A stretch of 60,162 bases of DNA, counting the filler. It is 7 parts of 7 records of this genome, joined end to end, with 100 filler letters (N's around TTAATTAATTAA, not from the genome) between each part and the next. Parts side by side here need not be neighbours in the genome. Positions count along the whole stretch, not along the records: positions 11,169 to 22,097 come from DRR723986_8412; 6 more parts are not named here. One strand, 5' to 3'. Position numbers and translations under genes: made by a program. Below the pieces are notes generated by a model. It was not told the DNA's origin. It made no database searches and was given only the letters and a program-made list of their open reading frames with translations. Position 1 is the first letter of the stretch. Each line of letters opens with the position of its first letter. Shown here piece after piece: positions 1 to 60,162 of this stretch.

Positions 1-590
1 CCCGCCGTGGTTTTCAACCCAACCAGATCATTCCACGCCGCAGGAATACGCACAGACCCACCGGTGTCGGACCCAATCCCCCCCGCAGCCAAATCCCACG
101 CAACAGACGCCCCCGCCCCGGACGACGATCCGCCGGGAACGGCAGCTTCGTCATGCACACAGGGCGGCGTGTCGGTGATGGGGTTCAACCCAAGACCCGA
201 AAACGCCAGCTCGCTCATATGGGTCTTGCCCAGACACACGGCCCCGCGCGCCGTTGCATTCCGCAACACCCAGGCATCGCGATCCGGCACGCGCCCCGCC
301 AACAAGGCCGATCCGGCTTCGGTCCCGGTCCCAGCCGTATCAAACAGGTCTTTCCAACTGATCGGCACCCCATCCAGCAACGACAACCGGCGCCCAACCT
401 GTGCCCGCTCCCGCGCAGCACCTGCCTCGGCCAAGGCCCGATCCGCCGTCACCCGCGCATAGATCCGGTCGCGGTGGGGGTGGCTCGCAATCGCATCCAG
501 ATAACACTGCGTCAGCTCAACCGGGTCAATCTCACCCGCCCCGATGCCCCGCCCCAGATCACTCGCCGTCATTGTCAGCCAATTTTGCAT
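1..590 (-). CDS. Amidase signature family protein (GatA-like), runs off the contig start
   Basis: Not in the ORF track because it has no stop. Manual translation from ATG 590 gives MQNWLTMTASDLGRGI...LDGVPISWKDLFD...GKTHMSELAFSG...PGGSSSG...GSDTGGSVRIPAAW, the amidase signature. GGAG RBS upstream. Confidence 0.9.
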   Translation of the reverse strand, partial: MQNWLTMTASDLGRGIGAGEIDPVELTQCYLDAIASHPHRDRIYARVTADRALAEAGAARERAQVGRRLSLLDGVPISWKDLFDTAGTGTEAGSALLAGRVPDRDAWVLRNATARGAVCLGKTHMSELAFSGLGLNPITDTPPCVHDEAAVPGGSSSGAGASVAWDLAAGGIGSDTGGSVRIPAAWNDLVGLKTTA

Positions 591-679
591 ATCGCTCCGC
601 CCGCCTGCTGTGGTGTGTCGCGACGGTAGCGACAGCATGGGGCATGGACAATCCCGAAAGGCCGCGCATATTGCACCTC

Positions 680-1906
680 ATGAACACGTCATCTGATATC
701 CTGATTGTTGGTGGTGGCCTGAATGGCCCTGCTTTGGCTTTGGCGCTTGCGGATACCGGCCATTCGGTCACGGTGATTGATACGCTCAGCGTGACGGCCC
801 GTACCGATGCGGCCTTTGACGGGCGCGGCTATGCGCTCGCGCTCGCGTCTCAAAGATTGCTCAAGGCGATTGGCGTCTGGTCCCGCGTCGCGGATCACGC
901 GCAACCGATGCTGGAAATCAAAGTGACCGATGGCCACGCAGGCAGCGGCCCCTCCCCGTTTTTCATGCACTTTGACCATGCCGAGCTGGAAGAAGGCCCA
1001 ATGGGCTATATGGTCGAAGACCGCCATTTGCGCCCCGCTTTCCTTGCGGCAATGGCAGACCACCCCAACATCACACAGATCAGCGGCAAAACGGTTGTCG
1101 CCCAAAACACCGATATCAGCGGTGTGACCGTGACGCTGGATGATGGCAGCACGCTTTCGGGTCGGGTTCTGGTCGGGTCAGATGGCCGCAAAAGCGGCAC
1201 CGCCGAACGCGCAGGCATCAAACGCTCTGGCTGGGACTACGGTCAAACGGCGCTGGTCTGCGCCATCGACCATGAATTGCCCCACAACGGTGTCGCCCAT
1301 CAATTCTTTATGCCCCCCGGCCCCTTGGCGATTCTCCCCCTGACTGGCAACCGCAGCTCGATCGTCTGGAGCGAAAAGACAGACACCGCCCATAAGATCA
1401 ACGCGATGAATGACGCGGATTACCTGTCAGCCCTGCAGCCCCGATTTGGGGATTTTCTGGGTGAGATCAAACTGGCGGGCGCGCGCTTTACCTACCCGCT
1501 GAATTTGACCATCGCGAATTCATTCATCGCGGATCGCATGGCGCTGATCGGCGACGCTGCCCACGGTATGCACCCCATCGCGGGCCAAGGCCTGAATGCG
1601 GGCCTGCGCGATGTCGGTGCCTTGGCCGAGGTTTTGACACTTGCCGGACGGCGCGGCGAAGATATCGGCGGGCAGCTTGTGCTGGAACGCTATCAGGAAT
1701 GGCGCCGGTTCGACACGGCGACTCTCGCTATGGCCACAGATGTGTTCAACAAGCTGTTTTCCAACGACAACCCAATTCTGCGTCTGGGCCGTGACATTGG
1801 TATGGGCGTACTGGGCTCTCTGCCCGGTCTGCGCCGTGGGTTCGTGCGCGAAGCCGCCGGCCTGACCGGCGACCTGCCTGTGTTGCTACAAGGCAAACAA
1901 ATCTAG
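680..1906 (+). CDS. ubiH: UbiH/UbiL/COQ6-family FAD-dependent ubiquinone biosynthesis hydroxylase
   Basis: IVGGGLNG FAD motif, DG motif (GSDGRKS) and GDAAHGMHPIAGQGLNAGLRD. Start set at ATG 680 (MNTSSDILIVGGG) rather than 401. Confidence 0.88.
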   Translation: MNTSSDILIVGGGLNGPALALALADTGHSVTVIDTLSVTARTDAAFDGRGYALALASQRLLKAIGVWSRVADHAQPMLEIKVTDGHAGSGPSPFFMHFDHAELEEGPMGYMVEDRHLRPAFLAAMADHPNITQISGKTVVAQNTDISGVTVTLDDGSTLSGRVLVGSDGRKSGTAERAGIKRSGWDYGQTALVCAIDHELPHNGVAHQFFMPPGPLAILPLTGNRSSIVWSEKTDTAHKINAMNDADYLSALQPRFGDFLGEIKLAGARFTYPLNLTIANSFIADRMALIGDAAHGMHPIAGQGLNAGLRDVGALAEVLTLAGRRGEDIGGQLVLERYQEWRRFDTATLAMATDVFNKLFSNDNPILRLGRDIGMGVLGSLPGLRRGFVREAAGLTGDLPVLLQGKQI

Positions 1907-1911
1907 CGCGC

Positions 1912-2097
1912 TCAATCCAGCGCGCGCGCCTCGTCAATCAACATGACCGGGATGCCATTGCGAATAGGAAAGGCCAGCCCAGCCGCGCGGGAAATCAATT
2001 CCTGCTTGGCCGCGTCATATTCCAGCGTCCCTTGTGTTTGCGGGCAAATCAACGCCTCCAGCATACGGCGATCAAAAACAGATTGCGTTTCAGTCAT
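1912..2097 (-). CDS. Trm112/YcaR-family small protein
   Basis: 61 aa with LEALICPQT...[17 protein letters not shown]. Overlaps the upstream gene by 4 nt. Confidence 0.9.
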
Positions 2098-2735
2098 TGG
2101 AGCGTTTCCTCATTCGTGCCGCCACGCAGGGCGAATTCTATCAATGTAACCAGTGTTTCCCGGCGCGTTTTCAGGCAAGGCGCCTCTAACAGCGCCTGTC
2201 GCTCTTCGGGTTCAAAAGGCAAGATAATCGACAACGAATTGACCAGCAATTCATCATCCGCGTCCTGCAACTCCCCCCAATCCGATGACATATTCTGCGC
2301 CACCAAATACCGCCGAAGCAGGTCCAGGAACGTCGGGCGATCAAAGTGTTCATCGGTTTCGCTGCGCCCCAGATCGCGCTGAAACCCTTTCCAACACACA
2401 GAACACCGTCGATACGGCGAAAACCCGTGTACCTCGTCCTTGATCCTGAACCGCGACATCCCCGTCAGGGTGATCATGTACCGCCCATCCTCAGTCTCGG
2501 AAAACTGAGTGACCCGACCCGCACAGCCAATCATATGCAATTTGTCCTCGTCGCCGGGGATCGGGTTGGGTTGAACCATCCCGATCAGGCGATGAGTCGT
2601 TTTCAACGCGTCCTCCAACATCTGGAGGTAACGCGGCTCAAAGATATGCAGCGGCAACCGCGACCGAGGCAACACAAGCGCCTGTCGCAGCGGAAACACC
2701 GCCAGCATATCCGGAAGATCGGCAGCTTTCATCAT
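2094..2735 (-). CDS. Stand-alone LON peptidase substrate-binding (N-terminal) domain protein
   Basis: VFPL...[13 protein letters not shown]...[23 protein letters not shown]. Forms the usual alphaproteobacterial cnoX-lonN-trm112 operon. Confidence 0.88.
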
Positions 2736-2762
2736 ACAGCCAACAATAGCCCGTATCTGATC

Positions 2763-3680
2763 TTAGGCAAATATCATTGAACTCAGCTTGCGGCGTCCGT
2801 TCAAAACGATCGGGTCATTGGCCTTAAGCGCATCGAAAATGGTGAACAGCTGGGTTTTGGCCGCGCCCTTGTTCCATTCCCGATCTTGGCGGAACAATTC
2901 CAGCAATTGCGCCACAGCCTCTTCGACCTGATCCGCGGCATGCAACGCCAGCGCCAAATCAAACCGTGCCTGTTGATTGCTCGGGTCCGCCTCAACCGCT
3001 GCGGTCAAGTCCGCCACAGGACCGGCATCTGCCGCCTGCTTTGCCAATTCAAGCTGCGCATGTGCGGCTTCCAACTCAGCGCTTTCTGAAATCTCGGCAG
3101 GGGCCCCGTTCAACACGGCTTCGGCCTGTTCCAGATCTTCCAACGCGATATGGGCACGCACCAAACCGCCATAGGCTGCGGCATGGTTGGGATCTTCGCC
3201 CAAGATCGCCGCAAACGTTTCAACCGCATCGGCAAACGCACCCTCGGTCATCATCTCTTCGGCGGCGGCAACGGCGTCATCCAGACCGCCATCCGGCATC
3301 TCACCACCACCCGCAGCAACCACGCGCTCTACAAACGCGGTGATTTCGGACCCCGGTACAGCGCCCTGAAACCCATCAACGGGCTGGCCTTTGTAAAACG
3401 CATAAACCGTGGGGATCGACTGGATCTGCAACTGACCCGCAATCATCTGCGCCTCGTCGACGTTGATCTTGACCATCTTGACCGCACCTTGGGCAGCGGT
3501 CACCGCGTCTTCCAACATCGGGCCCAGCGTCTTGCACGGACCACACCAAGGGGCCCAGAAATCAACAATCACCGGCACCTCTTGCGAGGCCTCAACAACA
3601 TCCGCCATGAAGCTGGCTTCGGTTGTGTCCTTGATCAAATCAGCGGCGGGGGTGCCACTTGCACCGTTCAGAATTTCCAT
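2763..3680 (-). CDS. cnoX: Thioredoxin-TPR chaperedoxin CnoX/YbbN
   Basis: VDFWAPWCGPCK thioredoxin domain plus helical TPR region ending GRRKLSSMIFA. Start set at MEILNG (3680). Confidence 0.9.
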   Translation of the reverse strand: MEILNGASGTPAADLIKDTTEASFMADVVEASQEVPVIVDFWAPWCGPCKTLGPMLEDAVTAAQGAVKMVKINVDEAQMIAGQLQIQSIPTVYAFYKGQPVDGFQGAVPGSEITAFVERVVAAGGGEMPDGGLDDAVAAAEEMMTEGAFADAVETFAAILGEDPNHAAAYGGLVRAHIALEDLEQAEAVLNGAPAEISESAELEAAHAQLELAKQAADAGPVADLTAAVEADPSNQQARFDLALALHAADQVEEAVAQLLELFRQDREWNKGAAKTQLFTIFDALKANDPIVLNGRRKLSSMIFA

Positions 3681-3755
3681 GACATGCTTCTCCGGTTCGA
3701 GCTTGCCCCCTATATGCAAGCGGACGGCCCGGAAACCAAGAGAGGAGTTGCCGAT

Positions 3756-4277
3756 TTGACCTCACAGCGCTGGGATATCTTCAAAGCTTCAGAGCGTTTT
3801 ATGGCAATGGACGAGGCCGCGTGGGCCCGTCATGCCAATCCGCTTAGTGTTTACAGTCGGTTTTCGATCCTGCCCTTGATGTCACTCGCAATCTGGGGCC
3901 GCGTGTGGATCGGGTGGTGGGCTGTGGCTGCCGTGGCACTGGTCGTGCTGTGGACGTGGTGGAATCCCCGCGCCTTTGGTCCGCCCGCATCAACACGCGG
4001 TTGGGCCTCTCGTGGCACCTTTGGCGAGCGGGTGTTCCTGAACCGCGATAGCCTACAAATTCCACACCATCACGTGGTCTGGGCGAAACTGCTCACCGGT
4101 GTATCTGCGGTTGGGATAGTGCCGTGGATCTATGGCCTATGGGCGCTGGATCTGTCGGCAGTCGTGCTGGGTCTTGCCCTGATCGTCGGGGGCAAGACCT
4201 GGTTCGTGGATCGCATGGTCTGGCTCTATCAGGACATGAAAGATCAAGACCCGACCTATGCCAGCTGGCTGCGCTAA
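3756..4277 (+). CDS. Small integral membrane protein (DUF6653-like)
   Basis: AGAGGAG RBS before TTG 3756 (alternative ATG 3801). WARHANPLSVYSRF motif, Trp-rich TM helices, KTWFVDRMVWLY. Family name recalled, not searched. Confidence 0.65.
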   Translation: MTSQRWDIFKASERFMAMDEAAWARHANPLSVYSRFSILPLMSLAIWGRVWIGWWAVAAVALVVLWTWWNPRAFGPPASTRGWASRGTFGERVFLNRDSLQIPHHHVVWAKLLTGVSAVGIVPWIYGLWALDLSAVVLGLALIVGGKTWFVDRMVWLYQDMKDQDPTYASWLR

Positions 4278-5062
4278 ATGTCGAAGGTCGCAAAAATGGG
4301 TGCGTGGTCGCTGGGCTTTTCCCACCCGCGCGCATCCCGCATGACCCGGCTGGAATGACCCGCGTTTGAGATATCACCCGTCGCCCAGACGTGGTCCAAC
4401 CGACGTCCTTTGTCGGCGGCATCCCAATCCTTGGCCCGGTAAGACCACCACGAATACAGCTTACCATCCGGAATATCCTGCCGCGTGACATCGACCCAGT
4501 TTCCCGCATCCTGCACTTGGGCCAGATGCTCGACCTCGGTCGGTGTATGGCTCACGATCTTAAGCAATTTCTTATGGTCCCACACATCGTCTTCGCGCGG
4601 GGCAATGTTCAAATCCCCAACAAGAATGGATTTTTCCGGCTTATCGCCATGAAACCAATCCCGCATCTCTGTGAGGTAATCGAGCTTTTGACCAAACTTT
4701 TCGTTCTTTTCCCGGTCCGGCACATCGCCACCCGCAGGAACATAAAAGTTGTGGATCGTCACACCGTTTTCAAGCTGTCCGGCAATATGGCGCGCATGGC
4801 CCAAATCAGCGAAATCCTGACTGCACACTTCTTTGATCGGCATCCGAGACAGGATCGCCACCCCGTTGTATCCCTTTTGGCCACGGGCAACCATGTGGGT
4901 GTAGCCCAACGCGGCGAACCCTTCTAACGGGATCTTGTCCACCGGGCTCTTACACTCTTGCAAGCACAGCACATCGGGGGCTTCTTCCTCCAACAGCTTC
5001 AGCACAATCGGCTCACGCAGCCGGACCGAGTTGATGTTCCATGTGGCAAGGGTAAAGGGCAT
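4274..5062 (-). CDS. xth: Exodeoxyribonuclease III
   Basis: ATWNINSVR, LCLQECK, GYNGVAILS, GDLNIAP, YSWWSYR, GRRLDH, PSDHAP. Confidence 0.95.
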   Translation of the reverse strand: MPFTLATWNINSVRLREPIVLKLLEEEAPDVLCLQECKSPVDKIPLEGFAALGYTHMVARGQKGYNGVAILSRMPIKEVCSQDFADLGHARHIAGQLENGVTIHNFYVPAGGDVPDREKNEKFGQKLDYLTEMRDWFHGDKPEKSILVGDLNIAPREDDVWDHKKLLKIVSHTPTEVEHLAQVQDAGNWVDVTRQDIPDGKLYSWWSYRAKDWDAADKGRRLDHVWATGDISNAGHSSRVMRDARGWEKPSDHAPIFATFDI

Positions 5063-5134
5063 GCGTTCGACTTTCCTGGTTCGCGGTCACCGCAACCTAG
5101 CGCGCGCCATCCCTGCGCGCCATCGCAAACACGC

Positions 5135-5530
5135 TTATGATATTTTCTCGCTGCGGGCGGCGATCCACCAGACATTTCCGCAAGGGTCTTTGATCCCGGC
5201 CATGCGATCCCCGTGCGGGCGCTTATTCGGCTCCATCATCGACACCGCACCCAAACCAAGCGCCCGCGCGTATGTCACATCCACATCTTCCACATACAGA
5301 TGCATCTGAGAGATATTCGCAGCATAGTTTGCTGAACTTTCATTCAGCATGACAACAGAATCGCCAATCAACACCCGCGCATGTTGGATCCGATTGTCCG
5401 AGCCTCTGTTTTCCTTAAACACCTTTGCCTCAAAAGCAGCGACCAAAAACGCAATCAGCTGATCCGCATCCTGAACTGTGAAATAGGGTGTGATGGTGTG
5501 GCTCACTGGTGAGATGTCTTGAAACGTCAT
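5135..5530 (-). CDS. VOC/glyoxalase (PhnB-like) family protein
   Basis: TITPYFTVQDA...HARVLIGDSVVML...HLYVEDVD...GDRMAGIKDPCGNVWWIA. AGGAGG RBS before ATG 5530. Confidence 0.85.
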   Translation of the reverse strand: MTFQDISPVSHTITPYFTVQDADQLIAFLVAAFEAKVFKENRGSDNRIQHARVLIGDSVVMLNESSANYAANISQMHLYVEDVDVTYARALGLGAVSMMEPNKRPHGDRMAGIKDPCGNVWWIAARSEKIS

Positions 5531-5618
5531 GTCCCCTCCTGACGGACCAGTATTAGCCCAAATTCCTGCGATGCGTTTCAACACTGTGCGCACAAAGGAT
5601 CGGCACAGGCCATCAAAC

Positions 5619-5737
5619 AAAAAAAGACCGGGCACGAGGCCCGGCCAAGTCCAACAGGGAGGTGTATGTCATAACCCGGACATACACGGGATAGTCAGTG
5701 TTTAAACATGAGACCAAAGTACTTCTTTGATCTGAGT
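5619..5737 (-). ncRNA. sorX: SorX-like sRNA in the 3' UTR of the ompR-family gene
   Basis: Minus strand shows hairpin AGATCAAAG/CTTTGGTCT, perfect hairpin GTGTATGTC/GACATACAC, anti-SD core CACCTCCCTGTTGGACTT, then terminator GGCCGGGC-ctcgt-GCCCGGTC-T7. The position after an ompR-like gene matches Rhodobacter SorX (recalled). Confidence 0.75.
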
Positions 5738-5745
5738 CAACACAT

Positions 5746-6432
5746 TCAAGCCACCAAACGGTAGCCGCCCGATTCGGTCACCAACAGACGCACATTTGCC
5801 GGATCGGGTTCAATCTTCTGCCTTAGACGATAGATATGGGTCTCCAACGTGTGCGTTGTAACCCCCGCATTGTACCCCCAAACCTCGTGCAACAAGACGT
5901 CGCGCGCGACCACACCATCGGTCGAGCGGTACAAGAACTTGAGAATGTTGGTTTCTTTTTCGGTCAGACGGATCTTGCGATCATCCTCGGTCACCAACAT
6001 TTTCATCGCAGGCTTGAACGTATAGGGGCCAAGCGTGAAAACAGCGTCCTCTGATTGCTCATGCTGGCGCAGCTGCGCACGAATGCGGGCCAACAGAACC
6101 GGGAATTTAAACGGCTTGGTCACATAATCATTGGCACCGGCATCCAATCCAAGAATGGTATCGGCGTCCCCATCATGGCCCGTCAGCATCAAAATCGGGC
6201 TTTTGACACCCTGCTTGCGCATCAGGCGGCACAGCTCACGACCATCCGTATCCGGCAGGCCAACATCCAGAATAACCAGATCATACAGGGCCTCTTTGAC
6301 CCGCTCCATTGCGCTCTGACCGTCAAAGGCTTCGAACACGTCAAAGTCCTCGGTCATGATCAGCTGCTCGCTGAGCGCTTCGCGCAGATCTTCATCGTCG
6401 TCTACCAGCAAAATCTTTTTGAGCTGAGCCAT
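5746..6432 (-). CDS. OmpR-family response regulator
   Basis: Receiver domain (ILLVDDD, LDVGLPD, GANDYVTKPF) and winged helix (LTEKE, VWGYN...THTLETHIYRLRQKIE). GGAGG RBS before ATG 6432. Confidence 0.93.
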   Translation of the reverse strand: MAQLKKILLVDDDEDLREALSEQLIMTEDFDVFEAFDGQSAMERVKEALYDLVILDVGLPDTDGRELCRLMRKQGVKSPILMLTGHDGDADTILGLDAGANDYVTKPFKFPVLLARIRAQLRQHEQSEDAVFTLGPYTFKPAMKMLVTEDDRKIRLTEKETNILKFLYRSTDGVVARDVLLHEVWGYNAGVTTHTLETHIYRLRQKIEPDPANVRLLVTESGGYRLVA

Positions 6433-6460
6433 CACGCTGTCCTCCGTTTTCCTACCTACC

Positions 6461-6488
6461 ACTTGAGGGTGCTACACGCGTTCGACAA
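6461..6488 (-). promoter_or_regulatory. Putative RpoH-type promoter TTG-N18-CTCAAGT
   Basis: Same architecture as the promoter-like site before the SorY-like RNA (TTG-N18-CTTAAAT). Resembles Rhodobacter RpoHI/RpoHII promoters. Inference. Confidence 0.4.
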
Positions 6489-6594
6489 GTTTTACTGCAA
6501 CGCTCTCACGCCCTCGTGTCTGCCGTAGCGGAAATGTTTCACATTTCCTTCAAAGCGGATTAGGAAAAGCACAGAACGTTATAGGATAACACTC

Positions 6595-7689
6595 ATGAGT
6601 CTCATCCCGGATATCACCGAACTTCTTGCGCGGGCGCGGGCTGATCTGCGTATGGGCGTCCCCGTTGTCTTGACCGACGATGCCGGGTTGAGTGTGCTGG
6701 CCATCTCAGCCGAGTCCCTGAACGCGCAACGCCTTGCCGATTTGCGCGGTCTTGGGGATGCCCCGGTGATTGCCATCACGGTGCGACGCGCCGACACGCT
6801 CAAGGCGCGCGCCTATGACGGCGATCTGGCACGTGTCATGATTCCTGCAGACGCTGACCTGAGTTGGGTGCAAGCCGTGGCTGATCCCTCCGATGACCTG
6901 AATGCCCCGCTCAAGGGCCCGCTGATGACCGAACGCCAAGGCTCGGCCAGCCTGCACCGTATCGCAATTGCGCTGGCCAAATCCGCGCGCCTGCTGCCTG
7001 CCGCCGTTGTCATGCCAATTGACGACGGGCGCGGTTTTGCCGGGTCACACGGGCTGACCCTGATCGATCACGCCCGCGCAGCCCCGCACCTGACCGAGCG
7101 CAGCCCCCTGCATGAAATCGTCGCCGCCCGCCTCCCGATGGAGGTTTCTGAGGCTGGTCGCCTGCACGTGTTCCGCCCCGAAGACGGCGGCGAAGAACAC
7201 TATGCCATCGAAATCGGTCGTCCAGACCGCGAGAAACCCGTTCTGGCACGCCTGCACTCGGCCTGCTTTACTGGCGACCTGATGGGCAGCCTGAAATGTG
7301 ATTGCGGCCCACAGCTGCGCGGTGCGCTGGCCCAGATGGGGTCCGAGGGATCCGGCGTCTTGCTCTACCTCAATCAAGAGGGGCGCGGCATTGGTCTCGC
7401 CAACAAGATGCGTGCCTATTTCCTGCAGGATCAAGGGTTTGACACCGTCGAGGCCAATCACAGGCTCGGCTTTGAAGATGACGAACGCGACTTCAGACTT
7501 GGCTCTGACATCCTGAAATCTCTGGGTTTTAAATCTGTACGCCTGCTAACCAACAACCCCAACAAGATCTCAATGATGGAACGCACCGGCATTGCAGTCA
7601 CCGAACGCGTGGCCCTGAAAGTCGGCGAAAACGCCCACAACCGCGACTATCTCGCAACCAAAGCCGCGAAATCAGGACACATGCTGTGA
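6595..7689 (+). CDS. ribA: GTP cyclohydrolase II
   Basis: RLHSACFTGD, SLKCDCGPQL, QEGRGIGLANKMRAY, LLTNNPNK. Confidence 0.93.
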   Translation: MSLIPDITELLARARADLRMGVPVVLTDDAGLSVLAISAESLNAQRLADLRGLGDAPVIAITVRRADTLKARAYDGDLARVMIPADADLSWVQAVADPSDDLNAPLKGPLMTERQGSASLHRIAIALAKSARLLPAAVVMPIDDGRGFAGSHGLTLIDHARAAPHLTERSPLHEIVAARLPMEVSEAGRLHVFRPEDGGEEHYAIEIGRPDREKPVLARLHSACFTGDLMGSLKCDCGPQLRGALAQMGSEGSGVLLYLNQEGRGIGLANKMRAYFLQDQGFDTVEANHRLGFEDDERDFRLGSDILKSLGFKSVRLLTNNPNKISMMERTGIAVTERVALKVGENAHNRDYLATKAAKSGHML

Positions 7690-8186
7690 CCCCATTTGAT
7701 ATGGTCGTTACGCCCAAGGGGTTGCGATTTCTGGGCCGCACCCTGCCCTGTTCGCTTGGTAAAGGGGGCCGGACCAACGACAAGAAAGAGGGCGACGGCG
7801 CCACCCCTGTCGGCACTCTGGAAATCGTCGGAATGCTCTATCGTGCGGATCGCATCACCGCACCAACCCCTTGGGCCGAGGCGATTGGCCCCCGCGATCT
7901 GTGGTCAGACGACAGCGAAGATCATGATTATAATCAATGGGTTCGCGCGCCATACATGCACAGCCACGAACACCTGCGACGGGCGGACCCGCTCTATGAT
8001 TTGGTGCTGATCACCGATTGGAATTGGCGCGATACCGTGCCGGGTCGCGGTTCCGCGATCTTAGTGCACCAGTGGCGTCGCCCCGGCTATCCGACCGAAG
8101 GTTGCGTTGCCCTGTCTCGCGAAAACCTACGATGGGTGGCCGAACGCGTCACGCCCGGCACCCGCCTGATTATTCCACCGGCTTAA
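7686..8186 (+). CDS. L,D-transpeptidase-like (YkuD) family protein
   Basis: KKEGDGATPVG and GSAILVHQW...PTEGCVAL (His/Cys motif). Overlaps the ribA stop. Confidence 0.8.
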   Translation: MTPFDMVVTPKGLRFLGRTLPCSLGKGGRTNDKKEGDGATPVGTLEIVGMLYRADRITAPTPWAEAIGPRDLWSDDSEDHDYNQWVRAPYMHSHEHLRRADPLYDLVLITDWNWRDTVPGRGSAILVHQWRRPGYPTEGCVALSRENLRWVAERVTPGTRLIIPPA

Positions 8187-8829
8187 CCCGATCCCCGAAA
8201 ATAGCCGACCCGACGCGCACGTGCGTTGCGCCCAAAGCGATGGCCTTTTCAAAGTCGCTGCTCATGCCCATCGACAGCCCGGTCAAACCGTTGCGCGCTG
8301 CAATCTTGGCCAGCAGCGCAAAGTGCAACGCCGCTTCTTCCTCAACTGGGGGAATGCACATAAGCCCTTGAATCGGCAGGTCCATTTTCACGCAATCCGC
8401 GATGAATGCATCCGCATCCGCGGGTAATATTCCCGCCTTTTGCTCTTCTTCGCCGGTGTTCACCTGCACAAACAAATCCGGACAGGCCCCGCGTTCCTGC
8501 GCCAAACGCGCCAAGGCAGCGGCCAATTTCGGACGATCCACCGAATGAATAGCATTGCACAGCTCAACAGCCTGCCGCGCTTTGTTGGTTTGCAACGGTC
8601 CGATCAAATGCAGATCAACATCCGCAAACTGTTCTTTGAAATTCGGCCATTTCCCAGCCGCTTCCTGCACCCGGTTTTCGCCAAAACACCGATGGCCCTG
8701 ACTTAGAACCGCCTCAACCCGTTCATTAGGTTGAACCTTGGAAACCGCGATCAAATGGACCGACCCAGCGTCCCGACCAGCGGCCTGTTCCGCAGCACCA
8801 ATGCGGGCTTGAATCTCTTGCAGCGACAT
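8170..8829 (-). CDS. yggS: PLP homeostasis protein YggS
   Basis: LIAVSK, FGENRVQE, HLIGPLQTNK, LSMGMSSDF, GATHVRVGSAIFG. Confidence 0.95.
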   Translation of the reverse strand: MSLQEIQARIGAAEQAAGRDAGSVHLIAVSKVQPNERVEAVLSQGHRCFGENRVQEAAGKWPNFKEQFADVDLHLIGPLQTNKARQAVELCNAIHSVDRPKLAAALARLAQERGACPDLFVQVNTGEEEQKAGILPADADAFIADCVKMDLPIQGLMCIPPVEEEAALHFALLAKIAARNGLTGLSMGMSSDFEKAIALGATHVRVGSAIFGDRVKPVE

Positions 8830-8876
8830 ACGCGAACCTCATCTTCGTTTGCCAGCAGAGAAACACCATGTAGCCC

Positions 8877-8910
8877 AAAAAGAAAAGGGCGAGCTCGAAA
8901 GAGCCCGCCC
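8877..8910 (-). terminator. Intrinsic terminator of the porin gene
   Basis: Minus strand GGGCGGGCTC-tttc-GAGCTCGCCC followed by TTTTCTTTTT. Confidence 0.8.
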
Positions 8911-8936
8911 CAAAGTCACGCTAAGCGTGGCTTAAC

Positions 8937-9962
8937 TTAGAAGCTGAAGTATACACCAGCCTGGAATGTGTCGTTGTCGTTAGACGCACGACGGTAACCA
9001 GTTTCGAAAGACGCACCGCCCCCGAGATCGTAAGAGTAGTGGATACCGTAGCTTTCGCCTTCGCCCAAGTTAGAGCCGGCGATGCCGTCGCGGTTGTCGC
9101 CACGACCGTTTGCTACGTCAGCTGCGGAAACCGCATCTTCCGAAGTTACGAATGCAACGATTTTCGAAGCTGCACCGATTTCGTAGTTGCCGTACAGGCC
9201 CCATTTGCCGATGCCGTCGTTGTCTGCGTATGCAACGCGAACACCGAACTGACCCAGGTCACCCTGAACAGAGATGATTGCTTTGTCTTCCCAGGCCAAG
9301 TCGGAGTCCTGGTAAGAACCAGCAACAGTCCAGTCGCCAAAGGTGTAAGCCATCATGATGGCGGCACGAGCAGCTGCGTTTGCAGCACCGTTACCAACAC
9401 CAGGGTTTACAGTGCTGTCGTTACGCTGCGAGTACGAAATGTGACCGGTGAAACCGTTCGCAGAGTACAGAGCTTCAACACCGTTTACGCCGGTACCAGC
9501 TGAGCTGTATGCATCCCAGTTGAAGTATTCGTTGCTGACGTTACCAACGTGCGAAACGAAACCGGCACCATCGATACCCAGACCAGCAGTACGGGTTTCG
9601 AGGTATGTACCAGGTGTGTTTTCAACCGCACCGATGATGTTACCAACGTTAACGCGGAAACCCTGGTAAACTACGCCAAAACGTGCGCCGTTGAAGCCTG
9701 CGCCGCCGGAGACGTTGTCACGGCTTTCGGCCTGTGCGCGGAAGCGTGCGTCGAATGCAACACCGGAGTCAGTTTCAGCTGACATGTCGAACTGCAGACG
9801 CAGACGGCTGGTGATGGTTGTGCTGGAAACGCCGTTAACGTTGCTGTCGTTACCGTCGTTGTAATCCAAACCAAAACGGCCGTAACCGCTGATACGAACG
9901 TCTGCTGCGGCAACGCTGGCTGTTGCGATCAGCGCGGTCGTTGCGAAGAGAACTTTTTTCAT
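8937..9962 (-). CDS. Rhodobacter-type trimeric porin
   Basis: Signal peptide MKKVLFATTALIATASVAAA, then DVRISGYGRFG. C-terminal AGVYFSF. Strongly biased codons. Confidence 0.9.
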   Translation of the reverse strand: MKKVLFATTALIATASVAAADVRISGYGRFGLDYNDGNDSNVNGVSSTTITSRLRLQFDMSAETDSGVAFDARFRAQAESRDNVSGGAGFNGARFGVVYQGFRVNVGNIIGAVENTPGTYLETRTAGLGIDGAGFVSHVGNVSNEYFNWDAYSSAGTGVNGVEALYSANGFTGHISYSQRNDSTVNPGVGNGAANAAARAAIMMAYTFGDWTVAGSYQDSDLAWEDKAIISVQGDLGQFGVRVAYADNDGIGKWGLYGNYEIGAASKIVAFVTSEDAVSAADVANGRGDNRDGIAGSNLGEGESYGIHYSYDLGGGASFETGYRRASNDNDTFQAGVYFSF

Positions 9963-10306
9963 CTTGTTTTCCCTCGGTTTTCAAATCAGATGCCCAAACC
10001 GGAGAATCCAGCGTGGGTATGTCATGGGGTTTCGCCCTTTCACCCCCGTTTTGGCAAGACCTCCGACTGGCAAGCAATGCATTGGCCTCTAGGATGGTGC
10101 AGCTTTGCCACAGTCCCCACGCCTCCCCCGGTCAAAACATACCTTATACGCATTCGCGCGCGCGATATTTGCGGTTCCCGCGTCCAACCTTCCTCTGAAA
10201 TGCCGAAATGCCAGCTTCGTTAGAACCTGCGCCTATATAGAGGCTTGCTCCGCTAGTCAGGCTTGGGTAGGACAGAGCCTACAAAATATAGTGGGATTGC
10301 CTGACA

Positions 10307-11068
<762 letters not shown>

Positions 11069-11168
11069 NNNNNNNNNNNNNNNNNNNNNNNNNNNNNNNN
11101 NNNNNNNNNNNNTTAATTAATTAANNNNNNNNNNNNNNNNNNNNNNNNNNNNNNNNNNNNNNNNNNNN
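11069..11168. other. Artificial contig linker
   Basis: 44 N + TTAATTAATTAA (stops in all six frames) + 44 N. Confidence 0.98.
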
Positions 11169-14100
11169 CAGCCGGCGGAGGCACAATCGCCACCGTCAGG
11201 CTTGTTGAGCCCATATCACCTGAACCGTCATGCGTGAATGTAAAGGTTGCGATTGTTGTCGTATTACCATTATAAGTAATGCCGACGGCGTGTGCATCGG
11301 TCGCAGCAATAGGAGACAGGCTAAACGTCGTACCCGAGTTGATCACGATCTCAGGGATGTCAACTGTCATTGTTACAGTTGTCGTAAAGAAGAAGATCGG
11401 GAAAACATCGTTACCTGTAGCCGTAATGTGGTTGAATCCGTCAAACGAACTCAGGCTGACAGTAAACGTTGTCGTCGGTGTTGGTACGAGCGTCGTGTTG
11501 CCGCCATTGAAACCGTCAGTTCCAATGCCTTCACCGAAGTTACCACCAATCACACCGCTCATGGTACTGATACCAAGCTGGTTCGCCGTTGGAGCCAAAA
11601 CGGTAATTGATACCGTAGAACTCGCAAGCTGCACACCATCTGATGTAGCATTTTCAAGTGTAACGTTTGCACCACGCGCAAAGACGTCGTTGTTGTCGAT
11701 GACAAAGCTACCGGTAGTGGTAGCGGTTCCCGGGCCAAACTGTGGGAAACCTAGCGTTGCCGCAGAGGCAGTCATTGTATTGAAGCCCGTGAATACATCA
11801 ATGTTAGTCAGGACTTGCTCTTTTGGAGAAGAAAGTCCCGAAGCATTAAATGTACCGGATGTTACCAACAACTCAGCTGTAACACGTTCATCATGATATC
11901 CAGCTGGACCAATGATTAAGCGGTTACCCAATCCAGTCGCATCGTTAGCATTAAATCCATCGTTGGCATCTGAAGCCGTCGTTGAATACGCAAACGCTGT
12001 TGGAGGCGCAGGACAAACCGTGATCGTCACAGATGTTGACGAAAAGACATTCGTCGTTGCATCTGCAAGAGTCAGCGTGATTGTCGTTGGATTTTCACCA
12101 AGCCATTCAAATGTCAGACCACCGGACAATGTAACATCGCCGGACACAACCTGTGTGGTTGCTCCCGTTGTTGATCCAGGGAAGTTAGGATTGCCAAGCA
12201 GGCGGCTCCATACACCCGTCGTTGCAACGAGAATCGGTCCATTGTTTGCATTAGTTGCAGGCGGATTGATAAACAAGTTCAAGTGAACTGCATCTGTTGT
12301 AGTTGACAAACAGTTCAGCGTCGAGAAGAGGCTGAAGCCGATGTTATTCACAACGCCAGATGTCACCTGCAGGATTGTTCCGGTCGTAACCAGATCAGTA
12401 CCTGTTGTTGAACTCGTTGAAAACGCGAGAATCTCAGCTGGTGGAGGCAACAGAGTCACAGAAAGTGACGTACTGGCCAATCCATCAACGCTGAGTTCAA
12501 GTGTTCCAGTTGTATTTGCACCACCAGTATATGAGAACGTCAATGTTGTCTCATATACAGCGGCACCGTCGGTAAGAACAACTGTTCCTACAGTCTCACC
12601 ATCAAAAGTGAAGAGACCTGTTGTAGAAGTAGTTGATACCGCGCGCAAGTTGTCAAGTGCGTTCCAGGATGCAATCGTAACTGATACATCCTCTGTTTTA
12701 CCTGTCATCTGCACATTCAGATCACCGCCTTGAAAACCATCCGTAGCAGTTGTTGCCGTGGAGGAAAAGGCTACCAGAATTGCTTCTGGAGGTGAAAGCA
12801 GAATTGTTGTTGTTGTTGAACCAACTTCTCCACTTGGATCATCAATCGACAGCGTCACAACCTGTACTACCGCACCGGTGTAAGAGATCGTGATATTGTG
12901 ATTTGTCGTTGCGGATGCGTTGCTGAAAGTCAGCGACGTTCCCGAAACAAGAACTGGAGGAGTTGGATTAACACCTACCGGCGTCATCGACAGAGTCACT
13001 GTCGTTGAGTAACCCAACGGATCGTTACCGTTTGTGGCCGTCAGTACATTACAGAAGTCAAATGTACCGAGGTTCAAAGTAAGTGTTGTTGTTGCAGCAT
13101 CCATGTTAGCCGTTGTTCCACCAACGATTCCGTCAGTTTGAACGCGGCTTACGGTGCTAAATGCAAAGGCAATATCTTCTGGAACGAGAGCAGTAAATGT
13201 TGCGGACGTTCCTGCCATATTAGGATCGGCAAGCGATACCGTAATTACAGTCGAGCGTTGACCATTAAAGGCGACCATAACAACATTTACATCGGACGAA
13301 TTAACCGTACCGGCAGTCGTTGTTATGAAGTCTGCTGTTGTTGCAGTTGCACCACCACCCAAGAAATCTGGAACGGAGATAACTTCAACCGATGTAGCGC
13401 CTGTAGCGCTATATACGGCCGAGAAATCTGCAGTCGTTGCAGTTCTATCGTTCAGAGGGTTGAAGGTCGTTGCAAAAATGCCTATCCCATATGCACGAGC
13501 CGTGCCAGCAGGTGACGTTCCCGTCGTACATAAGAATGGGAACGAACCGTTTGTCGTCGTGTTAGCTACAACGAATCCGTTTGAATTCGTTGAAGCAGTT
13601 GACGAAAATGCAAGTCGGTCAGCAGGAATTGGCGAGACCGTTACGTTAACAACGGTGGAAGCCAGAATCGCACCGTTTACTGTCGCCAGCGTTACTGGAA
13701 CGGTTACAGGTGCTTCACCACGATAAAAGAATTGTACCGTAGCGGTTGAAAACGCATCCAGATCGAATGCGTCAATGCTTGCTCCAGTAGTCCCGGTTGC
13801 AGTCGTAGCGTTAAACGATACGCCACTGGACGTTGCAACCTGAAACTCCAGTTCGGTGTCTTGTGTGATACCGGCTGGGAAATTCTCATCATTAATAGTT
13901 TGGTAAGCCACCTCAACCAAGTCTTGCGACGTTGGTGTTAATGTCTCCCATCCACTCGTATTATAGGGGTTCAGGTCCGGCGCTGCCGAAGTTGAATATG
14001 CCAGCTTAGAAGCAGGCGGCCCTACAATGATTTCTGCAGTGGTTGTTAACACAGGGTTGTTACCACCCGTGATCTGACGGATACGCATTGTAACCGTCAC

Positions 14101-14988
14101 CGACGATGTTGACGTCGAGATGACAGTCAGCGTCGTGGAGCTGGTGAATTGGCCGGCACCTGAATTATAGGTGGCCTGTGTAGAGCCAATAAAGGAGACG
14201 AACTGAGCGTTCGTGCCTTCCAGCTGGTACTGAATTGTTTGGACACCACCATTAAAACAGGAGACCGAATAGTCATTCACCTGCATGGAGGTCATAATCG
14301 AAACAAACGGGATTCCATTACCAACGCGTGGCGTTGGACTGAAAGCTCCGTTAGTACCCACTTCTCCGTTAATCGAGCCGTAAACAGCTTGGCATGTTTG
14401 AGCTTCAGCAACATGTGGTGTTGCAAGACCAAACATGAAAATCGCAAAAACGCCAAAAGCGCCAGCTAATGCGGCGCGTCTTGTAAACGTCGTTGCGATC
14501 GATTTTGGTTGACATCGGGATGGTTCCGATGCTTGGGTGATACCGCCGGAGCCCCGCGGCAAGGTATTGGGCAACGCACGACTTCGACCGCCAGGGGCGG
14601 CAGATGCATCACGTGGCGTTGCGCCGAGAACAGTCATACGATTCAGAAACGAAGATTTCTGCCGTGCTGAAACAGCACCAACAGAAGCCAGCGCACCGAT
14701 CGTTGCTGTCCCCAACAAACGAATCAGGTTGAGTAGCAGAGCAACCATGGGTATTGAAACTCCAGTAATTGATGAGTTGAAGGTTGTATTTTTTGATCGA
14801 AGTTGTATCAAAGAAGTGGGTGTATCCGAGAATGTATTTCGATCCCGACAGTTTTCATTTCCTTTATTACCGGATAGAAATGAGCACCACGAGTTGATTG
14901 CCGCCAGGATAGCGGTAGATGTAAGTTGGTTTGCCGAGTTCCCTGAATGGGTATTATCTGAGTGTGAACTGTAACTGTCGCCAGTCAT
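11169..14988 (-). CDS. Giant Thr-rich secreted/surface protein with tandem ~115-150 aa beta-rich repeats; 3' end cut, start uncertain
   Basis: Open for >1270 codons. TRRAAL + hydrophobic stretch + AEA-Q signal at ~14490-14398. Recurrent ST(T/S)(V/L)x(V/I)T(V/L)xPPxAxxxAFST...DGF motif. Candidate starts are 14988, 14748 and 14637. Confidence 0.8.
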
Positions 14989-15856
14989 GCATTAACCTGT
15001 CAGATATTGGACAAAAGGACTCAGATAGCTGGAGCGTCAGTCTAATCCTTTAAAGCCATTCATTGTGTGGTACTGAACCCGTCAGCATCACATGGGAAAC
15101 CCATTATAGATTTGTCGCAGTTTGAGAGACAATCGCTCTTATCCCCGAAATACAGCATTGCGGACAAATTTACGGCGCTCCCACCGCAATCCAAAGAAAA
15201 AAATCCCTAGCAGGCACAGTATCCATGCTGCAAAAGTGTACGCATTCGTAACATCTTCCGCACGGATGGTGCTCTGCCTGAATGCCGCTGCCGCTGCGTC
15301 AACTCGTAACGCCCGGATCATCAACCAGCCCGGAGACTACATGATCCAGTTTTAACAACGACGGGACTTCCCGGATGACGGGTAGAAGTCAACAAAAGAA
15401 CGTGATCGGCACTGATTCGAATACTGGATTCGTCCTGATGTCAATATCGCCTGACGGCATATCAACGGAACATCGGCCGCGCAAACAAGACACGATCACA
15501 AATCATGCCAAAACTGGACTTGGGAGGGTCCAGTGTTGCGCTACCATCCAGTTTGGATCGAAGCGTCGCTCAGTGTGGGTGTGCAGTTTTGGGTTAAACT
15601 CGCTTGTGTATAAGCATCATCCAAAGTGCTGCTATCTTTGGACTAGGGCGAAATTACGCGGCAATTGGTAAGAAATGCAAGAAAAAAATTCAGATGGGTG
15701 TTGAATAATTGAATTTTAACAAACATCTGAGGCAAATCCGCTTACTTGTTGCAGTACAATAAGTAAGCATTTAGAACCGCGCAAGTTATTACTCTGGTTG
15801 ACTTTGTACGATTGGCCACTTTTAGCCAAACCCGAAATCATCCAGCAAATCGCCTG

Positions 15857-17053
15857 TTATTGGCCAATTAGCCCTAATTCGCGCCCTACCGACGCAAATA
15901 CCTCCACCAGGCGATCGATATGCTCAGGCTGATGCGTTGCCATGTAACTCGTTCGCATCATACTGAGATTCGGCGGCACTCCAGGTGGGATGAAACAATT
16001 CACAAATACATTGTGGTCGTAGAGCTTACGCCAAAACTGGAGCGCCGTATCCACGTCACCAACGATGACCGGTACAATTGCCGTCGGACTCTCGACAACA
16101 TTGAACCCTAATTCAGCAAACTCCCTGCGTACACGGTCCGCCACTTGAATCAAGGTCTGAACGCGCTCAGGCTCCTGCTCCAGTATGTCCAGAGCCGCCA
16201 ATGCCGCCGCACACGAAGGTGGAGTGGGGCTCGCGCTAAATATCAGCGCGGGCGAAATATGCTTCAGATAATTGATCACGCGCTCAGGCCCGGCAACAAA
16301 TCCACCCAAAGAGGCAAATGTCTTCGAAAACGTGCCCATCGTCATGTCCGTGCGGTCAACCATCCCATAGTGACTGGCCGTTCCACGGCCACCTTCACCT
16401 ATCACGCCCGTAGCATGTGCATCGTCAACCAAAACACGTGCCCCATGGGCTTCCGCCAGCTCTACCAGCCGCGGAAGGTGCACCAGCTCTCCGCTGACGG
16501 AAAATACACCGTCAGTCACAATAAGTTTGTTGGCGCCCTCAGGAATACGCTTCAGTACACGCTCCAAATCGTCCATATCGTTGTGACGATAGCGCACAAA
16601 TTCAGCAAAGGCACCCTTGGCCATCATGGCAGCATTGATAATGCAGGCGTGGTTTTCCTTGTCTGAGATGAGATAGTCCCCCTTAGTGACCAAACCGCTG
16701 ATGGTGCCTAATGCGGTTTGGTACCCAGTGCTGAACAACAACACAGACTCATATCCCAGAAACTTGGCCAGACGCTCTTCCAGCTCTACGTGAAGGTCGA
16801 TTGTCCCCGTCAAATAACGCGACCCGGAACAACTGGTGCCATACTTCTCCAAAGCCTGCCGCGCTGCGTCCTTGACGCGCTCATCAGATGTCAGACCCAG
16901 GTAATTGTTTGACCCCGCCATGATAACATCGCGGCCCTCCATGCGCACTACAGGCCCCTCATTGTCCTCTACCACACGAAAATATGGGTAGAGGCCCAAG
17001 GCCTTGACCTCGTCGGCACGGTTAAACTGACGGCACTTTTCAAATATATCCAC
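15857..17053 (-). CDS. spt: Alpha-oxoamine synthase, probable serine palmitoyltransferase
   Basis: [44 protein letters not shown] (PLP lysine). The N-terminal YPYFR pattern resembles Bacteroidota SPT. AGGAG RBS before GTG 17053. Confidence 0.7.
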
Positions 17054-17255
17054 GTGTACACTCCTGCTTTCACTAATCGCAATCGTCAAAATTACGAAAA
17101 TATTTCCGTATTCAATCCTTCACAGCACAGCGGTAACAGGCTTGTTTGACGCGCCATCGGCACAATAATTTCGTGCGAGATGACTCTATAGCTCGTATCG
17201 AAAAAATCCTCGCAGACTGGTGCGCCTCCTTAGACATGATTGCAAAATATACCGT

Positions 17256-19643
17256 ATGACGGCTACAAACGATACTCTGACCGACATTGACCGCAAAGCT
17301 CGCGAACACGAATCCATTCCTCGCAGGCTTTCCGTATTGCCTTTGCGCGATATCGTAATCTTCCCAAACATGATCTTTCCGATCCTGATTGGACGTGATT
17401 CATCCCTGAAAGCCGTGGCTAAAGCCCTGGAACGGGATAAATTTATCTTCCTGACAGCGCAAAGGGACGTCAGCGTGGACGAACCCGGCAAGGACGACCT
17501 GCACCGCTTCGGCACCGTCGCAAAAATCATCCAGCTGATTCGCCTGCCTAATAACCTGTTAAAAATCCTGGTCGATGGTGTTGCTCAGGGCCGCGTGCGT
17601 CGCTACTACAACATCAAAGACCACCTGGATGGAGACATCGAGTTAAACAACTCAGGAGCAGGTGAAGAAACGACCACAGAAATGCAGGCAATGATCCGGC
17701 ATGCAATTGAACTCTTTCACAAATATGTTAAAGTCAATCGCAACGTGCCGCCCGAAGTCAGCATGGCGTTTGATAACATCGACGACCCTTCGCGCAAGAT
17801 GTATTATGCCGCTGCCAACATCCAACAGGATGTAGCCGCCAAACAGCGCATACTCGAAAAATTCTCCCTCAAAGAACAATACTTCGAGTTAATTTCAATA
17901 TTAACATCTGAGATCGAAGTTCTCGAAATTGAGCAGGACATCGACGTCCGCGTTCACGATACAATTCAAAAAGCACAAAAGCGCTTTTTCATCCAGGAGC
18001 AAATTCGTGCGCTGCAGCAGGAACTCGGCGAAGACGATGACGCATTCCCCGAGTTAAGCAAACTGCGTGAACGCCTCGAACAAGCCGAACTGCCCGAAGA
18101 AGTTAAAGCGCGCGCCGATGAAGAATTCCAGAAGTTAAAAAAGATGCCTATGATGTCGCCCGACTTCGGCGTCATCCGCAACTACCTGGACTGGATCAGC
18201 AAAGTCCCCTGGTCCAATCGCACCGACGACCACCTGGATGTTAACCACGTCCGCGAAATCCTCGACGCCGATCACTATGGGCTCGAAAAAGTTAAAGACC
18301 GCATCCTCGAATACATTGCCGTCTTAAACTTAACACAAAACATTTCCGGTCAGGTCCTGTGTTTTGTAGGCCCACCGGGAGTTGGTAAAACATCCCTGGC
18401 CAAATCCATCGCGCGCGCCGTCGGCCGTAAATTCGTGCGCATCTCCCTCGGTGGCGTTCGCGATGAAGCCGAAATCCGTGGCCACCGCCGCACCTACATC
18501 GGCTCAATGCCCGGCAAGATCATCCAAAGCATGAAACGCGCCGAAACTGTCAACCCCCTCATCCTCCTTGATGAAGTTGACAAAATGGCGATGGACTTCC
18601 GTGGCGACCCATCCTCCGCGCTTCTTGAAGTACTGGACCCTGAGCAAAACACAGCATTCAACGACCACTACCTGGAAGTTGATTACGATCTTTCAAATGT
18701 CTTATTCATTTGCACGGCAAATGTTAAATACGACATTCCTGCGCCGCTTCTGGACCGCATGGAGATCATCGAGCTCTCATCTTACCTGGAGCCTGAAAAA
18801 ATCCAAATCGCGCGGCAGCACATTATCCCGCGCCAGCTTAACAAACAAGGCCTCGATAAACTTGAGATCAATCTTAAGGACAAGGCCCTGCAAACCCTGG
18901 TGCGCGAATATACACGCGAAGCCGGTGTACGGAACCTCGAACGCCAGATCGCTTCCGTCTTCCGCAAAATTGCCAAACAGGTCGTCAGCCGCATCGGCAA
19001 AACCAAACGCAAAAAAGTTAAATACGAAATCAATGCCGAAGACGTTAAGTCCCTGTTAAAAGCTCCGCCATTCCCCGAAAAACGCCGCGAGTTAAGCGAC
19101 AAAGTTGGCGTCGTAACAGGTTTGGCCTGGACCAGCACCGGTGGTGACGTCCTGCCCATTCAGGTAACCATGATGCCGGGCAAAGAGCGTTTAACATTAA
19201 CGGGTCAACTCGGTGATGTCATGAAGGAATCCGCTGCAGCCGCACTATCTTATGTGCGCTCCAACTGGGAAGCCCTCAGCGTGCCGCAGCACTTTGCCAA
19301 AGACCGTGAAATCCACCTGCACGTGCCCGAAGGCGCCATCCCCAAAGATGGGCCGTCCGCAGGTGTCACCATGACCATGGCTCTCATCTCAGCGGCAAGC
19401 AATAAGCCGGCACGCGGTGACGTAGCTATGACCGGTGAAATTACCCTGCGTGGCGATGTCCTGCCTATCGGTGGCTTAAATGAAAAACTCCTCGCCGCCA
19501 AACGCATGGGCATGCGCACAGTCCTGATACCCAAAGACAATGAGCTGCAATTGACGGACATCAAAGAAGAAGTCAAAAAAGGCCTGGAAATCGTTCCTGT
19601 AGCGGATGCAATGACGGCCCTGCCCTACGTCTTCAAGAAATAA
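17256..19643 (+). CDS. lon: ATP-dependent Lon protease
   Basis: LPLRDIVIFP, Walker A GPPGVGKT, LLDEVDK, PKDGPSAG (catalytic Ser), GGLNEK. Confidence 0.97.
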   Translation: MTATNDTLTDIDRKAREHESIPRRLSVLPLRDIVIFPNMIFPILIGRDSSLKAVAKALERDKFIFLTAQRDVSVDEPGKDDLHRFGTVAKIIQLIRLPNNLLKILVDGVAQGRVRRYYNIKDHLDGDIELNNSGAGEETTTEMQAMIRHAIELFHKYVKVNRNVPPEVSMAFDNIDDPSRKMYYAAANIQQDVAAKQRILEKFSLKEQYFELISILTSEIEVLEIEQDIDVRVHDTIQKAQKRFFIQEQIRALQQELGEDDDAFPELSKLRERLEQAELPEEVKARADEEFQKLKKMPMMSPDFGVIRNYLDWISKVPWSNRTDDHLDVNHVREILDADHYGLEKVKDRILEYIAVLNLTQNISGQVLCFVGPPGVGKTSLAKSIARAVGRKFVRISLGGVRDEAEIRGHRRTYIGSMPGKIIQSMKRAETVNPLILLDEVDKMAMDFRGDPSSALLEVLDPEQNTAFNDHYLEVDYDLSNVLFICTANVKYDIPAPLLDRMEIIELSSYLEPEKIQIARQHIIPRQLNKQGLDKLEINLKDKALQTLVREYTREAGVRNLERQIASVFRKIAKQVVSRIGKTKRKKVKYEINAEDVKSLLKAPPFPEKRRELSDKVGVVTGLAWTSTGGDVLPIQVTMMPGKERLTLTGQLGDVMKESAAAALSYVRSNWEALSVPQHFAKDREIHLHVPEGAIPKDGPSAGVTMTMALISAASNKPARGDVAMTGEITLRGDVLPIGGLNEKLLAAKRMGMRTVLIPKDNELQLTDIKEEVKKGLEIVPVADAMTALPYVFKK

Positions 19644-19656
19644 TCAGCATAAAACA

Positions 19657-19694
19657 TCAGGCGTTCAGCCGCTACCAAACTGCTGAACGCCTGA
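19657..19694 (+). terminator. 13-bp perfect hairpin after lon (terminator or stabiliser)
   Basis: TCAGGCGTTCAGC-N12-GCTGAACGCCTGA. The U-tract is weak. Confidence 0.55.
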
Positions 19695-20184
19695 ACTCTT
19701 ACAGCAACATTCCGCCTGCCGCGCTTGCCTGTACCACACAAAAACCCCACCTTGGGCAACAGCCGCCGGGCAGCACACACCGCCACCTGGGCGGACCGGC
19801 AACCGGCAATCGACTAAACGGAATCTCACTCCGCATCCCAACAATAAAAATACTCTGGACCCGGTGCCTGGTAGCTGCCGACACAAAAACTAGCAAAAAG
19901 CTCAAAAAGCAAGCCGGAGTAATCGACGGCGAAGCAGGCACGCTCAGAAACAGGGCTACAAGCACAAAAGCCAGAACAGGCAGCACGGGGCAGCTTAATA
20001 CACGGCCGGCCTCACCTGCTGCCCTTACAGTGCGTTTTAGCTGCACTTGGCGACATAATGCCCACAAAATTGTCATGACAACACATTTGAGCCGAGAAAA
20101 TCGGTCTGGGATGCAACTCAGGGAGAACTGCCCACTCTTCCGTATATTGCCTCCATCGTTCGTGCAACAGCTATGGAAAGATTT

Positions 20185-21405
20185 ATGCAGAGAATTTACC
20201 TCCCGTTCTTGTGTTTGCTCCTCTCAGGCCTCGCCGGCACTACTAAGGCCATAGCGCAGGACGAGCAACCCGTCGCCAACCCCCTGGCGGTTGAACTGAC
20301 GCGCATGTTGGCTAAGGACATCTTTGAGCTCAACAGCATTCCCTTCCTGGAGCCACTTGTTGTAGCTGCTAACGCCTCAACGAATGCAGGTTTCTATCGC
20401 AGCGCATGGATCCCGAAGGAAGACACACTGTACTTCCGCTTCAGCGTCGTCGCAATGGGTGGTTTTGTCGGCGAAAACCGCCAATTCTACACTCCTGCCC
20501 TGCCAACGAATCCAGGCGAACCCAACCCCAATCAAAGTTTGGTTGAGGCAGTCTACAACGAAATGCTCAGCATTTTTGCCAGAGGTGTCGCATCCGGCGA
20601 TATTAACATCCCACCTCAGGCTGCGACAATTTTTGGCCCCACCGAACGCGCAAAGTTTACGATTCCAACCGACTACCTTTTACAGGAAGTTCAGGAGTCA
20701 GACTTCTACAAAGGTTTCCCCTTCCTGCAAGATGATATCGATGATGTTGTTAAAGCACTTCCGCAGGACCAACAGCTACCGGGTGGTGCGGACATGAGCG
20801 TGATTGTTGCCGCCGTACCCCAAATTGAAATTGGTGCTTTTATGGGAACTGAAATTCTGCTCCGTTACATTCCACCAGTCCGCTTCGATGACAACGTCGG
20901 CGACTTAACATTTTTTGGCACAGCCATCCGTCATTCCATTTCGCAATACTTAGGCGACACACCGCCACTGGACCTGGCAATTCAGGCCGCATATCAAACT
21001 ACTTCGATCGAAAATACGATTGGCGTAACCGAAGCTAAACTGGAAGCGAATGCAGACATCTTTAACTTTAACATTCACGGCAGTAAAACATGGGACGGAT
21101 TTACAACCTACGCCGGCCTGGCATTCGAGCGCATCGAAGTAGCAACCGACTACACCTATGCACTTCCATTCGAGACACAAATTTCGCTCAACCTTGTTAA
21201 ACGCATCGATCCCGACACATATGTCGTGGAGGAACCAGATTACCCTGGTGACACGGTCCCGCAAACAAGTAGCGTTACAATTGAGGACAACAACCTCAAA
21301 GCAACCATCGGCGCAATGTACACTCTCGACCCCGTCAGTATTTTCATCGACTACAGCATCAGCGAGTTCGACATCTTATCCGGCGGCCTGATGGTATCGT
21401 TCTAA
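20185..21405 (+). CDS. Outer-membrane beta-barrel protein (DUF6588-like)
   Basis: Signal peptide ending AIA-Q, VPQIEIG...TEILLRYIPP, alternating beta strands, C-terminal GGLMVSF. Family name recalled. Confidence 0.65.
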   Translation: MQRIYLPFLCLLLSGLAGTTKAIAQDEQPVANPLAVELTRMLAKDIFELNSIPFLEPLVVAANASTNAGFYRSAWIPKEDTLYFRFSVVAMGGFVGENRQFYTPALPTNPGEPNPNQSLVEAVYNEMLSIFARGVASGDINIPPQAATIFGPTERAKFTIPTDYLLQEVQESDFYKGFPFLQDDIDDVVKALPQDQQLPGGADMSVIVAAVPQIEIGAFMGTEILLRYIPPVRFDDNVGDLTFFGTAIRHSISQYLGDTPPLDLAIQAAYQTTSIENTIGVTEAKLEANADIFNFNIHGSKTWDGFTTYAGLAFERIEVATDYTYALPFETQISLNLVKRIDPDTYVVEEPDYPGDTVPQTSSVTIEDNNLKATIGAMYTLDPVSIFIDYSISEFDILSGGLMVSF

Positions 21406-21438
21406 GTCACACTTAACATACCAATTAACAATTCTCAC

Positions 21439-21474
21439 AAGGCGTAACCCATTCAAGGTTTCGCCTTTCTTTTT
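21439..21474 (+). terminator. Intrinsic terminator
   Basis: AAGGCGTAACC...GGTTTCGCCTT followed by TCTTTTT. Confidence 0.7.
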
Positions 21475-21539
21475 ATGGTCACATCTTGCCGCGCCCAAGT
21501 CCAGCCGACAAATGCCAATCCAGGCAGCTGCACAAGACC

Positions 21540-21605
21540 GCTTTGAGCCCTCTGCTGCGCATCGTTCTCAGGCTCTTTGATTTTCTTGTTAGTCATCGGG
21601 AGTTA
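21540..21605 (+). repeat. Intergenic repeat element, copy A
   Basis: GCTTTGAGCCC-N15-TCTCAGGCT...TGA...TTCTTGTTAGTC. Aligns with copies at 23113 and 31691. Confidence 0.6.
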
Positions 21606-22097
21606 AGCCACCAGTTCATTCTCCATCAGATGCTTTGCAGATGCTTTGCAGACTGCCCGTCACAAACAGCAGGCAGTTCACCAAACCCCAGACCCTGGCT
21701 TCGGGTCTTCTGCCTTCTAAACTCTGAAAACAACGACTACCAGCATTTTGGTCAAAAAAAAAGACGCCAGACTTAACACAAACGGTTAACAACCGCCTAA
21801 CGTCGCTTGACCTTCACCGGGGCTAAAGGACTTGCATTATTTGTGTTCCGGCTTTCGGCATTAAGAATCAACGAAGACAATCTTACGCCAACTGTCAATT
21901 TTAACATCTAAACAATTTGGCCACCAGCAATACATTCAAAAACTTCTACCCAAAAAGCTGAGAGCTGTGTCGCAAAACCAGAATTTCAACTGACAGAATT
22001 CGATCTGAATAGTTGGCGATTATTGGAGTGATGTTACGTAAGATTCCTTGGATTCAAATCATAAAGTCACCCGGATCCAGCCCTAAGGGCTCGACCC

Positions 22098-22197
22098 NNN
22101 NNNNNNNNNNNNNNNNNNNNNNNNNNNNNNNNNNNNNNNNNTTAATTAATTAANNNNNNNNNNNNNNNNNNNNNNNNNNNNNNNNNNNNNNNNNNNN
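22098..22197. other. Artificial contig linker
   Basis: N44-TTAATTAATTAA-N44. Confidence 0.98.
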
Positions 22198-22489
22198 CGA
22201 AGGTGTTGAAGGCATGGGGCGTGTGCTGTTTGAAGCGATGGCTTGTGGCACAGTTGCAATTGGCAGCGATATCAGCGGTGTGCGCGACGCGATAACGCCC
22301 GAAAGTGGTGTTCTTTTTGATTCGCAGTCGCCACAGGCAATTACAAGTGTGGTGCAAGCATTAATCGCCGATCCGGATTTGCAGGCGCAGTTAACACGCG
22401 GCGGCCTGGAGCGTGCACGTACAGTGTTTGGGATTAAGCGGCATGCGCAATTAGTTCAGGGTGTTTATTCACGTTTGCTGGAAACCTGA
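22198..22489 (+). CDS. GT4 glycosyltransferase, C-terminal fragment
   Basis: EGMGRVLFEAMACGTVAIGSDISGVRDAI (E-X7-E motif). Confidence 0.88.
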
Positions 22490-22671
22490 CTCGCTCCAAA
22501 AAAAAAGATTGTTGGCGCTGCGGAATTGCCGCTCACATTTGGGCGTTGAAGTCTGCGCTTTAATACCTCTGTTTTACACATGCGCTTGTGTGTGTTTAAC
22601 GTCAATGACGGCGGCATCTAAACCATGATCGCCGGTGTTAACGATTTGAAACTTAATGTTTGGAGTTTGAT

Positions 22672-23079
22672 ATGAGTTCTGCTTTCCCCGCCGAAGGTAT
22701 GGCGCTGACGAATATTCTGGTTGTTAATGATATGAGCGCCGCGCGCGATTTCTACCGCGATGTTCTGGGCGCCGAAATTCACCGCGAGTATGGCGGAACT
22801 TCCGTTGTAATGCAGTTTTTGGGCGCGTGGATTTTACTTGTCACGGGCGGCGGCCCCACTTCCGATAAACCGGATGTGCATTTTGGAGCACCCGCAAGCC
22901 CAAATCAGGTGAGTCACGCTATGACGATCAGAGTGCCGGACTGCAGAGCTGCATTTAAAACACTCAGTGCGCGTGGTGCTACGTTCTTAACAGATCCGGT
23001 TGAGAGTGACTATGAAATCCGTGCGTTCTTTCGCGATCCGGCTGGGCACCTGCTGGAAATTAGCGAAGCCAAGGGCTAG
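22672..23079 (+). CDS. VOC/glyoxalase family protein
   Basis: ILVVNDMSAARDFYRDVLG...IRVPDC...RAFFRDPAGHLLEI. GGAG RBS. Confidence 0.85.
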   Translation: MSSAFPAEGMALTNILVVNDMSAARDFYRDVLGAEIHREYGGTSVVMQFLGAWILLVTGGGPTSDKPDVHFGAPASPNQVSHAMTIRVPDCRAAFKTLSARGATFLTDPVESDYEIRAFFRDPAGHLLEISEAKG

Positions 23080-23112
23080 AGCGAGTTGTTAAACAAATTG
23101 TTTTTGTGCGGC

Positions 23113-23186
23113 GCTTTGAGCCCGCTTCTCCACGTGCCGTGTCGCTTTGGTCTCAGGCTTGGTGATGTTCTTGTTTGTCGCTGAGT
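23113..23186 (+). repeat. Intergenic repeat element, copy B
   Basis: GCTTTGAGCCC-N27-TCTCAGGCT...TGA...TCTTGTTTGTCGCTGAGT. The last 18 nt are identical to copy C. Confidence 0.7.
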
Positions 23187-23430
23187 TGCCGGCCGCATTT
23201 GACGGGCGGTGCGCAATCTTGGGGCTGACTGTTGTGATGTGGACTGGATGTGAATTTGTTTAACGAATCATTTGACTGAACTGCCGGCGGGTTGAGGACT
23301 TGACGCAGACTTAACAATTTGAGTCCTGATTCTCAAAATCTAACAAAAGAAAAAAAAACAAGCCACCGCGAAGCAAGAGGGCGAAGTGCTCATGCCCATT
23401 GTTAAATATCAAGCTGCCAGACTGAATCGA

Positions 23431-24663
23431 TTAGTCGGCGGTCGTAGAGAGGCTGCCCGCCTCAATTAATTCAGTGACGGCACGAAAGACGAGGTCGTTG
23501 GGAATGTCGTTGACATGCTCATTGCTCGGGCTGAGAACCTGGCGCCAGTCCACACCGTACGGATGCCATTCACAGGCTGTTAAGTATTTGTGCACAAGTA
23601 AGGCGATAGGACGTCCCGTTGCGGCTGCAACGTGCACCGGAGCTGAGTCCACACCCAAAAGGAATTCGCAGCCGGCGACAATTGCGCAAAATGTTAACCA
23701 GTCGTGTTCGATAGTTTTGCAGTTGGGAGAGTTGACCGCCTGGCGAATTTGTTCTGCATCATGACGGCGCTGCGGGCCACCACTTATCAGGAATACTAGA
23801 TCGGGCCAGGTGTTTGTTAAACGCTGTAGTAAATCTATGCAGGTCTCGACTTTCCAGGCTTTGTCGGGCATGTGTGAGGCGATGTTAACAACTACGTAAG
23901 GTTTGCCGCTGTTGCGCATATGTACGCGGTCGCCAGTGTTGATACCGTGAATCTCGACGTTTTGATTGGCGAGTGAGAAGCGCAAACCGTTTGATTGTGC
24001 AAACTCAAGCGCATTGCGTGCATGTGCCACGTCGAAAGAAATGTAAGGGCGCGCGGCAAAATTGGCCTGTTCACCGGCGTCAATTGAGCCGCGTCCAAGC
24101 GCCAGCAGACGATCGACGATATGTTCGCGCCAGGGCTGCATCGGAACCTGCAGCTGGAAGGCCTTGCCGTAGATGTGTTTGCGTCCGGGATGCAGAAAAG
24201 TCGCCTTGGGCGCTTTGGGTGCGGCCAGCCGGGAGATAAAAGCGGCCTTGCTTAAACGCGTGAAGATCGGAGCCAGGACCAGATCCACCGGCGCTTCGCG
24301 CCGCAGACTTAGAGCCGACATCCACGAATTGTGAAATGTATACTGCGGGTCGATTGCCAGCTGACGGTCCACATTGGGGTCGTAGCGCGTGGCGATATCA
24401 TTGCGATAGGAACTCACGACAGTAATGCGGCATTGCGGTGCGCAATTTTTAATCCAGCGCATGAGGGCCGTAGTGACGATGTAATCGCCGAGCGCATCGT
24501 AGCGCAAGAGGAGAACATGCTGCAAACTTTGTGCGGGAATCGGAGCAGTCACGGGAGCGACGCGACTGCCCAGCATGCCAAACAATGCCGACCGTAGCGG
24601 CTCGCGGCGCGGAGCAATAATGCGTCTTTGGGAGGGTTCCGTGCCGCTGGAATTCCCTGGCAT
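23431..24663 (-). CDS. GT9 (heptosyltransferase-like) glycosyltransferase
   Basis: VLLLRYDALGDYIVTT and LLGVDSAPVHVAAATGRP. Start uncertain (24663 or 24747). Confidence 0.85.
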   Translation of the reverse strand: MPGNSSGTEPSQRRIIAPRREPLRSALFGMLGSRVAPVTAPIPAQSLQHVLLLRYDALGDYIVTTALMRWIKNCAPQCRITVVSSYRNDIATRYDPNVDRQLAIDPQYTFHNSWMSALSLRREAPVDLVLAPIFTRLSKAAFISRLAAPKAPKATFLHPGRKHIYGKAFQLQVPMQPWREHIVDRLLALGRGSIDAGEQANFAARPYISFDVAHARNALEFAQSNGLRFSLANQNVEIHGINTGDRVHMRNSGKPYVVVNIASHMPDKAWKVETCIDLLQRLTNTWPDLVFLISGGPQRRHDAEQIRQAVNSPNCKTIEHDWLTFCAIVAGCEFLLGVDSAPVHVAAATGRPIALLVHKYLTACEWHPYGVDWRQVLSPSNEHVNDIPNDLVFRAVTELIEAGSLSTTAD

Positions 24664-24849
24664 TTGATCCGGCCGTTGAAATCCAGACTGGCGTGCCGGA
24701 TGTGTTTGCGGCGAAAAGAGCTGAGCTTCCTGAAAATACTGTCCCATAGTTTGCCAATTACGAAGCCCAGGCCGGAATATTTTTCGTAATTTCCGGGCTT
24801 GCGGCAAATGAGTAATGGCAGTCTGGAAAATTATGGCATGGCGGTGAAC

Positions 24850-25911
24850 ATGAGCACATCCCGAATATTGATTACTGGAGCTAACGGCGAAATCGGGCAC
24901 AGTCTGATTGAACAGATTTCTCAGGAGAGTCCCGAAACGGACATCGTAGCGCTTGACCTGCGCGCCCCCGAGCCTGCCCTGGAAGCTAAATGCGAACAAT
25001 TTATTGTTGGTGACATCACTGACAAGGCGATCCTGGCGCAGCTCCAGTCCATCGACGTGGATGTGATTTTTCATCTGGCGGCACTGCTGTCAACGGGCGC
25101 TGAGCACGATCCATTGCTGGCGCACCACGTCAACGTTAACGGAACGCTTGGATTGCTGGAGGTGGCGCATCTGACGGGTGTGCGGCGCCAGAAGCCGGTT
25201 GTATTTATGTATCCCAGTTCGATTGCCGTCTATGGTGTTCCGGACCTGGAGACAAAAGCCGCTTCCGGTGCGATTGCCGAAGAGCTTTTTACCGAGCCGA
25301 TAACAATGTACGGCATTAACAAGCTTTATACGGAGCAGCTGGGGCGCTACTTTACGAAACACTTCAAACTGCTGGAAGGCGATCGTCAGGACCGTTTCGT
25401 CGACTTCCGCGCGTTGCGCTTTCCGGGGCTGATTTCGGCCTTCACAATTCCGTCGGGCGGGACGAGTGATTTTGGGCCGGAGATGATTCATGCCGCCGCC
25501 CGCAACCAGGTATTTGAAAGTGATGACAGTTACGAATGTTTTGTGCGCCCCGATGCACGCATTCCGTTTATGGCAATGCCCGATGCTGTGATGGCATTGC
25601 GCCGCCTGGCGGCTGCACCGCGCGCCGGCCTGACGCGCAGCGCCTACAACATCACGTCATTTGCACCCAGCGCCGAAGAGTTTGCGGAAATGACGAGCAA
25701 AGAATTTCCACGTAGCCGAGTTGAGTATGTTCCGCACGTTCATCGTCAGGCGATTATCGACAGCTGGCCGGAAGATACTGACGACGCCGCTGCGCGCCGC
25801 GATTGGAATTGGCTGCCTGCTTACGATTTTCAGCGTTGTTTTGTTGAATATCTGGTTCCCAACATCGTGGCTCACTACCGCAAAAGCGCAAGCGCTGTTG
25901 CCGACAGGTGA
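24850..25911 (+). CDS. Extended SDR, probable L-threonine 3-dehydrogenase (GalE-like type)
   Basis: [31 protein letters not shown] (YxxxK), [27 protein letters not shown]. Confidence 0.75.
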
Positions 25912-25987
25912 TTCTGAATCCAGGCCTGCCGCAGTATCTGCTGCGGCACATAAGAATTCGACCCGCAAGGGTGTGAGAGAGGGTGAA

Positions 25988-28081
25988 GTGGCACACGTGC
26001 ACACAAACGCATTGATACATGAAAAGTCGCCGTATCTGCTGCAGCATGCGCACAATCCGGTTAACTGGTTGCCCTGGGGTGATGCGGCTTTTGAGCGCGC
26101 CCGCACAGAAAACAAGCCGATTTTTCTGAGTATCGGATATTCCACCTGCCACTGGTGCCACGTGATGGAACACGAGTCCTTTGAGGACCAAACCATGGCG
26201 GCGCTGCTCAATCGCTTTTTTGTGTGCATTAAAGTTGACCGCGAAGAACGCCCCGACATCGACGCCACGTATATGACCGTATGCCAGATGGTAACCGGGC
26301 ATGGCGGCTGGCCGCTCTCCGTGTTTTTGACACCCAACAAAGATCCTTTTTACGTCGGCACGTATTTTCCGCCGGAAGATCGTCACGGTCGTCCCGGCTT
26401 CGGCACCGTTCTGCAATCGATTGCCGCCAGCTGGCAAAACGACCAGGCCAAAATCGAAAAGTCGGGCAGCGCGCTGCTCGCCCAAATCCGCGAGCAGATA
26501 GACGCAGCCAAAAGCAGCGAAAAGGTGAGCGTCAAGATTTTTGACCTGGCGCTGCAGCAGTTCGCACAGCAGTATGATGCCGAGCATGGTGGCTTTGGCA
26601 CACGCCCCAAGTTCCCAACGCCGCACAAAATCAGTTTCTTGCTGGGACTTTACAATCGTAGCGCTGATGCTGAAGCCCTCAAAATGGCGGGAATGACGCT
26701 GCAGGCGATGCGCCGCGGCGGCATGTATGATCATATCGGTTATGGCTTCCACCGCTACAGCACAGATGTTAAGTGGCTGCTGCCGCACTTTGAAAAAATG
26801 CTCTACGATCAGGCCGGAATAATGCTGGCCTATACGCAGGCGTTTCAGGCGACAGGCAAAGCAGAATACAAGCGCACGGCAATGGAAATTGCCGAATATG
26901 TGCTGCGCGACATGACGGCACCCGACGGAGGTTTTTATTCAGCTGAAGACGCTGACTCCGAGGGGCGCGAAGGCAAGTTTTACGTTTGGACCGAAGCCGA
27001 GCTGCGCGAAGTGTTGACGTCAGCCCAGTTTGACCTGTTTAAGCGGGCATATGCAATCGAAGCCGAGGGCAACTTCGTGGAAGAAGTCGCCACGCATAAA
27101 ACCGGCGAAAACATCCCGCATCAGTTAAGCAGTGTGGCAGAGATGGCCGAAGAGCTTAAACTCGACCCTGCTGAGTTAGAGAGCGAGCTGGAACTAATCC
27201 GCACACATCTGTTCAGACTGCGTGAAAATCGGATTCATCCGCATAAGGACGACAAAGTCTTGGCAGACTGGAACGCTTTTATGATTGTGGCTTTTGTGCA
27301 GGCGGCACGTGCGTTTAACGAGCCGTCACTGCTGGAAGCAGCGCAGCGCTCCTGGGCTTTTGTAGAAACGAAATTGCGCGGCACTGATGGCCGCCGCCTG
27401 CATCGCTATCGCGACGGGGAAGCGGGGATCGAAGGCTTTCTGGATGACTATGCTCTCGGAGCCTGGGCGGCGCTGGAACTCTACCAGGCGACGGGTGACG
27501 CGGAGTACTTGTCTGCGGGCATTGGCGATTGTGACGTGTTGTTACGTGACTTTGCCGACAGGACTTCGGGCGGATTTACTTTCAGTTCGGCGCGCAATGA
27601 GGCGCTGCCGCTGGAATCGCGCGAGGCCTATGACGGCGCCATGCCTTCCGGTAATTCGCTGGCGGTACACGTACTCGGGCGTTATGGCAAACTCCTGGGG
27701 CGTCAGGAATATGTTGATGCTGCTGTGGCCGCCGTCGAAGCATTTGCGGCGGGAATTGAACGCCATCCACTGGGTTATGCGTTTATGCTGCAGGCGTACG
27801 ATTTCCTGATGCGCGGCAGCCGCGAAATTGTGGTGGCCTATGGCGCTGACAGCGCAGACACCAAAAAACATTTGGACGTCATTGATGCCGCCTGGCTGCC
27901 ATTCTCCGTGGTGGTGCACAACGACGGCTCAGATGAGATTCAACAATTGATTGAACACACACAATATCAGACGCCTCTGGGGGCAGAGACGGCGAGTTAC
28001 GTTTGTGTTAACTACGCCTGCCAGGCTCCCGTCAGTGACGCCGCTGAGTTGGGTAAAGCTCTGATTGCTTCCGGCAATTAG
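25988..28081 (+). CDS. YyaL/SPATA20-family thioredoxin-domain + six-hairpin protein
   Basis: [61 protein letters not shown]. Start set at GTG 25988. Confidence 0.92.
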
Positions 28082-28165
28082 AGCTGTTCCACCGGCGCCT
28101 GTCAGAGTGCTAAACTGTGTGCGTTCTCCAGTTTAACCCGTGAACCCATTAGTGAGTGCCGCTGA

Positions 28166-29065
28166 ATGCTAAATCAGCTTGTTGCTAAATCGCTGCCGCT
28201 CGTACCGAAACCTCTGGTCCGCATTATTGCAATGAAATACATTGCCGGAGAAACAGTTACTGATGCGATGAACACTGTAGCGGAATTAAACGCGCTCGGC
28301 GCGGTGGCTACGGTCGATGCTTTGGGCGAATTTGTTAAAGTCCGCGAAGAAGCCATTCGTGAAACGGCAACGGCGCGGACGGTGCTGGACGGCATTGCCG
28401 CTAACAACCTGCGCTCGGGCATTTCTGTTAAACTCACGAGCCTGGGCCTTGAAATCGAGAATGAGTTCTGCTATCGCAACGTTCGCAGTATCGTTGAACA
28501 CGCACGGCAAGTAAATTGTTTTGTGCGCCTGGACATGGAGAACTCGCCCTTTACCACCGACACGCTGGCACTGTACCGTCGGCTGCGTGAAGACGGCTTT
28601 GACAACCTGGGCTTTGTCCTGCAGGCTTATATGCGCCGCAGCTACCAGGACATCAGTGATTTGAGCGATCTTAAACCGTCGGTGCGCCTCTGCAAAGGAA
28701 TTTACCGCGAAGCCCCTGAGATAGCGTTCCAGGGCCGCGAAGAAGTGCGTGACAACTACAAGCTGCTCCTGCGGCATCTGTTTGACAGCGGCTGTACAGT
28801 CGGAATTGCCACACATGACGAGCCGCTCATTGAAGATGCACGCGAATTGCTTAAACAACGTGCCGACCTGGTCGGAAAGTCTGAATTTCAGATGTTGTAC
28901 GGCGTGCGTAACGAAAAACGCGATGAACTGCTGGCCGGCGGTAACAGACTACGCGTCTACGTGCCTTTCGGCGCGGACTGGTATGGTTACTCCGTCCGCC
29001 GCCTGCGCGAAAATCCACAGATTGCCGGGCACGTGTTCCGCGCATTCTTCTCCAAAAAAGGCTGA
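28166..29065 (+). CDS. Monofunctional proline dehydrogenase
   Basis: YIAGET, SVKLTSLG, RLDMENS, VLQAYMRR, VRLCKGIY, IATHD, EFQMLYGV, VYVPFG, RRLRENP. 299 aa, no P5C dehydrogenase domain. Confidence 0.92.
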   Translation: MLNQLVAKSLPLVPKPLVRIIAMKYIAGETVTDAMNTVAELNALGAVATVDALGEFVKVREEAIRETATARTVLDGIAANNLRSGISVKLTSLGLEIENEFCYRNVRSIVEHARQVNCFVRLDMENSPFTTDTLALYRRLREDGFDNLGFVLQAYMRRSYQDISDLSDLKPSVRLCKGIYREAPEIAFQGREEVRDNYKLLLRHLFDSGCTVGIATHDEPLIEDARELLKQRADLVGKSEFQMLYGVRNEKRDELLAGGNRLRVYVPFGADWYGYSVRRLRENPQIAGHVFRAFFSKKG

Positions 29066-29187
29066 TATAGCAACGTGAGTATTGCCCAAAATTGGTGAAT
29101 CTTCACAATCGACAATTACGTGCCGAGGCCATCATGTTAATTACTGACTCCAACTCTACCGGCAACTCCCTGTCATTACTGACAAAA

Positions 29188-30132
29188 ATGCCGCTGTATT
29201 TTCTGTGCCTCGTTTTTGCGCTGTTTGTACTGAACGGCTGCGATGCCGAGCAGGAATTACCGCAATCAGATACGACTGCGGACACTGAGACTGCGGCTGA
29301 GACTCCAGCTGAGACTCCAGCTGAATTCCGGGGCAGTGAGCTGACAGTTGGAACATTTAACATTAAGTGGCTCGGCGACGGCGAGAAAGACCGCACGCCG
29401 CGCACAGAAGCCGAATACAAGTTAATCGCCGAGACAATTCGCGATACGGAGGCCGACGTGCTGGCTTTGCAGGAAATCGAAAACGGCGGAGCCATTGAGC
29501 GTATTCAGGCGCATTTGCCCGGTTTTGACTACGTCATCAGCAAGCGTGGCGGCGGCCAGAAAGTTGCCTTTCTGTACCGCGAAACGCTCGACGTTAAAAA
29601 GCTGGCCGACTTTGACGAGCTGGCAATCAGCAGCGGCCTGCGCCCCGGCCTCGTGATTGAATGTGATAACGGCGAGTTTGACTGTATCTTGATGGCCGTG
29701 CATTTTAAGGCGACGTCGAGCTACGACAACACGGAAGAAAAACGCGAGCGCAGCTACAGAATTCGACGCGAACAATCCGCACTTGTTAACAGCTGGTTTG
29801 AGGCAATTCTGGCTGAAGGCAGAGAAGATGACGTGATTGTGCTGGGTGACTTCAATGACAACCCGATTGACGATGCAACGCCGACATTAACAGCGCTGCA
29901 GGACAATCCGGCGTTTGACTTTCTGACGGGGCATCTGGAGTCCTGTAAAAACTCCAAGTGGACATCAATTGACCACATTGCAGTCTCCCAGGGCGTGCAG
30001 GCCTATGTTGACGAGGCGAGTATCGGCATGTTCAGCCTCTACCATCGCTACAAGCGCGAGGTGGCCGAACGTATTTCGGATCACTGTCCCGTACTTGTAC
30101 GCCTCCAAATTGACACGCAGGATAAACTCTAG
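29188..30132 (+). CDS. Endonuclease/exonuclease/phosphatase (EEP) family lipoprotein
   Basis: Lipobox LNGC, GTFNIKWL, LALQEI, VHFKA, LGDFND, IDHI, SDHCPV. ETPA-repeat linker. Confidence 0.85.
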   Translation: MPLYFLCLVFALFVLNGCDAEQELPQSDTTADTETAAETPAETPAEFRGSELTVGTFNIKWLGDGEKDRTPRTEAEYKLIAETIRDTEADVLALQEIENGGAIERIQAHLPGFDYVISKRGGGQKVAFLYRETLDVKKLADFDELAISSGLRPGLVIECDNGEFDCILMAVHFKATSSYDNTEEKRERSYRIRREQSALVNSWFEAILAEGREDDVIVLGDFNDNPIDDATPTLTALQDNPAFDFLTGHLESCKNSKWTSIDHIAVSQGVQAYVDEASIGMFSLYHRYKREVAERISDHCPVLVRLQIDTQDKL

Positions 30133-30218
30133 CAGTGTTCAACAACTGTTGCTTAAAATATTTTGAATGAACGGTTTTACTGGTTTGTATTACTCTCACG
30201 CATTTGGACTTGAAATTA

Positions 30219-30998
30219 ATGGCGCGCAAAAACGCACTGGACATACTCTTCGAAGACGACGACATTATTGTCGTGGCAAAGCCCGCGGGCCTGTTAAGCA
30301 TCCCTGATCGTTTTGATCCGACGCTGCCAAGTGTTAAACGCATGCTCGAAGAGAAGTACGAAGAAGTTCTGACAGTTCACCGTCTGGACCGCGAAACCAG
30401 CGGCGTGATGTTGTTTGCACGTAATGCCGACGCACACCGCGACTTAAACCGCCAGTTCTCCGAACGCACGATTCGCAAGTTCTACCACGCGCTGCTAGCC
30501 GGTGTGATGCGCGAAGACGAAATGCGTGTGGATATTCCGATTACGCCCAATCCGGTGCGCAAGGGTTTGATGATGCCCTCTGTGCGTGGCAAAGAAGCAT
30601 TAACATTGTTAAAAGTCATTCAGCGTTTCCGCATGGCCAGCCTGGTGGAGTGTGATCTGCGCACAGGCCGTCAGCACCAGATTCGTGTGCACTGCGCCGC
30701 CGTGGGGCACGCCCTCCTGGTCGATGCCGATTATGGCGACAGCGAAGCATTTTTAGTCTCCAGTATTAAACGCCGGTTTAACCTGACGAAACACACGGAC
30801 GAGCGTCCGATCCTGGGGCGTCTGAGCCTGCATTCGAGTGAGATTCGTCTGCAGCATCCAACCACAAAAGAAGAAATGACGTTTAAGGCCGAATATCCCA
30901 AGGACCTGCGGGCCACCCTGCAAGTCTTAAACAAATATGCACCGCATTATGACAAAAATAGCTGGGAAGACGAGTTCGGCGCCGATGACTGGGAATGA
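30219..30998 (+). CDS. RluA-family pseudouridine synthase
   Basis: KPAGLLS, VHRLDRETSG, TGRQHQIRVH, LHSSE. Confidence 0.92.
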   Translation: MARKNALDILFEDDDIIVVAKPAGLLSIPDRFDPTLPSVKRMLEEKYEEVLTVHRLDRETSGVMLFARNADAHRDLNRQFSERTIRKFYHALLAGVMREDEMRVDIPITPNPVRKGLMMPSVRGKEALTLLKVIQRFRMASLVECDLRTGRQHQIRVHCAAVGHALLVDADYGDSEAFLVSSIKRRFNLTKHTDERPILGRLSLHSSEIRLQHPTTKEEMTFKAEYPKDLRATLQVLNKYAPHYDKNSWEDEFGADDWE

Positions 30999-31632
30999 GC
31001 GCAAGAATGATCCCATTGATGGTCCCAATGATGGTCTCAAGGATAATAATGATAGGCCACGTGATGTTTGCCTGATGCTGGGCGCGAGCGGCATGTTACG
31101 CGCTGCTGCACTCGAACAGAGTTTAAGGCAGCCCGTTTTACTCGTGGCACGCCGTGAACATGTTTTAGCCGAAATTGTTAAACAATCTGCTGAGCGTGGC
31201 GGCGAAGTCATTCCACTGGCCCTTGATTACGGCGAGGGAGTGCAGGCGCTACAGTCTATTCATAGGACACTGCAGCAGCGGAATTTGCGATGTATTTCTG
31301 CCGTACTTTGGGTGCACTCACATGCGCAGGAGTTTTGTGTTGAACTGATTTCCACCTTGCTGGACTTAAACGCCACAACTTCAATTGTACATGTTCTGGG
31401 TAGTGCTGCGGCGCAGCCGCAGGGAGTAGCCGACGGAATGTTAAGTCTGCTGGATACGCGTGGCATTAATCGCGACACGTACCGGCAGGTGGTGCTGGGA
31501 TTTGTGCTGGAAGGCGGGAATGCGCGCTGGTTAAGCCATGCCGAGATCAGCCGGGGGGTGTTAGATGCGCTGCATGATACGGTGGCACGCTCTGTTGTTG
31601 GCACTCTGACGCCCTGGGAGCGCAGGCCCTGA
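30985..31632 (+). CDS. Small Rossmann-like 'short-chain dehydrogenase' family protein
   Basis: MLGASGML, VARR, LDY, AVLWVH, HVLGS, YRQVVLGFV...RWLSHAEISRGV...PWERRP. Start uncertain. Confidence 0.65.
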   Translation: MTGNERKNDPIDGPNDGLKDNNDRPRDVCLMLGASGMLRAAALEQSLRQPVLLVARREHVLAEIVKQSAERGGEVIPLALDYGEGVQALQSIHRTLQQRNLRCISAVLWVHSHAQEFCVELISTLLDLNATTSIVHVLGSAAAQPQGVADGMLSLLDTRGINRDTYRQVVLGFVLEGGNARWLSHAEISRGVLDALHDTVARSVVGTLTPWERRP

Positions 31633-31690
31633 GAATGTTAACTGACTTGTGCTGGTTGTTAAGTTCTTAAGCGCGTGGTGGGCTTGACCA

Positions 31691-31754
31691 CTTTGAGTCC
31701 TTGGCTGACGCCTGCGTACTCAGGTTCTTTTGACTGTCTTGTTTGTCGCTGAGT
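31691..31754 (+). repeat. Intergenic repeat element, copy C
   Basis: CTTTGAGTCC-N17-ACTCAGGTT...TGA...TCTTGTTTGTCGCTGAGT. Confidence 0.7.
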
Positions 31755-31818
31755 CTCAAGGCTTAAGTCTCTGAGGCTTTGGGCTAAGAACAGCCCCCAC
31801 CAACAAATTGCAATCAAT

Positions 31819-31918
31819 NNNNNNNNNNNNNNNNNNNNNNNNNNNNNNNNNNNNNNNNNNNNTTAATTAATTAANNNNNNNNNNNNNNNNNNNNNNNNNN
31901 NNNNNNNNNNNNNNNNNN
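31819..31918. other. Artificial contig linker
   Basis: N44-TTAATTAATTAA-N44. Confidence 0.98.
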
Positions 31919-32211
31919 TGTTGCTGGATATTCTCGAATCTACACCGCTGGGCGTGAATGCCATGGGCATGGCCCTGATCGCCTTTCTGGTGCTGACCAT
32001 TCACCAGCGGTTGCGAATGTATCCGCTGCCTCAGCAGTGCCTGATGGTGTTTCTGTTATTGGGCATCAACCAGATGCTGGTACATTTCGTGAAACAGTTA
32101 CTGGGTGCTGAAAGCGCCGGTTTCAGCTACTTGTGGCCAGCCTTGACGAGCGCTCTGGCCTGGCCTGTGGTCAGTGGCGTACTGGACACAATCAACCGTA
32201 AACTGGGATAA
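31919..32211 (+). CDS. mreD: Rod shape-determining protein MreD, 3' fragment
   Basis: [13 protein letters not shown]...[12 protein letters not shown]...[10 protein letters not shown]. Directly upstream of maf-rng. Confidence 0.88.
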
Positions 32212-32215
32212 CTGT

Positions 32216-32818
32216 ATGAGCTGCCTCATTCTGGCCTCGGCATCACCGCGCCGGGCTGAGTTGCTGAGACAGATCGGTGCTGACTTTCAGGTGGCGCCTG
32301 CCGAGATAGACGAGACACCGCAACCGGGTGAAGGGGCTCAGCACTATGTTGAGCGCCTGGCCCGGGAGAAAGCCTCTTGTGTTGCCGGTGAGGCCCCGGG
32401 TGCCTGGGTACTGGGGTCTGACACCTCTGTGGTTATAGACGGAGAGATTCTTGGGAAACCGGAGTCCGATACACAGGCTTGTGAGATGTTGCGCCGGTTA
32501 TCTGGAAGAACCCATCAGGTGATGACCGCGATCGCTCTGGCGCAGGAACAGAAGTGTCGGTCATTGGTGGTGGTCACCGATGTCAGCTTTCGGGAGCTCT
32601 CAGAAGCCGAAATCGTCGCCTACGTCGCCACCGGTGAACCCATGGACAAGGCGGGAAGCTACGGAATTCAGGGACTTGGTGGTATCTTTGTTCGGGAACT
32701 CAAGGGCAGCTACAGCGCTGTGGTGGGTTTGCCCCTGCAGGAAACCGCAGAGTTATTGGCAGATGCCGGCGACCCTGTCTGGCGCCACTGGCCATGCAGT
32801 AAGGAGAGCCAAGCATGA
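32216..32818 (+). CDS. maf: Maf-family nucleoside triphosphate pyrophosphatase (YhdE)
   Basis: [43 protein letters not shown]. Confidence 0.93.
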
Positions 32819-34296
32819 GTGAAGAGATCCTGATCAACGTGACTCCGGTAGAGACCCGGGTCGCCCTCGTTGAAAACGGCATGTTGCAGGAAGCCTATAT
32901 CGAGCGCACCAGTCGCAAGGGGATTGTCGGCAACATCTACAAGGGCAAGGTCGTTCGGGTGCTGCCCGGCATGGAAGCCGCGTTCGTGGACATCGGCCTG
33001 GAACGGGCGGCTTTCATTCATGCGTCCGACGTCGTCAGTGGCCAGACATCTGGCGACGAACCGTCAGACGCCCCCAGGACCGTACCGGATATCCGTACCC
33101 TGTTGCGGGAGGGGCAGTCCCTGGTGGTGCAGGTAACCAAGGACCCGATTGGTACCAAGGGTGCGCGACTCACCACCCAGCTTTCCATTCCCTCCCGTTA
33201 TCTGGTGTTCATGCCAGGCGTCTGCCATGTCGGGATTTCCCAGCGTATTGAAGATGATAATGAGCGCGCGCGGCTGAAATCCCTGATCGAGGAAGGTGCA
33301 GCGGAACACGATGATGTGCAGGGTGGCTATATCATCCGCACCGCGGCAGAGGCTGCCTCGGCCGAAGATCTGATTGCGGATATGACCTACCTGCACCGGC
33401 TCAGCCAGTCGATCCAGGAGCGCATTGCCAAAGCGCCGGCACCCTCGGTGGTCTATCAGGACTTGCCGTTGTTTATTCGCACCATCCGGGATCTGATCCG
33501 ACCGCAAACGGAAAAAGTGCGTATTGATAGTCGCGAGAGCTATCAGCGGGTAATGGAGTTTGTTAAAGAATTCGTCACTGAGTTTGCTGACAAGGTGGAG
33601 TACTACCCGGGTGAGCGGCCTATCTTTGACCTGTATTCGGTTGAAGATGAAATCCAGAAAGCCTTGAGCCGTAAGGTGCAGCTCAAATCCGGTGGCTATG
33701 TGATCATCGATCAGACCGAAGCGATGACGACCATCGACATCAACACCGGTGCCTTTGTGGGCCACCGCAATCTGGAAGAGACCATCTTCAAAACCAATCT
33801 GGAAGCCGCCCGTTCGATCAGTCGTCAGCTTCGGCTGCGGAATCTGGGCGGGATCATCATCATCGACTTTATCGACATGGAAGATCCCGAACACCAGCGC
33901 CAGGTGCACAGGATGCTGGAGAAAATGCTGGAACGGGATCACGCCAAAACCAAGATCACCGGCGTTTCCGAGCTGGGCCTTGTGGAGATGACCCGAAAAC
34001 GCACCACCGAAAGCCTGGGCCAGGTTCTGTGCGAGCCGTGCCCGATCTGTGATGGCCGGGGATTCCTGAAAACCGCCGAAACCGTATGCTACGAAATCTT
34101 CAGGGAAATCCTGCGCGTTAACCGTGCCTATGAGGCCGAGAATTACCTGGTGATGGCGTCCCAGAAGGTGGTGGACCGCCTGCTGGATGAAGAGTCAGAC
34201 AACGTTGCGGACCTTGAAACCTTTATCAGTAAAACCATTCGCTTCCAGGTTGAGCCTTTCTACAGCCAGGAACAGTACGACGTTGTTTTGCTCTGA
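32815..34296 (+). CDS. rng: Ribonuclease G
   Basis: [23 protein letters not shown] (S1 domain), [36 protein letters not shown]. Confidence 0.96.
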
Positions 34297-34333
34297 CACC
34301 TGAGCAGCAGGGCGTTGCAGGGAGCTGAGTCTT

Positions 34334-37300
34334 ATGTCGATCCGCGAGCCGGACAGTTCGCAACCAGCCGAGGATGAGCGCGGTCTGGTTGCCCGCGGGT
34401 TGGCGGTCTTTGCCAGTGTGGTCTGGTGGTCCATCCTGACGCTGCTGGTGTTATTCGCACTCTATGTTGGTGTCGGTCGCCAGCTCACCTCCAATATCAA
34501 CAGTTTTTCTGATGAACTGGCGGCTTCGCTCTCCGAAGCTACAGGCCTGGATGTGTCTGTTGGCAGTTTATCCTCCCAATGGTATTGGCTGGATCCTTCC
34601 ATTACCGCCAAAGACATCACCATCAATTCTCCGGATTCAGACCGCATAGCCGCAGAACTTGAGCATCTGGAATTGCGGCTCGATTTTTTTGCCTCCCTGT
34701 TCCGCTTCCGCCTGGTGTTCCGCAATTTTGACGCTGACGGTCTGGCGTTAACGGTGGTGCGCCCTACCGAGGATCCGTTTATCAATCCGGTGGAAGAGAT
34801 TGCGGAGCTTGCCGAGCCGGGTGCGCCGGAACTCCAGGAGTGGGTTCGCCTGGCTGGCCGCTGGTTGTCGAATCCGGAAGTCCGGGTGACACGGGTCAGC
34901 CTGGCGCTGGGCCCAAGCCGGCAGAACCTGCGTTTTCTGGATATTCCACAGCTTGATCTGTCCTACCAGGGCGGCTTGTTCCAGGCCGCAGGCCGGGCCA
35001 TGCAGAGTGGTACAACCACACAGCTGGCCAGTTTTGCTCTGGTAGGACAGCGGTTTTTCAGGGGTGAGTTTACCGGTCAACTCTACCTGGATGTGGATTC
35101 CGGTCGACTGTTCGACGGCCTGATTGATGATCTGAACTGGCGAGGCATACGGGTTGAAGGCTTCGATCTGGGGGGCAGTGCCTGGCTAAGTTTTGAGGAT
35201 GGCGAGCTGCAGCAGGTTCAGGGCCAGGTTCGCACCCCCTATCTTCAGTTAGGTGTTAACCGTGAATCTCTGGCGCCTCTTGAAGATATTCAGGCTCACT
35301 TCGGTTGGCGGCGGGGGGAGGCCCTACGTTTGCAGAAGCTTCGCTGGGACTGGATCGGCGATCAGGTTCTGCCGTTCAGTGTTCGCATTGAAGACGGTCA
35401 GGATGAGCTCAAGCTGGTGGCAGACTCACTGCCGCTCAAGCCTTTGCGGCGATTGGTTCAGGCCCTGGAGCTGCTGCCGGATGCTGCCAGTGAGGCGCTG
35501 GAGCATTACCAGCCTGCGGGTTTTCTGGACGACATGTTGTTTACTCTGCCAGAGCAGGGCTCCCGGTTCTCGTTAAGTGCCAGATTGCGGGAGTTCGGGG
35601 TGCGGGCCTGGTCTGGCGCCCCCCGCGCCGAGGGGATATATGGCTTTATCCAGATGAATTCAGACAGTGGCAGGGTGACCCTGGATACACCAGAACCCGT
35701 CATGCTGGGCTTTCCGCAGTTGTTCAACACTGACTGGACGCTGGACTCCCTATCCGGAACCGTCGCTTGGACCCTGGAAGGAGGGATCACCAGGGTATTC
35801 TCCGATGATCTGGAGTTTCTCTATCGCTCAGATACCCGGTTAAGCGGCGCCTTTGACCTGCGGCTGGATCGATACGGAGAGGACAATCTTGGTTTGAGCG
35901 TCGGCATAGACGGCGGCAATGCCGATATGCTGGCGGATTTCGTGCCGGCGAATGCTGTGGGTGAAGGGCTTTACGAATGGCTCACCAACAGTATTCCGGA
36001 GGCCAGCATTCGGGGGCAGTACTATGGCCATGGCCGTGTCGATTCCGCCGCGCCGTCTGGATCGTTTGTTTCCTCCATGTGGTATGAATTCGATAACGCC
36101 AGGATTCGATACGACCAGCGCTGGCCCGCTGTGGAGCAGGCCAGCGGGCGGGTTGAGATCCAGAATGCCGACACCCGGGTAGCGCTCGCTCGGGGCGAGA
36201 TCGGTGGGTTGGAACTGGAAAACGCCACTGTTCGGGTCCTTCCCGGAGATGGGGAAACTGGCACGCTGGTGCGCGTAGATGCCGCGTCGACGGTTCCGGC
36301 AGAGAGAATACCCTGGTGGCTGACCAATACTCCGTTGGGGGAGTTGTTGGGATACGGTAATACCCGGGCCCGTTATGACGGTGAGTTTGAGCTGAACCTT
36401 GGGCTGGATCTACCGCTGTCGCAAGGGCAGGACACCCGGGTTACGGCGCAGGTGAAAACGGACAATGCCGGATTCCGGTTACCGGATGCCGGACTGCGCT
36501 GGCAGAATATTCAGGCCGACCTGACTTACGACAGTGTTGATGGTTTTTCCGGGCCACCGGTTATTGCCCGCTTTTTTGACCAACCGGTCAGTGTCGTTTT
36601 TTCCATCGCTGAGGCCGGTGATGCAATGCTGATACGCCAGCAAGGTGGTCTGAAGTTCCCTGGTTCCCTGGAGGCCTTTGGCCTGACCGACGATGCCACC
36701 CCCGGGCTTGCAGGAGAACTGCTCTACACCGCAGAGCTGGAATTAGGGGGCGCCAGCGAGCCGGTGATTTCACTGTTTTCGGACCTTGAAGGTCTGCAAG
36801 TGGATTGGCCGGAACCGCTGGCAAAGTCCGCGCGTGAGCGGACTCCTCTGTCGGTCCGGGTTGACCCGTTCCAGAGCGAAGGCGTGGCCATCGCCGCGCA
36901 GTGGCAGGATCGCCTGAGCGCGGAACTCCGTTTTAAAGAGACGGGCTTTGAGCTGGTGTTTGGGCATCTGAATCTCGGGGCTCACCACCTGACCAATATC
37001 ACCATTGATGCGCTTGAGCTGGAGGACCGGTGGGTCGTTCACACCGACTCGGATCGGGCCCGGGGCAGGGTGGTGTTACCCAGGGAAGGGGGCACGGTAG
37101 AGGCCGACTTTGCAACCCTGCGCCTGGTACGGGAGACCAGTGCCGCAGAGCAGGACAACGAATTTCTGACTCTTGAGGAGCAGTTGCAGGCGTTCAGGGA
37201 GCTGGATATGGGAAATTGGCCCGACATTGATGCCAGAATCTCGGATCTCCGGCTGGATGGCGAGTCTGCGGGAAGCTGGCGTTTCAAGCTGCGCCCTGAA

Positions 37301-38044
37301 CCCTATCGGTTGCGTGTGCAGGAGGTGGAAGGCCGGCTTGGATCCCTGGTGTTGTCCGGCGATATGACCTGGAGCATTGTAGACGATCGGGAAACCACCC
37401 GGTTTACTGGTAAGCTGGAGGGCGGGGCCCTTAAGGATCTGGAAGCGCTGACTGGCAGCACCATTCCGATGACCAACGAAGAAACGGCGGTTGAACTGGA
37501 TCTGGATTGGCCGGGAAGCCCGGATGACATTGCTCTCAGCAAGATAAGCGGCACGGTTAGTGCCCGCCTGGATGACGGCATGATCATGGAGCAGAGCAAT
37601 TCGGCGCAATTGTTCCGGATCTTCAACCTGCTGAACACCGATACGCTCTGGCGCCGCCTGCGGCTGGATTTCTCGGATCTGTACGAACGGGGCGTCGCCT
37701 TTGACGCCATTTCCGGTAAAGCCAACATTATTGATGGCCTGGTGACCATGGACCCGGAACTGCAGCTGGTTGGCCCGTCCGGCGCGTTCAAACTCAGTGG
37801 CAATACCAACATGGCCGATGCATCGCTGGATATGCGCCTGGTACTGGTACTACCCGTGACACAGAATCTGCCCCTGGCTGCCATACTGATGGGGGCGAGC
37901 GCCCCCATCGGCGGCGCCTTGTTCGTGCTCGATAAAATTCTGGGCGACCCGTTGAGCAAACTGACCAGTGCGACGTACAGTGTCACAGGAACCTGGAGCA
38001 ATCCGGAAGTGGATCTGCGGGGCGTGTTCGATACCGGTGAGTAA
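34334..38044 (+). CDS. yhdP: YhdP (AsmA-like intermembrane phospholipid transporter)
   Basis: N-terminal TM anchor, 1236 aa beta-rich body, C-terminal RRLRLDFSDLY...YSVTGTWSNPEV. Position between rng and the nitrilase. Confidence 0.9.
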   Translation: MSIREPDSSQPAEDERGLVARGLAVFASVVWWSILTLLVLFALYVGVGRQLTSNINSFSDELAASLSEATGLDVSVGSLSSQWYWLDPSITAKDITINSPDSDRIAAELEHLELRLDFFASLFRFRLVFRNFDADGLALTVVRPTEDPFINPVEEIAELAEPGAPELQEWVRLAGRWLSNPEVRVTRVSLALGPSRQNLRFLDIPQLDLSYQGGLFQAAGRAMQSGTTTQLASFALVGQRFFRGEFTGQLYLDVDSGRLFDGLIDDLNWRGIRVEGFDLGGSAWLSFEDGELQQVQGQVRTPYLQLGVNRESLAPLEDIQAHFGWRRGEALRLQKLRWDWIGDQVLPFSVRIEDGQDELKLVADSLPLKPLRRLVQALELLPDAASEALEHYQPAGFLDDMLFTLPEQGSRFSLSARLREFGVRAWSGAPRAEGIYGFIQMNSDSGRVTLDTPEPVMLGFPQLFNTDWTLDSLSGTVAWTLEGGITRVFSDDLEFLYRSDTRLSGAFDLRLDRYGEDNLGLSVGIDGGNADMLADFVPANAVGEGLYEWLTNSIPEASIRGQYYGHGRVDSAAPSGSFVSSMWYEFDNARIRYDQRWPAVEQASGRVEIQNADTRVALARGEIGGLELENATVRVLPGDGETGTLVRVDAASTVPAERIPWWLTNTPLGELLGYGNTRARYDGEFELNLGLDLPLSQGQDTRVTAQVKTDNAGFRLPDAGLRWQNIQADLTYDSVDGFSGPPVIARFFDQPVSVVFSIAEAGDAMLIRQQGGLKFPGSLEAFGLTDDATPGLAGELLYTAELELGGASEPVISLFSDLEGLQVDWPEPLAKSARERTPLSVRVDPFQSEGVAIAAQWQDRLSAELRFKETGFELVFGHLNLGAHHLTNITIDALELEDRWVVHTDSDRARGRVVLPREGGTVEADFATLRLVRETSAAEQDNEFLTLEEQLQAFRELDMGNWPDIDARISDLRLDGESAGSWRFKLRPEPYRLRVQEVEGRLGSLVLSGDMTWSIVDDRETTRFTGKLEGGALKDLEALTGSTIPMTNEETAVELDLDWPGSPDDIALSKISGTVSARLDDGMIMEQSNSAQLFRIFNLLNTDTLWRRLRLDFSDLYERGVAFDAISGKANIIDGLVTMDPELQLVGPSGAFKLSGNTNMADASLDMRLVLVLPVTQNLPLAAILMGASAPIGGALFVLDKILGDPLSKLTSATYSVTGTWSNPEVDLRGVFDTGE

Positions 38045-38051
38045 GGAGGCC

Positions 38052-38879
38052 ATGATGGTTCAGGTCGCGGCAATACAAATGGTCAGTACCCATGACATCG
38101 ATGCCAACCTCGAAGAGGCCCGCAGACTGCTGGCTGAAGCGGCAGGCGCAGGGGCGAAGGTGGCGGTGTTGCCCGAGAACTTCGCCGTTCTGGCCACCGC
38201 GCAGATGCTGGAGTGCGGCCGCCGGGAGGCGAGTAGCGAGCCTGTTATCCGTCGCTTTCTGGCCGAGCAGGCCCGGTCATTGGGGCTCTGGATTGTCGGC
38301 GGTTCCCTGCCGTTGGCCAGTCGGCGAGATGGTTCAGAGATAACAGACCGAGTACGCGCCACCTGTCTGGTGTACAACGATCATGGCGAAGAAGTGGCCC
38401 GCTACGACAAGATTCACCTGTTTGACGCCATGGTTGAAGACGCCCACGGCCAGTATCGGGAATCGGATACCTTTGAGCCCGGTGATCAGGCGATTACGGT
38501 GGATACGCCGGCCGGACGACTGGGGTTGGCGATCTGTTACGACCTTCGCTTTCCAGAACTGTTCCGGGCCTTGAGAGAGCAGGGCGCCGAATGGGTCTGC
38601 CTGCCCAGCGCCTTTACCTGGCAGACGGGCAATGCCCATTGGCACGCCCTGATACGCGCCCGCGCCATTGAAAACCAGGTCTGGGTGGTGGCGCCGGGGC
38701 AAGGGGGGCAGAACAGTAGCCGGCGAAGAACCTATGGCCACAGCCTGATCTGCGATCCCTGGGGTAAGATCGTCAGTGAGTTCGACGAAGGTCCGGGCAT
38801 GGCTTGCGCCAATCTGGACCTGGAGCAACTGCATCAGTTGCGAAGCCGTATGCCCGTGTGGGAGCATCGGCGGCTCTGA
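38052..38879 (+). CDS. Carbon-nitrogen hydrolase (Nit1-like amidase)
   Basis: LPENF, YDKIHLFD, ICYDLRFPELFR, RARAIENQ, GHSLICDPWG. AAGGAGG RBS. Confidence 0.92.
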   Translation: MMVQVAAIQMVSTHDIDANLEEARRLLAEAAGAGAKVAVLPENFAVLATAQMLECGRREASSEPVIRRFLAEQARSLGLWIVGGSLPLASRRDGSEITDRVRATCLVYNDHGEEVARYDKIHLFDAMVEDAHGQYRESDTFEPGDQAITVDTPAGRLGLAICYDLRFPELFRALREQGAEWVCLPSAFTWQTGNAHWHALIRARAIENQVWVVAPGQGGQNSSRRRTYGHSLICDPWGKIVSEFDEGPGMACANLDLEQLHQLRSRMPVWEHRRL

Positions 38880-39404
38880 TTACTGCTCGGCGTCGTCGAT
38901 CCATTCCCGCAGAGCCCGGAACAGCTTCCGGGCCTGGCCGGTATTCTTGCCTTTTTCGACGTCCTTGCGGGCATTGCGCACCAGATTGCGCAGGTGCTGT
39001 ACATCGGCCGAAGGGCAGTAATCAATAAACTCTCCTACCACCTTGTCACCTTCGGAAATCATCCGGTCGCGCCAGCGCTCGGCCAGATGGTGTCTGCGGG
39101 TATGCTCTTCGCTGCCAGCGTGGAAGGCGTCGATGGCACGGCCAATAGCTTCGGGGTCGTCCTCCTGGCGCAACACCTTCCCAATGTACTGCAAGTGTCG
39201 CCGGCGGGCCTCACGCTGGGGAATCCGGCGTGATTCAATGATCGCCGCTTTCAGGGTCTCGCTGATGCTCAGGGTGGCCAGCTGTTCGTCGTTCAGGTCG
39301 AGCATGCGTTTGCCCAGATCCTGAAGCGCGTGCATTTCGCGCTTCAGCTGCGATTTGCTGGGGCCAAGGTCGTCCTGGAATTCGTCGTCAAATTGGTCAG
39401 TCAT
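38880..39404 (-). CDS. yjgA: Ribosome biogenesis factor YjgA/DarP
   Basis: PSKSQLKREMHALQDLG, RRRHLQYIGK, ERWRDR, QHLRNLVRNARK, RKLFR. Confidence 0.92.
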   Translation of the reverse strand: MTDQFDDEFQDDLGPSKSQLKREMHALQDLGKRMLDLNDEQLATLSISETLKAAIIESRRIPQREARRRHLQYIGKVLRQEDDPEAIGRAIDAFHAGSEEHTRRHHLAERWRDRMISEGDKVVGEFIDYCPSADVQHLRNLVRNARKDVEKGKNTGQARKLFRALREWIDDAEQ

Positions 39405-39421
39405 GGTAGATCACAGGTTGC

Positions 39422-40783
39422 TCAGGCATAGAAAATGGTGGCCAGTCCCAGGAAGGCCATGAAGCCGACAACGTCGGTTACGGTGGTGAGTATCACACTG
39501 CCGGCCAGGGCCGGGTCAATGTTCCGGGATTTCAGGAACAGCGGCAAGACGGTGCCCACCAGCGCCGCCGCCACCAGATTAATAACCAGTGCCGCCGCGA
39601 TGATGGCACCAATCAGCCAGTCCTGGAACCAGACCACCGCGGCGGTGGCAACCACCACCGCCCACAGCAGGCCGTTCAGTACCCCGGACAGAAACTCACG
39701 GTTCAGTAGCCAGCCCACGTTGGCACCGCTGATCTGGCCAACGGCCATGCCCCGGATCACCAGGGTCAGAGTCTGGCTACCGGCAATGCCGCCCATGCTG
39801 GCCACAATTGGCATCAGTACGGCCAGTGCCACGACTTTGGCAATAGTGTCTTCAAACAGTCCAATCACGGCCGATGCGGTAAAGGCAGTGATCAGATTAA
39901 TGCCCAGCCAGACCGCGCGCCGGCGGGTGGTCTTCATCACCGGGGCAAAGGTGTCCTCGTCTTCATCCAGACCAGCCATACTCATCAGGGAATGGTCTGC
40001 ATCCTCACGGATAACGTCGACCACGTCATCGATGGTGATCCGGCCCAGCAGCTTGTTGGTCTCATCCACCACAGGGGCAGAAATCAGGTCGTAGCGTTCG
40101 AACAGAGTGGCGACCTTGGTGTCGGACAGGGACACGGGAATGGGTTCAATGTCCGTGTCCATCACTTCCCGAACGGTAGCCGCGGGATTGGATACCAGCA
40201 TCCGGGTAATGGGCAGCATGCCGATAAACTCGTCCCGACGGCTGACCACAATCAGGCTGTCGGTCATCGGGGGCAGGCTGCGGTGACGGCGCAGGTAGCG
40301 CAACACAACGTCGATGCTGATGTCCGGCCGCACCGTGATGGTATCGGTGTTCATCAGGCCGCCGGCAGTGTCCTCCGGGTAAGCGAGGACTTCCTCGACC
40401 CGCTGACGGTCTTGCTCGTCCATGGTGTCCAGGACTTCCTGGATCACCGTGTCCGGCAATTGCTGAAGCAAGTCGGCCAGGTCATCCGACTCGAAGTCTT
40501 CCAGAATGTCCGCCAGCTCCTGCGCGTTCAGCTGGCTCAGGAAGTAGCTACGAATATCGTCGCCAAGGTACTGGAGGACTTCCCCTTCCAGCTGCTTGTC
40601 GACCAGGTTCCAGAGCAGGGCCCGTTGGCGTGGTGGCGAGGATTCCAGAAGGTGAGCAATATCGCTGGGGCTCAGGCCGCCATTCAGAATGCGGGCCACC
40701 TGCTTGAGGGCGCCACTGTCCAGCGCTTCACTGAGTGAGCGAAGGCGTTGGCGGGCCTGGCTTTTTTCCAGAATGTCGGTCAT
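39422..40783 (-). CDS. mgtE: Magnesium transporter MgtE
   Basis: YPEDTAGGLM, CBS pair, GRITIDD, MGGIAGSQT, DPALAGSVILTTVTDVVG. Confidence 0.95.
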   Translation of the reverse strand: MTDILEKSQARQRLRSLSEALDSGALKQVARILNGGLSPSDIAHLLESSPPRQRALLWNLVDKQLEGEVLQYLGDDIRSYFLSQLNAQELADILEDFESDDLADLLQQLPDTVIQEVLDTMDEQDRQRVEEVLAYPEDTAGGLMNTDTITVRPDISIDVVLRYLRRHRSLPPMTDSLIVVSRRDEFIGMLPITRMLVSNPAATVREVMDTDIEPIPVSLSDTKVATLFERYDLISAPVVDETNKLLGRITIDDVVDVIREDADHSLMSMAGLDEDEDTFAPVMKTTRRRAVWLGINLITAFTASAVIGLFEDTIAKVVALAVLMPIVASMGGIAGSQTLTLVIRGMAVGQISGANVGWLLNREFLSGVLNGLLWAVVVATAAVVWFQDWLIGAIIAAALVINLVAAALVGTVLPLFLKSRNIDPALAGSVILTTVTDVVGFMAFLGLATIFYA

Positions 40784-40874
40784 TGAACCACCTGCGATCA
40801 GAAAACCTTTGCATTATAGCGGAGTTAGGTGGCACACGTGAGAAAGGATTGTAGGTGAATGACGAAACCGGAGG

Positions 40875-41144
40875 TTATTCTCCCTCACCAAAATAATCGT
40901 TGATCAGGGCAGCCAGCGCGTCGATGGCATCCTGTTCGTCCGGACCATCGGCAACCAGTTCCACTTCGGTGCCCTGGCTGGCGGCCAGCATCATCACCTG
41001 CATGATGTTCTTGGCGTCTACGTCCCGGCCTTTGCCGCGGATTCGCACCTTGCTGTCAAAGTCTGATGCGGTGGCCACAAGCTTCGCCGTAGCCCGCGCA
41101 TGCAGGCCGAGTTTGTTGATGATGGTGATGGGGCGGCAAATCAT
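40875..41144 (-). CDS. ptsO: HPr-family phosphocarrier NPr
   Basis: NKLGLHARA (phospho-His), DAKNIMQVMML. Downstream of rapZ. Confidence 0.9.
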   Translation of the reverse strand: MICRPITIINKLGLHARATAKLVATASDFDSKVRIRGKGRDVDAKNIMQVMMLAASQGTEVELVADGPDEQDAIDALAALINDYFGEGE

Positions 41145-41150
41145 AGGCGC

Positions 41151-41722
41151 TCAGATTTCTCCCCGGGCTTGAAGGTGTGGCAGTTCGGTGTGGCGCACCT
41201 GCACATTGCGGTAATTATCGCGGAAATAGCGTCTGAGCTGCTCACACACATAAACGGAGCGGTGCTGGCCACCGGTGCAACCGATGGAAATGGTCATGTA
41301 ACTACGATTGCTGTCGGCGAACGAGGGCAGCCAGGTATTCAGGAAGCCCGTGACGTCATCCACCATCTGACGTGTCAGCGGTTCCCGTTCAAGAAATTCG
41401 ATGACCGGTTGATCAACGCCGGTGTGCTTGCGCAGGCTGGTGTCCCAGTATGGATTGGGCAGGCAGCGGACGTCGAATACGTAGTCTGAATCCACCGGCA
41501 CGCCATGTTTGAAGCCAAAGGACTGGAACAGCAGTGCCAGTTCCTGATCCTTGCGGCCGGCCACGCGCTGCTTGATCATGTCGCGTAGCTCGTACATGGA
41601 GAGCCCGGTCGTGTTGACGTAAAGATCGGCCAGCTTTGACAGGGGTTCCAGCAATTGCTTTTCGTTGGTGATTGCCTCCCGAAGAGACGTCTTGTCATCG
41701 CTCAGCGGATGCTTGCGGCGGG
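41151..41722 (-). CDS. rapZ: RNase adapter RapZ, 3' fragment
   Basis: SFGFKHG, FDVRCLPNPYW, SIGCTGGQHRSV. Confidence 0.93.
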
Positions 41723-41822
41723 NNNNNNNNNNNNNNNNNNNNNNNNNNNNNNNNNNNNNNNNNNNNTTAATTAATTAANNNNNNNNNNNNNNNNNNNNNN
41801 NNNNNNNNNNNNNNNNNNNNNN
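41723..41822. other. Artificial contig linker
   Basis: N44-TTAATTAATTAA-N44. Confidence 0.98.
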
Positions 41823-42435
41823 TGTCTTTCATCGTCTTCAGGCCAACCCACAACCCCGAAAACCGAGACAGGGCAAAGGCATATGTTCCATAATCCAGAA
41901 TTTCCTGCACACCGGCAGGGCTGACGATCGGCATATAGGCATCCATCAATGCCCATTCTGATTGATGCAAAACAGTCGAGCTTTCGCCAGTATGGTCATC
42001 GCCCATCGCCATGACAACGCCGCCCAAAGCCGACGTCCCGGCCATGTTTGCATGCCGGATAACATCACCCGACCGATCCACACCGGGACCTTTGCCGTAC
42101 CAAAGTCCAAACACACCGTCGAACTTACCGTCACCGCGCAACTCGGCCTGTTGCGATCCCCACAACGCTGTTGCAGCCAAATCCTCGTTTAAGCCAAATT
42201 GAAACTGTACATCAGCCTCAGCCAACGGCTTTGCAGCACGGGTCATCTGTTGATCAACGGCCCCCAAGGGCGACCCGCGGTATCCAGTGACCAAACCAGC
42301 AGTGTTATGCCCATCAGCAACGTCACGCGCCTTTTGCATCAGCATCAGGCGAACAAGGGCTTGTGTTCCATTCAATAGAATCGGGCTTTTGGTCAGATCG
42401 AAACGGTCGTTCAGTGAGATTTTTGGCTGACTCAT
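41823..42435 (-). CDS. Indolepyruvate ferredoxin oxidoreductase family protein (fused type), 5' fragment
   Basis: NGTQALVRL, GYRGSPLG, GLNEDLAATALWGSQQ, WYGKGPGVDRSGD, GDDH. Confidence 0.92.
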
Positions 42436-42598
42436 CAGACGTCTCCCCTCGTCAGATTTGTTTGCGTTAAAATCATATTAGGTCATAAATGCTGACCTGT
42501 ATAGGCATATTTTTGTCTCAACCTCGCAAGAAGGTTGATTGTGCAGCCCAACTTCCCTTTGATATAGGTCGTCGGCTCTAGATCGGAAAGAGAAGCCA

Positions 42599-43504
42599 AT
42601 GGACTGGGACAAATTAAGAATTTTTCATGCGGTGGCTGATGCAGGCAGCCTGACACACGCCGGTGACAAGTTGAATCTGTCACAATCCGCTGTCAGCCGT
42701 CAAATCCGCGCCTTGGAAGAGTCACTGAACTCAACCCTGTTCCATCGCCATGCGCGTGGATTGATTCTTACGGAGCAGGGCGAACTTCTTTTTGATGCAA
42801 CCAGCGCCATGTCCAAACGGTTAGACGCGGCAGCCGCACGCATCCGCGACAGCAAAGAAGAGGTCTTTGGTGAGCTCCGCGTAACGACCACTTTTGGCTT
42901 CGGGACACTTTGGCTCGCCCCCCGCTTGCCACACCTCTATGAGAAATACCCAGACCTCAAAGTCGATCTGATGCTCGAAGAGCGCGTGCTTGACCTTCCC
43001 ATGCGCGAAGCCGATGTGGCCATCCGCATGAAAGAGCCGAGTCAGGCGGACCTAATTCGCAAACGCCTGATGACCGTGCAAATGCAACTTTACGCGTCGC
43101 GCAGCTATATCGAGAGCAATGGCATGCCGACGGAGCTTAGCGATATTTCTTCGCATCGGCTGATTTGCCAGAACCCGTCAGCTGCCCAAGTTGGCGCAAG
43201 TGCTTTGCTGGTCCAGAACCTGATGACACACAATCCGTCGTCGCTGTTGACGGTAAACAACTACTTTGGTGTTTTGCAGGGCGTCTTGCATAATCTCGGC
43301 ATCGGTGTCTTGCCTGACTATGTGACACAGGATTTCCCGGATCTCGTTCATGTCCTGCCTCAAATCGAATCCGCTGATGTTCCTGTGTTCCTCGCCTTTC
43401 CAGAAGAGTTGCGGCACTCGCAGCGCATCGCAGCTTTCAAAGAATTTGTTCAAGAAGAGATCATTTCGCATCGCAAACAGTTGAGGCAGATGGGAAAACT
43501 CTAG
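42599..43504 (+). CDS. LysR-type regulator, VtlR/LsrB-like
   Basis: MDWDKLRIFHAVA...SQSAVSRQI...LFHRHARGLILTEQGE and LDLPMREADVAIR, the pattern of the VtlR/LsrB group. Followed by an anti-SD sRNA. Confidence 0.88.
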   Translation: MDWDKLRIFHAVADAGSLTHAGDKLNLSQSAVSRQIRALEESLNSTLFHRHARGLILTEQGELLFDATSAMSKRLDAAAARIRDSKEEVFGELRVTTTFGFGTLWLAPRLPHLYEKYPDLKVDLMLEERVLDLPMREADVAIRMKEPSQADLIRKRLMTVQMQLYASRSYIESNGMPTELSDISSHRLICQNPSAAQVGASALLVQNLMTHNPSSLLTVNNYFGVLQGVLHNLGIGVLPDYVTQDFPDLVHVLPQIESADVPVFLAFPEELRHSQRIAAFKEFVQEEIISHRKQLRQMGKL

Positions 43505-43505
43505 G

Positions 43506-43522
43506 TATGCGTTCAGGGCATA
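43506..43522 (+). promoter_or_regulatory. Palindromic LysR box TATGC-N7-GCATA
   Basis: Perfect dyad containing T-N11-A, ending about 30 nt upstream of the putative -35 of the sRNA. Confidence 0.6.
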
Positions 43523-43554
43523 TCGGCAATTACACAAACGCAGTGTGATACTTC

Positions 43555-43582
43555 TTGTGCAAACACACTCTGCCACTTAAAT
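43555..43582 (+). promoter_or_regulatory. Putative RpoH-type promoter TTG-N18-CTTAAAT
   Basis: Spacing places the start near 43590, where the first sRNA hairpin begins. Confidence 0.5.
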
Positions 43583-43589
43583 CGACATT

Positions 43590-43670
43590 CGAAGGCGATG
43601 ATGCCTAAGCGCTCATCACTTTCACCTCCCTGTTGGACTTCGGCCGAGCTTAGTGCTCGGCCTTTTTTTT
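43590..43670 (+). ncRNA. sorY: SorY-like (AbcR-type) sRNA
   Basis: 5' hairpin GAAGGCGATGA...TCATCACTTTC, core CACCTCCCTGTTGGACTT (identical to the SorX-like RNA), terminator GGCCGAGC-ttagt-GCTCGGCC-T8. Lies downstream of a lysR gene, as recalled for Rhodobacter SorY. Confidence 0.75.
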
Positions 43671-43778
43671 GGTCTACTTCCATGCGTTGAGACTAAAACT
43701 AGCCAAAATTTCTAGGAAATTTCCTCTAGGTTGAGTACAGTTACAGCGATGAATATTTGATTTTCGAGGACATTTTTT

Positions 43779-46046
43779 ATGTTTCACCTGACTCGGGTAC
43801 TGGCTGCACTTGTAGCAACGGTACTTTTATCCCTGCCTGTGCAGGCCCAACTCGCAGGCATCCCCACAGGAGGAGGCGACACCGCATCCTCTGCCGTAGT
43901 CATTCCAGAAGATCTGACGCCTGAAATGGTCGATGATATGGTCGCCCGGATGTCAGACGACCAGGTGCGGTCTCTCTTGTTGGATCGTCTTGATGCCGTT
44001 GCTCAGGCCCAACAGGCGCCGTCTAATGAAAAAAGCCTCGTAACCCAAATCCAAGACACCGGTATGGCCGTTCTTGTTGGTTGGGGCAGTGTCTTGAGCA
44101 AAGTTCCCGAACTTCTTTCTGGTCAAGGCTTGGTATTCGAAAGCTTTAGCAATCGCTTCGAATCCGGTGGCATGATCAAAATGTTCGGGTTTGTTCTTGC
44201 AGCCCTGCTCGCAGGTTTCGTGGCTGAGCGTTTGACCATGCTTGTCATCAGCCGCTGGCAACGTCCAGAAACCGGCGAAGAAGGCGAAAGCCTTTGGGCA
44301 ACAGTCACCTTTTTGTTCCGCCGATTCTGTCGTGAACTTCTTGGCCTTGTTGTGTTCTACGTCGTTCTGCGAACTGTTGGCCGACAAATCCTGTCACCAG
44401 AAGCCCTTTTGTTCGCCGGGCCGTTCGTCTTCTACCTGATCTGGATTCCGCGCCTTGGGGCTGCGATTTCCCGGTTTGTCCTCGCCCCTGCCCGCTCAGA
44501 CCTGCGCTTGGTCAATATTTCGGATCACTGGGCAAAATACCTGCACCGCAATCTTATTGGATTGTTCCTGTTGGGTGGTTTCACCTTGTTTATTGTTGGG
44601 TTCAACGTGGCCAACGGTTTGCCGATGGGTGAAACGCGCCTTGGGTTCTGGCTGAACACATTTGTGCATCTCTATGTCATCGTCATCGCATGGCGCGCGC
44701 GTGAAGGCCTGACTGATATGATGCTTGGAACGGACCCAGACCGCTCTGAGTTTGATGTTCGTGTCGCAAATATATACCCCTATATGGCCATTGGTGTATC
44801 CGTGGTCATGTGGCTGTTGGTCGAAATCATCGTCTATTCCGGTTCTCCGGAAACCTTGGCGTTGTTGGGCAAGGCGCCACATTACACCACCATGTTCTGG
44901 CTCTTGATGGCACCGGCTTTGGACACATTGATCCGCGGTATGGTGCGCCATCTGCTTCCCCCTATGATTGGCGAAGGCAGCATTGCTGAAAAAGCCTATC
45001 GCTCCACCAAACGCAGTTACATCCGGATCGGCCGGGTACTGGCTGGTATCTTTGTCATCCTGCAGGTTTCCGATGCTTGGAATCTGGATCTTCGCAATGT
45101 TGCCGCAGTTGGTGGTGGCACCGACTTCGGCGGCGCGATGATTGAATTCCTGATGATCGTGGCCGTCGGCTATATTATCAACGAACTGGTTGCTCTCTGG
45201 GTCAACCGTCGTCTTGCCAAAGAGCAAACTGCGGCTGCCGGCCCAGAAGATTCAGCCGGCGAAGGCGGCGGCGCAGGTGGATCTCGTCTTGCCACAGTTC
45301 TACCGCTGGTTCGCGTCTCTGCTCAGGTTGCGATTGCCACGATATTTGGCCTTTTGGCCCTCGGGGCCCTTGGCATCGACATCACACCGCTGCTGGCGGG
45401 TGCTGGTATCCTTGGCTTGGCGATTGGTTTTGGCGCACAAAAGCTGGTGACCGATATCGTTTCGGGCGTCTTCTTCCTGATCGACGATGCCTTCCGTGTC
45501 GGCGAATATGTTGACGTTGGTGGCACCACAGGGACCGTTGAAAAGATTTCGATCCGTTCAATGCAGCTGCGCCACCACCGAGGCCCTGTGCACACAATCC
45601 CCTACGGCGAGGTGCCAAAGCTCACCAACTACAGCCGTGACTGGGTCATTATGAAGCTCAAGTTTACCGTGCCGTTCGACACCGATCCCAACAAGGTCAA
45701 AAAGATCTTCAAACGGATTGGTGCGGATATGATGGCTGACCCCTTATTCAACGAGGGCTTCCTCGAGCCGTTCAAAAGCCAAGGTGTCTTTGACTTTGAT
45801 GATGTTGGCATGATCATCCGTGGTAAGTTCATGGCCAAACCCGGGACACAGTTCACGATCCGTAAAGAGATCTACAACCGCGTTAAGGCGAACTTCAAAG
45901 AAAACGGCATCGACTTTGCCCGTCGCGAGGTTCGTGTTGCGATCCCAGGTCTAGATGATGCTGAGAACCTAACCGAAGAACAGAAAGCAACAATTGGGGC
46001 CGCGGCAGGCGAAGCCGTCAACCAACAGATCAAACCCGAAGGCTAA
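43779..46046 (+). CDS. Large MscS-family mechanosensitive channel with extended N-terminal membrane domain
   Basis: Signal peptide, many TM helices, LLAGAGILGLAIGFGAQKLVTDIVSG, FRVGEYV, GTVEKISIRS. Confidence 0.9.
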   Translation: MFHLTRVLAALVATVLLSLPVQAQLAGIPTGGGDTASSAVVIPEDLTPEMVDDMVARMSDDQVRSLLLDRLDAVAQAQQAPSNEKSLVTQIQDTGMAVLVGWGSVLSKVPELLSGQGLVFESFSNRFESGGMIKMFGFVLAALLAGFVAERLTMLVISRWQRPETGEEGESLWATVTFLFRRFCRELLGLVVFYVVLRTVGRQILSPEALLFAGPFVFYLIWIPRLGAAISRFVLAPARSDLRLVNISDHWAKYLHRNLIGLFLLGGFTLFIVGFNVANGLPMGETRLGFWLNTFVHLYVIVIAWRAREGLTDMMLGTDPDRSEFDVRVANIYPYMAIGVSVVMWLLVEIIVYSGSPETLALLGKAPHYTTMFWLLMAPALDTLIRGMVRHLLPPMIGEGSIAEKAYRSTKRSYIRIGRVLAGIFVILQVSDAWNLDLRNVAAVGGGTDFGGAMIEFLMIVAVGYIINELVALWVNRRLAKEQTAAAGPEDSAGEGGGAGGSRLATVLPLVRVSAQVAIATIFGLLALGALGIDITPLLAGAGILGLAIGFGAQKLVTDIVSGVFFLIDDAFRVGEYVDVGGTTGTVEKISIRSMQLRHHRGPVHTIPYGEVPKLTNYSRDWVIMKLKFTVPFDTDPNKVKKIFKRIGADMMADPLFNEGFLEPFKSQGVFDFDDVGMIIRGKFMAKPGTQFTIRKEIYNRVKANFKENGIDFARREVRVAIPGLDDAENLTEEQKATIGAAAGEAVNQQIKPEG

Positions 46047-46078
46047 GCTTGCTTTTGCTAAGGTCTGAAAACCAACGA

Positions 46079-46104
46079 CCCGCCATCGTTGTCGCGATGG
46101 CGGG
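46079..46104. other. 10-bp perfect hairpin between mscS and omp85
   Basis: CCCGCCATCG-ttgtcg-CGATGGCGGG. No U-tract on the + strand. Confidence 0.5.
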
Positions 46105-46121
46105 AAACAACGAGTAAAAAA

Positions 46122-47258
46122 ATGTTTCCAAAGAACTTTTTCAATCTAGCCGCGCGATTTGCCAGCCTAGCTGGTTTGTTTACATTGATATCGGCTGAAC
46201 CGGGCATCGCTGGTCCGACTGTTACTGAAAATCACCTAGATCAGATCGACACCCTGCAAGACGAAGAAACCGTTGGATTTCGCAATGGGTCCGTTGTTGT
46301 GGCTCCGATCCCTTTTTCGAATCCTACAATCGGCTCAGGCCTGCTTCTTGGTGCAGGATATCTTTTCAATCTGGATGAAACCTCTAAACCTTCGATGATC
46401 GGGCTTGCTGCTTTGCGCTCGGACAACGGGACAACGGGTTACGGACTTGCCGCCAATTTTGCCTTTGACAACAATCGCTGGCTTATCGAGTCCCTGTTTG
46501 CAAAAGCAGATGCGCGGTATGATCTGTATACATCGGCTGGAAAACTGCCGGTTGGGCAAAAGGGAACGCTCGCCCGGCTCAGCCTCGCCTATGGTGTAAG
46601 CCGTGAAATGTCCTTTGGCGCATCTCTGCGGTATTTGGATACCCTCATCACCCCGTCCGTCAATGGGTTGCCCCCCATTCCCCCGCCACTCGATCAGTTT
46701 CTTAATACTGAAATCGCGACACTGGGTCTGTTTATGGATTTAGACAAACGCGATGACACACTTTACCCGACCAAGGGATCCAGCCTGCACATCGAAGTCG
46801 CCAACGGGTACTCGCTTTCTGGTATTACGGGCGACTACACCACCGGATACCTGACCTATTCCCATTTCCATTCCATTTCGAAACAAGGTGTTATTGCTGC
46901 GATTGTGTCTGCGTGTGGGGCCTCCTCTAGCACGCCCTTTTTTGATCAATGCGGTCTGGGAACGATTGACGGATTTCGCGGTTTCTCAGCCATGCAGTTC
47001 TTTGACACCCGATCAGCCGCGGCTCAAATCGAATACCGTCACCGTTTTAGCGACCGCTTTGGTGCCGTAGCCTTTGCCGGCGCCGGTCAAGTCGGACCAA
47101 CGCTTAGTCAGCTTTCGGCCAACGGAACCCACAGCGCGGCCGGGCTTGGCATCCGCTATCGTGTTTCAAAGAAATTCCCGGTTGATTTTTCAGTGGATTA
47201 CAGCCGTAACAACCTCAAAGAAGACCAAGTTTATGTCTATGTAGGTCAGCGTTTCTAA
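46122..47258 (+). CDS. Omp85/BamA-TamA superfamily barrel-only outer-membrane protein
   Basis: APIPFSNPTIG, DKRDDTLYPTKG, FRGF (loop 6 motif), GLGIRYR, C-terminal YVYVGQRF. ~378 aa leaves no room for POTRA domains. Confidence 0.8.
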   Translation: MFPKNFFNLAARFASLAGLFTLISAEPGIAGPTVTENHLDQIDTLQDEETVGFRNGSVVVAPIPFSNPTIGSGLLLGAGYLFNLDETSKPSMIGLAALRSDNGTTGYGLAANFAFDNNRWLIESLFAKADARYDLYTSAGKLPVGQKGTLARLSLAYGVSREMSFGASLRYLDTLITPSVNGLPPIPPPLDQFLNTEIATLGLFMDLDKRDDTLYPTKGSSLHIEVANGYSLSGITGDYTTGYLTYSHFHSISKQGVIAAIVSACGASSSTPFFDQCGLGTIDGFRGFSAMQFFDTRSAAAQIEYRHRFSDRFGAVAFAGAGQVGPTLSQLSANGTHSAAGLGIRYRVSKKFPVDFSVDYSRNNLKEDQVYVYVGQRF

Positions 47259-47355
47259 CGCTGACAGACCTGTTGCGCGCTCTTGACCCTTTCCACGGCG
47301 CATTCCATGCCCTAAAAGGCGCGAAATATCGCACACCTTGGGGACAGGATATCCG

Positions 47356-47508
47356 ATGCAAGAGCCAGCCATCACGCCCGAACTGATTGCCAATCACGGG
47401 CTCAAGCCCGACGAATACGAAATGGTCCTCGAAATCATCGGTCGCGAACCTACGTTCACCGAGCTGGGTATCTTTTCAGCCATGTGGAACGAGCATTGTT
47501 CCTACAAG
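47356..47508 (+). CDS. purL: Phosphoribosylformylglycinamidine synthase subunit PurL, 5' fragment
   Basis: HGLKPDEY...[23 protein letters not shown]. Confidence 0.95.
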
Positions 47509-47608
47509 NNNNNNNNNNNNNNNNNNNNNNNNNNNNNNNNNNNNNNNNNNNNTTAATTAATTAANNNNNNNNNNNNNNNNNNNNNNNNNNNNNNNNNNNN
47601 NNNNNNNN
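47509..47608. other. Artificial contig linker
   Basis: N44-TTAATTAATTAA-N44. Confidence 0.98.
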
Positions 47609-47994
47609 ATAACCAGCGCCGAGGCAGGTGATCAGCGGCGCTGGTTGAGGTGTTAAGGGGCGACTTTTGCCGGTGTGATGGGCTCGCTGCAACAACGCAC
47701 GCGGCCGGAGACAAAGCCGATCAGTTTTTTTGTTGAGGCACAGGGTGCGGACACAGGTGTATTTCTTCTTATTCTGATTTGGGTGGTTGCCACGCCGGGC
47801 TGGCATTGAAACCATGTGCTACAGCGGCTCAAAAGAGTTTTGGGTCGCATATGAACCATAAACAGGACTGTTGCGGAACCCGCTATTGTAGTCTTTCATA
47901 TTGAAGGGGTTCGGAAAAAAACTAGGCTGGAGAATGCCTACCAATAGCCGAAAGTAGCCGATACTTGAATAATTGTTCTTATTAGGAGAACCCA

Positions 47995-50955
47995 ATGGTA
48001 GATTATGTATTTTCTGATACCGACGATATCATTGATGCCACCGGCCCACAGTTTACATGGGGTGATCACATTTTTGCCGGACTGGGCGATGATCATGTAA
48101 CACTTGGGAAGGGCGTTACCTTCGTCAATGTGCCCGGAAACGATACGGTCGTTGGCAGCGATAACATGGGATCTTACGGAGCTTGGTCTAACTCAAACCA
48201 GATTAATGTCAATCTTCAACAAGGGTGGGCAGATGATGGGTTTGGCGGGCGCGACATACTTCAAGGAATTTCGACTATACATATGACCAGTTTGGGCGGG
48301 GCCGTAATTGGTAGCGACCAGAACGAATATATTTTTGCATTTGGTGGCAACGCTACATATCAGCTGGGTGGTGGAACAGACACAGTCGAATTTCATGGGC
48401 GAAAGTTTAGCGACTTTACAGTGCTACATCATGCTGATGAAACGGTGGTTTTTAACTCTGAGGGCGCTTCGGTATTGCATGAGGTAGAGAACCTCGTTTT
48501 TGACGATGTGACTTTGAATCTCCCCTATGAATCTGCCAGTATCAGGGCTGACACGAGCGATGTTCTCCATAGCTTTGTTGAAACGGAGATGACTGAGGGT
48601 TGGTGGTACTCCGGGCAGTATAGCGAACCGCAGATTGTTGGGTATTCACCTCTTCCTGGCATTTCTTTTGACATTAATGCCGACGGATATATGGATGTCA
48701 TTTTTTCTATCGGCCGCGGCTATGCAACGGGTGTAGACACTCGAATGGAATTTCAAGTTTTTGTGGGTGGTCAGGAGGGGTTGCAATATGATGCTGGTTT
48801 GACTGCCGAAATGCCTTTTGTTGGCCCTGCCCGCAGGATTGAAGAGCTAAAAATAGCAACAACTGGTCAAACTGCTTTGGTGTCTATCGGTCACCAAAGC
48901 ACCAGGGAAGGCGAAACTAGCTATGATATTCCGTGGCGCCTAGGTGATTTATCAATTATCCTGCCAGAGCCTGATTTTGACATCGCACCAGATATCCTTT
49001 CCGAAGCAGGGCTGAATTACACCGACCTTGCCGGACGCACCACTGCGGTGAATGCACATTCAATGGCCGTCGGTGATTTCGACGGTGATGGGGTGGATGA
49101 CGTCCTTATTGGCGATTATACGGGCCCGTTTGTTTTGCGCCAGACACTGGAAGGACCTTGGGAGGTTGTGAGAAATACGTTCCTTGATGGATTGTTTACC
49201 GGCCGATTTGATCCAAACGACAATGATCTCTCCGAAGGGTTTCTATTAGACTTGCATATGTCTGATTTTAACGGGGATGGATTGGATGACATTGTCGCGG
49301 GTTGGGGCCCCGATCGCGCCAGTTCGAGGATCTTTTTCAATGATGGCAGTGGCAGTTTTTCAGAGGCAAATATGGCGGTTCTTCCGGCTTCAATCTACGG
49401 TGACATATCGATGCATATGCGGACATATTCAGAAGATTTTGATGAGGACGGCGATCTAGATCTTGTCATCCTACAGTCGCGGGATCAGCCAGCCAACAGC
49501 GGCAACTATCTTCAATATCTTGAAAATGATGGATTGGGCCAATTCATCGACAAGACGGACACAAGGATGGGAGATGCCTTTCCTGATGAAGTGCGCTTTA
49601 CCGATTTCCTTGACTGGACGGACCATTGGGAGGTGGCAGACCTGAACAACGACGGGGCGCTAGATTTCATAGGTCGGGATTTGGATGCCACCAATCATGT
49701 GACAATGCTGATCAATGATGGTGCGGCCTTTTTCACCCGATATGACCTAGCTATCGATGTAGCGACCCTTTCAATGCCATTGGCCGTGAGTGATTTCGAT
49801 GGCGATGGCCTGCTGGAATTCATGTCGATGAGTGGCTACGGCAATGGCGAAGGAACTGCTGACACCACTGAGTTCTATGTGCACGAGATTTCAACGGATG
49901 ACTTTACGGCGCAGTCCCTAGCCGACCTGAACGAAAACACGGTCACCGAACATAGTGCACAAATTGGTGACACAGCTGATAACAATATCGACGGCGGTGT
50001 TTTGGATGATTTGATCATTGCGTTGGATGGTCATGATTCCGTCTCAGGCGGAAACGGGGATGATCAGATTTTCGGTGGGAACGGCCAAGACACGGTTGTT
50101 GGCAGTGATGGCGATGATGCGCTTGATGGTGGCGACGGGATTGACCGAGCGGTCTTTGACGGCCCGCAAGCGGTATATACATTGACGCTGAGCGCGTCTG
50201 GCACCGGCCGCCTCTCCGACCGACGCGAGGATGGCAGTGGAACTGATAGCTTATCAAACCTAGAATTCTTGGATTTTGATGACACCGTTGGAGCTGGAGC
50301 AGAGGGATTCCAACTTTTCAAGCAGGAGGGCATCACGGGGCTAAACGGAGAAGACCTGGAAAGTTTCGTTGAGCTCTACATCGCCTACTTCAACCGAGCA
50401 CCGGACGCAGTCGGCTTGGGCTTTTGGGGAACAGCATTCGCCGAAGGTCTAAGCTTAGAGGAGATCGCAGGATTGTTTATCAATCAGCCAGAAACCCGCG
50501 CTACATATCCTGACACTCTTAGTAACGAAGATTTTGCCACTGCTGTTTACAACAATGTGCTGGGTCGAATACCGGACCAGGCGGGATTTGATTTCTGGGT
50601 TGGCGCGTTGAACTCTGGCGGCGTCGGAAAGGATCAGTTCATCCTCTCCGTCTTGGGCGGAGCCAAGGCCGACCCTCAGCCTGGTGCCACCCAAGACTTC
50701 ATCGTTCAACAATTGGTGGATCGTCAGTATTTGACTGACAAGACCGACATCGGCGCGTATTTCTCAGTGCATAAGGGCATGTCCGACGTGATCGATGCTT
50801 CTGCCGCTATGGCGTTATTTGACGGCTCTGCTGCAAGCATCGCCGCAGCCGTTAACGCGATAGACGGGTTTTACGCTGATGCGTTAGATCCTGCGAACGG
50901 TGAGTTCCTGTTGCAACTGGTCGGCGTGCTAGATGATCCATTCGCGATGGGATGA
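47995..50955 (+). CDS. Secreted protein with FG-GAP/VCBS repeats, RTX Ca-binding repeats and C-terminal DUF4214 domain
   Basis: AGGAG RBS. Six D-x-[ND]-x-DG-xx-[DE] repeats, GGxGxD nonapeptides, ELYIAYFNRAPDAVGLGFW and VYNNVLGRIPDQAGFDFW. No Sec signal. Confidence 0.85.
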   Translation: MVDYVFSDTDDIIDATGPQFTWGDHIFAGLGDDHVTLGKGVTFVNVPGNDTVVGSDNMGSYGAWSNSNQINVNLQQGWADDGFGGRDILQGISTIHMTSLGGAVIGSDQNEYIFAFGGNATYQLGGGTDTVEFHGRKFSDFTVLHHADETVVFNSEGASVLHEVENLVFDDVTLNLPYESASIRADTSDVLHSFVETEMTEGWWYSGQYSEPQIVGYSPLPGISFDINADGYMDVIFSIGRGYATGVDTRMEFQVFVGGQEGLQYDAGLTAEMPFVGPARRIEELKIATTGQTALVSIGHQSTREGETSYDIPWRLGDLSIILPEPDFDIAPDILSEAGLNYTDLAGRTTAVNAHSMAVGDFDGDGVDDVLIGDYTGPFVLRQTLEGPWEVVRNTFLDGLFTGRFDPNDNDLSEGFLLDLHMSDFNGDGLDDIVAGWGPDRASSRIFFNDGSGSFSEANMAVLPASIYGDISMHMRTYSEDFDEDGDLDLVILQSRDQPANSGNYLQYLENDGLGQFIDKTDTRMGDAFPDEVRFTDFLDWTDHWEVADLNNDGALDFIGRDLDATNHVTMLINDGAAFFTRYDLAIDVATLSMPLAVSDFDGDGLLEFMSMSGYGNGEGTADTTEFYVHEISTDDFTAQSLADLNENTVTEHSAQIGDTADNNIDGGVLDDLIIALDGHDSVSGGNGDDQIFGGNGQDTVVGSDGDDALDGGDGIDRAVFDGPQAVYTLTLSASGTGRLSDRREDGSGTDSLSNLEFLDFDDTVGAGAEGFQLFKQEGITGLNGEDLESFVELYIAYFNRAPDAVGLGFWGTAFAEGLSLEEIAGLFINQPETRATYPDTLSNEDFATAVYNNVLGRIPDQAGFDFWVGALNSGGVGKDQFILSVLGGAKADPQPGATQDFIVQQLVDRQYLTDKTDIGAYFSVHKGMSDVIDASAAMALFDGSAASIAAAVNAIDGFYADALDPANGEFLLQLVGVLDDPFAMG

Positions 50956-51245
50956 TGTTCAAGGGACGAAATCTGTCGTTCTGAGCCGATTAGCATGCGG
51001 CTCAAAATGGGGCGCAATTTCAGGAAATTAAGTCAGATTTATTCACCTGAATCCTACTGAACCAGATGCGATTTATATCGCTGAAGCTACTTCCAAGATT
51101 TCTCTTTGGTGAGCGAGCGTAGCCCATATGGGTGATGACGCCAGCCCGCTTCAGCATTCTAATGGTAGCTACTGAAGATCAGCATTTCCAATTAATGGCT
51201 ATGGCTGCTGTAGAATTTTTTCCCATTAACTGACTGGATTTCAAA

Positions 51246-54200
51246 ATGGCAACCATCAATGGCACTCCGCAAGATGATCAAGACAGCACAGCGCTGAATG
51301 GCACTGTCGATGCAGACGAGTATTTTGGTCTTGCGGGTAACGACGTTCTGATCAGCTCGGCAGGGGCTGACACAATTGATGGAGGCGCGGGTCAAGACAC
51401 GGTTTCCTATTCAGATGATCCTTCTGGGGTTTCAGCGGATCTAAGTACTGGGATTGTGATTGACGGATTTGGTGATACCGACATTTTGATCGGTATTGAG
51501 CGCCTGTTCGGAACGGATGCCCACAATGATACGTTAACAGGAGGAGGCTTCGACGGCCTACTTCTAGACGGGAGGGGCGGTGATGACGTCATTTCAGCGA
51601 ACAATCCTGGCCTTTTTTCAAGCCTTCTCGGCGGGACTGGTAACGACACACTTACAAATCTGGCAGGCTTGGCATTTATCGAAGCGGGTGCGGGGCAAGA
51701 TACAATAATCGGTTCCGCAAGCTCAGATGACTATTCAATCATAAGTTATTATTTTGCAGCTGATGTTACTGAACCCACCCCAACAAATGGGATAGCTGTC
51801 ACATTTACAGGTGAGCAGGATGGAACTGTTGTCGATTTTGCCGGGGATACCGATACCTTCAGCAATATCGACGCAGCCCGAGGTACCGCACTTGCCGATA
51901 CTTTTGTCGGAACAACTGGTCGGCAAGAGTTCACAGGTCATCAAGGCAATGATTCATTCGATGGTGGCGAAGGCTCTGACCGTGTTGACTACCTTCGATC
52001 CAACTACATTGGCGCTGCTCAAGGTGTGTCGGTTGACTTGTTGGCTGGCTCTGCAACGGATTCATTTGGGGATACCGATACTCTCGTTCGTATCGAGGAC
52101 CTTCGGGGGACCGATTTTGCGGATTCCTTAGCGGGAGATGACGAAGACAATAACTTCGAAGGGGAGGGTGGCAACGATACTCTTTCAGGGGCCGGAGGTA
52201 ACGACGAGCTATTCGGTGAAGGTGGCGATGACCTGATCAACGGCGACGCTGGGAATGACTTTGTTGAAGGCGGTGACGGGGACGATACAATCGATGGCGG
52301 CGCTGACGATGATAATCTGAGGGGCGGTGACGGGAATGACAGTATTCTTGGTGGCGACGGCCGCGATGATCTCACTGGTGGGGCAGGGGACGACACATTA
52401 GATGGTGGGTCTGGCAGCCGCGATGAAGCACGTTATGTCAATGCTACGTCAGGCGTTGTTGCCAATCTCAGCACTGGTACTGCAAGTGATGGCGAGGGCG
52501 GTTCAGACGTCCTGCTTAATATCGAAGAAGTGCGCGGCGGTAATTTCAACGATACGCTTACTGGAGCACAGGGTCTCGACACCTATCTGAGAGGGCAAGG
52601 TGGTGATGATGTTATTGTTGGTGTTAACACGGACGGTGATTTCAATACCGATTTTGACGGTGGCAGCGGCAATGACACTTTAACAAGCGCTGGCGGCAGT
52701 GCATTTTTCCAGCCCGGAACAGGCGACGATTCTGTAACCGGGTCTGCGAATGGCTTTGATGTGCTGACCTATTTTTTTAGCGCCGGCTACGCGTCACCTG
52801 CCGCAACAGCAGGCGTGACAATCAATTTCACCGCTGAGGGCGCCGGTACGGCCATAGATCATGAGGGCGGCACCGACACCTTCTCGGAAATTGATCGGGT
52901 AGAAGGAACCATGCTAGCGGATGTGATGACTGGAGCCGCTGGGTTTCAAGATTTCCGTGGATTTGGTGGCAATGACACCATTGATGGCGGCGCCGATACC
53001 GATCGCATCGATTATTCCGCTGGGCGAGGTGATTTTGGTGGAACGTCTGGAGGCGTGACCGTAAACCTCGCGACTGGAACGGCAACAGATGCCTATGGCG
53101 ACACTGACACACTCATCAGTATTGAGAACGTCCGTGGCACCAATGACGCTGATATGATTACCGGAGACGCCGTCGGCCAGCGCCTTGAGGGGCGCGGTGG
53201 CGATGACACCATCGATGGCGGAGCAGGTGATGACGATCTGCGCGGTGAGGATGGAAATGATTCAATTCTCGGAGGAGATGGCAGCGACCAACTACGCGGT
53301 GGCAACGGTAATGACACGTTGGACGGCGGAGCGGGTGACAATGATGAGGTATATTACCGCGACGCAATCAGTGGTGTTGCAGTTGATTTGAGTGCTGGGA
53401 CCGCAAGCGATGGATCAGGTGACACTGATACCATTCTCAACATTGAGAATGTTGAAGGCAGTGAATTCTCCGACGTTATTGTCGGCGCCTTTGGTGTTTA
53501 CAACTCTTTTGATGGCCGCGGCGGGGACGATAGCATTACAGGTGCTGATGACGCAGAATCAATCGAGATCTTCGGACGAGATGGCAATGACACGCTTATT
53601 GGTGGGACCGGTGGGGCCTATTTTGAGGCTGGCACAGGCAACGACCAGATTATTGGCGGCACCGCCGCTGAGGGCTTCTATTTGCTTAGTTATTTCTGGG
53701 ATACGGAAAGCGAAAATTCGTCAAACGGCATCAGCGTCACCTATTCGTCTGAACGGGCCGGAACAGTGACGGATCATGCTGGCGGCATCGATACGTTCAC
53801 TGGCATTGACCGTATTGAAGGCACAATGAACTCTGACAGCTTTGTTGGAACAGACGGATTTCAGGACTTTAGGGTTCAGGGCGGTAGCGATACGATTGAT
53901 GGTGGCGCGGACGACGACCGCATTGATTACTCGCGAGTACGAGATGAATTTGGTCCCGTAAGCGGGGTCACCGTGGATTTGGCGGCGGGTACGGCCATTG
54001 ACGCGTATGGCGACACCGACACGTTGATTAGCATCGAACGCATTCGGGGCACAGATTTTGCCGACCAAATAAGTGGTAGCGCAGCATCAGAACGGTTTGA
54101 GGGACGTGACGGTGATGATGTTCTGACTGGGCTTGGCGGGGATGACCGGCTTGAAGGCCAAGAGGGCGCTGACACATTGGATGGCGGAGCTGGCAATGAC

Positions 54201-54364
54201 ACGCTTACCGGCGGTGCAGGCGCAGACGTATTTGTCATTGGTGCCGGCAATGAACAAATTCTCATCACTGATTTTGAATTGGGTGTGGATACACTTGATT
54301 TGACGGCCTTTAGCCGCAGCGCGGCACTGAGTGCACTTGCGTCCGCAGCCGAAGGCAGCGCGGT
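51246..54364 (+). CDS. Large RTX (hemolysin-type Ca-binding) repeat protein, 3' end cut
   Basis: Dozens of GGxGxDx(L/I/F)x repeats alternating with GVxVDLxxGTAxDxxGDTDTLxxIE modules. Very acidic, no Sec signal. Confidence 0.9.
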
Positions 54365-54464
54365 NNNNNNNNNNNNNNNNNNNNNNNNNNNNNNNNNNNN
54401 NNNNNNNNTTAATTAATTAANNNNNNNNNNNNNNNNNNNNNNNNNNNNNNNNNNNNNNNNNNNN
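54365..54464. other. Artificial contig linker
   Basis: N44-TTAATTAATTAA-N44. Confidence 0.98.
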
Positions 54465-57400
54465 CTGGACGCTGTTTCACTCATATGCTTTTGACTTCTC
54501 TGTCTGGGAAATGTGGGGCGCGCTGACGCACGGCGGACGCCTGGTAATTGTGCCGCGCTCCACAGCGCGCGACCCACGCAGTTTCTACGACCTGCTGCAC
54601 GGCGAAGGAGTCACTGTCTTAAACCAAACACCTTCGGCATTTATGCAGTTGCAGCATGTAGCCGTGCCGGAAGTAGCGGACGCAAATCTTCAAAAACTTA
54701 CAACTTTACGCCTGGTAATCTTTGGCGGAGAGGCGCTGCAAACGGCGGCACTCCGTAGCTGGTTTGAGAGCTACGGCGATGACAGTCCGCAATTGTTTAA
54801 CATGTTCGGCATTACCGAAACGACGGTGCACGTGACTGCGCGCCGCATTCGCAAGGCAGACTGTGTGCATGGCGGCTCTCCAATTGGCGCGCCACTTGCG
54901 GATCTGTCACTTGATATTCTGGATGAAGGTGGTTTTGCCGCTGCGGCAGGTGTTCCTGGCGAACTCTACGTCAGCGGTGGTGGTATCTCGCGTGGATACC
55001 TTGGACGCCCAGCTTTGACAGCTGAACGTTTCCTGCCGGCTCCCGGTGGCGCGCGCATGTACCGCACCGGTGATATTGTCTTGCGACCTGCCACAGATGT
55101 GCAGGAAACTTCCGCTGCAGGCATCGAATATTTGCGGCGGCGCGATTTTCAGGTACAACTGCGCGGCTATCGCATTGAGTTAGGTGAAATTGAACATGTG
55201 CTGGCGCAGCATCCCAACGTCGCTGAATGTCATGTGATGTTGCGGGAAGATAATGCGCGGCCGCGGATTGTGGCGTATGTGGTAGCCCGTGGACCGTTTA
55301 ATGGTGCAGTCCTGCGTGAGCACCTGCGCAGTGGGTTGCCGGCTTATATGCTGCCGGCTGCAATCGTTGCACTACCGTCTATGCCGTTGACACCCACAGG
55401 CAAGTTAAACAGACGTGCGCTGCCGTTACCCTCGGCAGCCGATAATATCGGTAGTCAGCTGCAATCTCCGGCAGTGGAGATTCTATGCGGTTTGATGGCC
55501 GGCCTGCTTGAAACGGAAGATGTGGCGAGTGCGGATGATTTTTTTGCGCTGGGCGGGCATTCACTGCTTGTAACGCGCCTGGCGGCCGAGATTCGCAATG
55601 TGTTTGGCAAAGCCCCGTCCCCGGCGGAAATCTTTGAACAGCCGAGTGCTGCCGGAATTGCCAAGCTCTTAAACAAAAACACTGGGCAAAACCTGCCCGC
55701 ATTGCTGCCGCAGCCAGGAGCTGCCGCTGGTGAGATACGTGAGGCTCCACTTGCATTTGGGCAGGAGCGAATCTGGGTTCTGCTGCGCATGGCGCCGCAG
55801 ACGGCGGCGGCTTACGTTGTGCCGTTCTGGATCGATATTGAGGGAGCACTTAACACAGAGCTTTTGTTTAAGGCATGGGACACACTAGTAGCGCGCCACG
55901 CAATTCTTAGGACTCACTATCCGGCACATGACAAAGCCATTGTTCAGGCCGCAGTTAGTGCAAATCCACTTGGCCGCCTGCCCGAAGACCTGAGCGCGCT
56001 GGACGCCGCAGCTGCCGAACAAGAGTTAAACAAACTTGCGCAGGCGCAGGCTGCGCAGAGCTTTGATGTTACCAGTGGCCCTCTGCATCGATTTACGGTA
56101 GTGCGGCTGAGCGCCACGCGCCACAGAGTGCTGCTGACGCTGCACCATATTTCTGTTGATGCATGGTCCTGCGACATTCTCTTAAACGATCTGATGCGTC
56201 TGTATGCCGAACAGCACCATGATGCCGGAACTAACTCAGCCCCTGAACCACAAGACAGAGCAATCGAATTCACAGACTACGCAGCCTGGCAGCGTCAGGT
56301 CCTGAGCGAAGGGCATCTGAACGATTCGCGCGCGTACTGGAAACATCAGTTGGAAGGCCTGCCGCCGCTGCTCGAACTTCCAGGTGACCGTCCGCGCCCG
56401 CCGCAGCAGTCTTACAGCGGCAGCCAAATGGCCTGCACTATTTCTGTGCAGGAGAGTGATCTGCTGCGTGCATTGGCACGGCGAGAGGGCGTGACGCCAT
56501 TCATGCTGCTCCTGGCCGTGTTTAACATGTTGCTGGCGCGTTATGCCATGCGCAGCGATATTGCGGTGGGATCACCAATTGCCAATCGCAGTCATGCCGA
56601 CAGTCATGGTCTGGTTGGATTCTTCCTTAACATGTTGGTCTTGCGCAGCTCAGTTAAACAACACTTGAAGTTCCGCGAGTTTCTGCAGCAAGTGCGGCGC
56701 ACTGTGCTGGATGCGCATCATCATCAGGATGTCCCTTTTGAATTACTCGTGGAAGAACTCGTGCAGGAGCGCGCGCTCAGTCACGCGCCGCTCGTGCAGG
56801 TCGTGTTTGTGTTGCAGCAGCAAAACGAAGTTCAGGCGCCTGAGGGATTAAACATTGAAGTTGGGCATACGTACCTGCCGACCTCCAAATTTGACCTGAC
56901 GCTGGGACTGGAAGATGCCGGGCCGGGCACTGCGCTGCAGGGTGGGTTTGAGTACAATACGGACATTTTTGACGCGGCAAGCATCACAGATATGCAGCAG
57001 CGCTTTCAGCTGCTGTTAATGGCCGTATTGCACGATTCTGAACTGACACTTGCCGACGTGACATTGCTGGATGAGTCGGAGCTGGCGCAGCAGTTAAAGT
57101 CCGGCCGTCAGCCGGCACGTGCGGCGCAAGAACTTGCACAGAGTTACATTCAGCGTTGTTTTGCGGCGGCAGCGGCTAATCCCGCTGCAATTGCTGTTGA
57201 CACAGGAGCGCAGCAGTGGACTTACGCACAGTTGTTTAACACGGTGGCGCAGGTACGCGCTGCACTTATGCAACTGGGCGTGACGGTGGAAGTACCGGTA
57301 GCGGCGGCGCTGCCACGTGGCATTGAGCTGCTCGTGTTACAATTGGCGGTGTTTAGCGCCGGTGGTGTTTATGTGCCGCTGGATCCACAGTATCCGGCGG

Positions 57401-59055
57401 TGCGCCGCGCGCGCATGCTGCAACTTGCAGACTGTAGACTGCTTGTAGCACCGGCGGGACGTACTGAGGACTTTGCCGGCGAACATCCGCAGGTGCGCAT
57501 TGTTAACTATGCTGAATTGCATGACGGCAGAGAGGCAGAGACCGAAGCTTCGAGCCTGAGTGCAGCAGCGCTTGCCGGGCCCAGTATTGTGCCGCAGGAG
57601 CATGCCGCCTACGTGATTTTCACATCCGGCTCAACCGGTGAACCCAAAGGTGTTGTTAACAGTTATTCGGCGCTGGCCAATACAATCGCTGGAATTGCCG
57701 GCAAAACAAAGATTGGTCCAGGCGATCGCTACTTCAGCTTCGCGTCCAGCTATTTTGATGTTTCGCTCTACGACTTCCTGGCACCACTGTGCCATGGCGC
57801 CTGCCTGTGCATGTTGCCGACAGCCAATTTGACGCCGGGTGCGCCGCTGGCCGAGAGCCTGCTTGGCAGTCGCGCTACACAAGCTTTCCTGACGCCTTCG
57901 GCGGCGGCGGCTTTGCCGGCAGATGTTAAGTTCCCGGAATTGCGCTATTTGTTAATGGGTGCCGAAGCCGTTTCGGCCGACCTGGTACGCCGTTTTGAAG
58001 GTGTCCAGGTTATTAACCTTTATGGTCCAACCGAAGCGGCGATTTGCACCACTCTCTATGAATGTTCTGCTGATGACGAACGTCCGCCGATTGGTTTTGG
58101 CCTGCCGGGCGTTGAGACGCTGATTCTGGATGCCAATATGCAGCCGGTTCCGGCCGGAATGATTGGCGAACTGTGGATTGGCGGTGCCGGACTGGCGCGC
58201 AACTATGCGCAGTCACCTGCGGCTACGGCGCAGAAGTTTATGCCACATCCCTATGCCGCGCAGCCGGGAGAGCGTATTTACCGCAGCGGAGACCTGGCAC
58301 GCGTGCGGCGCGACGGCGCAATTGAATTCCTGGGACGGCGCGATCACCAGATTAAGCTGCGCGGCTTCCGCGTGGAACTGGGCGAGATTGAGCACTGTCT
58401 GCGCAGTCTGGAAACGGTGGGTGATGCCTGTGTTATTCTGCGCGGTAAAGGCAAGGATGAATCGCTGATTGCCTATGTGACGGCGTCCGGGTTAACAAAT
58501 TCCGGCGAGAAGTCGGCACTCGACGCGCACAGTCTGCGGCGCCGGCTGAGCGGCAGCCTGCCGCGGTTTATGCTGCCGGATGTGATTGTGATTATGGACA
58601 AGCTGCCGCTGACGACAAACGGCAAGCTGGACCGCGCGGCCCTGCCGGCGCCGGACAGGCAACAAGACCGGCAGCGGACGATGCATGCAGACTGGACGGC
58701 GCTGGAGCGTGGGGTAGCTGAAATCTGGAGTGAGATTCTGCCGCAGGCTGCGCCGGAAGACCTGGATGCCAACTTCTTTGAGCATGGTGGCAATTCGCTG
58801 CGCGCAGTGACGCTGCTGGATCGTTTACGGGCTGAATACTACGAACATTTGCAGATCAACGAATTGTTTGACAACACGACAATTCGCGCACAAGCGGCGC
58901 TCCTGCTGGAATACGGCGCCGCGGGCGCAGCTGCCGACGGAGCTGCCGACGAAACATCTGGCGGTGCAGCTAGCGATTCCAATGGCGCTGCTGCGGGGGC
59001 GGGCACAAGCACTGAAGGATCAAAGGATGGCGCGCTGCGCCGCGTTGATTTCTGA
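54465..59055 (+). CDS. Non-ribosomal peptide synthetase, 5' end cut: A(Thr)-T-C-A-T, no thioesterase
   Basis: A1: FDFSVWE, NMFGITETTVH, YRTGD. T1: FFALGGHSL. C: HHISVDAWS with LCL-type motifs. A2: YVIFTSGSTGEPKG, YGPTE, NGKLDR. T2: FFEHGGNSL. Confidence 0.95.
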
Positions 59056-59175
59056 TGGAGCCGCAGGGCGCAGCCCCAGGCGGAGACTCAATGGATTCGC
59101 GCTTGTGCAACAGTGCAAAACAAAAAAATCATGCTTATCAGAAATCCATCTGCCGGTGTGTAGAGTTAGACAAAA

Positions 59176-60108
59176 ATGGACGAGGCGACTGTGACAAATG
59201 GAAGTGATAAATCGGTGAAAGCGCCTGACGGCGAAGCTGATGCTGCGCCTGAAGTTGTTGCGAATTTGGAGCAAACGCGGATTGGTGTTGTTGGTGCCGG
59301 GCTGATGGGGCGTGGAGTGTCCTTTCGATTCGCTAAATTTGGGGCTGTCGTTACGCTTATAGATCGTGACGATGCGGCGCTGGAGGAAGCGCGTGCGGCT
59401 CTGCGCAATATAGCGCGCCACGATGTTCTTTTTAACAAAAGCCGGGAATCGGTGCATGCACCTGAGCGGATTGAGCTGACGACGGACCTGCAGGCGCTGG
59501 CCAATTGTGATTTTGTGGTCGAGAATATCACGGAAAATATCGATGCCAAAACTGCGCTGTACGGGCAGATGAAGCCGATTCTGAAGGACGATTGTGTGCT
59601 GGCGGTTAACACGTCGGCAATTTCAATTACACGTATGGCGGCGCTGCTGCGCGATCCTTCCAGGGTACTGGGGATTCACTTTATGAATCCGGTGCATATG
59701 AAACACACCGCAGAGATGATCCGGGGTTTCCATACGACGCCTGAGAGTATTGCGTTTGCGCAGTCGATTTTGGCGGCTACGGGCATGCAGACGGTAGTTG
59801 TGAACGACCTGCCGGGTTTTGTGTCTAACCGCGTGCTGATGCTGACGGTGAACGAGGCCATTTTTACGGTGCAGGACGGTGTGGCTACGCCCGAGGATGT
59901 GGACCGGATTTTCCGCGAGTGTTTTGGGCATCCCATGGGTCCGCTGGCGACGGGGGATCTGATAGGCCTGGACACGATTCTGTATACGCTGGATGTGCTG
60001 CTGGAGAGTTATAACGATCCGAAGTTCCGGCCGGCGCCGCTGCTGCGTAAGATGGTGGATGCGGGGCATTTGGGGCGCAAGAGCGGTCAGGGATTTTTTA
60101 GGTATTGA
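59176..60108 (+). CDS. 3-hydroxyacyl-CoA dehydrogenase family, ClbD/ZmaG/FkbK-type acyl-ACP dehydrogenase
   Basis: GAGLMG, VENITE, VNTSAISIT, HFMNPV, FVSNRVLMLTVNEA, CFGHPMGPLATGDLIGLDTIL. Adjacent to an NRPS. Confidence 0.8.
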   Translation: MDEATVTNGSDKSVKAPDGEADAAPEVVANLEQTRIGVVGAGLMGRGVSFRFAKFGAVVTLIDRDDAALEEARAALRNIARHDVLFNKSRESVHAPERIELTTDLQALANCDFVVENITENIDAKTALYGQMKPILKDDCVLAVNTSAISITRMAALLRDPSRVLGIHFMNPVHMKHTAEMIRGFHTTPESIAFAQSILAATGMQTVVVNDLPGFVSNRVLMLTVNEAIFTVQDGVATPEDVDRIFRECFGHPMGPLATGDLIGLDTILYTLDVLLESYNDPKFRPAPLLRKMVDAGHLGRKSGQGFFRY

Positions 60109-60133
60109 GGCTTGAGTAATGAAGCTCCGTCTC

Positions 60134-60162
60134 AAAGCTGTTAGCCTTAGGCTAACAGCTTT
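60134..60162. repeat. Perfect 14-bp-arm palindrome at the contig end
   Basis: AAAGCTGTTAGCCT-T-AGGCTAACAGCTTT. Confidence 0.8.

Follow-up and report, generated by a model that had tools for sequence, protein, structure and literature searches.

Iterated words in bacterial genomes

The uptake sequences of Pasteurellaceae (USS) and Neisseriaceae (DUS) are 9–12 nt long and far more over-represented than the word described here, and under the drive model they can accumulate without benefit to single genes. In Escherichia coli, very-short-patch repair of the Dcm/Vsr type raises the frequency of CCWGG and lowers that of its T-containing neighbours. The highly iterated palindrome HIP1 (GCGATCGC) of cyanobacteria is over-represented 15- to 300-fold (PMC5861425); what causes it has been obscure for many years, and it has been linked to DNA-recognising enzymes (PMC4390886, PMC5861425) and, more specifically, to orphan methyltransferases (PMC4390886). 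The parts of the literature consulted on TTAA or TTAACA words contain no such bacterial word, one Caulobacter transcription paper aside.

The word reported here, with the core TTAAC, is a DNA-level iterated word of the HIP1/USS kind that is lineage-specific and much weaker (about 5-fold). We describe below the DNA that carries it, its form, its distribution among relatives and the explanations that could account for it.

Origin of the contigs

The window (i.e. the whole stretch of DNA that was analysed, 60,162 nt) joins seven contigs, which derive from three or more organisms and not from a single genome. Its contigs are separated by six N-flanked spacers, each TTAATTAATTAA (the letters were seen in one spacer, the artificial one between N runs at 11113..11124; six pairs of N runs were counted, and the same N-run layout parts all seven contigs). 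Since these spacers carry artificial TTAA, any whole-window count is inflated: the raw TTAA count is 203, compared with 185 inside contigs.

Three parts of the window are rich in the word: (i) the right half of contig 2 (17101..22097), which carries lon, a DUF6588 gene and a non-coding tail, with four 6-mers of the word at 4.6 per kb; (ii) contig 3 (22198..31818), with 66 TTAA against a zero-order expectation of 27.5 and 5.4 six-mers per kb, which encodes a GT9 glycosyltransferase, a DsbH-like thioredoxin protein, proline dehydrogenase, an EEP-family protein and RluA; and (iii) contig 7 (54465..60162), assigned by signature alone, with an NRPS fragment and a 3-hydroxyacyl-CoA dehydrogenase recognized by Pfam. 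Tetranucleotide (TETRA) correlations are 0.65 between the contig 2 right half and contig 3, 0.64 between the former and contig 7, and 0.70 between contigs 3 and 7; among the contig 2, 3 and 7 pieces they stay at 0.59–0.70 even without TTA/TAA words and are at most 0.48 to the rest. The best protein matches of contigs 2, 3 and 7 are to Kapaibacteria/Ignavibacteria MAGs, and identities to Kapaibacteria/Ignavibacteria/Chlorobiota MAG proteins reach 62–65% for Lon, 51% for the DsbH-like protein and 69–78% for the spt product. We are highly confident that the contig 2 right half, contig 3 and contig 7 share a single source organism, an uncultured bacterium of the Kapaibacteria/Ignavibacteria group (Bacteroidota), that its DNA is about 5-fold enriched in TTAACA/TTAAAC through synonymous codons, and that the remaining contigs, which derive from other bacteria, are without this signature. 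The window holds only ∼20 kb of this organism's DNA.

The left half of contig 2 (11169..17100) belongs to the same contig and is without the signature. It contains, on the minus strand, a giant ORF of surface type (11170-14988) that has no match in Pfam and takes 6 of 59 opportunities to form the word, and an spt-like aminotransferase gene (15857-17089, minus strand), which takes 1 of 12. A chimeric contig 2 was considered and rejected because the best matches of the spt product, 69–78% identical to Kapaibacteria/Ignavibacteria proteins, lie in the same bacterial group as those of Lon. Recently arrived or fast-evolving genes, such as the giant surface ORF and perhaps spt, may have yet to acquire the words.

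Contig 4 (31919..41722) is Marinobacter nauticus DNA, from another organism: all 9804 nt match locus L241 at 97.46% DNA identity, its RNase G has a match of 100% amino-acid identity, and its ORFs show no enrichment (10 TTAA vs 14.2 in synonymous-codon shuffles). Contig 1 is marked as alphaproteobacterial (Rhodobacter-type) by a SorX sRNA (5620..5692, minus strand; Rfam RF02784, 93.9 bits vs a gathering score of 46.6), which lies immediately downstream of a regulator gene of the OmpR type (by Pfam). A second, weaker SorX match lies in contig 5 (43602..43668, plus strand; Rfam RF02784, 47.3 bits vs 46.6). That contigs 1, 5 and 6 might stem from Marinobacter was also considered and rejected: DNA matches were no more than short and weak for contig 1 and absent for contigs 5 and 6. 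TTAA in contigs 1 and 4 is depleted, not neutral (contig 1 ORFs, 8 vs 18.5 in shuffles; z −3.4). An initial sequence-only reading of the window had put TTAA at about nine in contig 1 and eight in contig 4; a recount gives 10 in each. It had also described the motif as patchy inside one bin, and this patchiness from contig to contig proves to be mostly a mixture of organisms, as seen from the Marinobacter identity, SorX and TETRA.

Excess of TTAA in lon and other genes

The lon gene (17256..19643, plus strand; ATP-dependent protease La, with Pfam domains Lon_C, LON_substr_bdg and AAA) contains 22 TTAA in 2388 nt, 19 of which are GTTAA or TTAAC, exactly as had been counted by hand. Its 14 Leu TTA codons, 13 of them before A, and its Val codons before AAN (seven GTT, three GTC) also agree with the earlier counts. 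Compared with 300 synonymous-codon shuffles, in which every gene retains its protein and its codon counts, the lon total lies far above the expected 10.1±2.4 (0 of 300 get to 22), and the gene uses 12 of its 31 synonymous opportunities to form one of the four 6-mers.

The excess that had been noticed in rluA (30204-30998) and the NRPS gene holds up in the same way, with 10 TTAA vs 4.2±1.5 and 23 vs 10.8±2.3 in shuffles, respectively, as do the ORFs of contig 3 as a whole (50 vs 23.9; z 7.3) and those of contig 7 (25 vs 12.7; z 4.8). The roughly single TTAA of spt and the near-random count of the giant gene were likewise read correctly (1 vs 4.1 and 13 vs 14.0). The motif-rich DNA has 11 ORFs of 130 aa or more, and occupancy is 0.14–0.53 in every one of them. 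In total, 83 of 244 synonymous opportunities are taken in the motif-rich genes against a codon-usage expectation of 18.2, compared with 9 of 343 in contigs 1, 4, 5 and 6.

These counts bear on the possibility that the word is an artefact or chance effect, brought about by the mixing of the bin, by a handful of unusual genes, by amino-acid composition or by errors of assembly. The window is mixed, its spacers add TTAA and two contig 2 genes lack the word. However, shuffles that keep protein and codon counts are still exceeded (z 10–14, so that the excess survives the codon-preserving control proposed at the outset), the word is in all 11 of the longer ORFs, errors could not have struck synonymous sites alone in ORFs that are intact, and the lon genes of relatives show nothing under the same treatment. 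For the motif itself an artefact is already contradicted, and we consider it the least probable of all explanations; mixing accounts only for the between-contig differences.

Form of the word

Among all hexamers of the Kapaibacteria-like organism, the most enriched relative to synonymous-codon shuffles is TTAACA/TGTTAA (51 vs 9.9±2.9; z 14), followed by TTAAAC/GTTTAA (32 vs 8.6) and TTTAAC/GTTAAA (31 vs 10.2), while among tetramers TTAA comes first (106 vs 51.7). Enrichment climbs with word length, from 2.05x for TTAA and 2.67x for TTAAC to 5.1x for TTAACA, 7.4x for TTAACAA and 10x for CTTAAAC. The word is thus longer than TTAA and asymmetric, with a core TTAAC and the forms TTAACA and TTAAAC. 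The TTAA(A)C wording of the sequence-only reading came close to this, as TTAAC or TTAAAC occurs at 107 of 127 TTAA sites. Once its overlapping 5-mers are taken into account, the enrichment of the hexamer is just 1.19x, which indicates that information past about 5–6 nt is weak; flank positions past about +3 likewise hold little.

The word is made by codon choice (TTA before A; GTT, TTT or CTT before AA) with the protein sequence unchanged. In the motif-rich genes, Leu is encoded by TTA in 46 of 149 cases before A vs 23 of 484 before C, G or T, and Val by GTT in 26 of 38 cases before AA vs 85 of 378 elsewhere. Since these genes otherwise avoid T|A codon junctions, the word excess is not a general junction effect. 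Avoidance of GAAC was examined as a main cause and rejected: TTA-ACA (Leu-Thr) offers no GAAC alternative and is nevertheless taken in 12 of 42 cases against 1.3 expected.

The Leu and Val preferences are what a translational effect would give, i.e. a codon-pair or codon-context preference in which, for example, TTA is decoded better before A. The reverse-complement word is, however, as enriched on the sense strand as the word itself (antisense TGTTAA 24 vs 4.2; sense TTAACA 27 vs 6.2), in every stop-free frame, and the same DNA word arises from two different codon phases. TTAAAC, with 19 sense and 13 antisense copies, also occurs about equally in both orientations. Moreover, 3.5 kb of non-coding DNA is equally enriched, with 21 of the four 6-mers vs 3.8±1.9 in dinucleotide shuffles (reached by 0 of 300). 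A translational cause is therefore already contradicted and very improbable, and the word differs in both respects from a codon-pair bias. The intergenic excess previously reported for contigs 2, 3 and 7 stands for the first two; contig 7 has just 174 nt of non-coding DNA with zero TTAA, so this part of the evidence comes from contigs 2 and 3.

One cause that had been put forward is a methyltransferase specific for the palindrome TTAA or GTTAAC (MseI/HpaI/HincII type), coupled to a repair bias of the very-short-patch kind. TTAA is the top tetramer, as just described, GTTAAC reaches 12 vs 4.0 in synonymous-codon shuffles, and HIP1 offers a precedent tied to orphan methyltransferases (PMC4390886). 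The flanks, however, do not cooperate: GTTAAC occurs 30 times vs 41.8 predicted from its 5-mers (0.72x), and CA stands on both flanks at only 3 of 127 TTAA sites (TGTTAACA-type double flanks). ATTAA/TTAAT is hardly enriched, and Ile is encoded by ATT in 8 of 15 cases before AA vs 163 of 297 elsewhere. The usual modification at TTAA-type sites, m6A, does not deaminate into mismatches. A repair-linked route could raise the frequency of a methylase target, as with Dcm/Vsr, but the hallmark depletion of transition neighbours was sought here and not found: transition neighbours of TTAACA have ratios of 0.49–1.34, none beyond z −1.4, and transversion neighbours in which the TTAA core is disrupted (0.47–1.10) are no different. 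Altogether, no TTAACA mutational neighbour that loses the TTAA core is clearly depleted (ratios 0.24–1.34, none beyond z −2.3). The model fits poorly and is improbable.

The arrangement of sites was also inspected. Pairs within 15 bp show no excess (12 vs 9.6±3.0), and no fixed spacing emerges (four pairs at 6 bp; P 0.20 over all distances). With regard to a strand skew of the Chi/KOPS kind, the three pieces carry TTAACA in plus:minus numbers of 12:7, 9:21 and 9:5; in contig 3, TTAAAC leans the opposite way, at 14:8.

Distribution among relatives

The closest Lon is 62% identical (amino acids) at best in genome and metagenome contigs, and 65% at best in 401 genomes sampled around G004 in the phylum. 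Among 398 loci of 4 kb or more from relatives, not one shows the word excess; their order-2 observed/expected ratios for TTAACA+TTAAAC have a median of 0.84 and a maximum of 3.6 (7 vs 1.9). In 76 Kapaibacteria/Ignavibacteria spt loci the order-2 ratio is at most 1.79, compared with 3.1–5.3 in the window's three pieces. Among Lon orthologues (11 ORFs from 16 loci; plus-strand ORFs only, with L329, L332, L334, L337 and L338 left out, and with the ORFs of L328 and L331 short or doubtful) occupancy is only 0–0.07. The number of potential sites in Lon is 31 vs 26–36 in the orthologues, which indicates no effect of the pressure on the protein. Judged from these sequences, the word appears lineage-specific, the nearest relatives examined being without it, and there is no sign that it is old or conserved.

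Comparison with known systems and possible causes

As in the case of HIP1 and similar iterated palindromes of cyanobacteria, one lineage here has a great abundance of a short word that related lineages lack, and this word enters genes through synonymous sites in several frames (83/244) and also lies between genes (non-coding 21 vs 3.8). Unlike HIP1, an 8-nt palindrome, the word here is 5–7 nt long and asymmetric with a one-base length variant, and its palindromic form is not favoured (GTTAAC 0.72x; 3/127 double flanks). Its excess, 5.1x for the hexamer TTAACA and 7–10x for the best heptamers, is far below the 15- to 300-fold given for HIP1 (PMC5861425). The proposal of HIP1- or uptake-like accumulation is thus borne out as to the synonymous-site route but not as to size, which is about 5-fold.

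Resemblance to USS/DUS lies in the asymmetry, the nearly equal orientations and the use of usable frames and of DNA between genes; the word here could likewise accumulate by drive. It differs from these 9–12-nt sequences in being shorter, 5–10x enriched and with little information past +3. Furthermore, uptake sequences interact with proteomes (PMC2817400), and no protein-sequence effect is seen here in Lon.

We propose that a protein reading an asymmetric site on duplex DNA may favour the words and so drive their accumulation. The whole statement, i.e. one organism with the enrichment described and such a recogniser behind it, stands in our judgement at an even chance. If there is a recogniser, DNA-uptake or recombination drive of the USS/DUS type is the foremost candidate, though short of probable on its own; a methyltransferase with a non-palindromic site (Type III/IIG-like or orphan), coupled to repair or regulation, comes second, and an abundant nucleoid protein is the least likely of the three. 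A Pfam scan of 26 ORFs of the window found no methyltransferase.

The excess is far below that of HIP1 or USS/DUS, and for a short word with two length variants a context-dependent mutation bias could fit too. A neutral genomic signature, in which a mutation or repair bias of the lineage makes or keeps TTAAC-type words without function, agrees with the equal excess at synonymous sites (5.1x) and in non-coding DNA (5.5x), the unaffected protein sequence, and a short, degenerate word whose hexamer is largely explained by its 5-mers. Over-represented hexamers also occur in every genome: across 26 sequence sets used for calibration, the top hexamer ratio is 1.6–3.0 in 25 and 4.7 here. Yet this organism is the most extreme of the 26, single-mutation neighbours are not clearly depleted, with transitions equal to transversions, and the rise to 7–10x for heptamers is seldom given by simple neighbour effects. 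A neutral origin is therefore unlikely, if well ahead of the palindromic methylase. A top word at 4.7 vs at most 3.0 in the 25 other sets, and the use of a third of synonymous opportunities, also set the word apart from an ordinary oligonucleotide signature.

Returning to the asymmetric-site recogniser, its boldest form is a hitherto undescribed word of a Kapaibacteria-like bacterium, TTAAC(A)/TTAAAC, with about one copy in every 200 bp, that is kept by a specific recogniser, either the receptor of an uptake system or an orphan methyltransferase with a non-palindromic site. This reading is doubtful, only a little less so than a neutral origin. If true, the Bacteroidota/Chlorobiota group would gain its first self-marking system of the USS/HIP-like type, one young enough that the nearest sampled relatives are without the word. 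Any such recogniser would make this a new, independent self-marking genome outside the cyanobacteria, Pasteurellaceae and Neisseriaceae. Because the nearest relatives lack the word, it might then be possible to date its origin and to separate its cause (uptake, methylation or binding) by comparison.

As with TETRA or Karlin-type signatures, the bias is common to the organism's three contigs and separates co-binned DNA. TTAACA/TTAAAC cleanly splits them from the co-binned Marinobacter and alphaproteobacterial DNA, which flags the bin as contaminated, and the word could serve to recover the rest of the organism's genome.

Origin of the contigs

The seven contigs (1–11068, 11169–22097, 22198–31818, 31919–41722, 41823–47508, 47609–54364 and 54465–60162 for contigs 1 to 7, respectively) are separated by artificial spacers reading N44-TTAATTAATTAA-N44, which must be excluded from TTAA counts: the whole window contains 203 TTAA and the contigs themselves 185. 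Contig 4 matches a locus of Marinobacter nauticus DSM 50418 at 97.46% identity across its full 9804 nt, and its RNase G shows 100% aa identity. By these matches contig 4 is M. nauticus DNA, which means that the bin is either contaminated or a mixture. Contig 1 has only short, weak DNA matches to two Marinobacter genomes; contigs 5 and 6 have no DNA match to them. SorX is an sRNA of Rhodobacter, and contigs 1 and 5 look alphaproteobacterial because it is matched in both: strongly in contig 1 (5620–5692, minus strand, 93.9 bits), directly 3′ of an OmpR-type regulator gene (5746–6462), and weakly in contig 5 (43602–43668, plus strand, 47.3 bits). The correlation between the TETRA profiles of these two contigs is weak (r 0.32). 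On contig 6 (47995–54362) lie the genes for two large RTX/FG-GAP repeat proteins, one of 986 aa and the other of 1039 aa or more.

The Lon protein of contig 2 shares 62–65% identity with MAG proteins from Ignavibacteria, Kapaibacterium, Bacteroidota and Chlorobiaceae, compared with about 50% for gammaproteobacterial Lon; the spt-like protein of the same contig shares 69–78% with proteins of the Kapaibacteria/Ignavibacteria group, and the best match of the DsbH-like protein of contig 3 (51%) is from a Kapaibacterium MAG. Tetranucleotide z-score profiles of the right half of contig 2 (17101–22097), contig 3 and contig 7 correlate with each other at r 0.64–0.70 (0.59–0.69 once words with TTA or TAA are dropped), and with every other piece at 0.48 or less. 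The protein matches and the shared profile together indicate that contigs 2, 3 and 7 come from one organism, a bacterium of the Kapaibacteria/Ignavibacteria group; no close relative was found in the collections searched.

TTAA excess and the form of the favoured word

Hand counts from a sequence-only reading of lon (17256–19643) prove exact: 22 TTAA occur in 2388 nt, 19 of them within GTTAA or TTAAC; 13 of the 14 Leu TTA codons (counted there as about 14) precede A; and Val before AAN is GTT seven times versus GTC three times. We compared each ORF with 300 synonymous-codon shuffles that keep the protein and codon counts. The lon excess survives (shuffles 10.1±2.4; 22 reached in 0/300), and TTAA is likewise enriched in rluA (10 versus 4.2), the NRPS gene (23 versus 10.8) and the ORFs of contigs 3 (50 versus 23.9, z 7.3) and 7 (25 versus 12.7, z 4.8). 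It is depleted in the ORFs of contigs 1 (8 versus 18.5), 5 (4 versus 11.6) and 6 (9 versus 15.1), and lower, though not significantly, in contig 4 (10 versus 14.2, z −1.6). The patchiness noticed earlier from contig to contig reflects contamination of the bin rather than variation within one genome.

The motif-rich DNA (17101–22097, 22198–31818 and 54465–60162) comprises 20,316 nt with 127 TTAA sites, and TTAA is just the core of the word favoured there. TTAAC is found at 88 of these sites, TTAACA at 60 and TTAAAC at 38, and at 107 either TTAAC or TTAAAC can be read on one strand or both; the base 5′ of TTAAAC is G or C in 34/38 and T in 0/38. When counts in motif-rich ORFs are pooled over both strands and compared with codon shuffles, the top tetramer is TTAA (106 versus 51.7), the top pentamer GTTAA/TTAAC (85 versus 31.9) and the top hexamer TTAACA/TGTTAA (51 versus 9.9±2.9, z 14), with TTAAAC/GTTTAA (32 versus 8.6), TTTAAC/GTTAAA (31 versus 10.2), TTAACT (20 versus 5.7), CTTAAAC (14 versus 1.4) and TTAACAA (15 versus 2.0) also enriched. 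The site is asymmetric: CA is present on both flanks at just 3/127 sites, the palindrome GTTAAC reaches 0.72 times the prediction from its two 5-mers, and ATTAA/TTAAT is hardly favoured.

A DNA-level effect

The words are enriched on the sense strand (TTAACA 27 versus 6.2; TTAAAC 19 versus 3.8) and as their reverse complements (TGTTAA 24 versus 4.2; GTTTAA 13 versus 5.0), and are present in each frame that does not give a stop. Where the protein allows one of these four 6-mers by synonymous codons, 83 of 244 opportunities (34%) are taken and codon usage predicts 18.2, bearing out the suggestion that the word shapes synonymous sites; the figure for contigs 1, 4, 5 and 6 is 9/343. The highest single-phase occupancies are 15/29, 17/30, 8/15 and 10/16, and all 11 motif-rich ORFs of at least 130 aa have occupancies of 0.14–0.53. 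Codon choice therefore depends on context: TTA encodes Leu in 46/149 cases before A versus 23/484 elsewhere, GTT encodes Val in 26/38 before AA versus 85/378, and TTT encodes Phe in 16/20 before AA versus 135/237, in genes that otherwise avoid T-to-A codon junctions. In 3.5 kb of non-coding DNA (which may include small ORFs), TTAA occurs 31 times versus 12.9±3.4 in dinucleotide shuffles and the four 6-mers 21 times versus 3.8±1.9, each reached in 0/300 shuffles; the intergenic excess reported from sequence alone holds for contigs 2 and 3, but not for contig 7, whose 174 nt of non-coding DNA contain no TTAA. A translational explanation is excluded, because the reverse-complement words, all frames and non-coding DNA are enriched too. 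The excess is a DNA-level effect that is independent of strand, frame and coding, with an asymmetric word.

We also ran the top-hexamer test on 22 randomly drawn loci, each 20 kb or longer, and on three sets of the window's other contigs. These give ratios of 1.6–3.0 (z 4.1–10.5), and the motif-rich DNA gives 4.7 (z 13.2), with 3.8 (z 10.6) for its second word. Order-2 observed/expected ratios for TTAACA plus TTAAAC have a median of 0.84 and a maximum of 3.6 (7 versus 1.9) in 398 loci of at least 4 kb, and are at most 1.79 in 76 Kapaibacteria/Ignavibacteria spt loci; the three motif-rich pieces reach 3.1–5.3 on 23–52 occurrences. Relatives' lon ORFs, obtained from 11 of 16 loci (nine reliable, two doubtful), take 0–2 of 8–36 opportunities, and the window's lon takes 12 of 31. 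The reliable orthologues offer just as many opportunities (26–36 in the nine), so the word has not reshaped the Lon protein. The TTAAC(A)/TTAAAC excess is genuine, and none of the others measured here is as extreme.

Candidate mechanisms and known systems

Among the 127 TTAA sites the two half-sites do not cooperate, which argues against the palindromic TTAA/GTTAAC methylase proposed earlier as driver. A Vsr-like repair drive is also disfavoured because the transition neighbours of TTAACA are not depleted (ratios 0.49–1.34); transversion neighbours that break the TTAA core have similar ratios, and no particular single-mutation neighbour is depleted. Tests for clustering or fixed spacing of word sites, and for coherent strand skew in the three pieces, found neither. 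Neighbour-dependent mutation bias alone could in principle make such a word excess, but the excess grows with word length up to 7–10×, so we think this neutral reading unlikely and favour recognition of an asymmetric site on duplex DNA by a candidate protein. The putative recogniser might be an uptake receptor coupled to recombination drive, a methyltransferase with a non-palindromic target or a nucleoid protein.

Like HIP1 and uptake sequences, the word is lineage-specific and iterated via synonymous sites. However, it fails to show the defining features of both families: unlike uptake sequences it is not 9–12 nt long, and unlike HIP1 it is no palindrome and its excess lies 1–2 orders of magnitude below the 15- to 300-fold over-representation given in PMC5861425. 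The listings returned by a literature search included no such bacterial word. The evidence spans 20 kb of motif-rich DNA.

Possible recent arrivals and other words

Within contig 2, the TTAA excess is absent from the giant ORF (11170–14988, minus strand, incomplete at the contig edge with 1273 aa read; 13 versus 14.0) and the spt-like gene (15857–17089; 1 versus 4.1). The giant ORF matches no Pfam family at E ≤ 1e-5, and its GC3 is low (0.42). It does not share the TTAAC(A) signature of the contig that carries it, and its occupancy is significantly low (6/59); that of spt is marginal (1/12). The giant ORF, and perhaps also spt, may have arrived recently. The spt product is closer than Lon (17220–19643) to the proteins of Kapaibacterium genome JAXLVN01 (75% versus 63% identity), the reverse of the order expected for these two proteins and a hint at acquisition of the spt region.

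Other words also deviate from codon shuffles in the motif-rich genes. GAAC/GTTC is depleted (119 versus 165.1, z −4.8), as is GAACC/GGTTC (12 versus 30.3), perhaps because the genes avoid a target of restriction or modification. A second AT-core word, CAATTG, is enriched (16 versus 6.5), together with AATTG/CAATT (76 versus 42.7) and extensions such as AATTGCC; GCGC occurs 237 times versus 165.7. CGTTAACG recurs four times in contigs 1, 4 and 6, all of them poor in the motif (9649, 9835, 34748 and 50852; 8 versus 0.4 by an order-2 model when counted on both strands), which may be coincidence since these contigs come from different organisms.
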